Shown: positions 1 through 64,000 of the stretch, piece by piece
Layout of the letters: each line of letters begins with the position of its first letter
How positions within the stretch are numbered: position 1 is the stretch's first letter
IMG/VR virus record: IMGVR_UViG_3300021960_000043
Coordinates: 31,232 to 95,231 of that record
Reading direction: 5' to 3' (one strand)
DNA: 64,000 bases
Origin: a virus
The notes under the pieces: model-generated
Databases searched by the model: none
What the model saw: only the letters and a program-made list of their open reading frames with translations
Told to the model about the DNA's origin: nothing
Position numbers and translations under genes: made by a program

Positions 1-55
1 TGAACCTATAACAGTATTGGGTAATATATTTTTAGTGGTATATCAGAAAGAATGA
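1..55 (+). CDS. 3' end of an upstream gene (partial; ...EPITVLGNIFLVVYQKE*)
   Basis: Open frame from base 2 to TGA at 53-55, just ahead of the next gene. Confidence 0.5.
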   Translation, partial: EPITVLGNIFLVVYQKE

Positions 56-71
56 ATGGGTGGGATAATGA

Positions 72-356
72 ATGAGTTTTGGCTTAAAGCACTTAGATGT
101 TGAAGATATAGAAAGACTTCAAAAACAAGGTGTGAGAGCAGAAGAGCATTACCATCCTAACATAGTTACTGATGAAAAAAATCCTTTGAAGGGTGTTATC
201 ACTAAACAAAGAGCCAACGCTCAAAAAGCATCTGATGTACTAAATATCAAATCCGGTACTAGATGTACTCATTGTGGTATGCTTCATTTCATGTGGAGGG
301 AAAATTGTGCTACTTGTAAGAAACCAATGAATTATAACTTAGGGGTGAAAGAATGA
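72..356 (+). CDS. Small Zn-ribbon protein
   Basis: CTHC...CATC knuckles; ATGA overlap with the next gene. Confidence 0.7.
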   Translation: MSFGLKHLDVEDIERLQKQGVRAEEHYHPNIVTDEKNPLKGVITKQRANAQKASDVLNIKSGTRCTHCGMLHFMWRENCATCKKPMNYNLGVKE

Positions 357-1780
357 GTGATTTTTTTGAAGTTTTGAAAGCAAGACGTAAAAGAAAAGAT
401 TACTTATCTAGAAAGTACAAAAAAACATATGTCCACCATCCCGAAACAGGATTCAAAGGCACTGCGGGTCAATTTGCTAACAGACTAATGAATCAAAGGT
501 TTGCAGAATTAGGTATAAATCCTAAAGATTTAACTAAAGAACAAAGAGAAAATTATCGAAAAAAGATAGAAAATGATATTCTAAATATACCTGATATGAC
601 CGACCACACGTTCAATGATTTTGGTCTAAAACAAATTGATAAACCTTCTAAAGAAGAAGAACCAATCAAGTATGTTTCACATGCTGATGGCTTCAAAGGT
701 ACTATAGGTCAAAGAGCCTTTAGAATGATTCAAGATGGTATCAAAGGGGGTATGGACATCCCTGAACATCAAAAAGAAGCATTAAGACAAAACTTAGTCT
801 TAGACATGCAACAAAACCCTGAAAAGCATGGGCTTACTGAGATAGTTGGGGCGAAGCGGTCTGACTTTAGGAAGCCAAAATCCAAAAAAACACCCCAAGC
901 CGCTTCTACCCCACCAAAAATTGCACCAATTTTGCCAAAAGAACCTCAACAGTCTACTCCTGATGGTTTGAATATGCAAAAAGTTATGCAAGCGATGAAA
1001 TTATTACAGGATAATAATTTACCTGTAACCGCGGAAAGCATAGAGGCTCTCTTACCACATCTACCTGAACAAGACAGTTCACCTGTACAAAGTAGGTCAA
1101 ATCAAAGTGGTAATCCATATCCTACGGGCTTGACTCCTGAGGGTAAGTTCCAACCACAAAGATTGGGCCTTTCTTTTAGAGGTGATGAAGTAGAAACACC
1201 AGCACAAAAAGAAAAGATGTTGGAATACTTTAGAAATAATCCTGATAAAAGAGTTCAACATAGAAGAGAAGGAGATGAGTCAGAACAATTTTTGGCTTCA
1301 TTAATGAACAACATGAGTGCTGAAAGCGATGCAAAAACTGATTTTACTCAATACTTCCCTTCTAGATATGATGAAGAAGGTTTAGTAGGTGCTGACACTA
1401 GAAGTGCAACTGATGATATGGATAGACCTGAGATACCTGATTATTTAGACCCTGTGAAAAATAAAAAGCGAATAGAAAATATAGAACGTCAACAAAAAAT
1501 ATTCGATGCTAAAAGTGGTATGACTGAAGAACAATTGAACCAACAAAGAGTTAAGACGATGGCAGCACTTCAGGGTAAAAAAGTTGCTGATGATGCGGCT
1601 AGAGAAAAAGCGATGGCAGATGAAACTAAACCAGCCGAGCAAATGACAATGGCTGATTGGGAGAACCGATTAAAAATAAGTGCTGCGAATCCTACAGGCG
1701 CACCTCCACCAACATTGAATAGCAATTTTGATAATAATATGTTTGATGAAAACGGAAACTTGAAAGAAGAATACCAATGA
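353..1780 (+). CDS. Hypothetical 475-aa charged protein with a duplicated N-terminal module; possible internal virion protein
   Basis: Long ORF in the structural operon; two copies of YVxH..GFKGT(A/I)GQ.A.R(L/M). Confidence 0.75.
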   Translation: MSDFFEVLKARRKRKDYLSRKYKKTYVHHPETGFKGTAGQFANRLMNQRFAELGINPKDLTKEQRENYRKKIENDILNIPDMTDHTFNDFGLKQIDKPSKEEEPIKYVSHADGFKGTIGQRAFRMIQDGIKGGMDIPEHQKEALRQNLVLDMQQNPEKHGLTEIVGAKRSDFRKPKSKKTPQAASTPPKIAPILPKEPQQSTPDGLNMQKVMQAMKLLQDNNLPVTAESIEALLPHLPEQDSSPVQSRSNQSGNPYPTGLTPEGKFQPQRLGLSFRGDEVETPAQKEKMLEYFRNNPDKRVQHRREGDESEQFLASLMNNMSAESDAKTDFTQYFPSRYDEEGLVGADTRSATDDMDRPEIPDYLDPVKNKKRIENIERQQKIFDAKSGMTEEQLNQQRVKTMAALQGKKVADDAAREKAMADETKPAEQMTMADWENRLKISAANPTGAPPPTLNSNFDNNMFDENGNLKEEYQ

Positions 1781-1789
1781 GGATGAAAT

Positions 1790-3358
1790 ATGCCACAAGT
1801 GTTTAGTCCGGGTGAGGGAGAAACAAGACCTCTTGACCCCGATGCTATAGTTTACACAACTGCTCAAAAAGTAGCAGATTTACTTGAGATTGGCCCACAG
1901 GAAGCAGTTGCTGTTGCTCATGATAGTGATGCTGATGGTGTATATGTCACAGGAAGTGATTATAGAAACTTAGGTTATACTGTAGGTGATACGTTACTCA
2001 TCTATTCAGATGCAGACCCATTAGGATTAGAACGTACAATCACTTCTATCACTACATCTATTAATGGTGTTAAACTCAACTTCACTAGTAACATAACTGC
2101 TGCTGACTACCAATCTGCTGATAACACATATGTGCAAAATCTAGCCTCGTTCACCAATGGTAGAACAAGAGGCGTGAAGAGAAGTAAAGTGGAAGATTTA
2201 ATCAAAAGGTGTCAGGATAGAATAGATAATATTACTCATAATTCGTGGAGGCCAAACTTAGTCTCAGCAGAATATATTAATTTTGACACTTACAAACCGT
2301 ATAGGAGAAGATATTACACAGATTATGTTGGTACAACCCCCCTATTATTCAGAAATGTTCAACAAATACTCCGTCTAGAATTATGGCAAGGGGATGACTA
2401 TAGAGAAATAGGCGCATCTGAGGCTCGTATTGCTTTACCTGATAGTGTTAGAGGTTTGAGTGGTTCTATAGTTGTATCACCCGGAAATGGAAGTGCTGGT
2501 GTTCTTACAATAGGAACAGGCACAGGTCAATGGAGAGCAGATTTTGATAAAATAACATCAGCACAAAACTTGGTTGATTTGATAAATAAAGAAGATAGAG
2601 TTAACAAAGCGGCTGTTGATTTCAGCCCTGCTTTTACTTTAGAAGGTAGTACCGATAATGTTGGTGTACATAATGAGTTCTACGCTACGGCTAATTCTGA
2701 TTATGGTGCGGGTAAAGTGAAGATAACTAGTATGCGGTCTACTCAAGCAGGTGAATCTTGCAGCATCGTATCAACTAACACTAACTTAGAAATTAGCCAA
2801 ACACAAAGCCATGTTGCTACTTTTAGTAGCCTTTCTTCAACTACAATTACTGTGAGTGATTCTACCGGAAGTTTTACCGATGCTGGTGTTGCGGTTGATG
2901 TTAATGGAAAGGTATTCAGTTATACAGGTAAAACAGACACCACTTTCACAGGTTGTGTAATTGTGGTTGGTTCTGCTTTGACTGAAATCACAGGAGTGCT
3001 AACTCAACATATTTTACAAGTTGATTTACACGGTGGTAGTGCTAGTGGTGACAGAGGAAGATTGAGAGATTGGTGGATAGACAATGAAATGGGTATTATC
3101 TACTTTAACAATTCATATCCTTTCTTTGAGTGGAATGCTGTTAAAGTTGCATACATCTATGGTGAAAGATATTTAGAAAAGGCAATAGAAGATGTCTGTA
3201 CAAAAATGGTAGCCATTGATATTTTAATGTCTGATGATAGAAGTGTACTAATCCCTGAAGGTACACAAAACATAGACTTAGCATCTAAGGTACAACTCTA
3301 CAAACAAGATATTGATAAGATATTACCACGTTACATAGAGGTGGTAACTTTTGAGTGA
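1790..3358 (+). CDS. Head-tail adaptor (gp6/gp15-like) with large beta-rich insertions
   Basis: YTTAQKVADLL...VEDLIKRCQDRIDNIT and VKVAYIYG...AIEDVCTKMVA match the adaptor pattern; lies upstream of the tail genes. Confidence 0.65.
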   Translation: MPQVFSPGEGETRPLDPDAIVYTTAQKVADLLEIGPQEAVAVAHDSDADGVYVTGSDYRNLGYTVGDTLLIYSDADPLGLERTITSITTSINGVKLNFTSNITAADYQSADNTYVQNLASFTNGRTRGVKRSKVEDLIKRCQDRIDNITHNSWRPNLVSAEYINFDTYKPYRRRYYTDYVGTTPLLFRNVQQILRLELWQGDDYREIGASEARIALPDSVRGLSGSIVVSPGNGSAGVLTIGTGTGQWRADFDKITSAQNLVDLINKEDRVNKAAVDFSPAFTLEGSTDNVGVHNEFYATANSDYGAGKVKITSMRSTQAGESCSIVSTNTNLEISQTQSHVATFSSLSSTTITVSDSTGSFTDAGVAVDVNGKVFSYTGKTDTTFTGCVIVVGSALTEITGVLTQHILQVDLHGGSASGDRGRLRDWWIDNEMGIIYFNNSYPFFEWNAVKVAYIYGERYLEKAIEDVCTKMVAIDILMSDDRSVLIPEGTQNIDLASKVQLYKQDIDKILPRYIEVVTFE

Positions 3359-3749
3359 TGCCTTCATAGAAAGACAATTAGATGATTATATTTGGGTCAT
3401 AAAAGAATCTTATAAATCAAGTGAAATGCAAGAGTTATTGCAGAACTACATAAAAGGCTCGCCTCCTGATTATAGGGAGAAAATTAAAAATCAAGAATTA
3501 TCAACGTATGGTATGAAAACACAAGATGGTGTTGTCATAAAAGGTAATGGGGAAGAAGCAAAACCCGAAGATTTGCAAAAAATTGAAGATAATGTTGACA
3601 AAAGAATGTTAACAGAATCCCCTGCACTTAGAGAACAGAATCTACAATTAGAAGGCACTTACTTGTTTCCTGATAAAAAAGAGTTGAAAAAGAAAGCATA
3701 TGAAGAATTGAAGAAAACTAAAAAACTAGCGAAGGATGGGATTAACTAA
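3351..3749 (+). CDS. Hypothetical protein (neck region)
   Basis: ORF with GAGGTGG RBS, overlapping its neighbours. Confidence 0.6.
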   Translation: MSDAFIERQLDDYIWVIKESYKSSEMQELLQNYIKGSPPDYREKIKNQELSTYGMKTQDGVVIKGNGEEAKPEDLQKIEDNVDKRMLTESPALREQNLQLEGTYLFPDKKELKKKAYEELKKTKKLAKDGIN

Positions 3750-4198
3750 TGGTGGCGACTTATAGTGAAGCATTAGATGTCATCATAGACCTTTTTTCAA
3801 GTAATTGGAATAGAGGAAATACTGATAATATCAAACCGATAGTTGTTGATATTGCTAGTACAGACCCTGAAAGGGGTAAAAGAATTGATATGAAGAAACA
3901 TGACTATGTATTATGTTTTGAAACAGCACACAATGAAGAAGTTCCTGAGATATTATATGACTTTGTAACCACTAGAATCAACATAACGGTTGATATTAGA
4001 ACCACAAGAAGTAGAGACAGATTGAAGAAAATGGAGAACGAAATTAGAAGATTAGTTCACTCAAAACGCAAAGGAGATGGGGTAAATTACGATAGGTTAG
4101 TATACAAAACACGAACAGACCTATCCGATAGGAGTAAGCAATTGTTCAGAATGACCTTCCAAATAGAAGTAATTGTGTTTGCAGAACTAATACCATGA
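3749..4198 (+). CDS. Putative tail terminator/completion protein
   Basis: 149 aa, INITVDIRT...EIRRLV...FRMTFQIEV pattern, directly before the tail tube gene. Confidence 0.6.
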   Translation: MVATYSEALDVIIDLFSSNWNRGNTDNIKPIVVDIASTDPERGKRIDMKKHDYVLCFETAHNEEVPEILYDFVTTRINITVDIRTTRSRDRLKKMENEIRRLVHSKRKGDGVNYDRLVYKTRTDLSDRSKQLFRMTFQIEVIVFAELIP

Positions 4199-4209
4199 GG
4201 TGAAAAAAA

Positions 4210-6168
4210 ATGCCATCAACAGTCTATAAGGGTGATTTAACAGAAATATCATTCGGCCACGAAGCCACAGTAAAACTACCAACTTATTTTGATGAATCGT
4301 TTGTCTTTTCAGTACAGGCTGAAGATGCTAGTGCAGACACTACCACAGTCAGGTTAACAGGTTCAGGAAGCGCCACAGCGCCTATTTATAACGGTCAATT
4401 ATCATTCCCTATAGGTATGCTTGTAGGTTCAGAATTAACATTTTCTGATTTGGGTACTAGTCAAAACTTCAATTTAGATGACAACTTTGCTACATCAGGT
4501 AGACGTTATACTATTGTTAAGAATGAAATAGGCTCTAATTATACAGACATAACAATTACACCAAAGATGCTTAGTGGTACATCTGCTGCTACTACAGCCC
4601 TTGGAAATGGTACATTACACATTCATGCTTTCAAAACACCCGCTATGGAAGTGGATATGGAATATTCTGTTAATGCTAATGCATCATCTGAAAGTGTTGC
4701 TACAGACCAATTTATGGGTCTTATTAACACAATATCTCTTCCTGAAACAAAAGTGGATTTGAAGCGTTATCACGTTATAGGTCTAGGCCGAGATGTGGCT
4801 GTTCAAGTGCCGGGTAGATTCACTAATGTTGGTGGTAGTTTTGAAACCACAATGCACAATGCTAGGTGGTTGTATTATGGTTTAGGAGAAGAAACTGTTT
4901 CTTTCACACCTGATGGAAGTGCGCCTACTTTCTCAACAGCATCTGCTACATCTATTGGTGAGACTTTGATGACAACATCTACTGATTTAACATCGCCTTT
5001 AGGGAAATATGTTTACATTCAAGATGAAACGACTGTGCCTATACATTTGTATAAAGAGGTAGGAACACAGGAAACTTACGGTGATTCAGGTGTTGGGCCT
5101 GAAGATTTAGTTACAGACACTCAAAGTAAAGAAATGAGAAGAATTGTTGCTTACTATGAAAATGACACTACTAACACTAACTACATATGGTTAGATGAAG
5201 GTCTAAATTATGTACACGCATCAGGTAAAACTGTAAAAATGGTAGATTATTCAGCCGCCGCCGCTGCTAACAGTACACCTGTTTTGGACAATTCGACAAA
5301 AACAATTACTAATCCTGTTAACAGAATGTTATATTCTAAGAGTACAGTTCCATCTTTTGCTATGGAAGTTAGCATTAGAAGGTTAGACAATCAAGAAGAA
5401 GATGATACAGCAAATGAAGTTGTAGATGGTGGTGCTAGTGATTCTCAACAATTAACTAGAGTTTTCAAAGGTTGTAAAGTCAAAGAGTTCTCTATGGTGG
5501 CCGATACAGATGCTGCTGTGAGATTGAATGTTGGATTCGATGCTGCACTTTGTTACACTGATACAGGTAGACTTGAGGCTAGTAATAAAGGTGATAGATT
5601 TGATGTACATAGAATCTTTGAAGATACTGCTGATACAGTAGCAAAAAGAAGAGAAGCGGGTATTGGAAAAGGTACACAAAAACCATTCATGTTTTACAAC
5701 GGTCAAATACAATTAGGTGGTGTAACACTTGGACAAGTTATCTCCTTTGATTTGAAGGGTAAAACAGGGGTTGAACAATACTACACTATTTCAGGTAACA
5801 GAATGGCTGACGCAGCAACAGACCAAGTTCCTTTTGCTGGTGCTAGAAACGCTAGTCTTGCTGTAGAAGGTAAGACTGAATATGAATTAGATATGGAAAT
5901 CATAGTGGATAATCCTACTTTATTCCATCAAATGAGAAGAGCAGTTAGAAACTTCGACAATGCTAACAAGATGGTTAGATTGTCTTTCGTTAAACAAGGT
6001 ACAGCAGCAGCATCAGGTAGAGAAAGTATGGACATTGTAATAGATGATTATTTCATTACAGAAGCCTCTTTACCACTTCCTGACGACCAAGCCCCAATAA
6101 AATCCACCTTGAAGATTCTACCTAAGTCCATTAGAGTGTTTGCACAAGATACAGTTTTCCATTATTGA
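4210..6168 (+). CDS. Major tail tube protein with inserted decoration domains
   Basis: RVFKGCKV..FSM, GKTEYELDMEI and LPLPDD..PI tube-like motifs; GAGGTGA RBS; precedes the chaperone and tape-measure genes. Confidence 0.65.
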   Translation: MPSTVYKGDLTEISFGHEATVKLPTYFDESFVFSVQAEDASADTTTVRLTGSGSATAPIYNGQLSFPIGMLVGSELTFSDLGTSQNFNLDDNFATSGRRYTIVKNEIGSNYTDITITPKMLSGTSAATTALGNGTLHIHAFKTPAMEVDMEYSVNANASSESVATDQFMGLINTISLPETKVDLKRYHVIGLGRDVAVQVPGRFTNVGGSFETTMHNARWLYYGLGEETVSFTPDGSAPTFSTASATSIGETLMTTSTDLTSPLGKYVYIQDETTVPIHLYKEVGTQETYGDSGVGPEDLVTDTQSKEMRRIVAYYENDTTNTNYIWLDEGLNYVHASGKTVKMVDYSAAAAANSTPVLDNSTKTITNPVNRMLYSKSTVPSFAMEVSIRRLDNQEEDDTANEVVDGGASDSQQLTRVFKGCKVKEFSMVADTDAAVRLNVGFDAALCYTDTGRLEASNKGDRFDVHRIFEDTADTVAKRREAGIGKGTQKPFMFYNGQIQLGGVTLGQVISFDLKGKTGVEQYYTISGNRMADAATDQVPFAGARNASLAVEGKTEYELDMEIIVDNPTLFHQMRRAVRNFDNANKMVRLSFVKQGTAAASGRESMDIVIDDYFITEASLPLPDDQAPIKSTLKILPKSIRVFAQDTVFHY

Positions 6169-6177
6169 GGTGAATAA

Positions 6178-6843
<666 letters not shown>

Positions 6844-7140
6844 ACAGAAATATGATATTAGTGTAGACCCTGATAATCCTGACCTAATTATGGAGGTTTG
6901 GATAAGGGATATTAATTTCTTTGATGTTCAGAATGCTGCTCAAAGCATGTTCATCATTAAACCAAATGGTGAAACAGAACTTAACCTAGAAGGGTATTGG
7001 ACATACGCTTTCACTAATTGGGTGGTTAAAACCAACCCATCTTTAACACCAACAGAAATGACACAACTACAAGCACATGTAGCGAATCAAATAGTAGCCC
7101 ACTTGCCTAAGCCTGATGAAATGGCGGAGATGATGCAAGG

Positions 7141-7147
7141 GGGTTTT
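7141..7147 (+). other. Programmed -1 ribosomal frameshift site G GGT TTT
   Basis: X XXY YYZ heptamer in the chaperone frame; the -1 frame is open and continuous with ORF 7180..7446. Confidence 0.85.
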
Positions 7148-7446
7148 ACGAAGGCGAGCAACTGAGGATTAAGGGTTTTTTGAAGCATCGGAGAGTAAGA
7201 AACTCAGATGATTACAAAACCCAAAGTCAGTTGTTCGCCTACTTCGTATCGAAGCATTATAACATATCAATATGGGAGACACTAAACATGCCGTTAGATA
7301 TTTTTTATCAATCTTTAAATTGGGCTATTGTTATGGAAGAACGGGAACAACAAGAAAGAAGTAAAGAACGTCTTGGAAACGAGACATCAAACGAAACCAT
7401 TACACTTGACTACTCTTTCCTGAACTCGGAGGATGAGGAATGGTAG
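7147..7446 (+). CDS. Frameshift extension of the tail assembly chaperone (gpGT-like)
   Basis: -1 frame YEGEQLRIKGFLKHRR...SKHYNISIWETLNMP resembles gpT-like segments. Confidence 0.75.
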   Translation, partial: YEGEQLRIKGFLKHRRVRNSDDYKTQSQLFAYFVSKHYNISIWETLNMPLDIFYQSLNWAIVMEEREQQERSKERLGNETSNETITLDYSFLNSEDEEW

Positions 7447-8339
7447 CACCACTTGTAGCATTAGGTCTAGCGTTGTCTAGAACTCAAACTGTCACAAAAG
7501 CCGCAATTGGTGGTGTTGCTATACTATCTACTGCTGTTTCAGGAATAGGCACAGCATTCAAAAAAGTCTTTGATATGGGAATTAAGTTTGCTAGTAAAGC
7601 GTTTACTTTCATGAAAGATTTTTGGACTGAACACATACGCCCTTTGTTTGAACCTATAATTGGTGTTTTTGAAACTATATTTTCTACAGTCGGAACTTTG
7701 TATGAGGGTTTTGTTAATCTATTGGTAGACCGTTGGGAGGCTTTCAAAAAAATAGTCTCAAGTCTTAAAGATACACTTGATAGTGCATTTGAGTTAATCA
7801 CAAACCCATCTTTCGATGCATTAAAAACTCATTTTGGAAATGTACTAGTTTTCTTTGAAACTGTTTGGGATGAAACATTTGGTAGGATGTTTGCGTTTAT
7901 ATCTGACATTAATGTGTTTGACGGGATTAAAACCGCATTCACCACTATGTCAAATGGTATATCTTCCATATATGATATGACTCTAGCACCTGTGTTTTCT
8001 ATGATGCAAAGTGCTGTTGATACTGTGGTAAACGGTCTTACAACAGTTGCTAACAAAATAGCAGATGTTTTAGGTTCTGTTGCTGGCACTATATTAGATA
8101 TAGGAGGTAAAGGTGTTGATTTTGTCGCTGGTATAATACCCGGCGGTGGTGGCGGCGGCGGTGGTAGTACCGATACTGTTGCAGGTGGTGGTGGTGGACA
8201 CACATTCAACATCACAGTCAACGCTGGTGGTATTACAGATAGAACGGATAAATTAGCATTGGCTAGAGAAATAGCATCATTATTACAAACAGAAGTTGCT
8301 AAAAATATTGGTGCTACAACAAGTGCGATGAAGTATTGA
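7440..8339 (+). CDS. Short tape-measure-like protein (299 aa)
   Basis: Follows the G/GT chaperones; amphipathic helices with periodic W/F; Gly run then FNITVNAG...LAREI, typical of tape-measure C-termini. Confidence 0.65.
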   Translation: MVAPLVALGLALSRTQTVTKAAIGGVAILSTAVSGIGTAFKKVFDMGIKFASKAFTFMKDFWTEHIRPLFEPIIGVFETIFSTVGTLYEGFVNLLVDRWEAFKKIVSSLKDTLDSAFELITNPSFDALKTHFGNVLVFFETVWDETFGRMFAFISDINVFDGIKTAFTTMSNGISSIYDMTLAPVFSMMQSAVDTVVNGLTTVANKIADVLGSVAGTILDIGGKGVDFVAGIIPGGGGGGGGSTDTVAGGGGGHTFNITVNAGGITDRTDKLALAREIASLLQTEVAKNIGATTSAMKY

Positions 8340-8348
8340 GGTATTAAG

Positions 8349-9464
8349 ATGGCTGCTAGTGGAACACCTATTCGCCTTGTAAGAGAGGATGGCGAACTCA
8401 TTGAGTTAAATGCCACTAAAATAGTTATGAGTACAGATAGAAGGTTTGGGCCAAAATCAGTACCCTTCTCAGGAAGCAATAGAGTTTCTCTAGATTTGAA
8501 CTTGAATAAGGCTGTTATCTTAATTCAAGGTTTTTTCTCAGACGATGAGATAGCAGTTGGTGGAAAAAAAGCAGTTGCTACTATAGATTTTAATACATCA
8601 ACTAGGGCTGGTTATTTTCCAAAAAATCCTTTTGCTACAGAAAGCAATATAAGAAAAGTTTTTGCCTCAGACCAAAATACTAAATTAACTCTCAAAGACT
8701 CTAATGGTACAGATAGAGTTTTGAATATGGTGTTGGGTGGTAGTAATGCATATAATAGTGGTACAAAAACTGTTACAGTTACTGCTACAGCCACACCTGC
8801 TCAAATAGCAACACAGGTAAAATTAGGCTTAGATACTTCTTATTCTAGTTATTTTACAACTAGTATAGTTAATGGTACTACGGCGGTTGATGGAAATATT
8901 CTTAATTCCAAACTTATAATTACTCAAACTAGTGATGGTGCTGGTGGAAATAGTAGTTCTCCTTTTTTCACTTTAGATAATAAGTTGATAGGTATGCGTA
9001 TTCCAACTACAGAAGATTTTGCTGGTGGAAAAACTGCTAGTAGAAAGTCTGCTGGTGATAAAGCACAAGATATGTACAGTATAATGAACAATAGTAGTAG
9101 AAAAACTTTGAGAGCAGCAGGTCGAAGATTAGGTACTATATTTAACTCAACTAAACATGGAAATCCGTCTAATTCACTCTTAGGTAGCACAGGAAGCGAT
9201 TACATTGTTGGTATTCTCATACCTTTTAATTCTATATTAACTGATGGTGATTATACACCTAGAAACTTTTTCATGCCAACAGGGTTTTTTGACAAAGGTG
9301 AAAAAACTTCTAAAAATGCAAAAGCAGCAGGTACTCAGTTTAACGAAGTGGATAATTTCACAGGCATAAGCGGGGGTATGAAAAGTATGGAAATAATGTA
9401 CGATGCTGGTGAAGCAATATATACTTTCGATATGCAATTCTTACCTTCGGATGTGATGTTATAA
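8349..9464 (+). CDS. Distal tail (Dit-like) protein with inserted domain
   Basis: Position after the tape measure; C-terminal GISG...YDAGEAIYTFDMQF. Confidence 0.5.
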   Translation: MAASGTPIRLVREDGELIELNATKIVMSTDRRFGPKSVPFSGSNRVSLDLNLNKAVILIQGFFSDDEIAVGGKKAVATIDFNTSTRAGYFPKNPFATESNIRKVFASDQNTKLTLKDSNGTDRVLNMVLGGSNAYNSGTKTVTVTATATPAQIATQVKLGLDTSYSSYFTTSIVNGTTAVDGNILNSKLIITQTSDGAGGNSSSPFFTLDNKLIGMRIPTTEDFAGGKTASRKSAGDKAQDMYSIMNNSSRKTLRAAGRRLGTIFNSTKHGNPSNSLLGSTGSDYIVGILIPFNSILTDGDYTPRNFFMPTGFFDKGEKTSKNAKAAGTQFNEVDNFTGISGGMKSMEIMYDAGEAIYTFDMQFLPSDVML

Positions 9465-12400
9465 CACTCATTGGCACTAGTAATCACGCTTTCTTTTTCG
9501 ATGGAATAAGCGATAGTATTGTTGTGCCACAAGGTTACTTTTCTTCTATAGGTAATAAGAACATAGATTCTGAACACGATATTAGAAGTCTTTTGAATGC
9601 AAAAGCAAAAGGTGGAATTGAGTCTGTTACATCAGGTCTTTACAGTAGACACATAGCAATTGAAAGTTGGTTGATGCCTGATTTTGGTGGTGTAGTTGTT
9701 GAGAAAAGAAATCAGTTTTCTCTCAAAGTTGGTGAAGTGCATGAAGCAGCACCTATCGTATTTACAGTTAGTTTGCTAAATAAAGGTAGAGTAGAAGAAC
9801 ATACTATAGAAACAGGTTATCATGATGGTAGTCGCTATGTTGGTGCTATATATCCTAAAACAGAAAGTAGTGGTATATTCAACACTCAACCATCTGATTT
9901 GAATAGAAATCACAGAGAGTTAATCCACGTTGTTGCAACATTTTATGGTAATAAAATAGAGATATATGTCAACGGTATTTTGATGGCACACAAAACGCTA
10001 AACAATCCTGATTACATTTTGAATGTTAGTGAAGAGAATATTTTCATTGGTGGTAAAGGCGGTGAGTTTAGAGGTGTAATCGAAAGTTTACATTTGGCTG
10101 CAAACTTTAGACCGCAGATGATTAATCCTTCAGTTCCGCTTAAAGGTGAAGATACTTTACTTCTTTACCGTTTTGAAGAGCCAATAACCGTTTTTGATGA
10201 TGTTTTCAAACTAACGAGTAGTGCATCTTCAGGTGCTACAACAATAAACATCGGAACAACCGCTGCTGCTAAACTAGCCACGCTTCTCAAAGGTGTGAGT
10301 GTTACAAGCGGCACTATTGACTTCACTCAATCCCCGTTTAGTAGTGGAAATTACAAAGTTATACAAAGCACTTCCTCAGGGATTACAAAACACGATGTCG
10401 CCCATGTACCTTACAATTTACTTCTAAGACCGGGTGGCTACGACTATACAACGAAGAAACCAAATGGTAGTCCACCTGAAAGAGTTAGACTAAAAAGCAT
10501 CAATGTTGATACAGGTGTTTTAACTATAGCGAGTATACATTTAGACTTCAACACAGCCAATAATGGTGCTAGAGGACTTCTTCACGTTCACACCACAGAT
10601 AGCAGATTGGTTGTTGTGGGTGCTGATTTACTGATAGATTCGGGTACAGGTAAACCGTATCAACCACCACATTATTCTTCTAGAGCAATAGATAGAACAG
10701 GTCAAATGGTGATAGATGAAAGCACATACGAACAACATGGGTTTGTGTATTCTTCTAGAATGGCTCTTTCAACAACAGATACAGACAATCCATATGCAGC
10801 AACTTGGCCTACTACTATTTCTACAGACTTTAGCATAGGTCATTCAGGTAGACACATCAATAATCATGTTGAAGGTCATCATTATCTTAGAAAGTTTCCT
10901 AAGGCCAATGAAGAGATATTAGATTCTCAAAGTGACGGTAGTGCTGATTTAATAAGTGCAATTTACGATGTGCCTTTAGATGGTATGAAAGAGCAACTGA
11001 GCATTAATAGCAAAGTAGACTTATACAAAGAAATAGGTGATTACACTGTTATTGATTTTGTAAACTCATCTACTGTCAGTAGTATATACAGCAACTATGA
11101 ACTTACTAGTAGCCCCGGCTCAGGAGTACAAGAAATAATTGCTATAGGTGGTAGCGGGTTTAATTACACACCTTTCCTTCTCAAATCTCCTGTTATATCT
11201 CCAACTGCGACACCAAATGAAAACACTAGGTCGCATCATCTAAGACCTAGTAAAGAAAGCAGAGTAGCGTTGTTACATGTTCCGGTATTAGCATCTACTT
11301 ACAATTTAGCACCTTATGTGCAAATACATTACAATGCTATAGATTTGACAGGTGCTTCAATGAATAGTAGCAATAGTAGTGTACCTTTATTGATGGTTGA
11401 AAAAATGATACCTTCAGGCACTACTGTAATTGCTGAAGGTGTTTTTCTTTTTGAGACTATAAAAACAGCATTGAACTCAGGTGATTTGACTCTATACGCA
11501 CCGGGTGGTTGTATATTATTAGACAGCGGAGAAAACGCCAATGCAAGAGATTTACTAGAAGTTCATGCACTATCATCAGACAGTAGTGAAGGATATGATG
11601 CCGACACACTTCTTGATGAATCCAACACACCACCTAATCTAACTCCTTATGTCGGTGATACTCTTGTTAACACACCGCCTTCTATTATTACAGATTCAAC
11701 AAGTAAAACAACACAACATGATTCTTCATTCCATAGAATGATGTTTGAAACTGTTAAATCTACAAAAAGTCTAGGAGATTATTCAGATTACAAAACTATG
11801 GATGTGGTTGCTACAAACAGTTCCGCAGAACCTGACACCATAGTTACATCATCCTCATCCCCTGTGTTTGAGTCTTTTGATATTATAGATAACGTAAGTA
11901 TTGCTGACACACACGCAGACACAATGCTAATTGTGCAACCTTCACAACGCTCTAGGTTTTATCAATTAAAGAATGTAAAAAGCCAAAGAAACACCCTTGA
12001 CAACCCAAATATAATTAGTTTGCATTATCTTCTAAGTAGAGGTAGGTTGAGAAGTGTAGATGAAACAAAAGAAGATGAAGGTGCATCTTATACAACAATA
12101 CAAGCAATAGGATTACAAAACTCACTTTCGGGCAGAAATGTATCTTTCACAGGTTCAGGTAGTAACGATTCACACATTGTCAAAGAAATAGAACCTAACG
12201 CGCCTGTTGTTAGTGTAACTTTAGGTGGTGTGGGGCAAGGTGCTGTTGATACTAAACCGACATTCTTAGAGAGTGAGTTCAGTCGAGAACCATATTCAAC
12301 AAGAAGAGATTATGTTGTTACAGCAATAAAGTATGATGCAACCAACAAGAGAATATACGTTAACCCGATAAACAACAATTCTGCAAATATGAAAAGTTGG

Positions 12401-15400
12401 GGTACGTTTGGATTCCCAAAAGCAGGTAAGATATATTTTGAAGATGGTTCTCATGCCAAGTATGATTTTAAAGCGTCAACTTATTTTGAGTTTTCAACTG
12501 CTACAGCAGGTAGTAGTGACTTTGTTAGCGGTGGTAGAGAGTACACTGAAATCTATCAATTGTTACAAAGTAGAAATCTACTTTCAGGTGTAACGTCATC
12601 AACAACAGGAGATTTGAGCATTACCGCTGTTATATCTAGTGAGCCTGATTTTGGTGTTGAATCTCAAATAGAAGATGGAACAACTGTGAATGATAGAATG
12701 TTCCACAGTTTAAACGATGTATCACAAGATTACCAACTAGGTACTCAATATGCTTCTACTAGGGCTTTGGTGGAGATACCATTCTTCGCTAATCAATTCT
12801 TTGATAATGAGAGCGTAGGCACTTTAGTAGATGGTGATAACTCTTTCAAAATACATCTTGATGCTACTAACACAGCACACACGTATAATCCAAGTCCTGT
12901 AGGTAGAAGGCCAAAAAGTGTAGAACAAACAGATAGAGAGGCACTATCGGCTTATGCACACGCTATAGAGAACAACACTTACATTTCTTCTGCTAAGGTT
13001 CTTTCATACGATGGTACAATAACCATCACTGTTGATGATGCTAATATATTCCCTGATGCTAACTCTTCTGATATTGGTACTGATTTTAGAAATATAGGTG
13101 GTAACGGACAAGTTCTAAGGAATAGAAGGGCTTTTACTAAAACAGGAGAGTGGGTAGTTTATACCGATGTTGATTACAGTGCTAACACCCTTACTGTTAC
13201 AGACGGTGATTATTTCTCTTCTGTTAATTTCTTCAATGAGTTAGAAAACAATGAAGGCGATTTACGCCTTTATGTTGGACAAACATTACCAACAGAATTG
13301 ATAGAACCAATAGGTTCTGATAAGAGTACACCTTCGGCAGACTTTGAGAGCCGTTCTGAATATTATCACGACCAAGCAAGTATGATGACTCAGGGTGGAA
13401 ATGTTGATTATGGTTTGAGGCAATATGTCAGCGCAATCGAAATCAAAGCAGGGCCGGAAAGTAACCCACACGCAGAAAAAGTTACAACAAAAAGGGCTAA
13501 AGGGGATATTCAATCAATTCGTTCTTTTGGTGCGTCAGACGTTAATACGGTTGTTGTCTCACTTTCTCCTGATGATTTACTTCTTTTTCCTAGTTTGGGA
13601 AATCGTTCAATAGATGATTTTACTCTTGGTACAGGAGAATTGTTTTACGAAGCCACAATAGATTACAACGGTACTGATTACAAGTTTCATTACTACGGCC
13701 ATCTTGAAGAAATAAACAACTATGATAACACAGGTGCTGCTGCTGTGTCATCTGATATAGCAAAAAATAGCATAGTGTTGGTATACTATACTTCGGGTAC
13801 ATATCCTACGGCTACTCCAACGGCAACAAGTGGTCTTGATTGGGTTGATTTTATCGGTAGTGAAGTTAAATTAACAGGTAGGAAAAGAAGAGTATTCTTT
13901 GATGAATATGTGAATAATGCAACAGGAAGTGTGTTACAATTTGAAAATGAAAAGAATCCGTTGTATTCTGAATTAATAGCGAATACTAAGTTTAGTTCAG
14001 GGCTTGTGTGGGCTAGTACAAGTTCAAAAACAATAACCGTAACTAATACTACTACTTCAAAATCTTTGAATGATTATTTTGACATGAACTTCAAAGAAGG
14101 AGATTTATTGTTTTTCAAATATTCAGGTAGTATTAGTAGCGTAAACAAAGATGAAATTGGTTATTTAGGTGTTGTGGATTATGTTACAGGTGGTACAAGT
14201 ATAACTCTCAAAGCAAATGTACCTGCTTGGATGAGAGAAGAAACGACAGCACAAATAGGCGTTGCTGTAAATGATTTCAATGATTTTGATGCTGTTCTTA
14301 ATTCTAGTTGGTTGCACCCTTATTGTAATGGTGGACTACGACAAGGAGATACTGTATGGGCTAATATGTCATATAGCAATCCTCATGCTATGGAAGGTTT
14401 GTTTTCAAAGAGTAGAGGTATACATAATGAAGGTCTTGTATGGAAAGGTTTCAATGGTGGTGAGGGTAGTTTAGATGCTACAAACCCAAGAGACAGTATA
14501 CCGATGGAGAACTTCTTGATTGGTGATACATGTATAGAAACAGCAAGAAACCTAGCACAACACATCAATAAGACTGTTGAAGAGAATTACAAATCTTTAG
14601 GGTTAAATGATGTAATAACAGCAGATTCATTTATCGTAGGGAAAAAATACAAAATAGTTTCTACAGGTGATACAACATTTACATCTATAGGGGCTATAGA
14701 TAATGAAGTGAATACTACATTCACAGCAACAGGTGTTGGTAGCGGGACAGGTACAGCAACACAACTTGATGCACCAACAGTAGCATTCGTAGACCCGTAT
14801 CTAGCAGGTGAGAATCATGCTAGAGTTCTGTTATACGATGCTGAACACGATAGAGAATACATCGCTTTCCAAGACATACACATGCAAGTGCAATCATCTG
14901 CTGAGACAACTAAGATTGGTTGGGATAGAAATGTGGTTGAAGGTACAAACACATCATCTACTGATTTAGTAAAAAGACTACCTGAGATAAACGGTGCTGC
15001 TGCACATGGTTATACAACACAAATAGACGTTGCTAACGGCTATCCATCACAAAACAAGTTCATTCGCTCAACTCAACAATCTAAGTTTATTGAGAGTGCA
15101 TATGCACACGACTTAGCCAATAAGCAAACTGATGATTTAATTTACAGCACTTTGTATGATGACACAGTTAGACAAAATAACTTTTCAAGGTTATATGGTA
15201 AAGCACACGGACACCATGTACATGTCGGTTTGAGTATAACAGGTAATGCAGACGGGTATGCTTATTCATTCAGTACACCACTTCGTAACAATGAATCTGT
15301 AGCATCATGGAAAATAGCAAACTCTTACCATGTGCTAAATAGAAAATTGACAAATGGTTTCATAGATGGTTTGTCTAAAAACATTTCAGATTCATTAAGA

Positions 15401-18400
15401 GATAGAGGCACATTCTTTGATACCCCTGATGGTACAAGAGTCATTCCAGCATTTTTGTGTTTGAAGGGCATAAGAGCAGAATCTCTTGATTTAAGTGATG
15501 CTAGGATGAAACTCTTACCTCAATGGACACAGATGGACTTTGTAAGAAGATTAACAATATCTACAGGAGAGGTTGCTGAAAGTGAAAGTGTAGTTGATGT
15601 TGAAAGTGCTGTCAATGAAATTGTTAGAAAAATAAACCAATACGGTGCATTACAGGCTAGATTGTCTAATGGTGCGTCTGCACACGACCCTTCTCCGTTT
15701 TGGGATTCAGATAAGGCATTTGCTAATCAAGATAGAGGTTCTCACATGGGCTATCTTAGAGCGCATATTGGTAGAAGCGTAGAGGATAGACAAGGAAATC
15801 AAGGACATACTATAGTAATACACAGTACAGTACCGGGCGCTACGGGTAGAAACTTTTGCGTTTGGTTAGATAACAGTACGTCACAGACATCTTACAACCC
15901 TCAATTCTTAGTAGGACATGGAGGTAGATGGCGTAACTTTTGGGCTTTACCTGAAGAGAAGCAAGGTGAAAATATGCACCCTGCCCCTATGCCTCTTGAC
16001 AAAAATGGTAGACCGTTTGCACCGATTACCACATTAAGACAATACATACAATCAGATGAAAGTGGTGAAGATGTATTATCAGTTGCTGATTTTGGTGCTT
16101 CCAAAAATACAGACCTTTTGGCTCTCAGCGATGTGTTAAGTGGAAAAAATCACAATTCTGTAAACCCTGACTCTTTTGATTTAGAAGCATCTGCTACCAT
16201 TGTTGAAGGGTTGAAAACAGGAACAGCAGCAATTGGTAGAGTAAACTTTGGTGGTCTTGTTGCAACAGGTGTACCGGGTTTTTCACCTAAAGCCGGACTT
16301 TACGGATTTGGGAAAAGAGGCGATACAACATTTGCTAATAGATATGGTGTGAGTGATATTGCGGATAATGATTACACTTCACACATATCAACATCCTCAT
16401 TAGATGAAGAAAATATAGGCTCACAAAACATATATGGTTTACAATTAAAAGACCATAAAAACAATACATACGGTGTTAGATATATCTATAGTAAATTAGG
16501 TAGAAGTTTTTCAAATGAAAATACTATTTTACCTGATACTTTCCGAGATGAAGTACAAGTGTATTTTGATGATTCAAGTAATGAAGAAGGTGGGTTTACC
16601 ATTGGAAAACATATGCGTGGCACAGGAGATGCAACAGGTAGGTTGTCTAGTTCTCTTACAGCATCTGATTGGAGAGGGAATAGATGGAATGCTGTGCCTT
16701 CTCCAAATCTAGGTGTTAAACTAAGTTTTGTTGTTTCGGGAAATAATGTAACAGTAGACGATGGTAACGGTTCGGGTACAGGGTATATAACACCATACAC
16801 AAGTTCAGATTTCACACATCCTGATAAATTAGGTTACTTAGGATTTCCAAAAGAAAACGGTGTCTTTCAAACAACTAAAGTGGCATCAGGTTCAACAGAA
16901 GGTGATGTTACTAGTTACGAATATAGAATTGGTGATACTTTTTACAATTGCACTAATGCACCAGCAACAGGTGATTATATTGTATCTCCGACTATGAATT
17001 GGACTACATTAGTTACAGATGAATTATTGGCTGCTGTCACAGCATTTGCAATTAACTCATCGTTTAATTCTAATAATGATGTTATAGATTATATTCCGTT
17101 TGATTGCACATCAATGTATGCTGCTGATGGTAGAACATTTGGTGAACACGGTGTTAGGCGTGATGCCATTCGTATAAAATCATCAAAACAAATATCCAAG
17201 ATGTTTTCAGCATCTACACACAAAGACTTCGGTATACAAGCAGCACATCTAGAGTTTGGTGAAGTAAGAAAAGCAGAAGTAGACACAGATGGTAATTGGA
17301 CTTTTGGCACATCTAGAGCGCCTAGTAATACACAAGTGGACACAGGTAGAAGTGTTGATTGTGGTTATATTCCAAGTACAATTCTAAGAGTTAAAACTAA
17401 GTTTTGTGGGCCTAATTCCAACACTGTTACACCGATTATAGTTGGTAGTGATAACAAACCAATAAACACATCTCGGTGGAAAAAGAATCTATCAGGTGAA
17501 GATTATGTTGATGTATCAGGTGATAAGATATTACCAAAAATAGACAATCCTATAGTTAGAACTGATGTTTCACAAAGTAGTCATTGGAATCACCAACACG
17601 TAATTTTAACTAATGACATGTATCATTTCCTCAAACCTGCTACCGATTACACATCAAGCGATAGTAGTGCTAGTCATATACAACCATTTGGTGAAAGAAA
17701 GAATATATACATAAACAAAGATACCTATGTTACAGCAGAGGCTTTTGTAGGGGATAATACCACACATACACTAAACAACACAATACGATGGACAGCAAAT
17801 AGTGAAATCAATTGGCCTTCTTCTGTTGTAGACGCATTCTTACATTTACACCTATCTCAAGAGTTTGATGGTATACGCTCACTTGGTAGTGTGCTATCTG
17901 AACCTATAGTACATTTCAAAGGTGGAAAATCAAGCCCCGACCATAGCGTACCGTTATTCTTCGGTGGTGGTTTTAGTGGGGTTGTGTTGGATGTTAACGA
18001 TGGTTCAATGAATGACTATTCAGACTTCTATACACATCCTTACTCAAATGGGCCAACAGGAACTGCGGGTATACAGAATGCAAATGAAATATCTACAAGT
18101 TTTGCCATGTTAGATTGTAATGCTATCTTCTCTTTCTTCCCCGGTGCTGCGTTATGTAACCAACATCGAGGTAGTCCGTTACCACCTGTGTTCAACAAAC
18201 AAAACGTGTTGTCAACAGATTTGGATAGAGGCGGTACTCTATGTGATACTAATGGTGTTGTAAAAGCCAAACCTGTACCGTTGGTCTTGAGATTCCCACA
18301 CCCAACAGCCCGTTATGAGGATTACAAAAACGATGTAGATAACAAAACAACATACTTGGTGTTTGGGCCGGGTCAAGCATTCCCTTTCCATAATGAAAGA

Positions 18401-21400
18401 ACTACATCTAATGGTGAGACTACTAACCCTACAGAACCACATCCGGGTAGAGTTGTAACAACAGGTAATGGTTGGAACAAAGTACCATACTATGATGACC
18501 GATTTCACAATCAAATAAACAACAAAGATACAGGTAATTCTTGGAAAGCATATAGACCGAGATTGAAATCAAATTATCTTGCAGAAGCGATGTATCATTG
18601 GCGTTGTGTTATCAATTGGGAATCACCTGCTGGTTACTCTCTAGGTAGAACCCATAGACAATACCCCTCACATGGAAGAAACTACGGACAGATGATTGAT
18701 GTAGACACCACTTATGATAACCGCACACAACCACTAGGCTACACACCTTTCATTGGTTACGGTATAGCAACAGCCGCAGATACTGTGTTTCACATGGATG
18801 GTGGTTTCCATCCCGGCGGTCATTGGATGGATGAGATAATTACCTTCAACCCACCAAAACAAACAACAGAAAAAATCAGCGTTTCAGGATATAGTGAGAT
18901 TAACCCAACAGCATTCAGAGTAGGTGCTGCTATGGTGACTGCTTACATAGATTGGACACAAACAACAAACCTAGCAACAACCGATGTAGATACTGAATAC
19001 ATTGTTGTGGATGGAACAAGATGTCAGAACGGTGAAGAGTTAGCATCCGTTATCAGTTCGGCAATCAATTCATTCCCCGGCAAAGGTGCGTTGAAATCTA
19101 TAGGTGGCACACACCATCCTTCAATGGGTACGTCAAACAGACAAGACCGTTACGGTTGGGTTGATGTTGCTAATCCCAACTTTACAGATTCTACTTGTGA
19201 TACTACTAGTGGAGATGCTACTGTAACTATGGATAGCACTGCTGAATTATTTGTTAGTATGTCTGTGTCCGGCACAGGTATTCCTAGTGGTGCGACAATA
19301 TCTAGTATAACTAACTCTACCACTTTTGAATTAAGTGCAAACGCTACTGCTTCTAACACCAACACTACTTTAGTATTCGGTACAGTAAACTCATCAATTA
19401 CAACAATGGGAGATATGTGGATTGAGAGTGCAGAAACAACAGACCAAGACATGTTGAATAATTTACCTGCATCGGGTTGGTTAAGAGCAAGTACCACAAC
19501 AAGTCCAGCATACGCTTGTTATTACATGAAGCAAGTAATACCCGGTAGTGGTAGTAACTTCAAGGCTAGATTCTACTTTGCCCCAAATCAATTTAGAGGC
19601 TCGGTAAGTTCAACAGCAGATAAGAAAACATTGAGAGGCTTCTTCCATGATAACGGTGCGGTAACACCTGCTACTGATGATAAATTATGGGTGTGGTCTA
19701 AGACAGGTGTTATTCGTTTCAACAATGAGAATGCAAGCACACGCGACCACATGACACAGGTTCATTTCTCAGGTATAGTAGATGCTATTGATAGAACCAA
19801 ACCAATAGGTGCTGTTGGTTGGCATGGTGAAAGATATTCATATCTCAACAGTTTGAAAGTAGGTACAGAAGGTTATGCTGCTGGTTTAGGTGCATACCAT
19901 CCATTCCTCAATTTTACACCATATGGTACTGCTTCAACTGTAATGAACGTGTATGGTTCTTTACCACTAATAGCACCACTTACTGATTCTCCTGAAAGCG
20001 GTGCGATTATCAATGACGGTGAAACTACAGTCGCCACAAGAAAGTCTTACATTAGCACACCTTACACAAGTAACACGTTTACAACTGCTGCTGCTAGTTT
20101 AAGAAATTACGATTATACAGACCCAAAAAACACAACACAAAGGTCGGTAAAACCACCAAACTATGTGTTTAGTTACGCTAATACAGATACTAATAGTGTG
20201 ATGGAAGATTCGTTACATCACCCACAAGGGGTATACTCATCTGCATTTTTAGTGGTGTCATATGAAAGCGAATTGTCAATGGTAGCAAAACACGATAGAG
20301 ATGGTGTGGATGCTTTTGGTGATTGGTTGTACGCAAAACATGGCACTAGTGCAGACATATCAGATGGTGGCACTACCAAGTGGGATGAGAGATTTCACGG
20401 ACAAGACCGTTTCATAGCACCTGCAAATGCAGGGCCAAACGTAGAGGCTTTGATAGTAGATGGAACACAAGTACCACAAGGTACAGTAGGTTCTAATTGG
20501 ATTGATTCATTATTCCCACCTGCTAGTGGTGATTTCGTACATCTACATTCTGCTGTTTCTAATGACCTTTCGTTACACAATGCAGTACCCGGATTCAAAG
20601 CAACAGGAGATTTGTTGTATGACTTAGACCACTCTGTGGGGTCTTTCAATTTACAAGCAAGTGGTGTTGAAAGAAATGTATCAGAAGATTATCATTCTTC
20701 AACTTACACTTCATTGTTACATGGAGATGCAAATAAGTTTTGGATGTCTGATATAAACGGTTATCAAACTTACAAAAATAGTCCTGTTAAAAACTTCACA
20801 GTAGAGAATGTTGTGTGGAAGAGAATGGATGGTGGCAACCTCTCATTACCCGCAATCAACGCTAGAGGTATGGGTGCTGTACCTTTCGTTACAAGAGTCA
20901 AAAATAACACAGCATATCTAACAGGTGAAAAGATATATGGTAACGTGAGGTTTAGTTTTGAAACAACCAATTCTGTTATGATGCCTACAATAGAAGCACA
21001 GGAACTAAAACAACCCGGTTTACCAAATTACAAAGTAAACAACGTGCTACAGATACCAAATGAAGAAATACAATTCCAAGAGATAACAGTAGTTGATGAT
21101 AGTGGTAAGGAACACACCATAGAAGGCGGTAGTCCGTTTGGTACTGTGATTAGATGCTTTGATGTCAAGAGAGGTAAACCATCTCTTGCTAACAGCGGTG
21201 AAGCGCCCAACCTAGCAGTTAGACTACCTAATCCTGATAGCATACCCGGTAACATTGTTGTGCGTTCAGGATTTGACCCTATACAAGCCTATCAGAATGA
21301 GACACTCGGTGCAGGTGGTATGCAACATCCCGGCAAAGGCTCAACACGCTTAGGAGAGTTATTTGAGAGGACAACGCAACATAACCCAGTAAATCACCCA

Positions 21401-24400
21401 TTGTATGAAGAATACGGTTGGGAACACTTTGATGAAGAATCAGGTGAGAGTAAGATTGGTGGTTTCAACACCAACAGTTTAGATTCTGCTTACGAACTAC
21501 ATGACAGGATGCTTTTATTCCATGTGTGTAAAGTCGGTGTTGGACACACTCATCGTTACCCAACTGCTTATGCACACGCTGTTACAAATACTGTGGGTGG
21601 TGGTGTTGTTAATCAGGCTCTAACTGTATCTTCTTTCTCTAGCGGTACGTTAACAGCGAGTGCTACAATAGATACAACAATTTTTGCTGCTGACTTCGGC
21701 ACTAAAGAAGAAGATGATAACAGGCGTTACATTAGAGTATACAACGCTAGTGGTGAAAGCGGTCTAGCATCCTACACAGGTGTTAGTGGAACTACGTTTA
21801 CAACAGTCAAAGGGGATGCAAACTTCGTATCACTTGTAGCGAAAACCGACACACTAACGATAGTGCCATCCTATCCTATTCCAGCGGGCTCTGCTAGATT
21901 CTATGCAGCAAACAGATTACGCGACCACGCAGAAGTGAGTGGTAACTCTCCTGATATGGCACACACAAAATACGTTGACGGTAGTGAAACGCCATATCAA
22001 AGATACTCAAAACCAATAATGACACCTATGGCTTATCCTAGAATGGGGCATCACTATGTCAATGCAACACAACCTATGCTACCCGGTCATTGGGCGCACC
22101 CTGCATATCAATCACTTTACAAGAAACACAGGTTTGAACAATCGGTAAACATTGGAAGAAAAGACAGTAAGACAATGAAAGACGCTGTTGTTGCATCATC
22201 TGAAGAAGTACCTGTAAAGGCTGATTTATCAATAGGAGACAGCCTTAACCCTGTGGAAGCAGAAGTTGTGTTTGGCTCTCTAAACGCTGCACCGAGTCCA
22301 CCATCCGATTTACATGGCGGTGCGTTCACACTAATGTTTGAAACATCTGTGAAGTGGGATGGTTACGGTGTGTTAGCAAGTTTGGGTAATGCTGGTGTTA
22401 TCAATAAAGCAGGTGGACATAGGATTGTGTTGGCCGCCGCTGCTAACTATACACTAGCAAATCATTTCCCTGACCCATCGGAAGTCGGTGCTTACCAAAT
22501 AGTCATACAACCAAACATGTTTAGGGGGCAATTCGGCGGCGTTATAGAAAGTGAGAGTTATGCATTTACAGGTCAACAAGTAAACACAGTAATTGGTATT
22601 AAAAAATACGATAGTGAGTTTGGTGGTTTAGTGTTAATACTAGCAAAAGCGACACAATTTGATTGTAGAGGTTGTGAAGTATTCGTAAATGAGTTGATGT
22701 TAGACGTATCTCCTGATTTTGGTAGTCAATTTACAAAAATACCACCTCTATTACTTTACAATTCATATGGTGTTAACTTAAATGAAACCCCATCGTTCAC
22801 TAGAAGGAACTTCCCATACTCCCCAATGATGGTGAAGTCAACACCTTCACACACACTTAACGTGCCGTGGTGGTCTATATTGTTTGGAAAGATAGATAGT
22901 AGCACAGAATTAATTACAGATAATTCAAATTACATGGGATTGTCTCAATATGCACCTCATAATTATGAAGTGTTTGCAAAAAGTACCTATGGAAGTGTCG
23001 GACATATATTAGGAATGCAAGGGCATAATACAAAATACCCAAATATATATTCAAGTATATTAGAAAATACATCTCCAATTGCAAAAAGTATAGTAGCAAC
23101 TAAGACAAGTAATGGTGAGTTTACTGTAAATGATGGTAGTGGATTTCCCGCTAATCCTCAATTTGGACAAGAAATATACTATACAGCAGCAAATGGTAGG
23201 GTTTATTCTACTACATATACCCGCACAGGGTATGCAACAGACGGTATTAATTTAAGAAATACCTTTAATGTAACTAATAGTAGTCAATTTTATTCTAATT
23301 TAACTACAGGTGTTACAATATATCTAAGTACAAATTATAATTCATATACTTCTAAGCAATATAGTAATGATAAAACTATATCTAATTATGCAAAAACAAT
23401 TAGTACATTATCTTCAGGTAGTAGAGATACAAATACATTACACCCGCCTGATGCATTCTTATGTTTATGGAGTCATAATTTAGGTAGACCTATGACATAT
23501 TTCTCAGATACTAGAAGTGCTTGGGATAGTCAACCATCAGTTCAAGCAAGATACAACGCTGTGCCTGAGCATTATGAAACAATACATTATCATTCTGCTA
23601 ATTATCAAATGAGTTTTGGCCCATTTAGTTTTATGATGAAAGCACAAAAAGCATCTAATGGTGATGGAACGGTCAATACCATAGATAACGACCTTAATAC
23701 TTATGATATATCATCAGGTATTTATGGCGCTACTCTATATGGTGGTTATTGGCCTTGTGGTAGTAGAGGTGGCCCACAAGTTAGTTGTTTGGATAGTTAT
23801 ACACAAAGCAGCGTTTCTTGGGCGTTACCGGGTTTTGCATCTAATGTGACAATGAATTGGGAAGATGAAGGTTGGAATAGTCTTAACAACATATACACAA
23901 GAACAACAGGTCTTACCACAAGAATTAGTAATGATACAGTTAGAAGAAACTTCGGCTATAGAGTTGGATTAAAACAAGCATACAACCGCCCTGCTTGGGG
24001 CATTATACCTGCTCGCGGCGCTTTAGAAAAAACCGCCACAGGTTCTGCATACAACACTACTAGTTACGATTCAGGGCCGATAGTGCAAATAGAAACACAT
24101 GGTAATCTTTCATCCAAATATAATGGGATTTTAGGCCGTTTAAGCAACTTTACAGGTATGTTAAACTCAGATGTGCAAGGTGAACAAGTGCGTTACGCAC
24201 AAGGCACAAGGATGACTAGACCGTTTGGTGTGCCTGTAAGAACACTATCTAACAAGAGTACAGTTGAAAGAGATTGGTGGGGTGATGTAGAAGGTTTGGA
24301 AATCACAGATTTGGCGTTAGCATCCAAACATTACCTAGTAGATTGGTGGGGTAACGATAGGGGTGAAGATGTGAGAAAATCACCTGTGCGTGGATTCGGT

Positions 24401-25867
24401 ATTAGACCTGCTTGGGATTGCGGTAACGCATACAAAGAAGGCACTAACACACCGTTTGATAGAGTGTGGAATAGTGGCTCTCCGTTATTCAATGTGAAGA
24501 ACATACTCAACAGCAGCGGTCAAGTTAGCATCACTAACAGTAAAACAATACCGCGTTTTGGCGGTGTTGTAAATGATGCAAATAACGATAGTAGTAGCAC
24601 CTTAGTGGATGTGTTTGCACCATTCCATTCTTTGAGAGTGGGTGATATGGGTAACGGTAGAGGTGTTAGATACCCGACTTTCTTCAACCAATGTGTGTAT
24701 ACCGATGTTAGTCAGGCTGTGGTTAACACAGGTTTGGTTCTAAGCAAGCACACATCTGAACCGTTGTTTGGTGAGGGTTTGTTACGCCCCCGTAACGCTG
24801 TACTGCAAGCCGATGAAGTCAAGAGAGGTATAAGCAATTCACTCAATTTATCAGATGATGGTTTGTTGAAACCCGAAGCAACGGTCAGTAGTAGAACAGA
24901 AACAATAAGCGGAAGTTCACAACACGTTGATGCAATCAGTAGAACAAGCCCAAGAATCGGTATTGATGCACCGTTGTTTGACACAACCGAAGAAAACTTT
25001 GTTGCTCTAAACAGCGAAGCACATAGTCTACATACAGATAGAAACGTAGGTCAAAGAGTTGTGTTGCAAAACGCATTCAAGAGAAACAGTAACAGCACAA
25101 CTAACGATTTCATCACACCTACGTCTTTCACTAGACAACCGGGTGGCTCTCCACAATCAGCAATATTGAGATTTAGCCACACTAACGTATTCCGTAGTTA
25201 TGGCGGTTCTTACATCTTAGAAGCAAAGAATTATTCGACTATAGTTGATGATAGTGGTTGGGGTAGAGACAACATAGCATCACCTAGTAAATCAAGTAAT
25301 CCTTATCAAAACTCAGTTAAGAAAAACAACAATCGAGCAAACAATGAAACTGATAAGTCAGTAAGATTCTTACTAAGACCGATTAGAGTGTTGGATAATA
25401 AACACGTTGAATTGTATAGAATGAACGACCAATTACATTCTGATAGTCCTCAAGAAGTTGACACGGAGAAATCTTACTACGCTGTCACATCAGGTAACAA
25501 ATATGGGTTGTTTAACTATGAAGTAGATACACCTTCCACATCATCATTCTATGTGGGTGGTACAGCAGGTGCAAATGCAAACGGGCCGTATTATCCTGTG
25601 GTGTTGTTTGATGATGCTTCTTTCACAAATACTCGTTCAACAGGTCCAACAATACCAACTAGTGAATCTTCAAACTTCACCACAAATGTCAAACAAACTG
25701 TTGCTAGACTTATTGTAACAGAAAACACATTACAACATCACCGTTCTGATTCTGTAAGAAAAGGTGATTTCACAGTCCAACCAAGATTCTCTCAAACGCT
25801 GCATCCTAAAGGACACAAAGGAGATGTAAGTTTCAACACAGACGACCACACAGGTGATGCAACATGA
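9461..25867 (+). CDS. Giant virion/tail-tip protein (~5,470 aa) with N-terminal LamG/concanavalin-like domain; probable ATA start at 9461 (ORF track starts at GTG 9524)
   Basis: 16.4-kb uninterrupted ORF; AFFFDGISDSIVVP...HVVATFYG..IEIYVNG...IFIGG...FRGVIESL LamG motifs; S/T/G-rich. Confidence 0.85.
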   Translation: MTLIGTSNHAFFFDGISDSIVVPQGYFSSIGNKNIDSEHDIRSLLNAKAKGGIESVTSGLYSRHIAIESWLMPDFGGVVVEKRNQFSLKVGEVHEAAPIVFTVSLLNKGRVEEHTIETGYHDGSRYVGAIYPKTESSGIFNTQPSDLNRNHRELIHVVATFYGNKIEIYVNGILMAHKTLNNPDYILNVSEENIFIGGKGGEFRGVIESLHLAANFRPQMINPSVPLKGEDTLLLYRFEEPITVFDDVFKLTSSASSGATTINIGTTAAAKLATLLKGVSVTSGTIDFTQSPFSSGNYKVIQSTSSGITKHDVAHVPYNLLLRPGGYDYTTKKPNGSPPERVRLKSINVDTGVLTIASIHLDFNTANNGARGLLHVHTTDSRLVVVGADLLIDSGTGKPYQPPHYSSRAIDRTGQMVIDESTYEQHGFVYSSRMALSTTDTDNPYAATWPTTISTDFSIGHSGRHINNHVEGHHYLRKFPKANEEILDSQSDGSADLISAIYDVPLDGMKEQLSINSKVDLYKEIGDYTVIDFVNSSTVSSIYSNYELTSSPGSGVQEIIAIGGSGFNYTPFLLKSPVISPTATPNENTRSHHLRPSKESRVALLHVPVLASTYNLAPYVQIHYNAIDLTGASMNSSNSSVPLLMVEKMIPSGTTVIAEGVFLFETIKTALNSGDLTLYAPGGCILLDSGENANARDLLEVHALSSDSSEGYDADTLLDESNTPPNLTPYVGDTLVNTPPSIITDSTSKTTQHDSSFHRMMFETVKSTKSLGDYSDYKTMDVVATNSSAEPDTIVTSSSSPVFESFDIIDNVSIADTHADTMLIVQPSQRSRFYQLKNVKSQRNTLDNPNIISLHYLLSRGRLRSVDETKEDEGASYTTIQAIGLQNSLSGRNVSFTGSGSNDSHIVKEIEPNAPVVSVTLGGVGQGAVDTKPTFLESEFSREPYSTRRDYVVTAIKYDATNKRIYVNPINNNSANMKSWGTFGFPKAGKIYFEDGSHAKYDFKASTYFEFSTATAGSSDFVSGGREYTEIYQLLQSRNLLSGVTSSTTGDLSITAVISSEPDFGVESQIEDGTTVNDRMFHSLNDVSQDYQLGTQYASTRALVEIPFFANQFFDNESVGTLVDGDNSFKIHLDATNTAHTYNPSPVGRRPKSVEQTDREALSAYAHAIENNTYISSAKVLSYDGTITITVDDANIFPDANSSDIGTDFRNIGGNGQVLRNRRAFTKTGEWVVYTDVDYSANTLTVTDGDYFSSVNFFNELENNEGDLRLYVGQTLPTELIEPIGSDKSTPSADFESRSEYYHDQASMMTQGGNVDYGLRQYVSAIEIKAGPESNPHAEKVTTKRAKGDIQSIRSFGASDVNTVVVSLSPDDLLLFPSLGNRSIDDFTLGTGELFYEATIDYNGTDYKFHYYGHLEEINNYDNTGAAAVSSDIAKNSIVLVYYTSGTYPTATPTATSGLDWVDFIGSEVKLTGRKRRVFFDEYVNNATGSVLQFENEKNPLYSELIANTKFSSGLVWASTSSKTITVTNTTTSKSLNDYFDMNFKEGDLLFFKYSGSISSVNKDEIGYLGVVDYVTGGTSITLKANVPAWMREETTAQIGVAVNDFNDFDAVLNSSWLHPYCNGGLRQGDTVWANMSYSNPHAMEGLFSKSRGIHNEGLVWKGFNGGEGSLDATNPRDSIPMENFLIGDTCIETARNLAQHINKTVEENYKSLGLNDVITADSFIVGKKYKIVSTGDTTFTSIGAIDNEVNTTFTATGVGSGTGTATQLDAPTVAFVDPYLAGENHARVLLYDAEHDREYIAFQDIHMQVQSSAETTKIGWDRNVVEGTNTSSTDLVKRLPEINGAAAHGYTTQIDVANGYPSQNKFIRSTQQSKFIESAYAHDLANKQTDDLIYSTLYDDTVRQNNFSRLYGKAHGHHVHVGLSITGNADGYAYSFSTPLRNNESVASWKIANSYHVLNRKLTNGFIDGLSKNISDSLRDRGTFFDTPDGTRVIPAFLCLKGIRAESLDLSDARMKLLPQWTQMDFVRRLTISTGEVAESESVVDVESAVNEIVRKINQYGALQARLSNGASAHDPSPFWDSDKAFANQDRGSHMGYLRAHIGRSVEDRQGNQGHTIVIHSTVPGATGRNFCVWLDNSTSQTSYNPQFLVGHGGRWRNFWALPEEKQGENMHPAPMPLDKNGRPFAPITTLRQYIQSDESGEDVLSVADFGASKNTDLLALSDVLSGKNHNSVNPDSFDLEASATIVEGLKTGTAAIGRVNFGGLVATGVPGFSPKAGLYGFGKRGDTTFANRYGVSDIADNDYTSHISTSSLDEENIGSQNIYGLQLKDHKNNTYGVRYIYSKLGRSFSNENTILPDTFRDEVQVYFDDSSNEEGGFTIGKHMRGTGDATGRLSSSLTASDWRGNRWNAVPSPNLGVKLSFVVSGNNVTVDDGNGSGTGYITPYTSSDFTHPDKLGYLGFPKENGVFQTTKVASGSTEGDVTSYEYRIGDTFYNCTNAPATGDYIVSPTMNWTTLVTDELLAAVTAFAINSSFNSNNDVIDYIPFDCTSMYAADGRTFGEHGVRRDAIRIKSSKQISKMFSASTHKDFGIQAAHLEFGEVRKAEVDTDGNWTFGTSRAPSNTQVDTGRSVDCGYIPSTILRVKTKFCGPNSNTVTPIIVGSDNKPINTSRWKKNLSGEDYVDVSGDKILPKIDNPIVRTDVSQSSHWNHQHVILTNDMYHFLKPATDYTSSDSSASHIQPFGERKNIYINKDTYVTAEAFVGDNTTHTLNNTIRWTANSEINWPSSVVDAFLHLHLSQEFDGIRSLGSVLSEPIVHFKGGKSSPDHSVPLFFGGGFSGVVLDVNDGSMNDYSDFYTHPYSNGPTGTAGIQNANEISTSFAMLDCNAIFSFFPGAALCNQHRGSPLPPVFNKQNVLSTDLDRGGTLCDTNGVVKAKPVPLVLRFPHPTARYEDYKNDVDNKTTYLVFGPGQAFPFHNERTTSNGETTNPTEPHPGRVVTTGNGWNKVPYYDDRFHNQINNKDTGNSWKAYRPRLKSNYLAEAMYHWRCVINWESPAGYSLGRTHRQYPSHGRNYGQMIDVDTTYDNRTQPLGYTPFIGYGIATAADTVFHMDGGFHPGGHWMDEIITFNPPKQTTEKISVSGYSEINPTAFRVGAAMVTAYIDWTQTTNLATTDVDTEYIVVDGTRCQNGEELASVISSAINSFPGKGALKSIGGTHHPSMGTSNRQDRYGWVDVANPNFTDSTCDTTSGDATVTMDSTAELFVSMSVSGTGIPSGATISSITNSTTFELSANATASNTNTTLVFGTVNSSITTMGDMWIESAETTDQDMLNNLPASGWLRASTTTSPAYACYYMKQVIPGSGSNFKARFYFAPNQFRGSVSSTADKKTLRGFFHDNGAVTPATDDKLWVWSKTGVIRFNNENASTRDHMTQVHFSGIVDAIDRTKPIGAVGWHGERYSYLNSLKVGTEGYAAGLGAYHPFLNFTPYGTASTVMNVYGSLPLIAPLTDSPESGAIINDGETTVATRKSYISTPYTSNTFTTAAASLRNYDYTDPKNTTQRSVKPPNYVFSYANTDTNSVMEDSLHHPQGVYSSAFLVVSYESELSMVAKHDRDGVDAFGDWLYAKHGTSADISDGGTTKWDERFHGQDRFIAPANAGPNVEALIVDGTQVPQGTVGSNWIDSLFPPASGDFVHLHSAVSNDLSLHNAVPGFKATGDLLYDLDHSVGSFNLQASGVERNVSEDYHSSTYTSLLHGDANKFWMSDINGYQTYKNSPVKNFTVENVVWKRMDGGNLSLPAINARGMGAVPFVTRVKNNTAYLTGEKIYGNVRFSFETTNSVMMPTIEAQELKQPGLPNYKVNNVLQIPNEEIQFQEITVVDDSGKEHTIEGGSPFGTVIRCFDVKRGKPSLANSGEAPNLAVRLPNPDSIPGNIVVRSGFDPIQAYQNETLGAGGMQHPGKGSTRLGELFERTTQHNPVNHPLYEEYGWEHFDEESGESKIGGFNTNSLDSAYELHDRMLLFHVCKVGVGHTHRYPTAYAHAVTNTVGGGVVNQALTVSSFSSGTLTASATIDTTIFAADFGTKEEDDNRRYIRVYNASGESGLASYTGVSGTTFTTVKGDANFVSLVAKTDTLTIVPSYPIPAGSARFYAANRLRDHAEVSGNSPDMAHTKYVDGSETPYQRYSKPIMTPMAYPRMGHHYVNATQPMLPGHWAHPAYQSLYKKHRFEQSVNIGRKDSKTMKDAVVASSEEVPVKADLSIGDSLNPVEAEVVFGSLNAAPSPPSDLHGGAFTLMFETSVKWDGYGVLASLGNAGVINKAGGHRIVLAAAANYTLANHFPDPSEVGAYQIVIQPNMFRGQFGGVIESESYAFTGQQVNTVIGIKKYDSEFGGLVLILAKATQFDCRGCEVFVNELMLDVSPDFGSQFTKIPPLLLYNSYGVNLNETPSFTRRNFPYSPMMVKSTPSHTLNVPWWSILFGKIDSSTELITDNSNYMGLSQYAPHNYEVFAKSTYGSVGHILGMQGHNTKYPNIYSSILENTSPIAKSIVATKTSNGEFTVNDGSGFPANPQFGQEIYYTAANGRVYSTTYTRTGYATDGINLRNTFNVTNSSQFYSNLTTGVTIYLSTNYNSYTSKQYSNDKTISNYAKTISTLSSGSRDTNTLHPPDAFLCLWSHNLGRPMTYFSDTRSAWDSQPSVQARYNAVPEHYETIHYHSANYQMSFGPFSFMMKAQKASNGDGTVNTIDNDLNTYDISSGIYGATLYGGYWPCGSRGGPQVSCLDSYTQSSVSWALPGFASNVTMNWEDEGWNSLNNIYTRTTGLTTRISNDTVRRNFGYRVGLKQAYNRPAWGIIPARGALEKTATGSAYNTTSYDSGPIVQIETHGNLSSKYNGILGRLSNFTGMLNSDVQGEQVRYAQGTRMTRPFGVPVRTLSNKSTVERDWWGDVEGLEITDLALASKHYLVDWWGNDRGEDVRKSPVRGFGIRPAWDCGNAYKEGTNTPFDRVWNSGSPLFNVKNILNSSGQVSITNSKTIPRFGGVVNDANNDSSSTLVDVFAPFHSLRVGDMGNGRGVRYPTFFNQCVYTDVSQAVVNTGLVLSKHTSEPLFGEGLLRPRNAVLQADEVKRGISNSLNLSDDGLLKPEATVSSRTETISGSSQHVDAISRTSPRIGIDAPLFDTTEENFVALNSEAHSLHTDRNVGQRVVLQNAFKRNSNSTTNDFITPTSFTRQPGGSPQSAILRFSHTNVFRSYGGSYILEAKNYSTIVDDSGWGRDNIASPSKSSNPYQNSVKKNNNRANNETDKSVRFLLRPIRVLDNKHVELYRMNDQLHSDSPQEVDTEKSYYAVTSGNKYGLFNYEVDTPSTSSFYVGGTAGANANGPYYPVVLFDDASFTNTRSTGPTIPTSESSNFTTNVKQTVARLIVTENTLQHHRSDSVRKGDFTVQPRFSQTLHPKGHKGDVSFNTDDHTGDAT

Positions 25868-27264
25868 CTTTGATAGAACCTGCTAACGGGGCTTTCACCG
25901 AATCTCCAAATGAGATTATGTATGATGTTAGAAAACCTGTGTTTGTAGACAACGCACTTCATTTAGGAAAATACGAATCACAAAAACTAGGTTTGCCAAA
26001 GGTAAGTTTTACCGCAACACCACACACATTGGCTACTGAAAAGAAATACAGCGTTGTTGAAGAGCAATCGTCAATGTTATTATCCCACAACAAAACAGCA
26101 GGGCATACATCTAAAGTTAGCGTTTATTCCCCTAGTGGTGTTAACACAACATCTAGATTGCTATATGACTCTAATGATGTAAGTAAAAGGCTCTATAGAG
26201 ATACTGTAGAAAATCTTCCTGAGCAAATTAGACTCAATTTATCCAACATGGAAAATCAAACATTTGCTGATTTAGGGTTGAGTAACACATTCCATCTAGG
26301 CCAACCCGTTGACGTTGGACTAAGAACTAGTGATTTAGCACTAGAGTTAGCATCTGAGGTTGATGGTGTACTATCTTCCGTATCAATAGGCACACCTTTG
26401 ACTGTAACAAACGCAGATTCACAAAGGAGAAAACACAGTAACACTTTCTCAGCCTTTAATTTCAATAACTTCAATCTGATGGTCGCTCTAAAGATTCTTT
26501 CAAGAAGAGACAATAGAGTTTTAGAGTTTGATAACTTTGGTAATCTATTGTTTGTACCATTTAACTTTTCTAAACAACATCACAGAGTATACAAAGATTT
26601 ACGATTTGGCCCTGAGAAGAATAACCCTATAGATGACACTTTGAATAGAGTAACTGTCAAAGGTAGCGTTATTGCTTTGAATGACAAGAATATTGTAACA
26701 CTTAACGATGGTGGTAGACAAAAAGGCCGCTTCAATAGTAACGTCATAGAAAATACAACCCCAATAGTGGATTTGTCTTTAATGGGTCATAATGAAGTAA
26801 GTAAAGCAGCAAGACAGATTTTGAAGGCTAATAATTTACTTAGCAAATCAATAGAGACAAAAGGCCATCCTGATTTGTGGTATCTAAGACCGGGAGATGT
26901 AATGATGTATGGTGAGAAAAGATATGTTATTATGGAAGCACAACATAGTTTAACAAATAGAATGAGTGATTTTAATTTGCTTTCATTACAAGCGGGTATA
27001 GAAAATATATTACAATCTATTGATGAGAGTGCTGTAAGTTCAATTGATGTGAAGAGTGAAAATCTGAAAGAGCAAATAATTAAAGAAAATCTCAATTTCT
27101 TTGATGAAATTAGAGTAACCACTAAAGTCAACATAATCACAAATATTGTGGAGGATGCTAAGTTAATTTTAGGTGGTAATTCCAATAGAGTTGGTTTAGG
27201 GGCAAGTGCTAAAACAATCGGAATGAATAAGAGTGTTCCCTTAGTGGATGTAGGTGATGAATAA
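25864..27264 (+). CDS. Baseplate hub/tail-tip protein (gp27/gpD/Tal-like)
   Basis: FDNFGNLLF, NRVTVKG, AARQILK and LRPGDV...Y.I.E.QHS hub-like motifs. Confidence 0.6.
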   Translation: MTLIEPANGAFTESPNEIMYDVRKPVFVDNALHLGKYESQKLGLPKVSFTATPHTLATEKKYSVVEEQSSMLLSHNKTAGHTSKVSVYSPSGVNTTSRLLYDSNDVSKRLYRDTVENLPEQIRLNLSNMENQTFADLGLSNTFHLGQPVDVGLRTSDLALELASEVDGVLSSVSIGTPLTVTNADSQRRKHSNTFSAFNFNNFNLMVALKILSRRDNRVLEFDNFGNLLFVPFNFSKQHHRVYKDLRFGPEKNNPIDDTLNRVTVKGSVIALNDKNIVTLNDGGRQKGRFNSNVIENTTPIVDLSLMGHNEVSKAARQILKANNLLSKSIETKGHPDLWYLRPGDVMMYGEKRYVIMEAQHSLTNRMSDFNLLSLQAGIENILQSIDESAVSSIDVKSENLKEQIIKENLNFFDEIRVTTKVNIITNIVEDAKLILGGNSNRVGLGASAKTIGMNKSVPLVDVGDE

Positions 27265-27608
27265 TGGCCGTTAATGATTATCTAAAACGACTCATAGTAG
27301 AAACGATAGCCAATAACATCAATGAAGTTATAATTGGATTTGACAACACACCCCCTACAAGTAGTGATGGGAGTGCTGGTAGACCTGCTATTACAGTAAC
27401 ACCAACTGTTAAGATTTTAGACAATTCATCTATACTAGTGGAAGCCGAAATACCTATCACAGAAAAGTTCGATGAAACGCTAAAAGAAGTATACATTCAA
27501 ATGAAAGACAGCACAGGCTTTACACCTGTGAGTCGCCACGTTTTCAGACCCGTTGTGAAAGATGACAACACAGAAATGAAAATACAGATTCTATATGAGG
27601 TGAGTTAA
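27264..27608 (+). CDS. Small baseplate/fibre-attachment protein
   Basis: LKEVYI...SRHVF.PVVKD..TEMKI pattern of tail-collar/fibre adaptor domains. Confidence 0.5.
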   Translation: MAVNDYLKRLIVETIANNINEVIIGFDNTPPTSSDGSAGRPAITVTPTVKILDNSSILVEAEIPITEKFDETLKEVYIQMKDSTGFTPVSRHVFRPVVKDDNTEMKIQILYEVS

Positions 27609-30019
27609 TGTCCAATCCGCTAAAAACACACACAGACAATTTACAAGATGGAGACTTTATTTTCTCATCCTCGCTAACTAACATGCTAGAAGGTGTTCAT
27701 GGTAATGGTATACTGTTGTTAGAGGACTACGCTGTAGGTGAATCTAGAAGAGTTACACCATCTGCTTTACCGGGTGCGATTGCTTATGCTAGTGCTAACA
27801 CTATAACAATCAAAGGTGGTCATGGTGTTCTTGATGGTACATTGATAGATTTTGCTGGTGGTTATAGTAGTAATACACCCAACACGTTAACTCTTGACTT
27901 AGATAATTCAAACTATGGTTCTGCTTTAACTTCAGGACAACAATGCCTATTCGTAATCTATGTTACAACTGATAACTCTTCAGGTGTTAATAGAATTGGT
28001 GTTGAAAGAAGTAGTGCGGGTGCAAGTTTTCCTAATACACCAACTGATTTCTTGGATGAAGGAGGCTCTCTAGATGTAGACCAAACCTTTGTTTTAGGTG
28101 TAGTGAAGGCTGTTCACGCTGCTAATTCGACAACCATGCAGATAGACATAGAAAGTGATTCTAACATTTATGACCTAAGAAGTTACGTTAGACCATCACC
28201 TTTGTATTTAGGGAGAATGTCAACAGGTACTGTTGGTGCTACTGCTAGTGATGCTAATAGAATCAACAGCCATACTGACCTTGACGGTGTACATGGTGGT
28301 GGAACAGAAAATGGTACTTTTTCAGCATCTAAGTTAGGTGGCCTATGGATGGGTGCTGATGAGAGTGACAATGATGTGTTATTCTTCTCAGGTTATCAAG
28401 ATTCAACAAGAAGAACACATAGACTTGGGCCTAACTTGGTTTTAGTTCAGGCTAATTCAGACGACATAACATTTCAATTTGATGATTACAATTACTTCAT
28501 ATTAACGCCATCAGGAGACATTAATCTCACGGCTGATACAAACGATTCCGCTTTTCCGCCCGGTCATACTATCTTTGTGTCTAACAAACATGCTAGTAAT
28601 GCAGTAACATTTGTAACTTCAACTACCCCTAGTAGTTACTCTATTGGAGGTAACACTAGTGCTGTATTTGTTTTTGATGGTGCTAATTGGCAACAAACCA
28701 TGCTTTCCTCAACAGCAACCACGACATCTAGTGGTACATCAGGGCTAGTGCAATTATCTGATGGTGCAAGTGGCTTCACTAGCGACTCTACATTTAGTTT
28801 CAACACCACATCGAATAAATTAACAGTTACAGGTGATGTTAGTATTACAAATCTGTTAAGCGACCCTAAAGCGATAGAGTTTACACCACATAGTAGTAAC
28901 TTAGGAGGAACAGCAAATCAAACACTATGGATGGATAGCGGTGATTCAAATAAACTAAAATTGGGTAATGATATTATTCTTCATAGTGGTAATACAACTA
29001 GTGCTAGTTACAGTTTTGCGGGTCTATCAGATACACCTGCTAACTTCGACAGTGCTTCTAATAAGTTCCTTCAAGTCAATAATGGTGATGGGACTGATGG
29101 AACTGCTGTAGAGTTTGGTACTATAGTTGAGGGCGATTTACCCACCACACTACCTAGTGTAACTTCTATTGGTTCTAATGGAATTACTCTCACAGCAGCA
29201 GGTAATGTATTGATTAATGGTACGTTGGAAGTGTCAGGTGGTACAACAACTATCAGTTCAACAACCATTACAGTTGATGACAAGAATATTGAATTAGGTT
29301 CTGTGGATTCACCTGACGATAGCACCGCAAACGGTGGTGGTATAACACTCAGGGGTGCTGGTGATAAAACAATTTCATGGAGTAGCACCACAGGTGCTTG
29401 GGAGTTTAACAAGGGTGTATTTCCAAGTGGAAACAACACGTTAGATTTAGGTAGCAGTTCAGTAAAATGGGCTAACGGTTATTTCACCACAGTACACGGT
29501 GCTGGTAATTTCACTACAATAGCGGCTTCAGGTGATGTGGCTATCAATACTAATGACTTCGTGGTAGATACTGATGGGTCTAATCCCGCTAAAATCGGTA
29601 TCAACCAAGCAACACCACTAGCCCCCTTACAAATAGCAAATGTCGGTTATGGTGAAGCCACAGGTTCTATTACTTATACTAATAACAACGGTGATGGTAG
29701 TTCAGACGACCATATGGACATTATTCTTTACCCTATTGCTAACTTCAGGTCAGGTAAACTCTTGATAGAGTTTGATGGTGAAGATACAATTAATGGTGGT
29801 GGTAATAGAGTCTTTGAAACAGCCGAGGCTGTTGTAACCCATGATGGTGCAAATGCATCCATCACAGTATACGGTTTAGTCCAATCCAACTCCGACGAAA
29901 CTTTACAAGGTATCTACGATACCAAGATAGAAGGCGGTAATTTGATATTGGTGGTTACACCGCAGGTTACAGGAATAGACTGCGATGTTAGAGTAAGTTG
30001 GCAAGCGATGGTGGCATAA
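27608..30019 (+). CDS. Tail fibre/adhesin 1
   Basis: STTITVDDKNIELG..GGGITL..GDKT fibre motif; S/T/G-rich; C-terminal beta domain. Confidence 0.75.
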   Translation: MSNPLKTHTDNLQDGDFIFSSSLTNMLEGVHGNGILLLEDYAVGESRRVTPSALPGAIAYASANTITIKGGHGVLDGTLIDFAGGYSSNTPNTLTLDLDNSNYGSALTSGQQCLFVIYVTTDNSSGVNRIGVERSSAGASFPNTPTDFLDEGGSLDVDQTFVLGVVKAVHAANSTTMQIDIESDSNIYDLRSYVRPSPLYLGRMSTGTVGATASDANRINSHTDLDGVHGGGTENGTFSASKLGGLWMGADESDNDVLFFSGYQDSTRRTHRLGPNLVLVQANSDDITFQFDDYNYFILTPSGDINLTADTNDSAFPPGHTIFVSNKHASNAVTFVTSTTPSSYSIGGNTSAVFVFDGANWQQTMLSSTATTTSSGTSGLVQLSDGASGFTSDSTFSFNTTSNKLTVTGDVSITNLLSDPKAIEFTPHSSNLGGTANQTLWMDSGDSNKLKLGNDIILHSGNTTSASYSFAGLSDTPANFDSASNKFLQVNNGDGTDGTAVEFGTIVEGDLPTTLPSVTSIGSNGITLTAAGNVLINGTLEVSGGTTTISSTTITVDDKNIELGSVDSPDDSTANGGGITLRGAGDKTISWSSTTGAWEFNKGVFPSGNNTLDLGSSSVKWANGYFTTVHGAGNFTTIAASGDVAINTNDFVVDTDGSNPAKIGINQATPLAPLQIANVGYGEATGSITYTNNNGDGSSDDHMDIILYPIANFRSGKLLIEFDGEDTINGGGNRVFETAEAVVTHDGANASITVYGLVQSNSDETLQGIYDTKIEGGNLILVVTPQVTGIDCDVRVSWQAMVA

Positions 30020-32577
30020 TGACGACAAATAACGCAGATTTCAAAGTGAAAAAAGGATTAGTAGTGGCTGATGGTGATGTAACAGTTGCCAGCGACCATT
30101 CAGTAAAAGCAGGTACATTCGATACCAATGTTGCAGCACAGGGTGTAACACTCACAGGTGTGACACTTTCAGCAGATGGTACTGATACAAACATACCAAT
30201 CAATATCACACCAAAAGGTAATAGTTCAGTAGTTATTTCTAAGGCTGACATAAATGCTGGTACGATAGATGCTACTACTGTAGGTGTTAGTTCACAGGCT
30301 TCAGGTGCTTTTACTACTTTACTTGCTACAAATACTGCTAAGATTACGGCAACAGGTCAATCACTAACAACAAAAGGTAAAGTTTCAGTTGTAAATGCTG
30401 ACGAAGATAATCCCGCAATAGAAACTAACACTCAATTTCAAGTAAATGGCCCTCCTTTATCAGGTAGTGATGCAGCATCAAGCAAGAATTATGCGGAAGC
30501 CCGTATTCATACTGATATTGGCAACGATGATGTTGCAGGTACTACATACAACGGAATGGGTAATGCTTTAGTTTTAGACCAAGCAGAAAACATACATACT
30601 GGACAAGGTATTGCTATCTCAAAAGGTCGAAGTTCTACGGGAGACTCATGGGCTTTAGGTAGAGAAGCAAACCGTGGAAATACTGGTAATACAGACCAAT
30701 TTACTATCGGTTATATCAATAAACCGTGGGATGATGCTGTGAGTCTCACAAACAACCCATTACTTGCAGCACAATCTGTTCTTTCTATAAGCACATCAGG
30801 TAATATTCTTGTGGCAAAATCAGGTGCTACTCTTGGTTTTGTTAGCAACAGTCAAACTACAAAAATTAAGGGTAGTGCTTCCGCTTCATCATCTGAAACT
30901 TACACATTACCACCTACTGATGGAAGTAATGGTCATGTTTTACAAACTAATGGTAGCGGTGTCCTTAGTTGGACTCCATCTTCATCAGGCGCAGACGGAA
31001 TGGGTGCAGGTTTCCAATTAGAAGATGATGATGGCACAGAATTAACAATCACCACAAGTAAAGAAATAAAGTTTATTGGTGCGGGAATTACTACCAATTG
31101 GACAGACACAGATAATGGTACAGATGCTGACCCATACGATATGACTTTCACTTTAGATGTTGATGACCTCGGTACATCAGCCAACTTTGCAGCGGGAGAT
31201 TTAATCGCCTTTGGTGATTCAAGCACAGCAGGTAATGATACTGTAAAAGGTACAGTTAACACTTTAGCAACATTATTTGCTGGTGCGGGTCTTACTGCAA
31301 CTAGTGCTGTAATCGCTGTAGATGCAGACCAAAGCGGCCAAATTACAGCAGTTGGAACTCTTACAGGTCTTACTGTAAGTGGTGCAGCAGATTTGAATAA
31401 TAATCTAACAGTTGATGGTGCAACAATTTCACTAGACGCTACTACTTCTTTGAATATAGACAACTCAAATACCACTAACGGTATCACTATAGGAACAGCA
31501 ACAAGTGGTGTCCCGGTTTCTATTGGACACACAACTTCTGAAGTTACAATTAATGATAATTTAACTGTTACAGGTGATTTAACTGTAAATGGTACACAAA
31601 CCTTCATTAATTCAACAACCATAGAACTTGATGACAAGAACATAGAACTCGCTAAGGGTCTAGGTAATGATGTTGCTGTAGACGGTGGTGGGGTAACACT
31701 AAAATCAACTGAAGGCGATAAGACATTTAACTATGTAAACACAAATACCGCTTGGACTAGTTCTGAAAACTTTGACATAGTATCAGGTAAAAAATACAAA
31801 CTTGGTGGTGCTGATATATTCACCAATGCTACAACATTAGCATCCGGTGTAGTAACATCAAGTCTAACTCAAGTTGGTGATTTGGCTAATGGTTCGATAG
31901 TGTCCGGTTTTGGTACAATCACCACAACAGCCGCCATTACAGGTGGCTCTCTCATAGCAGATAACATCACTATTGATGGTAACTCAATAACAAGCACCAA
32001 CATCAATGGTGACATCACACTTTCACCAAACGGAACAGGAGAAGTAAATATCGCTGCTGGTAATCTAAACTATGCAGGTACGGCTGTTACAGCCACAGGT
32101 GCGGAACTCAATGTCCTCGATGGTGTAACAGCAGGTACTGTTTCTGCAAGCCTAGCATTAGTGGTAGATGCTAACAAAGATTTAGCGACAATTAGAAATC
32201 TAACTTCAAACGGCACAGTACAAGCCGCTGCTGTTAGTGTAGACGCAGTTGCTGTATTAGACACATCAAGAGGCTCAGGTACAGATGTTTCAGGGGCTAC
32301 TGTTCTTGCTAGTTACGCTGCTGCCACTTACAAAACCGCCAAATACATCTATCAAATCAAGAAAGATACTGCGGATGACACAGACGTTGGTGAGATACTC
32401 GTTACATACGAAGGTACATCCAATGATGTATATATTCTTGAATATGGCATGATTAGCACAGGTGCTTCGATTGGTGCTTGGTCGGTGAATTACAACTTAG
32501 GTACTGTGGAATTGAAGTACACACCTGCTAATGACGGCGACCATACTTACACAATACTCAATACTCTACTAATATGA
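30019..32577 (+). CDS. Tail fibre/adhesin 2 (start MTTNNADFKVKKGL)
   Basis: DGSNGHVLQTNGSGVLSW and DDKNIEL motifs; TAATG coupling with fibre 1. Confidence 0.75.
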   Translation: MTTNNADFKVKKGLVVADGDVTVASDHSVKAGTFDTNVAAQGVTLTGVTLSADGTDTNIPINITPKGNSSVVISKADINAGTIDATTVGVSSQASGAFTTLLATNTAKITATGQSLTTKGKVSVVNADEDNPAIETNTQFQVNGPPLSGSDAASSKNYAEARIHTDIGNDDVAGTTYNGMGNALVLDQAENIHTGQGIAISKGRSSTGDSWALGREANRGNTGNTDQFTIGYINKPWDDAVSLTNNPLLAAQSVLSISTSGNILVAKSGATLGFVSNSQTTKIKGSASASSSETYTLPPTDGSNGHVLQTNGSGVLSWTPSSSGADGMGAGFQLEDDDGTELTITTSKEIKFIGAGITTNWTDTDNGTDADPYDMTFTLDVDDLGTSANFAAGDLIAFGDSSTAGNDTVKGTVNTLATLFAGAGLTATSAVIAVDADQSGQITAVGTLTGLTVSGAADLNNNLTVDGATISLDATTSLNIDNSNTTNGITIGTATSGVPVSIGHTTSEVTINDNLTVTGDLTVNGTQTFINSTTIELDDKNIELAKGLGNDVAVDGGGVTLKSTEGDKTFNYVNTNTAWTSSENFDIVSGKKYKLGGADIFTNATTLASGVVTSSLTQVGDLANGSIVSGFGTITTTAAITGGSLIADNITIDGNSITSTNINGDITLSPNGTGEVNIAAGNLNYAGTAVTATGAELNVLDGVTAGTVSASLALVVDANKDLATIRNLTSNGTVQAAAVSVDAVAVLDTSRGSGTDVSGATVLASYAAATYKTAKYIYQIKKDTADDTDVGEILVTYEGTSNDVYILEYGMISTGASIGAWSVNYNLGTVELKYTPANDGDHTYTILNTLLI

Positions 32578-32602
32578 TGGAAAGTGAAATCATGGTGATA
32601 CA

Positions 32603-34852
32603 ATGGCAACAAATAATGCGGATTTTAAGGTAAAAAGAGGCTTAATAGTAACAGAGGGCATAACCCTCGGTGGGCATACTTTCGACGACATAGACATAGG
32701 AACTGAGTTTGTTGATACTGATGACCACATTATGTCATCCGGTGCGATTAGAGAAAAGATTGAGTCTTACAGTTATGGTACAGGTGATGCTACCTTAGCA
32801 GGTACTCAAACATTTAGTGGTGCTAAAACATTTAGTAGTGCAATCGAATTAAATGATGATTTACACATTAACGATTCACATGGAAGGATTGAGTTCAAAA
32901 GAAACGCAAGTAATACTGCTACCAATGCGGCTATAACATTTAATGATAATGCAGATGCACTAAAAGCAAGAATCCTGTATCAGTATTCAACCAATCAAAT
33001 GCAATTTTATGTTAATAGTGAAAATCAATTATTACTTAATGATGGTGTATTGAGTCCGGCAACTGATAACAATGTAGATTTAGGAACATCCTCTCTAAAG
33101 TTCAAAGATTCATTCTTTGGATTAGTAGATGCTGAAAACTTCAAAATAAATGGCGGTCAAGGTTCTGACGGTCAAGTTCTAACTTCGACAGGTTCAGGTG
33201 TTGCTTGGGAAGATGCGGGCGGTGGTGGTGCTTCTGCTATCGGTGATTTATCGGATGTATTAATGGATGCCACTAATTTTACTGATGGATTTTTACTTCA
33301 ACCAAATAGTGATGGTTTAGCCCCAACAACAGGAATATTATCTTCTGCTATTGAAAATATAGGTCTAGGAAAGAATGCCTTAAGTTCATTAACTTCAGGA
33401 GACTATAATATAGCAATAGGTTCAGATGCTCTTAGTTCACAAACAACTGCTTCACGTTCAGTAGCAATAGGTCTAGGGGCATTAAATGATGCAAATGCAT
33501 CTAACGCAGTCGCAATAGGTCAGTATGCTTTACGATATGCAACTAAAAATAGTAATGTTGCTGTTGGTTATGCGGCAGGTCAGGGTGTTTCTTCGGGAGA
33601 TGCAAACTCAACAAACTTTGAAAGAGCAACATTTCTTGGATATCAGGCTGGACAAAAAGGGGCTAAAACAGGTCAAACATGGGTTACTGCATTAGGATAT
33701 AATGCAGGTTCGGGTGATGTAATAGGTGCTTATTCAACTTATGTTGGTGGAAGAGCAGGTTATCTATCAGGTGAAGGGCAAAGTAATACAGCAATTGGTT
33801 TTTATGCAATGCATGGTAATTCTGCTACTACAACCGGATTTCAAAACAATACAGCAATAGGTGCTAATTCTATGTATTGCACTTCTGCTAGTACCGCATC
33901 AAATAACGTAACAGTAGGCTCATTAACGGGATATGCACTTACAACAGGGGATGCTAACACACTAATCGGTTATTCAGCAGGTTGGAGAATGACCTCAGGA
34001 ACTCAGAATGTAGCAGTTGGTTTTGATGCTTTAGGAGATGTAACAACCGGAGTAAGAAATATAGGGATTGGTTATAATGCTGCTAATAATTTTGATACCG
34101 AATCAGATAACATAGCAATTGGTTATGATGCTTTAGGTAGTAATTCTCTCGCAGGTGCAGAACAAAATGTATCAATCGGTAATTATAGTGGAGATGCAAT
34201 TTCTGAAGGAGATGGAAATACAATAATCGGACATCTTTCAGGTGGTGCAGTTACAAGTGGAAGTAGAAATATTACGCTTGGTTGGATGTCGGGCGATAAT
34301 ATAACCACAGGCTCAAACAATGTTGTTATTGGTGCAGCAGACGTTCCAAGTGCAACAGCAGATAGTCAATTATCAATATCAGATGGTGTTGGTGGAACTA
34401 CATGGATTCAAGGTAATGCAGATGGAATTGTATTAGGTGCATTAACACCACTATTCTTTGAAAGGTCAGCATTAGATACAACTGCTGTTGACTTTAGAGT
34501 TCCAACAGTACAAAGTTCTACTGCTAATCCTAACGGTTATCCAATGCCATTTGCAGGTACAGTAAGGGCGGCATCTTTCCTCTTTGCGGGTTCTGCTATA
34601 AGTACTAGTGGTAATACTAATACAATACGAATAAGAAAGAATGGTGGTTCTAGTGGTAGTGATATTAAAGATTTTACTTTTACGGAAAGTGATTTAGTTA
34701 ATACTAATGGAAATCAATATTCTCTTGTTAAATCGGGTAGTGATGTATTGTTTACATTTGCAGCAGGTGATGTTTTACAAGTAAAGAGACAAAGTGGTTC
34801 AACTGACCTTAATAATTCACAGGCTATGTTATGGGTGAGTTATAACTTCTGA
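32603..34852 (+). CDS. Tail fibre/adhesin 3 with YadA/Hep-Hag-like N(T/V/I)A(I/V)G repeats
   Basis: Many NxAIGxxAL repeats; distinct jelly-roll-like C-terminus. Confidence 0.8.
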   Translation: MATNNADFKVKRGLIVTEGITLGGHTFDDIDIGTEFVDTDDHIMSSGAIREKIESYSYGTGDATLAGTQTFSGAKTFSSAIELNDDLHINDSHGRIEFKRNASNTATNAAITFNDNADALKARILYQYSTNQMQFYVNSENQLLLNDGVLSPATDNNVDLGTSSLKFKDSFFGLVDAENFKINGGQGSDGQVLTSTGSGVAWEDAGGGGASAIGDLSDVLMDATNFTDGFLLQPNSDGLAPTTGILSSAIENIGLGKNALSSLTSGDYNIAIGSDALSSQTTASRSVAIGLGALNDANASNAVAIGQYALRYATKNSNVAVGYAAGQGVSSGDANSTNFERATFLGYQAGQKGAKTGQTWVTALGYNAGSGDVIGAYSTYVGGRAGYLSGEGQSNTAIGFYAMHGNSATTTGFQNNTAIGANSMYCTSASTASNNVTVGSLTGYALTTGDANTLIGYSAGWRMTSGTQNVAVGFDALGDVTTGVRNIGIGYNAANNFDTESDNIAIGYDALGSNSLAGAEQNVSIGNYSGDAISEGDGNTIIGHLSGGAVTSGSRNITLGWMSGDNITTGSNNVVIGAADVPSATADSQLSISDGVGGTTWIQGNADGIVLGALTPLFFERSALDTTAVDFRVPTVQSSTANPNGYPMPFAGTVRAASFLFAGSAISTSGNTNTIRIRKNGGSSGSDIKDFTFTESDLVNTNGNQYSLVKSGSDVLFTFAAGDVLQVKRQSGSTDLNNSQAMLWVSYNF

Positions 34853-34861
34853 GGTGATTAA

Positions 34862-35071
34862 ATGGAATGGGATGAATTAAGAGGAATAAGACAAGGACTA
34901 TTAAAAGAAATGGATATTTACCAATTGGTAATTCCGTATAATAATCTAACAGATACACAAAAAACAGAATTAGAACAATACAGACAAGATTTATTAACAC
35001 TACCACAGGACTACACAACACCGGAATTAGCATATGCTAACATACCGACCAAACCAACATGGATGAATTAA
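34862..35071 (+). CDS. Tail fibre assembly chaperone
   Basis: W..LR..R..LL.E.D...YRQ.L..LPQ...P.KP consensus; follows the fibre gene. Confidence 0.75.
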   Translation: MEWDELRGIRQGLLKEMDIYQLVIPYNNLTDTQKTELEQYRQDLLTLPQDYTTPELAYANIPTKPTWMN

Positions 35072-35072
35072 G

Positions 35073-35378
35073 ATGGCTTTAAAGATTGATTATAATACAA
35101 ACTTTGGAATATTATGCAGGGATGCAATATGTGTAATAGTTTCCACTAGATGTTACAAAGAAAAAGATAGTGAAGGAAATAAAATATTTCCTGTTGAATA
35201 TAATGGAAAAATATACGCAAATGCAGAAGCGTATGCTGATAATGCATCTCCTGTTGGTGGTTTTAATAATAATTTTTTAATGAGTGAGTCTGCTGCTAAA
35301 ACTCAATACAACATAATTAAACAATGTTATGAAGATTTAAAGACAAAAGATGGCTTTACAGATGGTATAGATTGTTAA
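35073..35378 (+). CDS. Small fibre-associated protein
   Basis: MALKI...FGI...Q.Y..LKT..GF....DC pattern, common after fibre genes. Confidence 0.6.
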   Translation: MALKIDYNTNFGILCRDAICVIVSTRCYKEKDSEGNKIFPVEYNGKIYANAEAYADNASPVGGFNNNFLMSESAAKTQYNIIKQCYEDLKTKDGFTDGIDC

Positions 35379-35503
35379 TCTAAACCTAAAGAAAACACTT
35401 CGTCTAACAACTTACGTTGAGTTTCTAAGTAGTCTCTCCAAATAGGTTTCTTGAATTGATTTTCAAAACCTTCTAGTTGTGCTTCCCAATAATCTTCATC
35501 CAT
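35375..35503 (-). CDS. Micro-protein, 42 aa (MDEDYWEAQLEGFENQFKKPIWRDYLETQRKLLDEVFSLGLD)
   Basis: Hand-translated; converges on the end of the structural operon. Confidence 0.55.
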   Translation of the reverse strand: MDEDYWEAQLEGFENQFKKPIWRDYLETQRKLLDEVFSLGLD

Positions 35504-35871
35504 TTTATTCAACTTCTATATCTTTTAATGACTCCATAAAATCTGTCATCCACTTACATTTACCATTATGATGTATTCTTTCGTCTATTCTAAAACCCCC
35601 TTCTAGTAATCCAATACCAAAAACCATTTGATATATTCCAAAATATTTTATCTATTTTACTCATATTTAATCTCATTCCTTAAAGTGTGAATAAGATGGG
35701 TTATTTGTAAGGCTACAGTCATAAAGAATAGTTTGATTTGTAATATAGCGGTTTCTATGTAAAGTGGTTGAGATATTACCCTGTCTAAAACCACTGCGTC
35801 TAACATAGTGTAAAAAGTAAACTACTAGTATATTGTTTTTCTCTGTCCATGCATCATGAAATATATAATTT

Positions 35872-35986
35872 AGGGGGAAAACAGAATAGGGGAAAAGAAT
35901 AAACCCCGTAGCGGTGCATATTGTTGAGAAAAAGAGACATTATCTGATGAACTGTCGAATCTGTTTTTATCTCGCAAACCCCCATG
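35872..35986 (-). ncRNA. Candidate structured small RNA (alternatively a 43-aa ORF)
   Basis: TATA-like TAATTATAA at ~36007-36015 upstream; imperfect hairpin 35931-35977; pyrimidine-rich 3' end. Confidence 0.3.
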
Positions 35987-36012
35987 TGGTGATATGATGA
36001 TATGTGTTATAA

Positions 36013-36183
36013 TTATTTCTTCTTAAAAGCACTATCTACCCATATATGACTACATTCTTTACATTCCCAAAGGTGTACTCTTTTTCTGAGTCCGTCATGA
36101 TAACGAGCAGTTAATCTTCTAGGAACATGTTCATGGTTGCACTGTCTACAACTAACTTTTAACTTATCCATGAATCTACCCAA
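36013..36183 (-). CDS. 56-aa Zn ribbon resembling the TFS/TFIIS C-terminal ribbon
   Basis: Hand-translated CRQC-x25-CKECSHIW; GAGGGG RBS before the TTG start. Confidence 0.7.
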   Translation of the reverse strand: MGRFMDKLKVSCRQCNHEHVPRRLTARYHDGLRKRVHLWECKECSHIWVDSAFKKK

Positions 36184-36185
36184 GA

Positions 36186-37688
36186 TTATTCCCCTCTCTT
36201 TACCACGATGTCATCTATTTTCAAAATGGCTGTAGTTACCTCAGTTGCACTAAGAATGGCTTGCTTTATCAATTGTGTTGGTTCTACAACACCTAATTCT
36301 TTCATATCAACTATCTCATTGATGTTTTCAACATCAGGGCCATATGTTAGATTTCCCTCCACTATAGCGTTACGCAAAGCAAATACACACTTCAGAGGTG
36401 TGTGTCCGGCTACTTCTCCTATGGTTGCAGGTATTATTTCTAAAGTGTCAGCAAATGAATTAATTGCCATTTGTTCCATACCTTTGACTTTAGGTGCTTC
36501 GGTTCTTAGATGGCTTGCTATGGCTGCGTAAGCAGACCCGCCACCTGCAACTATGTTACCCCCGTTTAATACAAGTGATACTACACCTAATGCGTCATCA
36601 AACCCTCGCTCTACTTCTTCTAAGGTGGTATGACTTGCACCTCTTACTACCAAAGTGGATTGGGATGAGTTTGCTTCACCTTCAACAAATAGATAGTACA
36701 CATCATTATGTTTTTCTCTATTAATTGTGCAAGGTTTTGATGTTTCTAAATCATCCACACCATGAGAAACTCTTACACCTAAAGATGATGATAAACCTCT
36801 TAATGTGCTTTCTTGCATTCTTTTGACTACTGCTATGTTGTGTTTATTCAAAAACGCTATAACTGAATCTTCTACATTATCTCTACAGAAAAGAACGCCA
36901 CCATCAGGTAGTAATTCTTGTATTCTTTTTGCGTTGTCAGTTAGAATCATTGAGCCTCTTCCTATTATTTTCTCATAGTCATCTATGTTACTAATGTTAA
37001 CTTGTTGTGTTGGGGTGTTGTTTTTTTCATCTTTAGTTAAACCACTCATCAATAATACTGCTTGAGTTTTCTCAGGTATATCCATTTCTACAACGTAGTC
37101 TTTGTTAACAACCACACCTGTGAACATGTAAGAGTCTGTTAAAGAACCACCGGGGTATGTTATCACATTGACTTTTTCTGCGCTACCTGCTATTTTTACC
37201 GCTTCAACACATAAATCTGATACTATATCTTTGGCTGATGCTAGAGTTTTTCCTGAAATTGCTGTTTGTGCAACTTTTAGTAAATCTTCGTCTGTAGCAT
37301 CAAAAGATAATTCACTTTCTAAATAATCTACAGCAATTCTAGCCGCTTTATTATAACCATCGCAAACTAATGAAGGATGCACACCTTTACTGAATAGATT
37401 TTCAGAATCAGCAAGCATTTGACCTGCTAACACTACTGTACTTGTTGTGCCGTCATAACACAAACTTTCCTGTGTTTTACTGATGTCAATTATCATTTTG
37501 GCTGCTGGATGTGCAGCCTCAATTTCACGTAATATTGTTGCACCATCATTTGTTATTATGGTGTTACCTGCGGCATCAACCATCATCTTATCTCTACCTC
37601 TAGGGCCAAGTGTGGTTCTTACCGTGTTGACAATCGCTCTTGCTGCTCTTATGTTGTTATGTAATGGGTCTATTTTTTCATCATTCAT
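36186..37688 (-). CDS. ths: Group II chaperonin (thermosome-like)
   Basis: [31 protein letters not shown](V)EP and ILKIDD motifs. Confidence 0.95.
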
Positions 37689-37864
37689 TCCTCTTCATCT
37701 CCTTTTTCCTTGATTACAGGGAATATTATATCGCTTATTCTAGCACTTTGCCTCATTATATCACCTAGAGAGTGGCCTTGATTTACGAAATCGGTAAAAC
37801 CGATTAACAACCCCTCTAAATAATTCACTCTTTGCATTAATTCTAATTCACTTTTCTTTACCAT
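37685..37864 (-). CDS. Hypothetical protein, 59 aa ([13 protein letters not shown]...)
   Basis: Hand-translated; fills the gap and has an ATGA overlap with the chaperonin. Confidence 0.65.
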
Positions 37865-38469
37865 TCTAAAATCACCTCTTTTATATCTCCTGTGTCAATA
37901 CATCTTGATTTCAACATAGAGTTTTCTTTTCCTAACATATACAAATCATAGGTTAGTTGTGTATCTTTAAGACAGTATTCTATCACTTCTTGATATTTAC
38001 CATCTCTCCACGCTATAGGTGCATCTTCGCTTTTCATTAATTTGGTTGCTTCTAAATTATATTTTGCTAAGTCATTTAACGATGTTTGTAAATTACCGTA
38101 TGATAGTGATGACTTTGAAAATAATACTTTAGTATCAATGACTGAATCTTTTTTAGATAGTATATCACCAGCAGCCCAACAATCCATTGATTCTTTGATA
38201 ACAGGTAAATCAAAACTAATTATATTATGGCCTAATATCTGACCACCTTTTGCTATATGTTCAGATAGGAAATCACCAAGCACTTGTGGGTGTAAATCGT
38301 GTACCGTTACCCCTTCTATATCATCAATCTCGGCTTTGGTAAAGACGTTACCTTCTTGCCCATCCCATGTGGCTACAACTGTAGGCTCAAACAAGGATAG
38401 GTTGTTCCAACCACCTATTTCCCAAGAGAAGTTTGCTGTTTCAATATCTATTGATAGCACGTTACTCAT
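37858..38469 (-). CDS. DEDD(y) 3'-5' exonuclease (RNase_H_2/YprB-like)
   Basis: DIET, HN...FD, IDT and YCLKD Exo motifs. Confidence 0.85.
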   Translation of the reverse strand: MSNVLSIDIETANFSWEIGGWNNLSLFEPTVVATWDGQEGNVFTKAEIDDIEGVTVHDLHPQVLGDFLSEHIAKGGQILGHNIISFDLPVIKESMDCWAAGDILSKKDSVIDTKVLFSKSSLSYGNLQTSLNDLAKYNLEATKLMKSEDAPIAWRDGKYQEVIEYCLKDTQLTYDLYMLGKENSMLKSRCIDTGDIKEVILEW

Positions 38470-39872
38470 TCTTTCACCTCTAAGCCTTCTTTCTTTCTCA
38501 CAAACACCACTCTACCATCTTTTGCTTCATCGAACAATTGTCTACCCCATTTATCATAATTATTGTAAGCACTACCCGGAGAGCAATCTGTTTGCGTTTC
38601 ATAAGATTTCATCATCTTAGTTTTCGCTCTCCAACCTTCTCCCCTGTTACTTAGTTCTATACCAGCGACAGCGTTGTATGCTTTGAGCCATTTGCTTCTG
38701 TTTACTGCTTTCTCCTGTAGTTTTGGCCCTACATCTACCTCATCTTCAAGCCATAAAATTAGATTCTTAAATATATCATAAAGAATATCTTTTGCATAAT
38801 CTACATGCCTACCTTCAACAATCCAACTTTCATCCATCATAGCAAAGTGTGTAGCCATAATCAATGTATTATTTTCCATAGCAGGTATGAAAGAGGACAC
38901 AACCTCTAGAATGCTAGGGTTTAGATTTTCTAATAGAGAATAGTAATCATCAATAGCATCGTATAAAGCGGGATAGAATGTATTCTCATCAGCGGAAAAC
39001 ATTTCTGTCATAACAGATTGAACCAAATCTTCTTGTTCCTTACGAGACATACCATCCCATTGTACAAACGGTGTTTCACTTAAAGAAAGAACCTTATCTC
39101 TCAGCCTTTTTTCTAATCCTGTAAAGTAGTCAACTATTTCACTATAATCTACATCCATAGAAGCAGTTCTTTTGAACGCTGAAGCGGCTCTACGTTCACT
39201 CACTTGTTGTCGTCTTTCCCTTGTCCACGTACTCCAATATAGCAATACTCTTTGAAAGATACCTTTAGTCAACACATATTCTTTTACACCATTAGGTGGG
39301 TATGTAGTAATCCACAATGACACTAAAGATTCTGTTTCTATTCTACCCATCTTTGTGTGTTTGACTAAGACGTTGTTATTGCTTCCTACAGGATTGCAAG
39401 CAGACTGTAAGTAAAGGACAGTTTCTTGGCTATGTTTGTTTGGGTTAAGTATGATAGAGCCTTCATCGAAGTTCAATGCCTTTTGACCTGTTAACATGCC
39501 TTCTTTGAGTGTGGTAATTTTATTCCCTTCACTATCCTCTTCCATTTCAAAACCCCCAATCAAACCAGCATCTGTACCTGTGGTGTATAAATCACTACTA
39601 ATTCCAGCATCTCTCAAAACATCTCCAATAAACTCCCACGCTATTGACTTACCCGTTCTACTAGATTGAATCCAAAAAGAATGAACTCTAGGGTCTAAGT
39701 GTGTACTACCCCACGGTATACGCACATAAGGTACTGCTATTTGCCCTTGAATGAAAAAGAATGATAACATTCCCGGTATTTCATTATCAATTGAAATTGA
39801 ATTAAAATGGTCTAGATACCCTTTGAATAAAGGGTAATTTTGTGTTGCTTGATAATCTTCTGCTCTTCTCAT
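38466..39872 (-). CDS. Divergent MCM-like AAA+ helicase
   Basis: Walker A SRTGKS, TDAGLIG, EGML..., Walker B LNFDE, IFQR arginine finger. Confidence 0.7.
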   Translation of the reverse strand: MRRAEDYQATQNYPLFKGYLDHFNSISIDNEIPGMLSFFFIQGQIAVPYVRIPWGSTHLDPRVHSFWIQSSRTGKSIAWEFIGDVLRDAGISSDLYTTGTDAGLIGGFEMEEDSEGNKITTLKEGMLTGQKALNFDEGSIILNPNKHSQETVLYLQSACNPVGSNNNVLVKHTKMGRIETESLVSLWITTYPPNGVKEYVLTKGIFQRVLLYWSTWTRERRQQVSERRAASAFKRTASMDVDYSEIVDYFTGLEKRLRDKVLSLSETPFVQWDGMSRKEQEDLVQSVMTEMFSADENTFYPALYDAIDDYYSLLENLNPSILEVVSSFIPAMENNTLIMATHFAMMDESWIVEGRHVDYAKDILYDIFKNLILWLEDEVDVGPKLQEKAVNRSKWLKAYNAVAGIELSNRGEGWRAKTKMMKSYETQTDCSPGSAYNNYDKWGRQLFDEAKDGRVVFVRKKEGLEVKE

Positions 39873-39874
39873 AT

Positions 39875-39930
39875 TGACCCCTATAGAGGTCAGTATATAT
39901 ATTATTCTAATAATTCTAATATTATTTATA
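39875..39930 (-). promoter_or_regulatory. TATA element, 18-bp palindrome TGACCcCTATAGaGGTCA and AT-rich tract upstream of the helicase gene
   Basis: Palindrome at 39875-39892 lies between TATATATA (39894-39901) and the ATG. Confidence 0.6.
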
Positions 39931-39936
39931 CAAAAA

Positions 39937-40635
39937 TTAACTTTTCTTCTTACGTTGAATTATCACAGGTTCTTCACTTGTTATCACTTCAACAATTCTC
40001 CCTCTAAGAACTTCTCCTAAACCTTTTATTGTTTTTAGTGATTCAGAAAATGCCATCTCTTCTATAGAGCCACAGTTTTCTAATAATTTCTCTCCCATCT
40101 CTCTACCTATACCCGGTATACTCAATAACATATCTAAACGAACATCATTTGTGCTTACTCTCTTGATTGCTTTAGCACCATGCCTTGATGCTGGCTTGTG
40201 TAATTTATCATGTAGTTTAACAATAAACATGGCTGCTTCTGATGTATTTTCTGTAAAGAAAACTTGACAATCAAAATCAGACATCACTCTTGCTATTGTG
40301 CCTAATAATTCGTTTTGTACTCTTGAATAACTAACTTTCTTACCATTATTCTTTGCCATACTGATGTACTTCGCTATTGAACCATGAACCAAAAGAAAAA
40401 ATCTTTCATAGTTCATATCCATGTTTTCCAATTGCCTCCATAGATGACCGCTGTGACTAGAAAGAAACAAATCGTTTATGCTCTTTGCTTCTATACAAGC
40501 CGCCCCTGAAAGATAGTCACCAACCACTAATTGTTTTCTAAGCACAACCAAACCTTCTCTTTGTGCTCTTCTAATTACAGATTCACATAGACTACCTCTT
40601 TCGTTACTATCTATTATTAAGTCAGGTTTAGGCAT
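39937..40635 (-). CDS. XPF/ERCC4 (Hef-type) structure-specific nuclease with HhH
   Basis: IDSNE, GDY, IEAKS..DL motifs and IPGIG...IKGLG hairpins. Confidence 0.9.
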   Translation of the reverse strand: MPKPDLIIDSNERGSLCESVIRRAQREGLVVLRKQLVVGDYLSGAACIEAKSINDLFLSSHSGHLWRQLENMDMNYERFFLLVHGSIAKYISMAKNNGKKVSYSRVQNELLGTIARVMSDFDCQVFFTENTSEAAMFIVKLHDKLHKPASRHGAKAIKRVSTNDVRLDMLLSIPGIGREMGEKLLENCGSIEEMAFSESLKTIKGLGEVLRGRIVEVITSEEPVIIQRKKKS

Positions 40636-40898
40636 TATTTTTCCCTCAAGTGTTGGTGTACTTTACAGTAGTTGGTGTCTCTATATTTTCTTATTTTACA
40701 TCTTTCATTTCTACTTGTAGTGGCTAGACATCTTTCTCCTAAAGGTGGGTTTCTCATACAATCAAAACAAAGATTGGTTGTAGAATGTTTTCTTGCTGTG
40801 TGGTTTCTTCTACCAAGTTTATTACCACAAACTCTACACTTATTTACAAGCATCGCATTTCCCCCTTTTGTCATGCCCCCAATGTACTTTAGCACCAC
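40635..40898 (-). CDS. Small double Zn-finger protein
   Basis: CRVC..CFDC and C.A.T....RC.......YC.VH. Confidence 0.65.
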   Translation of the reverse strand: MVLKYIGGMTKGGNAMLVNKCRVCGNKLGRRNHTARKHSTTNLCFDCMRNPPLGERCLATTSRNERCKIRKYRDTNYCKVHQHLREK

Positions 40899-40925
40899 AC
40901 CATCTACATGATAATCTATTACGCA

Positions 40926-42023
40926 TCATATCACATCCCCTGCTGTACCATCATAGTACATACAAATACCGCTACACAAACCTTCGTTAATTAAGGTCTT
41001 ACAACTACTTAGAGAATATTTTCCATTTACTATACTACTAACTTGTGTGTGAGTTATATTTTTATTAAAATCAACCCAACCTTGCGATTCGCATATTGAA
41101 ACTATTTTTTCTATGTGTTCATTTTTCTTCTCTTGTGTTACAGTATCAGGATGAAGAAACCATCTTAATCTTGAAGATAAATAATTAACTAAATGAAATC
41201 TTGCTTTATGAATAGGATTTCCTTCACCTAATGCTGATTGAACTAAACATGGAAGCACTAACATATTCCCAAAAGAAACATCCGGCATATCTCTTTTTTC
41301 CTCTTTTTTCTTAAATACAATAACTTTCTTTTTAGGTAATTCAAGATGCAAAGGCTTTCCATTACTAACTAAATCTGTGTAACCGACTCTAGGTGTTTGT
41401 GCATCATCTAAATAATCATAATACTCTAAATTAAGTATCTCATCAGATGTTAAGGGTATACTCCAACACTTTCTCTTAAAATTATATGAGTTAGGTATAC
41501 GAATCATACCTGCGAAATCAAAAGCAACTGTGGGGTCGCAACAAGATATGTTTAATTTTTTATCCCATTCAGATATTAATTTTTTACCAGCAGTTTTTAT
41601 CCTACTTACTTCTAAACCTGAGTTTGGTAATATAGTATCTTTAATTGGAATCCAAAAATGAAAACCACCTCCTGAAAACCACACATAGTGTTTGACTTCA
41701 TTTCTAAGTAAGTGTTTGTGTAGCCTTTTTACTTGTTCATGCATGAAAGAAAAATCAACATCTCTACCCTTATTCTTAAAATCTTTACAATCAAAATCTA
41801 AAACAAAATGTCTAACTATAGGTGTGTTATAGTCCACTCTATGATGTTTAGGTGGTGTAGTACCTCTATAACCATAGGCTGTAAAGTATACATTACCCAA
41901 TCCGTTTTTTCCTTTCCAATATCTTTCTAAGTCTTGTGCGTTGTGTACAATCCTTCTGAAACCCCTTTGACCGTTCATACCTATCTCTAGAACTTCTCTA
42001 GGATAATCTAATTCTACAAACAT
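40926..42023 (-). CDS. Archaeo-eukaryotic primase, PriS catalytic domain fused to a PriL-like Fe-S domain
   Basis: LDFD, FSGGGFH, RIPNS; then LPC...H.AR..L...SC..L...GLC..IC. Confidence 0.88.
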   Translation of the reverse strand: MFVELDYPREVLEIGMNGQRGFRRIVHNAQDLERYWKGKNGLGNVYFTAYGYRGTTPPKHHRVDYNTPIVRHFVLDFDCKDFKNKGRDVDFSFMHEQVKRLHKHLLRNEVKHYVWFSGGGFHFWIPIKDTILPNSGLEVSRIKTAGKKLISEWDKKLNISCCDPTVAFDFAGMIRIPNSYNFKRKCWSIPLTSDEILNLEYYDYLDDAQTPRVGYTDLVSNGKPLHLELPKKKVIVFKKKEEKRDMPDVSFGNMLVLPCLVQSALGEGNPIHKARFHLVNYLSSRLRWFLHPDTVTQEKKNEHIEKIVSICESQGWVDFNKNITHTQVSSIVNGKYSLSSCKTLINEGLCSGICMYYDGTAGDVI

Positions 42024-42027
42024 ACAA

Positions 42028-42375
42028 TCACTTTAACATCTTTATGTATTTTTTTAAAGCCTTGTTAGCGATTACAGAAGGTGCGCTCATACCATAAAGT
42101 AAAAACTCTTTAGGATTAACTGCTACATCAAATGCATAGTAACCACCATCATACAAATCTTGTTGATAACCATTAGCAACTCTAATGTTTTCATTACCAT
42201 CCATATTTAGATAGACGTTTACTTTTGGTAATTCAGGAAAATCCTGTAGCAGACTATTGTTAGCCAACACTAATTTATCTAATTCCATTTTTGTTTTCTC
42301 TATCATTTCTTTTAACCATTTGTTATCTTGTTTATTTATTTCGCTGTTATTCAATACTATATCTTTCCATTTCAT
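42028..42375 (-). CDS. Hypothetical protein
   Basis: ATGA-coupled start MKWKD after a GGAG RBS. Confidence 0.6.
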   Translation of the reverse strand: MKWKDIVLNNSEINKQDNKWLKEMIEKTKMELDKLVLANNSLLQDFPELPKVNVYLNMDGNENIRVANGYQQDLYDGGYYAFDVAVNPKEFLLYGMSAPSVIANKALKKYIKMLK

Positions 42376-43391
42376 AATGTCATCTCCTTTATCATATTCC
42401 AACCCGGACATATATCAATGTAATCACAATAACCACAAGGCATTGTTGTGTGACGGCAATACGTTTTACAATTCTCTGTATGTACCGGAGGAAAATCATT
42501 GTTCAAATGTGCTCTAATTACTTTTTCTTGCATGGTTTTTATTGACTTAGAAGCGTATCTTGATAGTCTCTTAGTATCTTCAATGACCCAAGTTGCACCA
42601 TCACCCCCGTTCACTTGTCCGTAAGGATATTCCCAAGCCCATTGTGTAACAGGTAGATATTCTGAATAATCGGATTTAACCAACATCATTCTATAAAACT
42701 CCATTTCAAATCTCATTCCTGAATATTTGTAGGGTTTTTCTTTCCATTTACCTGTTTTTAATTCCATTACTATGAAGCCACCATGTCCATCTGAAAACAC
42801 TCGGTCTACATAACCCTTGTAATGTACAGGTACTGTTACACCATCCACTTCTATATCTTCCATAGCGTGTACTTCTAACTCATTCCCAACAGGCTGCCAT
42901 AGATTCATTGTTTTGTCAGTATGACACACTAACAATCTTAACCAATTCCATTCAAACCATTGTTCTATGACCGTACCTTCTTCATAATGAAAACCATCTT
43001 CAGGTACAGGTAAGAAATCTTCTAATAACTTCTTAGCCGTTATTTGTTTATCTTCATCTAATAACTTCTTTACTACTTCTAAAACATCTTCATTAATTTG
43101 TTTCCAAAAGTATTCAACCACATTATGCACATTTGTACCCCTCACCATAGGTATAGTTTCACCCTGTGGTATTCTAAGTACATATTGATAGTAATATTGT
43201 CTAGGACACATCTTGAAGGTAGTTAGTGTGCTCTTAGTCATCCTCAACTTCATCACGTTGTTATCATCATCTACCATACCCGGATGCCAAGCATATGTGC
43301 TCATATTGTAAGACTCTTCTAACTCTTCATTGAGATATGTGGCTTCTTCTGTAAAGCCTTTATCATTAGGATTGAACTTGTGTAAACTCAT
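42372..43391 (-). CDS. Cas4/AddB-like PD-(D/E)XK exonuclease
   Basis: CPRQYYY, RGTNVH, GYVDRV, ELKTG, CGYCDY...C. Confidence 0.88.
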   Translation of the reverse strand: MSLHKFNPNDKGFTEEATYLNEELEESYNMSTYAWHPGMVDDDNNVMKLRMTKSTLTTFKMCPRQYYYQYVLRIPQGETIPMVRGTNVHNVVEYFWKQINEDVLEVVKKLLDEDKQITAKKLLEDFLPVPEDGFHYEEGTVIEQWFEWNWLRLLVCHTDKTMNLWQPVGNELEVHAMEDIEVDGVTVPVHYKGYVDRVFSDGHGGFIVMELKTGKWKEKPYKYSGMRFEMEFYRMMLVKSDYSEYLPVTQWAWEYPYGQVNGGDGATWVIEDTKRLSRYASKSIKTMQEKVIRAHLNNDFPPVHTENCKTYCRHTTMPCGYCDYIDICPGWNMIKEMTL

Positions 43392-43783
43392 ATTTTTACC
43401 TCTTTTTGTATGTTTATCATAAAACTCTTGTCTTGGTCTAAATATTTCTTCAAATCATAAACTAATATACAATCTACAAATGAAAGTAATATGAATACAG
43501 TAAATAAAGTCCCAAAACCAAGTAATTCAGAACGTGCTTCATCTTCTAAAAACATAACATAATTTTCTCCTACATAATATCCATCATCTGATTCTACACA
43601 TATTACTAATCTTTCATCAGGACATTCATCCAACATGGCTTGATTATATTCATCAATATAATCCATAGTGTCAGCCCATCTTAAAACCAAAAGGATGCAA
43701 ATTGAAGTAACTACTACAATTGTAAAACTTACAAGAGATAACGCAGATATTTTAGTGAAAAACAGTTTATCTCTATCAGTCAT
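43388..43783 (-). CDS. Two-TM membrane protein
   Basis: Two hydrophobic segments flanking an acidic loop. Confidence 0.65.
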   Translation of the reverse strand: MTDRDKLFFTKISALSLVSFTIVVVTSICILLVLRWADTMDYIDEYNQAMLDECPDERLVICVESDDGYYVGENYVMFLEDEARSELLGFGTLFTVFILLSFVDCILVYDLKKYLDQDKSFMINIQKEVKI

Positions 43784-44115
43784 TCTTCTCCCTCCTTTGT
43801 AATTTTATTATAAAACTCCTGTGCGCTAAGAGTGTCATCTTCTTTTTGTTTAACAGAGGTAATTTTCATCAATTCATACTCTTCCTTAGATGGTATGCGA
43901 TATACCCTTTTCTTTCTTTTTGAAACTAATATCTCAATAAAGAATGCTAGTGTGAAATAAATAATTACTAAAGTGGAAATAATGATACCGTTTTGATACA
44001 ATAATTCCAAGTTAGTATTTGATTCATATCTTATTTCTAATTTGTAGGAGTTAAACACCCCTAAACCGCCAATCATAATCATCACTAAATATCTAAATAA
44101 TCTTCTATAATTCAT
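43780..44115 (-). CDS. Two-TM membrane protein
   Basis: Two hydrophobic segments followed by a basic tail. Confidence 0.65.
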   Translation of the reverse strand: MNYRRLFRYLVMIMIGGLGVFNSYKLEIRYESNTNLELLYQNGIIISTLVIIYFTLAFFIEILVSKRKKRVYRIPSKEEYELMKITSVKQKEDDTLSAQEFYNKITKEGEE

Positions 44116-44171
44116 TTTTTATTCCTCTCCTTATATTCTTTCTTTCTTCTAAAGTATTTTTTCCACTTCAT
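44112..44171 (-). CDS. 19-aa basic peptide MKWKKYFRRKKEYKERNKK
   Basis: ATGA overlaps at both ends; GGAGG RBS. Confidence 0.55.
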   Translation of the reverse strand: MKWKKYFRRKKEYKERNKK

Positions 44172-44509
44172 TCTTCTTCCTCCTGTGAAATATACTCAAC
44201 TGATGCATTACAGGAAGAACAATGTAAGTGTGTCACTATACCTTCTTCACCCATCAAATCTTCTTTATCGTGGTCTGCTTGCCAAATTAATTGACCACCG
44301 CACCACCAACAAACATCTCTTCTAAGACTTCTTTGTTTCTCTATGAGTTTTTGTAAATATACAGATAAATCCATAGCCTCCTGTTGGGCGTGGTCTAACC
44401 ATTCTGATATAGATAAATCATCCCTTTCCATAGTAGTACCATATTTGTTTTTTCCAATTTCTGCTCTTTCCATTATTTTTTTACATACTTCATCTTCTAT
44501 TTTACTCAT
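44168..44509 (-). CDS. All-alpha NTP-pyrophosphohydrolase (MazG-like) fused to a Zn ribbon
   Basis: G..KYG......WL.HAQQEAMD...Y, then CWWC...CSSC. Confidence 0.5.
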   Translation of the reverse strand: MSKIEDEVCKKIMERAEIGKNKYGTTMERDDLSISEWLDHAQQEAMDLSVYLQKLIEKQRSLRRDVCWWCGGQLIWQADHDKEDLMGEEGIVTHLHCSSCNASVEYISQEEEE

Positions 44510-44513
44510 TTTA

Positions 44514-46892
44514 TCACCAATATTTTTTGGGAGTTTTATCGCCACAGGCGTAGGGTAAATCCCAACCTAATTCTTTGTAAATTGTGTCAATTTTACTTCT
44601 AATGAACTTTTCAACACAAATTGAATAATCTACTGTGAAGTCTTTTATTTCTTCACTATCTCTAAATGCAACAGACATACTGTGAGGCATACCCTCAGGA
44701 GTTTCACTCACATATATCCATTGACCTTTTTCGCCCACACGAAAAGTTTCTGTAGGCTCTAAGTTTTCATTGTAATATATCATACCTCTAGCAGCCATAG
44801 GTGGAACACCTTGATATTGTGCTTTACCTAATCTCCCATAAGGTGCAATTTCATCTAACTCGTATTCACCTTTTCTTAACTTTAGTGATATGTTTCTTAT
44901 TTTTTCAGATACAATATCTTCATCTTCATTGACTGATACTGACCTAAAAACAATATCTTGCACTTCTTTAGTGATGGGTGATGCACTAGCAGATTTGTGT
45001 TCATACCCTGTAACTTTCAACTGATTTCTCTTATGTTCAGGCCATGTATATAGACCGAAGTTTCTATTCTTTCCCTTACCCTGTCTACCTCTCCCTATGA
45101 AAAAGTAATCGAAGTAAGCCTCAAACTCTACTTCAAGAAGTCCTCTAGTATTCAAGTCCTCATTTATTTCTTGATTGAATATTTCAACAGCCTTCTCTAC
45201 ATCTTCAAATGGAATCTGCACATAACAAGAATCTGTATGACCTGCTACTACAAGATAATCTAAACCTTCGGCCTTCACTCTTAGTGTGTCCACAGCCTTG
45301 CGACCTGTGGCTGTAATAGCAGCACCCACATCAGGGTCTGTCCACATACCCCCTATCTTTGATTGAGCAATATAACCATAGCAAGCGTTAGCATTTACTT
45401 TAGCAGCCAATTGTAACATGTCATATTTGTTTTTATCTTTTTCATTTGTGGCTTCTTTCATCAGTTTTTTGTATTCTGTTCTAACAGATAACAAATCTTC
45501 TATAACTGATGGTAGTATACCTTTCTTTGATATGTCCCAAAAAGACCCATCAGGGGCTTGTATGATACCCTCACCAGCACCTCTTCGTTTAGTTGTCGGA
45601 CATAGGTTATATGCTAAAATTATGCTTGGGTATAGTGATTTGAAATCTAATAAAGAAATATGTTCTAATAAGCCATACTTCAAAGCGAACACATTGGCAG
45701 CCTTCAGGCTATCTCTTTCTGTGTAAGTTCTGCTAGGTGATTTCAAATCAGTTTCCCTAGCAAATAAACCTCTAATGTAATTAGTAACATTATGTGTACT
45801 GCTTATCTTTACACCACATATTTGCTGCATACCCAAGAAGTAAGGTACAAAATTAACAGCCTCGCAGACTTTTCTCAATAAGGTAGTATCAACTAAACAG
45901 TAATCAACAAACAAATCAAAATGTGTACGCCACCAAGTATGCACATCGAGTTTATTCCCCTCTTCATCTTCTTGTATTTTACCTTCAAACTCTAACTCTT
46001 CTGCTATGGTCTGTAGTTTTCTATTAGGAAGGCTTCTGCCCGACTTAGCGAATAGAGTTTCAATACCACTACCTGAACTTCCCATAGCAGCACTATCTAA
46101 TATCAGCCTACCTTTTATTGGCTGCGCGGTTTCTTTGTAAAATCCTGTTTTGATGTTAGGTCTTATCACTTCACCCACAGGGCTGAGTCTATCGGGGTCA
46201 TCTAATCGTCTGATTAAATGTGGTAAATCCGCCCAACAGATAGCATGTGCTATGAGTATATCAGGGTCACATATATCTAAGTGGTTAAGAAAACCATCGT
46301 GCATTTCTTTTTCAGAACCATACATTCTTCTTTCATAGCCGCCTTCTCTTTCTATGAAATCAACCTCAACACCTTCCATACCTTGACTATCATCACTCCA
46401 TGCGAACACCACAGGGTGTTCAGCGTGAGTGTCATCAATAGCCATAACCGTAGTAAAATCTTCTTTGGTGTCCCACTCTAAATCGAAATACCATATCCGA
46501 GGGTGAAACTCAGGAATACTACGCTTCTCAGGAAATCTTTGAAAGAGTATTTGGTCGCACCACGGATGTTCCGCTTCATATGTATCTGTGATGTTTATTA
46601 TATCCCAAAGAGAGCGAGGGTTGTCAAAACTAACTTTGTATAATCTAGTGCCATTTCTACCCATCGCTTCTTCTTCATGGTGGAATCTAACACCCTCTAC
46701 TGTAGCAGCGAGTCTAGATAACCTTCTAGGGCTTGTAGCAACAGGAATCCAACAGAACGGTCTTGTATATTCTTCATCTTCAGGGTTGATGGTTGTTGTA
46801 AACAACTCCCCATTTGCATTCCTAGTTCTCATATAGATAGAAGGTGTAGCGTAATAACCATGCCCTGTAGGATATATTTCATCTATTATCAT
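44514..46892 (-). CDS. polB: Family B DNA polymerase
   Basis: DLE (ExoI), YCLVD (ExoIII), DFKSLYPS, K...NACYG, GHTDS. Confidence 0.95.
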   Translation of the reverse strand: MIIDEIYPTGHGYYATPSIYMRTRNANGELFTTTINPEDEEYTRPFCWIPVATSPRRLSRLAATVEGVRFHHEEEAMGRNGTRLYKVSFDNPRSLWDIINITDTYEAEHPWCDQILFQRFPEKRSIPEFHPRIWYFDLEWDTKEDFTTVMAIDDTHAEHPVVFAWSDDSQGMEGVEVDFIEREGGYERRMYGSEKEMHDGFLNHLDICDPDILIAHAICWADLPHLIRRLDDPDRLSPVGEVIRPNIKTGFYKETAQPIKGRLILDSAAMGSSGSGIETLFAKSGRSLPNRKLQTIAEELEFEGKIQEDEEGNKLDVHTWWRTHFDLFVDYCLVDTTLLRKVCEAVNFVPYFLGMQQICGVKISSTHNVTNYIRGLFARETDLKSPSRTYTERDSLKAANVFALKYGLLEHISLLDFKSLYPSIILAYNLCPTTKRRGAGEGIIQAPDGSFWDISKKGILPSVIEDLLSVRTEYKKLMKEATNEKDKNKYDMLQLAAKVNANACYGYIAQSKIGGMWTDPDVGAAITATGRKAVDTLRVKAEGLDYLVVAGHTDSCYVQIPFEDVEKAVEIFNQEINEDLNTRGLLEVEFEAYFDYFFIGRGRQGKGKNRNFGLYTWPEHKRNQLKVTGYEHKSASASPITKEVQDIVFRSVSVNEDEDIVSEKIRNISLKLRKGEYELDEIAPYGRLGKAQYQGVPPMAARGMIYYNENLEPTETFRVGEKGQWIYVSETPEGMPHSMSVAFRDSEEIKDFTVDYSICVEKFIRSKIDTIYKELGWDLPYACGDKTPKKYW

Positions 46893-46897
46893 GTTCA

Positions 46898-47650
46898 TCA
46901 CTCTTGGTCTATGATGAGAACAGTCTTTTCCCAATCTTCACCTTCTTGTATGATGATGAGTGGAGTACCGCTACCTAAATGGAATTGAGCCTCACCTTCA
47001 CTTAAGCATGATAAAGCGTCTAACAACCATTGTCCAAAAGAACTTGAAACAGTACCGTTACCACCTTCTGAGTTTGTGGTGTTAACATAACAGGTAAAGG
47101 ATATACCCCCTGTTTTCTTTACCTGTAATGCTAACTCATTTTCTTCTGCGTTAAACTTGATTAAGTAATCAGATTCTTTGTTCAAACCTTTGGCTACTGA
47201 AAGAGATGATACTAATTCAGTAAAATCTGCGTCAGCATGACAGTTTAACACTACCTTCCTACCAAACTTTTCCCAATTGTTTTCTTCTGACTCTACTAAT
47301 AACCTAGATAATGTTTGAGATAATTGACTACTTTTACATTCGTAAGATGGTATGCTTATGCTCTTCTTTTGATTTTGTATAACTATCTTATTACTCAACT
47401 GTGAAATTGTTACATCACCTTTAGACTTCTTCAAAAAGGCCATAGTGTTCTTCAAATCAGTAAAAGCAATTCTACCTGTATCTTTGATAGCATCACCATA
47501 TATCTTGTTATACCTCACAGCATGTGTAGAGTGTCCTACAAGGTAATCTAATTCATTTTCCGTAGCATTGATTTCTACATCTTCTATTAGACTACCAAAT
47601 GAGGAAAGAATAGAAATCCATTCCTTAGCGTCAAGCACCACTTTAACCAT
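46898..47650 (-). CDS. Putative PCNA-like sliding clamp (divergent)
   Basis: ~250 aa, two-domain alpha/beta pattern ending LG.GTPLII; adjacent to polB, with RFC nearby. Confidence 0.55.
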   Translation of the reverse strand: MVKVVLDAKEWISILSSFGSLIEDVEINATENELDYLVGHSTHAVRYNKIYGDAIKDTGRIAFTDLKNTMAFLKKSKGDVTISQLSNKIVIQNQKKSISIPSYECKSSQLSQTLSRLLVESEENNWEKFGRKVVLNCHADADFTELVSSLSVAKGLNKESDYLIKFNAEENELALQVKKTGGISFTCYVNTTNSEGGNGTVSSSFGQWLLDALSCLSEGEAQFHLGSGTPLIIIQEGEDWEKTVLIIDQE

Positions 47651-47656
47651 ACGCAA

Positions 47657-48610
47657 TCACAGAGTACCGTCATTCAATTCTTGTAGACCGTACCACTTAG
47701 GGTTTCCACCCACTTCTGTAGTCAAAATGGTTCTTCTTTGACCTTGTAAATGAGCGTTAGTCTTACTTTTCTCGTATGTTGCTGTGAATGTCTGATTAGT
47801 TAAATTACCATCATCATCGTATGTGTCATGCCTTTCAAACAGAAGTATTTGGAATACAAGACCTGCTGTGGATTTCTCCCATGCTGGTCGCCATCCTCTA
47901 ATGCTGCTTCTGTCCTCATCATCTTGCTTCGCAAGGTGTGTTTCAAGGAATACCTTTACACCTTTCTTGACAAGTCCTCTACATAATGTAGTCATCTGAT
48001 GGAATCTAGTTCTACGAATCCCCCAATCCCATTGAAACTCTACTCTTCTAGAGTCTTTACCTGAACCTCGTATGTCAGCCGCAGAAATAGCATCCTTCGC
48101 CAATCCTAAATCCTGTATACGCATGTTGTTGATACAGACTGAATCAAAACCATCAACACCTGTTATAAGTACACCCCAAAGATTCTCATGGTTGTGTACG
48201 CAGTATTGTAATAGTTTCATGGTTCTATCGTGTGTAGCAGGGTAATCAATCGCTGTTCTCTCACCTTGTGTGTACACATAAGGGTCTAAACAAACCATAC
48301 TGTCTAATTCAGGATAAAAGGCACTCTTGTTTGCTTGAGCACCACCATCGTAATCTAAACACACTAATTGTTTTGGTGTTTGTTTTTCCTTCAACATCTT
48401 TTTTACATACATATTGTAGGCTGCTGTTACAGATGCTGATTTACCTGTATTCTCATGTCCGATAAGACCAACGAAAGTGTGTCCTATGTTGTCGTTAGCA
48501 GCCGCTATCTCAGCCGCTATAGCAGCGTAAGGATTTACTCTTTCATGTGATTCTTTTTGAGCGTCTTTAGCCTCATCTTCAACTTCTTTTAATTTTCCAA
48601 ACCCACTCAT
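47657..48610 (-). CDS. RecA-superfamily ATPase (Sak4/AAA_24-like)
   Basis: GHENTGKS, LDYDGG, divergent Walker B, ETH. Confidence 0.7.
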   Translation of the reverse strand: MSGFGKLKEVEDEAKDAQKESHERVNPYAAIAAEIAAANDNIGHTFVGLIGHENTGKSASVTAAYNMYVKKMLKEKQTPKQLVCLDYDGGAQANKSAFYPELDSMVCLDPYVYTQGERTAIDYPATHDRTMKLLQYCVHNHENLWGVLITGVDGFDSVCINNMRIQDLGLAKDAISAADIRGSGKDSRRVEFQWDWGIRRTRFHQMTTLCRGLVKKGVKVFLETHLAKQDDEDRSSIRGWRPAWEKSTAGLVFQILLFERHDTYDDDGNLTNQTFTATYEKSKTNAHLQGQRRTILTTEVGGNPKWYGLQELNDGTL

Positions 48611-48822
48611 TGTGTCTCACTACCCGTTGCGTTATTTAATGTCTCAAACTCTTGAACAAGTGAGCGACCAAGCCCCATAACTGAATTAGCGTATCTCTCT
48701 AACATTTGGAGTTGAAGCGTTTGCCTCGCATGTTCAGCCTTATAAGCCGCTACCATTTCTTTCAGTTGGGTGTTTTCTGCCGTCATTTCTTCTACTTTAA
48801 TTTCTAATTCTTTCTTATTCAT
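48607..48822 (-). CDS. Small coiled-coil protein
   Basis: Heptad pattern; GGTGA RBS. Confidence 0.65.
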   Translation of the reverse strand: MNKKELEIKVEEMTAENTQLKEMVAAYKAEHARQTLQLQMLERYANSVMGLGRSLVQEFETLNNATGSETQ

Positions 48823-48826
48823 ATAA

Positions 48827-50161
48827 TCACCTGAATTGTGCTACGTCTGTGTCTCCACCGTTCACCCTTTTACGGGCCAAACGTGGATTAGCATAAACCC
48901 CTAAAACTTTCAACTTTGGACTCTCTTCTCCACCGCTTTGCATCATACCTATTCTACCAAACAGATACAACACAGTACCTTCTGCATATTCTACTAACTC
49001 ACCATCTGCATCTCTAAAAGAGAACACGTTGGTTAAATCGTGTACAGCACTACCTATGTTGCAGTACACTTCGGAACTTCTACCTACACCTTCAGCACTT
49101 TGTAGTGCTTGTGTGGAAATACTAAACGAATAACTTCTTCCATCTTCATCATATTCACTCTCTCTAGATTCTGTACTCATACGAACAATTCTCCCTTTAG
49201 TGGTTACTAATGGCCCATATGCATTACCTTGTGCTGTAACTTCTTTCTTAGTTCTAAAAGCATCTGCAAAATCTTCTAAGGGTACGAAATAATCATGAAA
49301 TTGACTTTCAACCCAATACTTTGAAGGTTGTAATAGTTTCTTTTCATCACGGTCAACAAAATCATCTGTGTATACTATAGTATCAACAAACCCTTCTCTA
49401 GTGTTTAGAATTGACTTTCTAAACTCATTTGTTTCATCTTCACTAGGTGGTGTTACTTTTATCTTACAAGGCTCACCTACTCTAATTGCTCTTTGTGTAT
49501 CGTTGTCTTTTAGGTCAACTCTCCATAAAGCCATATCACCTGTTTCTTGGAATACATCTATGTTGTGTCCTAAGAACCATGTATAACGACCCATCTCATC
49601 TCGACTGTATGCATAGCCGTTTCTTGATACAAAACAAATGTAATCATTTCCACCCACATGAATACCCATAGAAGGTGGTGCGTTACTAGGTTCGTTGGTT
49701 TCTATGAGAGAGTCTTGTGTTTTAATAAACCCATTACCATCTTTCTGTTCATAGTGTCCATTACCTGTAGCAAAGAAATCATTTGGGCTTTCTCTAAATG
49801 TTCTAATAGCCCAATTAATTAATCCAACACCTCTATTACCTACTTTGTCATCCACTCCTAAGAAGTGTCCTACCCATACAGCGGTATTACTACCCTGTGT
49901 AGTTCCTTTTCTACTTTGCACAAATATAGATTCTGTCCAATCAATTAACAAATCTTCATCTTCACTTTGCCAATCATCACAACTGAATATTTCTTTGATA
50001 CTATTAAGATAATATTCTTTCACCACTTCAAAGGTTTCTCCTGTTCTTTCAGAGTGTTTTTGTATACGCACTCTAACCTCTTCGGGTAACTGTGGTTGTG
50101 CCACAGGCATCTGCTGTTCTTTTAATCCCATAAACGGGTTATTCACATTTTCTTCATTCAT
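48827..50161 (-). CDS. Putative RPA-like ssDNA-binding protein
   Basis: C-terminal OB-like strands (KGRIVRM...EGTVLYLFGR...LKVLGVY); replisome context. Confidence 0.5.
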   Translation of the reverse strand: MNEENVNNPFMGLKEQQMPVAQPQLPEEVRVRIQKHSERTGETFEVVKEYYLNSIKEIFSCDDWQSEDEDLLIDWTESIFVQSRKGTTQGSNTAVWVGHFLGVDDKVGNRGVGLINWAIRTFRESPNDFFATGNGHYEQKDGNGFIKTQDSLIETNEPSNAPPSMGIHVGGNDYICFVSRNGYAYSRDEMGRYTWFLGHNIDVFQETGDMALWRVDLKDNDTQRAIRVGEPCKIKVTPPSEDETNEFRKSILNTREGFVDTIVYTDDFVDRDEKKLLQPSKYWVESQFHDYFVPLEDFADAFRTKKEVTAQGNAYGPLVTTKGRIVRMSTESRESEYDEDGRSYSFSISTQALQSAEGVGRSSEVYCNIGSAVHDLTNVFSFRDADGELVEYAEGTVLYLFGRIGMMQSGGEESPKLKVLGVYANPRLARKRVNGGDTDVAQFR

Positions 50162-50176
50162 GTTTTTTCCTCTTTT

Positions 50177-51139
50177 TTATATTACTTCCTTTCTTATTGT
50201 CGCAACCATAAAGTCGCAGAATGCTTTGTCGGACATCGGCCATACATATATCTTGTCCATAATTTGGCCGTAAGCCGCCATAGCATCGAATAATTTGTCC
50301 TTGTCGGACTCGCTTCTTGAAAACTGTTTTTCTATATCATAATACAATTTCCTCATTACTGACCTCAAAGGCATTCCTTCATTCAGTTTCTTATGTAATG
50401 AGTTTCTAAGTTTCATGTATTTTCCATCTAAGATAAACTCAGCACCATCTTCAGATTCTAGATTAGATAAATGTTCCAATCTTTTACCTAGTGACTCTTT
50501 TTCAGGACTTACAGATTCTAAAAGATTCATACAACCTCTCATATCTCCCTGCATCATTTCCACAAGGGGTATTAGATGTGGTGTCCATGCTTCTAAAACT
50601 TCATCAGTTACACCTACTTCTCTCAATACTTCCCATAATCTACCAGCACCAATGCTAGGAACAACAGGTCTGAAATTGTAAACAGTACACCTAGACTGTA
50701 TAGCAGGTCTTAGTTTCTCTAACTCATTAGCAGTTAGGATGACTAAAGCATTGTGAGAATATGTTTCTATTATTTGTCTAGCAGCATCTTGGGCTGAAGG
50801 AGTAAGACCATCAGCCTCATCAATAACTACTATCTTTCTTTCTACATCTATAGGTTTAATTCTCATTAGATTTTTTAAGTCGTTTCTAATAAAATCAATG
50901 CCCCGTTCATCAGAGCCATTTGTTATTGTGAAATTATGCTCATTGAAAGAATCCCCTAACAACTCATAAGCAGCAACATAGGCTGCTGATGTTTTTCCTG
51001 TTCCTGATGGCCCTGCTAATATTATGGCTCTTGGTGCATCGGTAATGTTTTTCCATTTTCTTAAATCATCAGTAAATATATTTTGACCTACTAACTCATC
51101 AACATTTTTTGGTCGTATCTTCTCGGCCCACATTAGCAT
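50177..51139 (-). CDS. rfcS: Replication factor C small subunit (clamp loader)
   Basis: WAEKIRP, GPSGTGKT, NGSDERGID, DEAD, SRC, GDMR. Confidence 0.95.
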   Translation of the reverse strand: MLMWAEKIRPKNVDELVGQNIFTDDLRKWKNITDAPRAIILAGPSGTGKTSAAYVAAYELLGDSFNEHNFTITNGSDERGIDFIRNDLKNLMRIKPIDVERKIVVIDEADGLTPSAQDAARQIIETYSHNALVILTANELEKLRPAIQSRCTVYNFRPVVPSIGAGRLWEVLREVGVTDEVLEAWTPHLIPLVEMMQGDMRGCMNLLESVSPEKESLGKRLEHLSNLESEDGAEFILDGKYMKLRNSLHKKLNEGMPLRSVMRKLYYDIEKQFSRSESDKDKLFDAMAAYGQIMDKIYVWPMSDKAFCDFMVATIRKEVI

Positions 51140-51152
51140 GTTATAAACAAAG

Positions 51153-51164
51153 ACCTTTATAAAA
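51153..51164 (-). promoter_or_regulatory. TATA-like promoter TTTTATAAAGGT (copy 1)
   Basis: 14-25 nt upstream of the RFC ATG; identical 12-mer at 53608-53619. Confidence 0.65.
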
Positions 51165-51172
51165 GAAAGTTG

Positions 51173-51568
51173 TTAGTTTATAAAGTCAATTTCGTTAATT
51201 TGCTCTTCTACTTCCTCAACCCAAGCAACAAAAGCATCCCAATTTTCATAATTCGGTGGGTTATCTAAGCAATATTTAATCAACTTGTAGTTTGTTTTTT
51301 CCTTAACTTTAAGGTTCAAAGAATATGAATTATCTATCTTCTCAATGAATAAAATAATCTTCCTTAAATCGTTACGGGAAGTATATTCTTCTTTTTTGCT
51401 TCCTAATATTGTTGCCAAAGGGTTTCCTTGTACATCGTCATGAGGGTTTACAACTTTCATCTGTAAGTGATAACCTAGTTTTGAATTAGGTCGTCTTTTC
51501 AAAAAACAATGAAAGTTAAGTGTATGAAACATCCTACCTATATTTATCCAATAACTTTCATCAGCCAT
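51173..51568 (-). CDS. Hypothetical protein, possibly a degenerate LAGLIDADG-fold DNA-binding protein
   Basis: F....KRRPNSKLGY.L hairpin pattern; catalytic motif absent; fold call weak. Confidence 0.4.
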   Translation of the reverse strand: MADESYWINIGRMFHTLNFHCFLKRRPNSKLGYHLQMKVVNPHDDVQGNPLATILGSKKEEYTSRNDLRKIILFIEKIDNSYSLNLKVKEKTNYKLIKYCLDNPPNYENWDAFVAWVEEVEEQINEIDFIN

Positions 51569-51570
51569 GT

Positions 51571-52854
51571 TTACACCATCACATCTACTAGTTGCGATAT
51601 TTCACCTATGCCTTTTTCTGAATCGAAGGTTAAGAATGTGGGTTGTCTGAAGGTTCTTGTGGTAGTATCAAAACTAGGAGAAACAATATCCATTACTATA
51701 CACACATCATCTCCAAGTAAGACTCTCTCATTTCTTATTTGATTCTCTATGTTGTATTTAGATATGGTTCTGTAAAAATACCCCTTGTTATCCATATCTT
51801 GTATTTCTATTTCACCACATAACATAAAATCAGTACCATCAAGTATCTCCATACCTATCTTTAGACTAAACTCATCTGCGTAATAATGAGATATTCTAAC
51901 ACTTCTTATTAAATCATTTAATACTAATATGTAACCACCTAAAGTATGTGGTTCATATGCTTTCATATTAGGAAATCTAACAGTATTACCTTTAGCCCAC
52001 TCTTCAACTATCATCCATGAAGGGATAGGTTTTGGAAAACAAATAATATAATCTTCTAGTATATTTTTATTGTTTAATTTATCTAACCTATTTAGTAAAT
52101 CTAGTTCTTTATCATCAAAGAAATATACATCATATATCACTCCGTCTATTGTATGTTCAATAATAAAATCATCATACGTGGTTAGGACTCTATTGCCTTT
52201 TCCTTCTATTAATTGTGCATAACCATTGTTATATTCTGTTAATATAATTTTATCTGTCCATCTCTTTAACGGTCTACGTTTGTATATTATATGGTTATCT
52301 GTACTCATTAAATGTGGTGTATGAATCATAATATTAATTACTTTATTTAATTGAAAGTCATTACCTCTGTAATTATTCTCTATTATGTTTCCTTTAGTAA
52401 CACCATTTCTTAATGTATTCATAATGAATGTTTCTTTTGTTATTGGTTTTCTTGCACCTAATAGTGTAGACCAAAATAACTTCGCTTCTATTTGATTCAT
52501 TAGTTTAGCACAATCCATAAAACTTGTTTCACCTTGAGAAAATATTCGTAATGTGTTTGCTGCTTCTGTAAGTGAAAACTTTTTTCCATTACCTATACTC
52601 TCACTAGATAGATTTGAAATTAACTCTTTTTTAGTTGATGCTATATCACTAACTACTTCTGTAAACATACCCATCTCTTTTGCTATATGTGTTATCATTT
52701 TCTGATAACTCCACACGTTTACATCTTCTCCAAACAATAGTGTTGAAGCATGACGTAATTCATGGTCGGGTATATTTTTTAATTTATTAACTAAAGGGTC
52801 TTTCCTACCTAACCTATGTTCTTCACACACACTAGATAAAGAATTGAAGTTCAT
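51571..52854 (-). CDS. Degenerate ATP-dependent DNA ligase-like protein
   Basis: Ligase-type N-terminal helical domain (F..L...CE; EAKLFW..LLG) and C-terminal OB (VMDI...FRQPTF...EK...I..L); no KxDG motif. Confidence 0.6.
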   Translation of the reverse strand: MNFNSLSSVCEEHRLGRKDPLVNKLKNIPDHELRHASTLLFGEDVNVWSYQKMITHIAKEMGMFTEVVSDIASTKKELISNLSSESIGNGKKFSLTEAANTLRIFSQGETSFMDCAKLMNQIEAKLFWSTLLGARKPITKETFIMNTLRNGVTKGNIIENNYRGNDFQLNKVINIMIHTPHLMSTDNHIIYKRRPLKRWTDKIILTEYNNGYAQLIEGKGNRVLTTYDDFIIEHTIDGVIYDVYFFDDKELDLLNRLDKLNNKNILEDYIICFPKPIPSWMIVEEWAKGNTVRFPNMKAYEPHTLGGYILVLNDLIRSVRISHYYADEFSLKIGMEILDGTDFMLCGEIEIQDMDNKGYFYRTISKYNIENQIRNERVLLGDDVCIVMDIVSPSFDTTTRTFRQPTFLTFDSEKGIGEISQLVDVMV

Positions 52855-53140
52855 TATTATCACACCATTTACTAGGTCTTGCTTGTGTGCTGACACCAAA
52901 CTCTTTTTTAGTTACTTTCTTTAACGCTTCTATACTGATATGCTTTCCTTCTTTTTTACAATATAGATATACACAATCTACCAATAAACCTCTGTTAGAC
53001 CTTTGAGATACCCAAATATCGTGTTTCAATATCAAGTTATAGTTGTTTAATATTTTCCACATATCGCTATGTTTTAGACCTAATTCTAAACATAGTCTAG
53101 TGGCGTATTCATCTGCATGAAACAAGTAACCCATGTTCAC
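52832..53140 (-). CDS. Single TFB/TFIIB cyclin-repeat protein (mini-TFB)
   Basis: YATRLCLELGL...RS.RGLLVDCVYLYCK..G..IS......FGVS follows the TFIIB repeat. Confidence 0.6.
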   Translation of the reverse strand: MNMGYLFHADEYATRLCLELGLKHSDMWKILNNYNLILKHDIWVSQRSNRGLLVDCVYLYCKKEGKHISIEALKKVTKKEFGVSTQARPSKWCDNNELQFFI

Positions 53141-53574
53141 TCACCTGTTTTCATTCTATGAATTAATTTTTTTAGAGCCTTTATTTTATTTTCATTAACT
53201 GTGTTTTGTCTTTTTAGTTTTTCAACATCTTTCTCAAGTTTCTGATGTTCTGAATCTCTCTCTATCTGTGTCAATCTATTCGATAGTGATTCCACCATGT
53301 TTTTTAATCTAGTAATAGTTTTTTTATCATCTTCATGTGTAGCCATTAAATTAATTATGAAATCTCTTATCTTCTCATCGTTACCACCCTTAGCATATTT
53401 ATTCCTACTTCTTGTAAGACCTGCTCTTGACGTTAAGTTATTTTGAGAAAGTTTACATTCATCGCAATAGTTTTTACCAACGGTCTTTCTTTTTGAGTAA
53501 TAGGATTTACCACATCTATATCCATCTTCTTTTATTTTTGTACAGGTTCTTTCATAAATTATCCCTTTCGACAT
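53137..53574 (-). CDS. Zn-finger plus coiled-coil protein
   Basis: C...CGK.Y...YCDEC then heptads; start MSKG downstream of the promoter. Confidence 0.65.
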   Translation of the reverse strand: MSKGIIYERTCTKIKEDGYRCGKSYYSKRKTVGKNYCDECKLSQNNLTSRAGLTRSRNKYAKGGNDEKIRDFIINLMATHEDDKKTITRLKNMVESLSNRLTQIERDSEHQKLEKDVEKLKRQNTVNENKIKALKKLIHRMKTGE

Positions 53575-53607
53575 TTTTTCACGCTCTATATTATGCTTGA
53601 ATCTAAA

Positions 53608-53619
53608 ACCTTTATAAAA
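53608..53619 (-). promoter_or_regulatory. TATA-like promoter TTTTATAAAGGT (copy 2)
   Basis: Identical to 51153-51164; ~35 nt upstream of ATG 53574. Confidence 0.65.
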
Positions 53620-53683
53620 CAAACACGTATTTATTCTATTTATCATTAGAAATCTCTATTATACAACACGTTTACGACACACT

Positions 53684-54517
53684 ATGAGTGAAGCATTTGA
53701 GCAAGCGTGGTTGCTGCTCAAGTCTCAATTTCAACCAAGTCAAGGTCAAAGAATAGGAGAAGGTGCTAATCAGGTAGTTTACGGTATAGAAGGCGACCCT
53801 GATGTTACTAAACTAGGTCATGGTTACACACTAGATGATATGTATAGCAACAATATACTCTCACAAATGCCTGAAATGGCTAATTTAATTGTTGGGCAAA
53901 AACCATTTGCTTATGATGAAATGTTATCTGATGCTGATATGAAGTTTTTTGAAGGGCGTGGTAAAGGCACACCCGCTGTTATGTCCACTCAAATAAGAGG
54001 TGTGCCTATAGAAGAACAATATAATGATAAAGCAAGAGGATTGACTTTAGCAGGGTCACTCTATGAAGGACACAAATACGGCCAATTGCTAGAAGCGTTG
54101 GGTCTTGCTGATGTTGGCCCTCGTAATTGGATGACGACACCATCAAATAAAGGTATTTTTAATGTTAAGCAGATAACAGGCAATCCTAATGCGATAGAAG
54201 ATAGAGCGTTGATAAACGATGCGATGTTCTATGGGCCTTCAAATCCGGTAGATGGAGAGGCTCGGTTAGCATTTGAAAAAGAAAGGGGTACACCAAGAAA
54301 ATTGGGTACTGAATACACCTTACCTGAAGAACAATCAGAAGCATACCTTCAAACAATGGATAAAAACCCATTTGATGATTTTGTTGAGCCATACTTACAA
54401 TCAGTAGAAGAGTTTTATCCCAAACAACTAGACTCAGTAGCGGGTAAAGGTGGCTCACTAGACCAACAATTAAACACCATCATTCATCGCCTTCGATTGA
54501 TGGGTCTTGACGTTTGA
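53684..54517 (+). CDS. Protein-kinase-like (PKL) fold protein, lone + strand gene
   Basis: IGEGANQVVY glycine loop, VTK lysine, ADVGPRNW catalytic loop, INDAMF metal-binding motif; own TATA at ~53657-53664. Confidence 0.7.
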   Translation: MSEAFEQAWLLLKSQFQPSQGQRIGEGANQVVYGIEGDPDVTKLGHGYTLDDMYSNNILSQMPEMANLIVGQKPFAYDEMLSDADMKFFEGRGKGTPAVMSTQIRGVPIEEQYNDKARGLTLAGSLYEGHKYGQLLEALGLADVGPRNWMTTPSNKGIFNVKQITGNPNAIEDRALINDAMFYGPSNPVDGEARLAFEKERGTPRKLGTEYTLPEEQSEAYLQTMDKNPFDDFVEPYLQSVEEFYPKQLDSVAGKGGSLDQQLNTIIHRLRLMGLDV

Positions 54518-54857
54518 GTCTACGTTGTTCTTCCCAATATCTAGTTTTTTGATTTACTCTAGGATAGGCTTCAGAAACAAGATGGCTAATACCCGGCTCA
54601 CCACTAAACTTCCAAACTGTGCCACATCTCTCACATTCATCTTCATGTCTTGGTGAAGAGGAAAAGTGGAGATTTGCTTGCACAACTTTCCACATAAACT
54701 CAGCAATTCTTTCCTTGAACTTTTCTTCATCACGACCTTCAATTCTGATAATTTGGTCTACCATACCCAACATTCCTCGTAGAGAGTGTGTCCAATACAA
54801 ATCATGTTGGTCTTGTATATCCCACACATTAATCGAATCAAATCTTTTCTCACTCAT
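54480..54857 (-). CDS. Hypothetical protein
   Basis: GAGGTGG RBS, ATGA coupling. Confidence 0.6.
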   Translation of the reverse strand: MSEKRFDSINVWDIQDQHDLYWTHSLRGMLGMVDQIIRIEGRDEEKFKERIAEFMWKVVQANLHFSSSPRHEDECERCGTVWKFSGEPGISHLVSEAYPRVNQKTRYWEEQRRLKRQDPSIEGDE

Positions 54858-55017
54858 TCAACCACCTCGCTGTATACTCTATTTAACCACGCAATTTCTT
54901 GTCTATACCATTTATCCCAACAGTATTGACACAATCCTTCTATTCTTGCTAATCCTTTTGATTTCATTTCAGAACCACATTTACCACAGTAGCAATAATC
55001 ACTCATTCAACCACCTC
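54850..55017. repeat. 19-bp direct repeat TCACTCATTCAACCACCTC (54850-54868, 54999-55017) bounding one gene
   Basis: Read directly; near copy at 55167-55181. Confidence 0.9.
54854..55006 (-). CDS. 50-aa Zn-finger micro-protein
   Basis: Hand-translated CGKC...CQYC; ATGA overlaps. Confidence 0.7.
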   Translation of the reverse strand: MSDYCYCGKCGSEMKSKGLARIEGLCQYCWDKWYRQEIAWLNRVYSEVVE

Positions 55018-55170
55018 AACATATCCTTCTTCTTTGAAACTCGTAGCACCACACCCTTCATTATGATGTTTAACCCAACCTTTAATTTCTTTAAGATAAA
55101 ACCATGTGGGTGAACATTCATCACAAACAGGGCAAATCAAATACCTTGATTGATACCATTGAATCTTCAT
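55003..55170 (-). CDS. 55-aa micro-protein (CPVC...H...C)
   Basis: Hand-translated; ATGA overlaps. Confidence 0.65.
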   Translation of the reverse strand: MKIQWYQSRYLICPVCDECSPTWFYLKEIKGWVKHHNEGCGATSFKEEGYVEVVE

Positions 55171-55727
55171 TCAACCACTTCCATTTCTAACATCTCTGCT
55201 GTCATCTTAGCCTCGTCAAGTTTCACGATGTCTACCTTGATTAAGGAGTCGCCTTTTCTTTCAACCCATGTCATCTCTTGTAGCCTCTCTATCATTTCAT
55301 TCACCTTTTTACTGTGCTTTGCATTCTGCTTCAACCAATCATCTGCTTGTTGTGCTTCCAACATAGCATCAACTATTCTCCTGTACGCTGCTTCTGCAAG
55401 TGGGCCAACTCTATCCTCACCTTTAGGAACAAGTTGTGCTACTAGCATATCTAATAACACCGACACTTGTAACTTAGGTGATACCTTGTTTGGCATTCTT
55501 TGTCTTACAGATTTACATTTCCTGTAACCTCGACCCTGAGTTTTTCCACCCTCATGTGTTTCAGGCGTAATCATCAACGCTGCGCCTGTGTTCAAATCTT
55601 GAACATACAATCGAGGGTCTGAAAAATAGTCATCGTCTTTTGTGTGTCTTTGGTTTTCTTCTTTCGTCAGCATACTAGCAACTTTTGAAAGTGCTTTACC
55701 TGAGCCATCTGTCCATTCTTTATTCAT
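55167..55727 (-). CDS. Hypothetical protein
   Basis: 186-aa ORF in the coupled array. Confidence 0.7.
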   Translation of the reverse strand: MNKEWTDGSGKALSKVASMLTKEENQRHTKDDDYFSDPRLYVQDLNTGAALMITPETHEGGKTQGRGYRKCKSVRQRMPNKVSPKLQVSVLLDMLVAQLVPKGEDRVGPLAEAAYRRIVDAMLEAQQADDWLKQNAKHSKKVNEMIERLQEMTWVERKGDSLIKVDIVKLDEAKMTAEMLEMEVVE

Positions 55728-55730
55728 TCT

Positions 55731-55994
55731 TCATTCATCTCCTTTTCTTTTATTTTTCTCTTCTTCTTCTTTCGCTTTATCAATAGCAACTGCAAGTTGC
55801 CCCAACAGGTTTTCTGCTTGACCTATCGTTAGCCTAAAGCCTCGGCTTGTGTGTGATGTTCCTTCTCTCTCCATATTGTGCATCCTCATATCAACCCACA
55901 CTCTTTGATAATAAGGCACTACGCTCAATACAACATGTCCTTTTCCGTCTTTCCATTTACCTTCTAAACTAGGTGTTCTCCATATCTCTTTCAT
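55731..55994 (-). CDS. PC4/YdbC-like ssDNA-binding protein
   Basis: VVLSV..Y....WVDMR......T.RGF.LT..Q...L fits the PC4 fold. Confidence 0.7.
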   Translation of the reverse strand: MKEIWRTPSLEGKWKDGKGHVVLSVVPYYQRVWVDMRMHNMEREGTSHTSRGFRLTIGQAENLLGQLAVAIDKAKEEEEKNKRKGDE

Positions 55995-56006
55995 TTCTTT
56001 CCTCTC

Positions 56007-56096
56007 CTATTCACCATACACATAACCACATGTACGGCATTTTCTTTCTCCTTTTACTCTTGGGTGTAATGTTTTACATTTGCTTTTCTTACTCAT
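56007..56096 (-). CDS. 29-aa Cys/His micro-protein
   Basis: MSKKSKCKTLH...CRTCGY; GGAG RBS. Confidence 0.45.
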   Translation of the reverse strand: MSKKSKCKTLHPRVKGERKCRTCGYVYGE

Positions 56097-56244
56097 ACAT
56101 TTCTTTCTCCTTTTTCTCCACAGGCGGGCAACAATTGTTTAACAACATACTCCACGCACTCCCTTCTTCACCCTTCCATAAACCATCTTCCCAATCACCA
56201 ACATAGTAATTTTCAACTCGACATAGATTATTTGTGCATATCAT
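56089..56244 (-). pseudogene. Zn-ribbon micro-gene with an apparent 1-bp deletion
   Basis: Adding one base near 56126 restores CPACG and an ATGA overlap with the next gene. Confidence 0.4.
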
Positions 56245-56252
56245 TTCACTCT

Positions 56253-56543
56253 TCATATTGTCGCCCTCATTATCTTTCTTACTTCTTTAATGTCCATCCC
56301 ATACTCAGGATGTTCTTCAGGTAAATACTTACTTCTTTTCTCCATCATGTTAGAAATCACCTTAACGATGTTGCTGGCTGCTTTGTTGAATCTTTGTTCA
56401 GCCACCTTATCATTAGAAGGCACACCAATCATTCTAATCCCATCAATGGTTTCATGGAAAGTTCCCTCTACCCTTGTAACCATTATTGCTTTCAGTATCT
56501 CATACTCAGCATGTTTTACACTCTTGAATCTCATTCTTCCCAC
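56253..56543 (-). CDS. Hypothetical protein
   Basis: ORF track; coupled array. Confidence 0.6.
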   Translation of the reverse strand: MGRMRFKSVKHAEYEILKAIMVTRVEGTFHETIDGIRMIGVPSNDKVAEQRFNKAASNIVKVISNMMEKRSKYLPEEHPEYGMDIKEVRKIMRATI

Positions 56544-56743
56544 TCCAAGTTTAACATATCTATCATTACTTCTATAGAAATATTTTGTTTTTGAACATCA
56601 CCACATCTCGTACACCAAACCTCTACGGTGATAAAATCTTCTGCTGTTCCCGCTAGTGTAACAGTATAGTCATTCAAAAGCACATCTTCATGTAAGCATA
56701 TATTCTCGTCGAGGTATTCTTGACCTCTTCCATCTTCTTTCAT
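56531..56743 (-). CDS. Small Zn-binding protein (CLH...CTRC)
   Basis: GAGGTGA RBS, ATGA coupling. Confidence 0.65.
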   Translation of the reverse strand: MKEDGRGQEYLDENICLHEDVLLNDYTVTLAGTAEDFITVEVWCTRCGDVQKQNISIEVMIDMLNLEWEE

Positions 56744-56899
56744 GCTGTCACCTCTATTCCTTTGTGGTACACACGGTATCGTGTACCGTTAATTGTCCAA
56801 TGTGGAATCGCTACTATTTCTGTTTCATCACAGACATATACCTCTTGGCCTTCTCTCATTTCCATTCTCCATCCTTTGTAATTTTTCATGCTGTCACCT
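56738..56899. repeat. 16-bp direct repeat TTTCATGCTGTCACCT (56738-56753, 56884-56899) bounding one gene
   Basis: Read directly. Confidence 0.9.
56740..56889 (-). CDS. 49-aa micro-protein (MKNYKGWRME...)
   Basis: Hand-translated; ATGA overlaps on both sides. Confidence 0.65.
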   Translation of the reverse strand: MKNYKGWRMEMREGQEVYVCDETEIVAIPHWTINGTRYRVYHKGIEVTA

Positions 56900-57398
56900 T
56901 CTCAATAGCACTATCTATTTCTTTTAGTCTATCTTGTATATCACCATAAGCGTCATAGTAACCATCACCATGAGTATACTCCCCATAACGATAACTTTTA
57001 CACTCATCTTCATAATCCAAATGTGCTTTTGTAAGTAAGGTTCTTGCTCTTAAATCAAGCAACACACGATGTATGAAACTACTACCTTTGATATTCACCA
57101 CATACTTCGATTCTTCTTCACTTTCAGCATATGGGTTTTCACCTATGCAAACATCAACACCGTCAATAATATCTTGTTCCGTATGGTGACAATCGTAATG
57201 ATATGGCAACCAATCCATCAATCTTCGTTTTTCTATCTCATGCTCTTTTTCTATTTTTTCTATGAGTTTCTTTTCATCTTTTCTTTCTGCATCCATCGTT
57301 ACTCCTATCAATACATCCATATCTTCTTTCAGACCTTCAACATGTGCGTATTTATTTTGAAACTTAATTAAACCCATTAAACTTGTATATGATAACAT
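56886..57398 (-). CDS. Hypothetical protein
   Basis: ORF track; GGAGG RBS. Confidence 0.65.
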   Translation of the reverse strand: MLSYTSLMGLIKFQNKYAHVEGLKEDMDVLIGVTMDAERKDEKKLIEKIEKEHEIEKRRLMDWLPYHYDCHHTEQDIIDGVDVCIGENPYAESEEESKYVVNIKGSSFIHRVLLDLRARTLLTKAHLDYEDECKSYRYGEYTHGDGYYDAYGDIQDRLKEIDSAIEKVTA

Positions 57399-57797
57399 TC
57401 ACTCTTCCTCCTGTTCACAGTAAGCAATCATAGCACTACAAGCCCAATTTGGAATGCTTGTGTTCATACCTTCTAACCATAAAGAATTAGTTTTTACAGT
57501 CGGCCCACTATTGTATGTAATTGTATTGTTGAAGTTCCTCAATACATCTATGTTGTGAGCATCATCACTCTCCATGTGTTTATCTATCAACTCTTCGTTA
57601 AACGGACTAGCCCAATAAACAAAGAAACGGTCAATTGCTTCTTCGTTTGATAGTTTGTCTGTTGATACACCACAAACATCCACACGCATTCTTTCATTCG
57701 TTTTCATTCGTTTAGTAGGTATATATGCCTTATATTCATCTCTTATCGCTATTTTTCTTTCATTCCATTTCAATTTTTCTTTTATCTCTTCATTCAT
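57399..57797 (-). CDS. Hypothetical protein
   Basis: ORF track; GAGGTGA RBS. Confidence 0.65.
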   Translation of the reverse strand: MNEEIKEKLKWNERKIAIRDEYKAYIPTKRMKTNERMRVDVCGVSTDKLSNEEAIDRFFVYWASPFNEELIDKHMESDDAHNIDVLRNFNNTITYNSGPTVKTNSLWLEGMNTSIPNWACSAMIAYCEQEEE

Positions 57798-58516
57798 TCT
57801 TCCTCACCTCTATCATTCACTATCATCTCACAATGTTGTCCTATCATCCACTCAGGTATTTTCTCACCATCGAGTGTGAAACCCAACGTCTTGTAGTTGG
57901 AAGCATCATACTCACCCAACTCAATTAACTCAGCCAACTTCCCTCTTGTGTGTGCTTGATATATCACTCCCTCATGTAAGACTCTATGCAAAGCCTCTGC
58001 ACCATACAATAGTGAGTAATCCTGTGGATTGACTATTACTTCTTCATCTGTCTCAGGACATCTCAAAGGCACAGCCCAATGATATAACTCAGTTATATCT
58101 CCATCCTCACTCAACACTTCTTGTGTGTGTACAATCTTTGGGAAGTATTTCAAACCATCAATCTCAGATAGTGGGAAACCACTAGAGGTTCTCCATGAAG
58201 CCACAATTGTGTTATTGTAATCTTCATTCATCTTATCCATATCTTCTTCATTCAATGGTAAATCATCCCACTGTGCATCTTCATCTGTGAAACTGTACCC
58301 TAAGTCAAAAAGCAACATCTTCAATCCTGTTACGTTTTTCATAGGTATGCTGTAGTTTACACATCTAACAAGGCTGACCTTTTTATCTTCAACCTTCTTG
58401 ACAATGAAACCACCACCTTCAGGAAACCACACCGAGTCTATTCTCATACCCTCAAATGTATCTTTCACATGCTGCATCATACTTTTATTCATCCAATTTA
58501 TTTCTCCTTCAATCAT
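57794..58516 (-). CDS. Hypothetical protein
   Basis: 240-aa ORF in the array. Confidence 0.7.
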   Translation of the reverse strand: MIEGEINWMNKSMMQHVKDTFEGMRIDSVWFPEGGGFIVKKVEDKKVSLVRCVNYSIPMKNVTGLKMLLFDLGYSFTDEDAQWDDLPLNEEDMDKMNEDYNNTIVASWRTSSGFPLSEIDGLKYFPKIVHTQEVLSEDGDITELYHWAVPLRCPETDEEVIVNPQDYSLLYGAEALHRVLHEGVIYQAHTRGKLAELIELGEYDASNYKTLGFTLDGEKIPEWMIGQHCEMIVNDRGEEE

Positions 58517-58519
58517 TTT

Positions 58520-58783
58520 TTACACTTCCGTTATATTCAATTTTAATGTGTTGCATTTTTTACACACAACTAATTCTTTTACTCCATCTTCATCGTTTTC
58601 ACATGGTAAGTTGATGGTATTCTCACCACATGTATTACAGCCGTTAATTTCAACCACACAATCAAGTGGTGTGAAAGGATAACCCTCAATCATAAAAGTC
58701 ATAGTATGAGTATGCACATTGTATGTGTCTTTTTCCATAGTAATATTTCCATGTTGGTCTACGCTATCCGGTGTTAGTATCAT
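58520..58783 (-). CDS. Small Zn-ribbon protein (CNTC...CKKC)
   Basis: GAGGTGA RBS. Confidence 0.65.
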   Translation of the reverse strand: MILTPDSVDQHGNITMEKDTYNVHTHTMTFMIEGYPFTPLDCVVEINGCNTCGENTINLPCENDEDGVKELVVCKKCNTLKLNITEV

Positions 58784-59002
58784 TCAATCACCTCTACTGT
58801 ATTCCAATAACATATCACCATCATCACCAGCATACTCCATGAGTATCTTGTATGCACAATCTAATTTGTGATATGCTTCTATCGCTTCGTTAGCATTTTC
58901 ATACTTCACAAACTCATCAAACTCACCTAATGGTGGTTCTGTTTTATCATACCAAATGTGTATTTCATACACAGGTTTTGTTTCGCTTAAGTCTATACTC
59001 AT
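58784..59002 (-). CDS. Hypothetical acidic protein
   Basis: ORF track. Confidence 0.6.
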   Translation of the reverse strand: MSIDLSETKPVYEIHIWYDKTEPPLGEFDEFVKYENANEAIEAYHKLDCAYKILMEYAGDDGDMLLEYSRGD

Positions 59003-59166
59003 TCAATCAACTCCTTTTCATTCCTCAACCTGACTGTTTCATAGATAGCAACTTCTGCCTTTATTGCATCGAAGGCCGCTACTAAATCACCGATATTTGA
59101 GGCTTCCTTTTTGTCAAATCTCTTGATGATATTTCTAATTCTTCGCATTCTATAATCCACACTCAT
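58999..59166 (-). CDS. 55-aa micro-protein (MSVDYRMRRI...)
   Basis: Hand-translated; ATGA overlaps. Confidence 0.65.
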   Translation of the reverse strand: MSVDYRMRRIRNIIKRFDKKEASNIGDLVAAFDAIKAEVAIYETVRLRNEKELIE

Positions 59167-59486
59167 TCTTCTTCACCCCATTCATCTGCACTAATCCACG
59201 GTAGCCTTACACCTTCCCATTCCATGTATGCAACTTCTTTTTCCCATACATAACCCGCTAATTCTTCATCACCAAGAATCCAATCTAACCTTTCTTGTAG
59301 TCGCTTGACTTCTGCTAGGAGAAGTGGTGCGTCTGCTAACAACGCAACATCTTGTCGCATAACATTCATCGCAACTTCACCTTCACTTGACATAACAGTA
59401 TCAGTTTCACCATATTCTTCCATATTACCGAGTTCAATTGTCCACGGCGCAGGTGTATGTCCTTCGTATTTGTCTGTATCAATCAT
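59163..59486 (-). CDS. Phage-type small protein (MIDTDKYEGHTPAPW...LLADAPLLLAEVKRL)
   Basis: HTPxPW...D..L.A.AP.LL.EV.RL pattern typical of phage early proteins. Confidence 0.7.
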   Translation of the reverse strand: MIDTDKYEGHTPAPWTIELGNMEEYGETDTVMSSEGEVAMNVMRQDVALLADAPLLLAEVKRLQERLDWILGDEELAGYVWEKEVAYMEWEGVRLPWISADEWGEEE

Positions 59487-59703
59487 TCAATCACCTCTAC
59501 ATCATCTCCATATACATGATATCTAAAAGCCGAGTTTAATTCCTCATCATAAAGTTGGTGTAACCATTCCTTAGTAAGTCTTAGTTCTTCACGCAACCGC
59601 TTGACTTCATTTGTCTTTTGGAAAGCAAGTTGTTCCCAATGGTTGATTATCTCAATCAAATCATGTTGGGTCATTGTTTCGTATTTGTCTGTATCAATCA
59701 TTC
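59463..59703. repeat. 26-bp direct repeat TTCGTATTTGTCTGTATCAATCATTC (59463-59488, 59678-59703)
   Basis: Read directly; encodes the shared MIDTDKYE start. Confidence 0.92.
59483..59701 (-). CDS. Paralogous small protein (MIDTDKYE...EVKRL)
   Basis: Shares the N-terminus and EVKRL with its neighbour. Confidence 0.7.
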   Translation of the reverse strand: MIDTDKYETMTQHDLIEIINHWEQLAFQKTNEVKRLREELRLTKEWLHQLYDEELNSAFRYHVYGDDVEVIE

Positions 59704-59874
59704 TTCTTCCTCCGCAAAAATGCCTGTTGCTTTCTCATAAGCAGTATAGATGTCGTTGTCAGGATATAGATGTCGATGTGTCTCTTCTAACCATTCAATG
59801 TAAGTATGGTTATCGTCATCCTGTTGCTGAATCCTTTCAAGCATCGTTCTAGCCTGTTGTATAATAGTAGGCAT
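59698..59874 (-). CDS. 58-aa micro-protein (MPTIIQQARTM...)
   Basis: Hand-translated; coupled at both ends. Confidence 0.6.
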   Translation of the reverse strand: MPTIIQQARTMLERIQQQDDDNHTYIEWLEETHRHLYPDNDIYTAYEKATGIFAEEEE

Positions 59875-60306
59875 TTATTCTTCATCCCCCATAGGTGTAA
59901 TAGGTAGACCTTGTTGTTCAACTAACATATCAACACTTCTTAGATACTTCACTAAATCAATAATGTCTTTCTTACTCATAGCAACTGAACACACCATACC
60001 TTGTGGATGGTTATGTTCAGAACCATGTATCAACAACTGCACACTAGGCTGTCCACCAATAGTATGTTCAGGATAAACTAAGGCTGACATACCCACATAG
60101 TTCTTACCTGTATTCGCTGCTGATTCAAACTCAGGGTCTTGTGAACGTAAGTATTGACTCACTTTATCTTCACAAGGTATTCTATCAGTATACCCGTACT
60201 TCCTATTACTTAACTCAGATTGAGTATCACACAAAACTTGTATGTGCATCATACCACTATCGTAGTTACATTTCACTTGCATTCTATTCATTTTATCATC
60301 TTCCAT
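59875..60306 (-). CDS. Hypothetical protein
   Basis: ORF track. Confidence 0.65.
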   Translation of the reverse strand: MEDDKMNRMQVKCNYDSGMMHIQVLCDTQSELSNRKYGYTDRIPCEDKVSQYLRSQDPEFESAANTGKNYVGMSALVYPEHTIGGQPSVQLLIHGSEHNHPQGMVCSVAMSKKDIIDLVKYLRSVDMLVEQQGLPITPMGDEE

Positions 60307-61502
60307 TCTTTTTCACTTCCTTTTTTTTTACCACTGTCTTTAAGGTACGGGCCTATCATTTCCCGTTGTTCCTTAAAGTAATCCGTATCACTAAGTGGTT
60401 TCATAGTGATACTTCCACCTTCTTCTATTACCTCTATGAAAGCGGCTGACTTCCCTAGAATCTTTTGTTTCTCATAATCTAATTTGATTCCCAAATCTTT
60501 TGCTATACAATACTTACATTCATTATGATGCATTTCTAATATCGTGTATTCTTCTCCACATGAAACACACAAACCTTCTTTCTTGTAATCATTGATGTCA
60601 TGTACAGGTGATAACATACCAAATATTTCTTCTAATGACTCAACATTATCATGGTACATCTTATTTTCAAACCATATGAATCTATTATATTCATCGTGTG
60701 CTTCTAACATATCACACAAGACATAACCTCTTTGAACGAAATCATCTTTTGGTTTACTCTGACTAACATAATCTCCTAAGTTAGATTGCTTACCACGTTT
60801 CTTAAACTCCACACCATCAATAGCCTTTCTCTCCCTCTTTCGACTCTTACCTTTCTTACCTTTCTTACCTTTCTTCTTATCTGTTTCAGCCAACTCATCG
60901 TAGATACTTTGCATAGAAACATCATCCCACGTAATTTTGTTGTTACTTTGAATAAACAAAGTATCTCCAACAGGTATGTCAATCATGTCTGCAATATATT
61001 GTTGTTGAGCAAAGTTCTCTACTGCATGTGTGCAATAACTATCTCTGATGTAATTAACCAACTCCGCTACATCCTTCCAAGTTTGGTCTTTTGTAGGTAT
61101 CATCAGGTGAGCAAGGATAGCCAACTGCACACCTGTTCTACCATGTCCGCCCATACATGATGTAGAGACAGTCTTTACATTCTTAGTTTTGAAATCATCA
61201 ACCAACGCTATCCAAAAGTCCTTACCTAAATTAGCAGGTATACTGAAATCAGGCCAATCGATACCTATGATGTGTGGTATTTTTCCTGTGTCAATCTTAT
61301 CAGTACAAGACCAACCATCAGGCAACACATCTCTCTTTATCTTCATAGGCATAACATCAACAGGCCCAATTGCTACATCAGGATAAGGGTTCATTCTTGT
61401 CCATGCACCTTGCCTAGATGTACCGCCAGCATACACTTTGATACCTTCTGCTTCAAACACAAGTGGGTTTCCTGTATGACAATTCATCTTACTAACCATC
61501 AT
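60288..61502 (-). CDS. Cys-based (PTP/dual-specificity) phosphatase with C-terminal extension
   Basis: WPDF acid loop, CMGGHGRTG (CX5R), AVE...Q..Y. Confidence 0.88.
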   Translation of the reverse strand: MMVSKMNCHTGNPLVFEAEGIKVYAGGTSRQGAWTRMNPYPDVAIGPVDVMPMKIKRDVLPDGWSCTDKIDTGKIPHIIGIDWPDFSIPANLGKDFWIALVDDFKTKNVKTVSTSCMGGHGRTGVQLAILAHLMIPTKDQTWKDVAELVNYIRDSYCTHAVENFAQQQYIADMIDIPVGDTLFIQSNNKITWDDVSMQSIYDELAETDKKKGKKGKKGKSRKRERKAIDGVEFKKRGKQSNLGDYVSQSKPKDDFVQRGYVLCDMLEAHDEYNRFIWFENKMYHDNVESLEEIFGMLSPVHDINDYKKEGLCVSCGEEYTILEMHHNECKYCIAKDLGIKLDYEKQKILGKSAAFIEVIEEGGSITMKPLSDTDYFKEQREMIGPYLKDSGKKKGSEKEWKMIK

Positions 61503-63880
61503 TCATCACCATCCTTGTTCAACTCATTAAAGTCTACCATCCATTCAGTATCTTTTCCTTTCACCGCTTGTATCTTCAACATCTTTTTCATCATAGCCAC
61601 CAACACATCAAACATTGGGTCGTTCTTTTCTATACCATTCCAAGCATTAACAAACATCTGAGCATCAACCTCATCGTACTTTTTATTCTGTATCAAACCA
61701 CACACATGATATGTCAACTGAGAAGATTTACCCTCAGGTAGTGGTAAGAATACAGATGGTGATACAGGATTAAAGAACATACTTGTGTAATCGAAACCAC
61801 CAATTGCATTAGCCAAGATAACTATATCCAACTCTTTACATATTGCACAATCTTCAGAACCACAAGGTATGAACGCAGGTGTTTTACCATTAGAATACTT
61901 ACTAGGTATGTGTCTAGCATCTTGTGGTAGTTTCTTCACCACATCTCTCAGATACTCAGGCACATCAAACGAACTACCCATGAAGTTGTTTCTCCAATAG
62001 GCAGGGTTCTTTCCCTTCAAGAAACCAAACAACTCTCCCCAATCACATGATGTGTCTTTCAATCCTTCATTGTCCTCGGTGAACATCTTTTCTGCTAGTT
62101 CCCATGTTCTCATCATAGAAGCCAATGCCCTCTTATCATGTGGGAAAGCACCTGTTCCATAGTCCAATGCTGTATGATGTAGGAACTTGTTGAACAAACT
62201 ACCATTGTTGTGTTGCCATGTTTCACAGGAATTAACCGCTAATGATACTGCCTTAAGATTCTCTTCACTCATATCATTCACAAAAGTATCTATGATACCT
62301 GCTACTTCAGCAGCCTTCAAAGCACACTCTTGCCAATTCTTTCCACCAAAACCATTCTTCCATTTTATGTTATCATTATTGAAATATTTAGCACACCATT
62401 CAAGTGCGGCCTTCATATCAGAATATGATGGATTCTGATTCTCTACACTAGCAAAGTAATGTTGCCTGTTCTTCAAACTGAATCCTTCAAAGTGGTCGCC
62501 ACACAACAGATGTAATACAGTGGGAACTTCGATGTAACCATTTTGTGCGATGGTAGGATTGATGTAAATATGCCTCATCTCTCCAAGACATACTGATAAG
62601 GCTGCTTTCACAACCCAACCTGCAAACGCACCTGCTAACACAGCACATTTAGTGCCGTTCCAATTCTGACCTTTCCATTGATGGAAGAAATGAGAGAACC
62701 AACCATGTTGTCTTTGATACCTAGTTTGAGATAAGGTTAGCCCAACATAGAATGCTTGTTGCATGTCACTATGGTAAGGGTTGTATGGTTGAGGGATGAT
62801 ATGTATTGCTGTATTAGCAACCCAACCTGCTGAACCTTCAATCCATGTCTCTCCAATCTCAGGACTCCCTACGATGTAAGGTATGCCATGTCCTCTTGCA
62901 TGAGCGCATATGTGAGATAACATAGAGCCTTCAGGGTGTGATATAACAAACCCCTCAGGGCATAGTTCTCTTGTGATGTTCTCTTCTAACCATGCTACTT
63001 CTTCCAATCCTTCAGCCACCCACACTTGATTAACCTCAACCTTTCCTTGTGGTATCATACCATTGATGACTGATAATACTTCATTACCCTCCACATCTAA
63101 ATATGTAAATGGTGGCATCAAAGGTGCATGTTCAGGCGCACCTCTCACTTGTGTTAGATAGATGTTTGAGTGCATGTAAGCCTCAGTCCATGTCAGCCAT
63201 TTCTCACCTCTATCAAACACAAACTCTAACTCGTAGTTATCCTTTTGCACTTGACCCAAACCTTCAAAGTATTCTGCCACATTAGCATCTTCATTTCTAG
63301 GCTTCAAAGCAAAATATAGTTGTCTACCATGTGAAGCAGTAACCCCATCATGCCCTTCACCAACAACAGCATACTGATTAGGTGCAAGCACCATACTTGA
63401 TGTAGCATCAATGAAAGGTTGTAGTAACATACATCCATTAGGGTCTTGCTCTTTCATTATTGTAGCAAGCCTTCTCCATTCACCCATGTATGTTTCTCTA
63501 GTTACTTTGATAGATTCAATCACACCATGTCTAGCAACTTCAGGACAAGCACGTATGAAAGCATACTCATTAACTAACTCATCTTCTATGTAAGTAAGTG
63601 CTGCTGCTGCAAGAGCATCGTCATCTTCCAACAACAATAACTCAATTGGTAAACTAGGATAAACACTACTCTTCTGTCTATCCTTAATCAAACTAGCCGC
63701 TTTCTGCGACATCACCTTAGCCAATCTATCAGGCGTTAGAGTGCCGTAATCGCTTTTGTTAGTCTTGATGGCTTCCACCACTTCTGCACTTTCATTAGCG
63801 ACATCATCCCATAACCCTTGCATTATATCATTCAACATATCATTCATCATATCATTTACATTTTCTTCTTCGTCTTGCAT
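61499..63880 (-). CDS. PEP-synthase/PPDK-type ATP-grasp plus phospho-His swivel domain plus unknown C-terminal domain
   Basis: FIRAC...HG..ES, LQPFI, GEGHDGVT, ELEF...YLTQVR; then EGSMLSHICAHARGHGIPYIVG; start at 63880 follows the upstream stop and AGGAG. Confidence 0.8.
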   Translation of the reverse strand: MQDEEENVNDMMNDMLNDIMQGLWDDVANESAEVVEAIKTNKSDYGTLTPDRLAKVMSQKAASLIKDRQKSSVYPSLPIELLLLEDDDALAAAALTYIEDELVNEYAFIRACPEVARHGVIESIKVTRETYMGEWRRLATIMKEQDPNGCMLLQPFIDATSSMVLAPNQYAVVGEGHDGVTASHGRQLYFALKPRNEDANVAEYFEGLGQVQKDNYELEFVFDRGEKWLTWTEAYMHSNIYLTQVRGAPEHAPLMPPFTYLDVEGNEVLSVINGMIPQGKVEVNQVWVAEGLEEVAWLEENITRELCPEGFVISHPEGSMLSHICAHARGHGIPYIVGSPEIGETWIEGSAGWVANTAIHIIPQPYNPYHSDMQQAFYVGLTLSQTRYQRQHGWFSHFFHQWKGQNWNGTKCAVLAGAFAGWVVKAALSVCLGEMRHIYINPTIAQNGYIEVPTVLHLLCGDHFEGFSLKNRQHYFASVENQNPSYSDMKAALEWCAKYFNNDNIKWKNGFGGKNWQECALKAAEVAGIIDTFVNDMSEENLKAVSLAVNSCETWQHNNGSLFNKFLHHTALDYGTGAFPHDKRALASMMRTWELAEKMFTEDNEGLKDTSCDWGELFGFLKGKNPAYWRNNFMGSSFDVPEYLRDVVKKLPQDARHIPSKYSNGKTPAFIPCGSEDCAICKELDIVILANAIGGFDYTSMFFNPVSPSVFLPLPEGKSSQLTYHVCGLIQNKKYDEVDAQMFVNAWNGIEKNDPMFDVLVAMMKKMLKIQAVKGKDTEWMVDFNELNKDGDE

Positions 63881-63881
63881 T

Positions 63882-64000
63882 TTATTCATCTCCTTGTAAC
63901 ATTTCATAGTCATCTCCTAACACCCATACACTAGGCCCACCAATTTCTAGGTCGAGTTCATCAAAGTGATGTGGTGGAATATCTACTTCATCTAGACCCA
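63882..64000 (-). CDS. 3' end of an upstream gene (partial; ...GLDEVDIPPHHFDELDLEIGGPSVWVLGDDYEMLQGDE*)
   Basis: Open frame to TAA at 63882-63884. Confidence 0.6.
   Translation of the reverse strand, partial: GLDEVDIPPHHFDELDLEIGGPSVWVLGDDYEMLQGDE

What the first reader, a model, noticed from the sequence alone, without database searches (positions are those of the whole stretch)
60288..63880. Viral dikinase-type phosphotransferase with an unrecognised acceptor domain, coupled to a CX5R phosphatase: candidate phospho-writer/eraser system
Seen: the ~793-aa ORF has a PPDK/PEP-synthase-like ATP-grasp region (~63140-63560) followed directly by a swivelling phospho-His domain (GSMLSHICAHARGHGIP, His codon at 62912-62914). 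It lacks the pyruvate-binding TIM barrel. Instead it has a ~400-aa mostly helical domain with GFGGKNW and QHNNGSLFNKF motifs and a C..C..C cluster. It overlaps (ATGA) the start of a gene with an intact WPD/CX5R phosphatase site. Established: in this family (PEP synthase, rifampin phosphotransferase, glucan water dikinase) the beta-phosphate of ATP passes via His to an acceptor chosen by the third domain. Inference: the virus encodes a reversible phosphorylation module acting on an unknown substrate (host protein, nucleotide or defence signal, DNA/RNA end, or glycan), probably for host takeover or counter-defence rather than central metabolism.
Basis: partly seen in the sequence, partly recalled or inferred. 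Interest (0 to 1): 0.88.

Follow-up and report, generated by a model that had tools for sequence, protein, structure and literature searches.

The report
Viral dikinase-phosphatase module, target unknown
A marine archaeal-type virus encodes an ATP-driven "swinging-histidine" phosphate-transfer enzyme whose usual pyruvate-binding part is replaced by an undescribed helical domain, always followed by a cysteine phosphatase gene; the pair is widespread in uncultured viruses, occurs split into separate genes in cultured phages (where it is mislabelled as the metabolic enzyme PPDK), and its target is unknown.

Summary
An 804-aa ORF (61502-63913, minus strand) overlaps by ATGA a 404-aa ORF (60291-61502).

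- **Fold of the N-half:** the predicted fold of residues ~40-370 matches rifampin phosphotransferase (Z 13.9) and PPDK (Z 11.2). The match spans the ATP-grasp and the swivelling His domain, and His334 is invariant.
- **C-terminal half:** residues 375-804 are all-helical with no match in the PDB. They are neither a TIM barrel nor a rifampin-binding domain.
- **Phosphatase:** the partner is an intact classical-PTP-like Cys phosphatase with a basic, zinc-ribbon tail.
- **Linkage:** the phosphatase follows in 35/35 close relatives and lies within two genes in 37/42 distant ones. In distant viruses these two are the only conserved genes.
- **Spread:** the first half of the helical domain (Cdom1, 379-625) defines at least 828 protein clusters.
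- **Cultured phages:** Vibrio, Stenotrophomonas, Rhizobium and Rhodobacter phages carry Cdom1 as a separate gene between two phosphatases, downstream of a barrel-less "PPDK".

The dikinase architecture and the linkage are supported. "Reversible writer/eraser" and the substrate remain inference. I found no support for PEP synthesis, a heal-and-seal repair system or a 5-hydroxymethyl-pyrimidine route.

This scan has found the same module before on other DNA (27 notes, at least 23 genomes). This is the magrovirus-type fused form.

The parts
61502..63913 (-). Dikinase-like phosphotransferase gene (P0001, 804 aa; stop codon at 61499-61501; alternative start Met12 at 63880)
   Evidence: 80 homologs of ~800 aa
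63014..63748 (-). ATP-grasp nucleotide-binding domain (residues ~56-300; invariant K71, R121, P124, H129-G130, S134, G190, T192, E230, Q255, R257)
   Evidence: Predicted fold matches RPH 5hv3 (Z 13.9), PPDK 1kbl (Z 11.2) and PEP synthase 2ols (Z 10.5); Foldseek top hits are PPDK and many ATP-grasp enzymes; invariants. Not detected by the Pfam PPDK_N HMM.
62780..63013 (-). Swivelling phospho-histidine domain (residues ~301-378; motif GSMLSH334ICAHARGHGIPYIV)
   Evidence: Weak Pfam PEP-utilizers hit at residues 328-355 (E 0.0097; 11 of 60 homologs); the structural alignment to PPDK chain 5-508 and to RPH runs through this domain; H334 is invariant
62912..62914 (-). Codon of His334, the predicted phospho-carrier histidine
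   Evidence: aligned with the catalytic His motif of canonical phage PPDKs
62039..62779 (-). Cdom1: conserved helical domain of unknown fold (residues 379-625; invariant H411, E445, R447, R483, W518, G523-G524, H568-N569, K576; motifs GEMRH, YGGxxW, HNNGxLFNK). Predicted acceptor/catalytic domain.
   Evidence: No PDB fold match; 828 cluster representatives at E<1e-3; co-occurs with grasp+swivel in 110 of 145 top hits; standalone homolog in cultured phages; soluble, no TM segments
61502..62038 (-). Cdom2: lineage-specific helical C-terminal extension (residues 626-804) with a probable Zn site (H668, C684, C689, C692; Cys codons at 61838-61864)
   Evidence: Present only in close, magrovirus-type relatives; Cys residues invariant or nearly invariant
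60948..61502 (-). Cys-phosphatase domain of P0002 (residues 1-185): WPD loop (D85, codon 61248-61250), P-loop C116-MGGHG-R122-TG (61137-61157), Q-loop-like HAVE..QQxYI
   Evidence: Pfam Y_phosphatase 24.4 bits, above the 20.9 cut-off; profile hits to classical receptor PTPs at E 6e-6; invariant D85, C116, R122; all 52 non-redundant partners keep CX5R[ST]
60291..60890 (-). C-terminal half of P0002 (residues ~205-404): Lys-rich linker (KKKGKKGKKGKSRKRERK), CxxC zinc-ribbon motifs, basic tail. Probable nucleic-acid- or partner-tethering module.
   Evidence: The architecture, though not the sequence, is conserved in 30 relatives; Zn-ribbon Pfam hits (Elf1-like, L37e, HVO_2753-like) in several members. 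The binding function is inferred.
59875..60306 (-). F2: 143-aa gene overlapping the end of the phosphatase gene, co-conserved with the pair in magrovirus-type relatives (invariant Q10, H21, Q23, R35, Y37, N99, H100)
   Evidence: 32 loci; no Pfam, PHROG, PDB or Atlas match

Best explanation
P0001 is a histidine-swivel ('dikinase-type') phosphotransferase. The proposed steps are: (1) the ATP-grasp domain binds ATP and phosphorylates His334 on the small swivel domain; (2) that domain swings to a second active site formed by the novel helical domain Cdom1 (E445, R447, R483, H568, N569, K576 and the YGGxxW loop); (3) the phosphate passes to an acceptor that is not pyruvate. P0002, translationally coupled to it, is an active Cys (CX5R/WPD) phosphatase acting on the same molecule, either removing that phosphate or another one on it. 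The two genes form a self-contained cassette that moves among otherwise unrelated viruses, so the target must be something the host or virus always supplies. My best guess for the target is a macromolecule, most likely nucleic acid or something bound to it (about 0.3). The reasons are the Lys-rich zinc-ribbon tail on the phosphatase, the position of the module at the head of the replication gene block here and beside the DNA polymerase in cultured phages, and the variable targeting extensions on both enzymes. What is shown: gene structure, conservation, predicted folds, linkage, and the split form in cultured phages. What is inferred: ATP use, His334 phosphorylation, Cdom1 as the acceptor site, and every statement about the target. 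The confidence given is for the enzymatic mechanism and the pairing, not for the target.
For: The fold of residues 40-370 matches RPH (Z 13.9, 278 aligned residues), PPDK (Z 11.2, chain 5-508) and PEP synthase (Z 10.5), with PPDK as the top Foldseek hit. His334, the grasp residues and the Cdom1 polar set are invariant down to 19-34% identity. Grasp, swivel and Cdom1 travel together in 110 of 145 top representatives. Rosetta-stone evidence: in cultured phages Cdom1 is a separate gene in one operon with an unambiguous PPDK_N + PEP-utilizers protein that lacks the barrel. The phosphatase is intact and linked: 35/35 close loci; 33/42 adjacent plus 4/42 within two genes in distant loci; all 52 partners keep CX5R. 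Only these two gene families are conserved in distant loci. The family is virus-borne: two scans of 185,579 species genomes gave one hit, itself a magrovirus-like contig.
Against: There is no biochemical evidence. Sequence similarity of the N-half to PPDK_N is undetectable, so the ATP-grasp assignment depends on an AlphaFold2 model. Cdom1 has no known fold, so its role as an acceptor site is an analogy with PPDK and RPH. It could instead be a regulatory domain, a docking domain or itself a phospho-acceptor. The nucleic-acid guess has only circumstantial support. No RtcB or Rnl-type ligase and no ThyA-type hydroxymethylase are present in five near-complete genomes.
Confidence: 0.6

Rival explanations
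1. Protein phospho-switch. The dikinase phosphorylates a host or viral protein (for example a Tyr or other hydroxyl, as related dikinases phosphorylate phenolic or alcoholic OH groups), and the PTP-like enzyme erases the mark. This is a true writer/eraser pair for host takeover.
For: The phosphatase profile is closest to classical protein tyrosine phosphatases, including the WPD, P- and Q-loops (Pfam Y_phosphatase in 19 of 31 partners). Kinase and phosphatase genes co-transcribed in one operon are common in bacteria (general knowledge). The small co-conserved F2 protein with an invariant Tyr37 could be a substrate or adaptor.
Against: The strictly invariant polar pocket of Cdom1 across very different viruses fits a fixed small chemical group better than a diverging protein surface. 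F2 is absent from most distant loci. No protein-docking domain is recognisable.
Confidence: 0.2
2. Small-molecule or nucleotide phosphotransferase. Cdom1 binds a metabolite, nucleotide, defence signal or antibiotic-like compound, which is phosphorylated as rifampin is by RPH. The phosphatase recycles or completes the product.
For: The closest structural relative is rifampin phosphotransferase. The invariant E/R/R/H/N/K set resembles a small-ligand phosphoryl-transfer site. The cassette is autonomous.
Against: Both enzymes carry variable targeting extensions: N-terminal extensions of 200-550 aa on long dikinases, and zinc ribbons or N-terminal extensions on the phosphatases. That is unusual for metabolite enzymes. 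An obligate phosphatase partner has no precedent in RPH-type resistance.
Confidence: 0.15
3. Nucleic-acid end-healing. The dikinase phosphorylates 5'-OH ends and the phosphatase removes 3'-phosphates, making a non-orthologous analogue of T4 polynucleotide kinase-phosphatase that counters host nucleases.
For: An obligate kinase+phosphatase pairing is the hallmark of Pnkp enzymes (general knowledge). Distant partners and the J26 phosphatase best match Pfam PTP-SAK, above its cut-off in 6 of 10 tested and at 39.5 bits in J26. From memory, not verified here, that family is named after predicted RNA-repair proteins. The phosphatase has a basic zinc-ribbon tail.
Against: No RtcB or Rnl-type RNA ligase is present in five near-complete genomes, and a bona fide DNA ligase lies near the module in only one. 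No ligase is conserved beside the pair in distant loci. Magrovirus-type partners match generic Y_phosphatase more often than PTP-SAK.
Confidence: 0.1
4. His-to-Cys phosphorelay. The 'phosphatase' is not an eraser but the next carrier. Phosphate passes from His334 via Cdom1 to Cys116 and then to the final acceptor, as in the sugar phosphotransferase system, where a PEP-utilising His enzyme ends in a Cys-phospho carrier.
For: The pair is translationally coupled and strictly adjacent. The first Gln of the classical Q-loop, which positions the hydrolytic water, is replaced by Glu in the HAVE motif. Cultured phages carry two such Cys proteins flanking Cdom1.
Against: The general-acid Asp and the following QQ are conserved, as in hydrolytic PTPs. 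There is no evidence of physical interaction.
Confidence: 0.07
5. Glucan dikinase plus glucan phosphatase, as in plant starch breakdown (GWD/PWD with SEX4/LSF2/laforin): phosphorylation and dephosphorylation together mobilise host storage polysaccharide.
For: This is the only known biological system that pairs a His-swivel dikinase with a DSP-type Cys phosphatase working in the same direction (general knowledge).
Against: No carbohydrate-binding module was found in either protein by Pfam. The phosphatase tail is basic with zinc ribbons, not a CBM. The genomic setting is replication and DNA-related.
Confidence: 0.05
6. A true PEP synthase/PPDK auxiliary metabolic gene that boosts host carbon metabolism, as phage genome papers annotate the cultured-phage homologs.
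For: Published annotations and a docking study of the J26 'PPDK' (PMC12038007; also PMC9229204, PMC10671443).
Against: The PEP/pyruvate TIM barrel is absent here and from the cultured-phage proteins, which have PPDK_N + PEP-utilizers only and no PEP-utilizers_C. The obligate linkage to Cys phosphatases and Cdom1 has no role in PEP synthesis.
Confidence: 0.03

Closest known systems
Pyruvate phosphate dikinase / PEP synthase (PEP-utilising enzymes; PDB 1KBL, 1DIK, 2OLS)
   Same: Same domain order at the front: an ATP-grasp nucleotide domain, then a swivelling His domain, with the His in a G-x-x-x-SH-x-A-x-x-AR motif. Predicted fold match Z 10.5-11.2.
   Different: There is no PEP/pyruvate TIM barrel; a helical domain of unknown fold takes its place. 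Sequence similarity is below detection for PPDK_N. The enzyme is obligately paired with a Cys phosphatase.
Rifampin phosphotransferase (RPH-Lm; PDB 5HV1/5HV2/5HV3)
   Same: Best structural match (Z 13.9, 278 residues). It is a dikinase whose third domain selects a non-pyruvate acceptor hydroxyl.
   Different: RPH has the order ATP-grasp, rifampin-binding domain, then a C-terminal His domain; here the His domain is central. No similarity of Cdom1 to the rifampin-binding domain was seen. RPH has no phosphatase partner.
Barrel-less 'PPDK' operon of cultured phages (Vibrio phages J26, Virtus, VHS1 and SIO-2; Stenotrophomonas DLP3 and DLP5; Rhizobium RHph_Y1_11; Rhodobacter RcZahn)
   Same: The same three components are present: a dikinase front end, DSP/PTP-type Cys phosphatase(s) (hhalign 94%, E 1.4e-7) and Cdom1 with the E-x-RH, YGGxxW and HNNGxFNK motifs (hhalign 89.7%, E 1.8e-6; HMM 34 bits).
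   Different: There the parts are separate genes, the dikinase front end is canonical in sequence (PPDK_N E 1e-43 to 1e-50), there are two phosphatases, and the block sits between terminase and DNA polymerase A. Here the dikinase and Cdom1 are fused, strongly diverged, and extended by Cdom2.
Glucan water dikinase with SEX4/LSF2/laforin (starch and glycogen phosphorylation cycle)
   Same: A His-swivel dikinase works together with a DSP-type Cys phosphatase on one substrate.
   Different: No carbohydrate-binding modules, no homology of the third domain, and a viral replication-gene setting.
T4 polynucleotide kinase-phosphatase (Pnkp)
   Same: An obligate kinase+phosphatase pairing in a virus, and a possible nucleic-acid target.
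   Different: Pnkp is a P-loop kinase fused to a HAD phosphatase and works with an RNA ligase. Here the folds are unrelated and no ligase is linked.

Membership tests
PPDK / PEP synthase (PEP-utilising enzymes) | N-terminal ATP-grasp nucleotide-binding domain recognisable as Pfam PPDK_N (PF01326) | tested here: not met
   No PPDK_N hit in P0001 or in 60 homologs; PF01326 finds nothing in the genome while ringing in 13 of 14 control genomes; hhalign against canonical phage PPDKs aligns only the His motif
PPDK / PEP synthase (PEP-utilising enzymes) | ATP-grasp fold followed by a swivelling His domain (three-dimensional architecture) | tested here: met
   AlphaFold2 model (pLDDT 84.6): PPDK 1kbl Z 11.2, rmsd 3.9, 266 aligned residues, model 57-369 to chain 5-508; PEP synthase 2ols Z 10.5. 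This is a predicted, not a solved, structure.
PPDK / PEP synthase (PEP-utilising enzymes) | Catalytic His in the PEP-utilizers mobile domain (PF00391) | tested here: inconclusive
   The Pfam hit scores 15.9 bits, below the 23.1 cut-off, at residues 328-355, and appears in 11 of 60 homologs. His334 is invariant and aligns with the catalytic His motif of canonical phage PPDKs, but only at E 0.11-0.2.
PPDK / PEP synthase (PEP-utilising enzymes) | C-terminal PEP/pyruvate-binding TIM barrel (PF02896) | tested here: not met
   No Pfam hit. The model of residues 375-804 is all-helical. Foldseek's best hit is E 0.27, and none of 48,161 chains reaches Z 8.
Rifampin phosphotransferase | Domain order ATP-grasp, rifampin-binding domain, C-terminal His domain | tested here: not met
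   Here the His domain (301-378) directly follows the ATP-grasp, and the unknown domain is C-terminal
Rifampin phosphotransferase | Rifampin-binding domain fold | tested here: inconclusive
   RPH chains align only over model residues 40-370, and no RPH chain appears among the matches of the C-terminal model. A missing match does not prove a different fold.
Cys-based protein tyrosine / dual-specificity phosphatases (P0002) | C-X5-R P-loop with catalytic Cys and Arg | tested here: met
   C116-MGGHG-R122-TG is invariant in 31 partners and present in all 52 non-redundant partners
Cys-based protein tyrosine / dual-specificity phosphatases (P0002) | General-acid Asp (WPD loop) and a family HMM match above cut-off | tested here: met
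   D85 is invariant. Pfam Y_phosphatase scores 24.4 bits against a 20.9 cut-off. The profile matches receptor PTPs at E 6e-6 over the WPD, P- and Q-loops.
Viral dikinase-phosphatase-Cdom1 module (unnamed; cultured-phage 'PPDK' operon) | Cdom1 with the E-x-RH, YGGxxW and HNNGxFNK motifs, associated with a His-swivel dikinase front end and an adjacent Cys phosphatase | tested here: met
   Motifs and invariant residues; linkage; homology to the J26 proteins
Polynucleotide kinase-phosphatase end-healing systems | Association with a sealing ligase | tested here: not met
   RtcB and RNA_ligase families are absent from 5 near-complete genomes. DNA ligase is above its cut-off in only 1 of 5. No ligase is conserved next to the pair.
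Glucan water dikinase / glucan phosphatase pair | Carbohydrate-binding module on the dikinase and/or the phosphatase | tested here: inconclusive
   No CBM family appears among the Pfam hits for either protein family. Undetected divergent CBMs cannot be excluded.

The most novel reading that the evidence does not exclude
The module is a virus-specific, ATP-driven system that puts a phosphate on nucleic acid (a base, sugar or end of viral or host DNA/RNA) through a His-swivel relay and a previously unseen catalytic domain. The tethered Cys phosphatase would then trim or reset the mark. This would be a new kind of nucleic-acid modification or repair chemistry shared by archaeal and bacterial viruses, and possibly the cause of the unexplained restriction resistance of phage DLP3 DNA.
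Probability: 0.2. Interest if true: 0.9.

Novelty: new variant of a known kind. Interest (0 to 1): 0.75.

Why it matters
His-swivel dikinases are a small, well-studied enzyme class in which the third domain decides what gets phosphorylated (pyruvate, rifampin, starch). This is a large branch, at least 828 clusters at 50% identity, that is almost entirely viral. It has a third domain of unknown fold and an obligate Cys-phosphatase partner, and it has no name in Pfam and no functional annotation in PHROGs.

Its members in cultured Vibrio, Stenotrophomonas, Rhizobium and Rhodobacter phages are published as the glycolytic 'auxiliary metabolic gene' PPDK. The missing barrel and the fixed partnership make that annotation very unlikely.

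Because culturable carriers exist, the question of what viruses phosphorylate with this system is directly testable. The window shows that the system also reaches viruses of marine archaea, in a fused and strongly diverged form.

Tried and rejected
- **Sequence searches of P0001:** searches against PDB sequences with the single protein and with a 60-sequence profile gave only noise.
- **PHROGs:** one unknown-function family at E 0.003 for P0001. For P0002 it gave a family labelled 'thymidylate synthase', which is a mislabel for a PTP-domain protein.
- **ESM Atlas:** no usable hit for the C-terminal domain or for F2.
- **Fold searches of the C-terminal domain:** Foldseek's best hit was E 0.27. 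The wide VIA search's best was Z 6.7, to GPCR-like helical bundles, which the tool's notes place at noise level for helical proteins. I rejected a membrane-domain reading because the standalone Cdom1 proteins have no TM-like segment.
- **Profile comparison with canonical PPDK-type proteins:** the N-half against phage G gp139, and against an alignment of five phage PPDKs, aligned only the His motif and was not significant.
- **Phage G gp139:** the best BFVD match is a canonical mini PPDK_N + swivel protein with no Cdom1 or phosphatase nearby, so it is a different family.
- **Heal-and-seal repair:** no RtcB or Rnl-type ligase.
- **5-hydroxymethyl-pyrimidine hypermodification:** no ThyA-type enzyme in 5 genomes.
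- **Cellular homologs:** two pattern scans of 185,579 species genomes gave one locus, which carries the whole magrovirus-type gene set and is probably a mis-binned viral contig; a third attempt failed for lack of a conserved stretch.
- **Cultured phages with the fused form:** none found by tblastn.
- **Tools and sources not available:** 'Relatives' cannot be drawn for a virus record. The paper that defined the SAK phosphatase domain could not be retrieved. No magrovirus paper lists the IMG/VR contigs found here.

Full report
**Observation**

The window's last 3.7 kb holds two overlapping minus-strand ORFs: 61499-63913 (804 aa, P0001) and 60288-61502 (404 aa, P0002). They are joined by an ATGA stop/start overlap.
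- GSMLSH334ICAHARGHGIP, with the His codon at 62912-62914.
- GFGGKNW (521-527) and QHNNGSLFNKF (567-577).
- The C684/C689/C692 cluster.
- In P0002, WPD (D85) and C116-MGGHG-R122-TG.

The genome is an IMG/VR virus record of 95,231 bp with CheckV completeness 89%. The gene lies 87 nt from the contig end.

**What virus**

The window encodes a family-B DNA polymerase, a clamp loader, a primase-like protein, an exonuclease, a GroEL-type chaperonin, a 5,447-aa virion protein and tail genes. The polymerase's best cultured relatives are haloarchaeal tailed viruses at about 22% identity. This gene set fits the published description of magroviruses, the viruses of Marine Group II archaea: most genes have no database matches, GroEL occurs in groups B and C, relatives carry the SNF2 helicase of group A, and a ligase-like segment is embedded in the structural module (PMC5434244). 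I could not confirm the assignment from a contig list, so it is probable rather than proven. The magrovirus papers do not mention this gene pair.

**N-terminal half**

By sequence alone the evidence is thin:
- Pfam gives only a sub-threshold PEP-utilizers hit at residues 328-355 (15.9 bits against a 23.1 cut-off), seen in 11 of 60 homologs.
- PPDK_N is not detected.
- Profiles against PDB sequences find nothing.

An AlphaFold2 model built on 60 homologs is confident (pLDDT 84.6, pTM 0.77). Foldseek ranks PPDK first (1kbl, E 3.4e-5), followed by dozens of ATP-grasp enzymes. The VIA second look aligns:
- model residues 40-369 to rifampin phosphotransferase (5hv3: Z 13.9, rmsd 4.0, 278 residues);
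- model residues 57-369 to PPDK chain residues 5-508 (Z 11.2), i.e. through both the nucleotide domain and the His domain;
- model residues 57-314 to PEP synthase (Z 10.5).

K71, R121, P124, H129-G130, S134, G190, T192, E230, Q255, R257 and H334 are invariant across the family. All of these except K71, which is only nearly invariant there, also stay invariant in members only 19-34% identical. Profile-profile comparison with canonical phage PPDK-type proteins aligns only the His motif (E 0.11-0.2). The dikinase assignment therefore rests on predicted fold, invariant residues and the context evidence below.

**C-terminal half**

Residues 375-804, folded alone (pLDDT 88.0), are entirely helical. 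Foldseek finds nothing better than E 0.27. A search of 48,161 PDB representatives that does not depend on Foldseek gives no chain with Z of 8 or more; the best is Z 6.7 to generic seven-helix bundles. The region is therefore neither the PEP/pyruvate TIM barrel nor recognisably the rifampin-binding domain.

An exhaustive profile search with this region alone found 828 cluster representatives at E<1e-3, of which 246 are below 1e-10. Local HMMs for four segments show that ATP-grasp, swivel and the first helical unit (Cdom1, residues 379-625) travel together in 110 of the top 145 hits. The second unit (Cdom2, 626-804, with the Cys cluster) is confined to close relatives. Longer proteins add N-terminal extensions of 200-550 aa.

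Cdom1 keeps E445, R447, R483, W518, G523-G524, H568-N569 and K576 invariant at 19-34% identity. I read that as a fixed catalytic pocket. Cdom1 is soluble.

**The phosphatase**

P0002 residues 1-185 pass the Pfam Y_phosphatase cut-off. As a family profile they match classical receptor PTPs (E 6e-6) across the WPD, P- and Q-loops. D85, C116 and R122 are invariant.

The C-terminal half cannot be aligned across relatives, but it always has the same make-up: a Lys-rich linker, several CxxC zinc ribbons, and often a basic tail. Distant partners best match Pfam PTP-SAK (above its cut-off in 6 of 10), while the magrovirus-type partners mostly match generic Y_phosphatase. I do not assign a subfamily.

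**Linkage**

| Set | Result |
|---|---|
| 37 IMG/VR loci with close relatives | Phosphatase directly follows on the same strand in all 35 loci that have downstream DNA |
| 32 of those loci | A 143-aa gene (F2; here 59875-60306) follows the phosphatase |
| 42 non-redundant distant members (22-28% identical, no Cdom2) | Phosphatase adjacent in 33, within two genes in 4, farther in 1, absent in 4 |
| All 52 non-redundant partners | CX5R[ST] retained |
| Distant loci | Dikinase-like gene (50 loci) and phosphatase (44 loci) are the only families found in more than 5 loci |

The pair is therefore an autonomous cassette. Other frequent neighbours in the close set are an SNF2 helicase, a DenV-like glycosylase, an ArdC-type anti-restriction protein and an unknown ~545-aa protein (F3) that is absent from this genome. 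Two scans of 185,579 prokaryote species genomes returned one locus, which carries the full magrovirus-type gene set and is probably a mis-binned viral contig.

**Cultured phages carry a split form**

A literature search found phage genome papers that mention both 'pyruvate phosphate dikinase' and 'tyrosine phosphatase'. Vibrio phage J26 has this gene order: 'PPDK' (691 aa), a small ORF, a PTP (182 aa), a 'putative membrane protein' (337 aa), a 284-aa protein, DNA polymerase A, then portal.
- The 337-aa protein is a standalone Cdom1 with the E-x-RH, FGGKPW..C and HNNGSVFNK motifs (34 bits against the distant-family HMM; hhalign 89.7%, E 1.8e-6).
- The PTP is homologous to P0002 (hhalign 94%, E 1.4e-7).
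- The same order holds in Stenotrophomonas phage DLP3, Rhodobacter phage RcZahn and Rhizobium phage RHph_Y1_11, with a second PTP after Cdom1.
- The standalone Cdom1 gene occurs in 41 cultured-phage records: 34 Vibrio, 4 Stenotrophomonas, 2 Rhizobium and 1 Rhodobacter. That closely matches the host spread reported for viral 'PPDK' in PMC12038007.
- Pfam shows these 'PPDKs' have strong PPDK_N and PEP-utilizers domains but no PEP-utilizers_C barrel.

So Cdom1 is fused to a diverged dikinase front end in the window's virus and operon-linked to a canonical one in cultured phages. This fusion/fission pattern independently supports the dikinase reading of P0001 and the functional unity of the three parts. 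The papers treat the PPDK and the PTP as separate metabolic or signalling genes.

**What it does**

The best-supported mechanism has three steps. ATP is bound by the grasp domain. His334 is phosphorylated and swings to the Cdom1 pocket. The phosphate then passes to a non-pyruvate acceptor. The Cys phosphatase acts on the same molecule. All of these steps are inferred from homology.

For the target, the variable targeting extensions on both enzymes, the basic zinc-ribbon tail, and the position at the head of the replication block here and beside the DNA polymerase in cultured phages lean towards a macromolecule, most plausibly nucleic acid.

One experimental hint exists. DLP3 virion DNA resisted all 15 restriction enzymes tested, and the modification is unidentified (PMC7326821). 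However, DLP3 also has sugar-modification genes, and no comparable data exist for the Vibrio phages.

Specific sub-hypotheses fared poorly:
- No RNA ligase, and no consistently linked DNA ligase.
- No ThyA-type hydroxymethylase.
- No carbohydrate-binding module.
- No barrel for PEP synthesis.

Rival readings that remain open are a protein phospho-switch, a small-molecule acceptor, and a His-to-Cys relay.

**Relation to earlier notes of this scan**

I had reached the reading above before a word search of the scan's notes showed 27 earlier findings, in at least 23 genomes, describing the same module with the same conclusion: not PPDK, split in cultured phages, target unknown. No look-alike of P0001 itself had been recorded. 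Two notes report relatives in uncultured bacteria. My two genome scans with magrovirus-type and distant viral queries did not find such relatives, but those notes concern a branch I did not test.

**Verdict**

The finding is real, robust and not yet described in the literature I could search. The enzyme classes are known. The third domain, the obligate pairing and the viral distribution are new. The substrate is the open question, and cultured carriers make it testable.

Noticed in passing
window 9524-25867 (+): A single 5,447-aa ORF takes a quarter of the window, between tail-tape-measure-like and tail-fibre genes. I did not analyse it.
   Followed up: no
G000:C1:26440-26694 (outside the window, inside the 1,804-aa ORF at C1:21907-27321); likewise in G001, G002 and G004: A weak DNA_ligase_A_M-like segment (E 2.7e-6, below the cut-off) sits inside a ~1,800-1,890-aa protein of the structural module in four related viral genomes. 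It may correspond to the 'ligase embedded in the structural module' described for magroviruses (PMC5434244).
   Followed up: partly
L001:5533-7293 and 25 other loci (family F3, alignment A5): A ~545-aa protein with conserved Cys/His motifs (SCGHDE; GECxW..C.HHD) and W-rich motifs lies near the module in 30 relatives but is absent from this genome. It has no Pfam, PHROG or PDB match.
   Followed up: partly
PHROG 17568; Stenotrophomonas phage DLP3 gp141 (L109:5996-6769): PHROG 17568, and separately DLP3 gp141, are labelled 'thymidylate synthase'. PHROG 17568 matches the Cys-phosphatase domain of P0002 (E 1.8e-13), and DLP3 gp141 matches DSP/PTP-type Pfam families (Tc-R-P, PTP-SAK). The label looks like a propagated mis-annotation. 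J26's homolog of the second phosphatase is labelled 'pyruvate decarboxylase' and Virtus's 'transporter'.
   Followed up: partly
window 57399-63913 (-): Many consecutive small genes end in an acidic tail (…EQEEE, …RGEEE, …WGEEE, …MGDEE, …KDGDE) just before the next start codon. The GAGGAG-type codons probably double as the ribosome-binding site of the downstream, overlapping gene.
   Followed up: no
L105 (NZQM01000111.1, 30-kb contig of 'MAG: Parvibaculum sp. EAC60'): This contig, binned as an alphaproteobacterium, carries the full magrovirus-type set (dikinase-like gene, phosphatase, F2 and F3). It is probably a mis-binned viral contig.
   Followed up: partly
L107:5881-6978 (Bacillus phage G gp139): A 365-aa canonical PPDK_N + swivel-His 'mini-dikinase' with no third domain at all and no phosphatase nearby. 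It is a separate, also unexplained, viral use of the dikinase front end.
   Followed up: partly
L072-L074 (IMG/VR contigs): Proteins of 454-513 aa match the grasp and swivel HMMs but lack Cdom1 and have no adjacent phosphatase. They are possibly another barrel-less dikinase branch.
   Followed up: no
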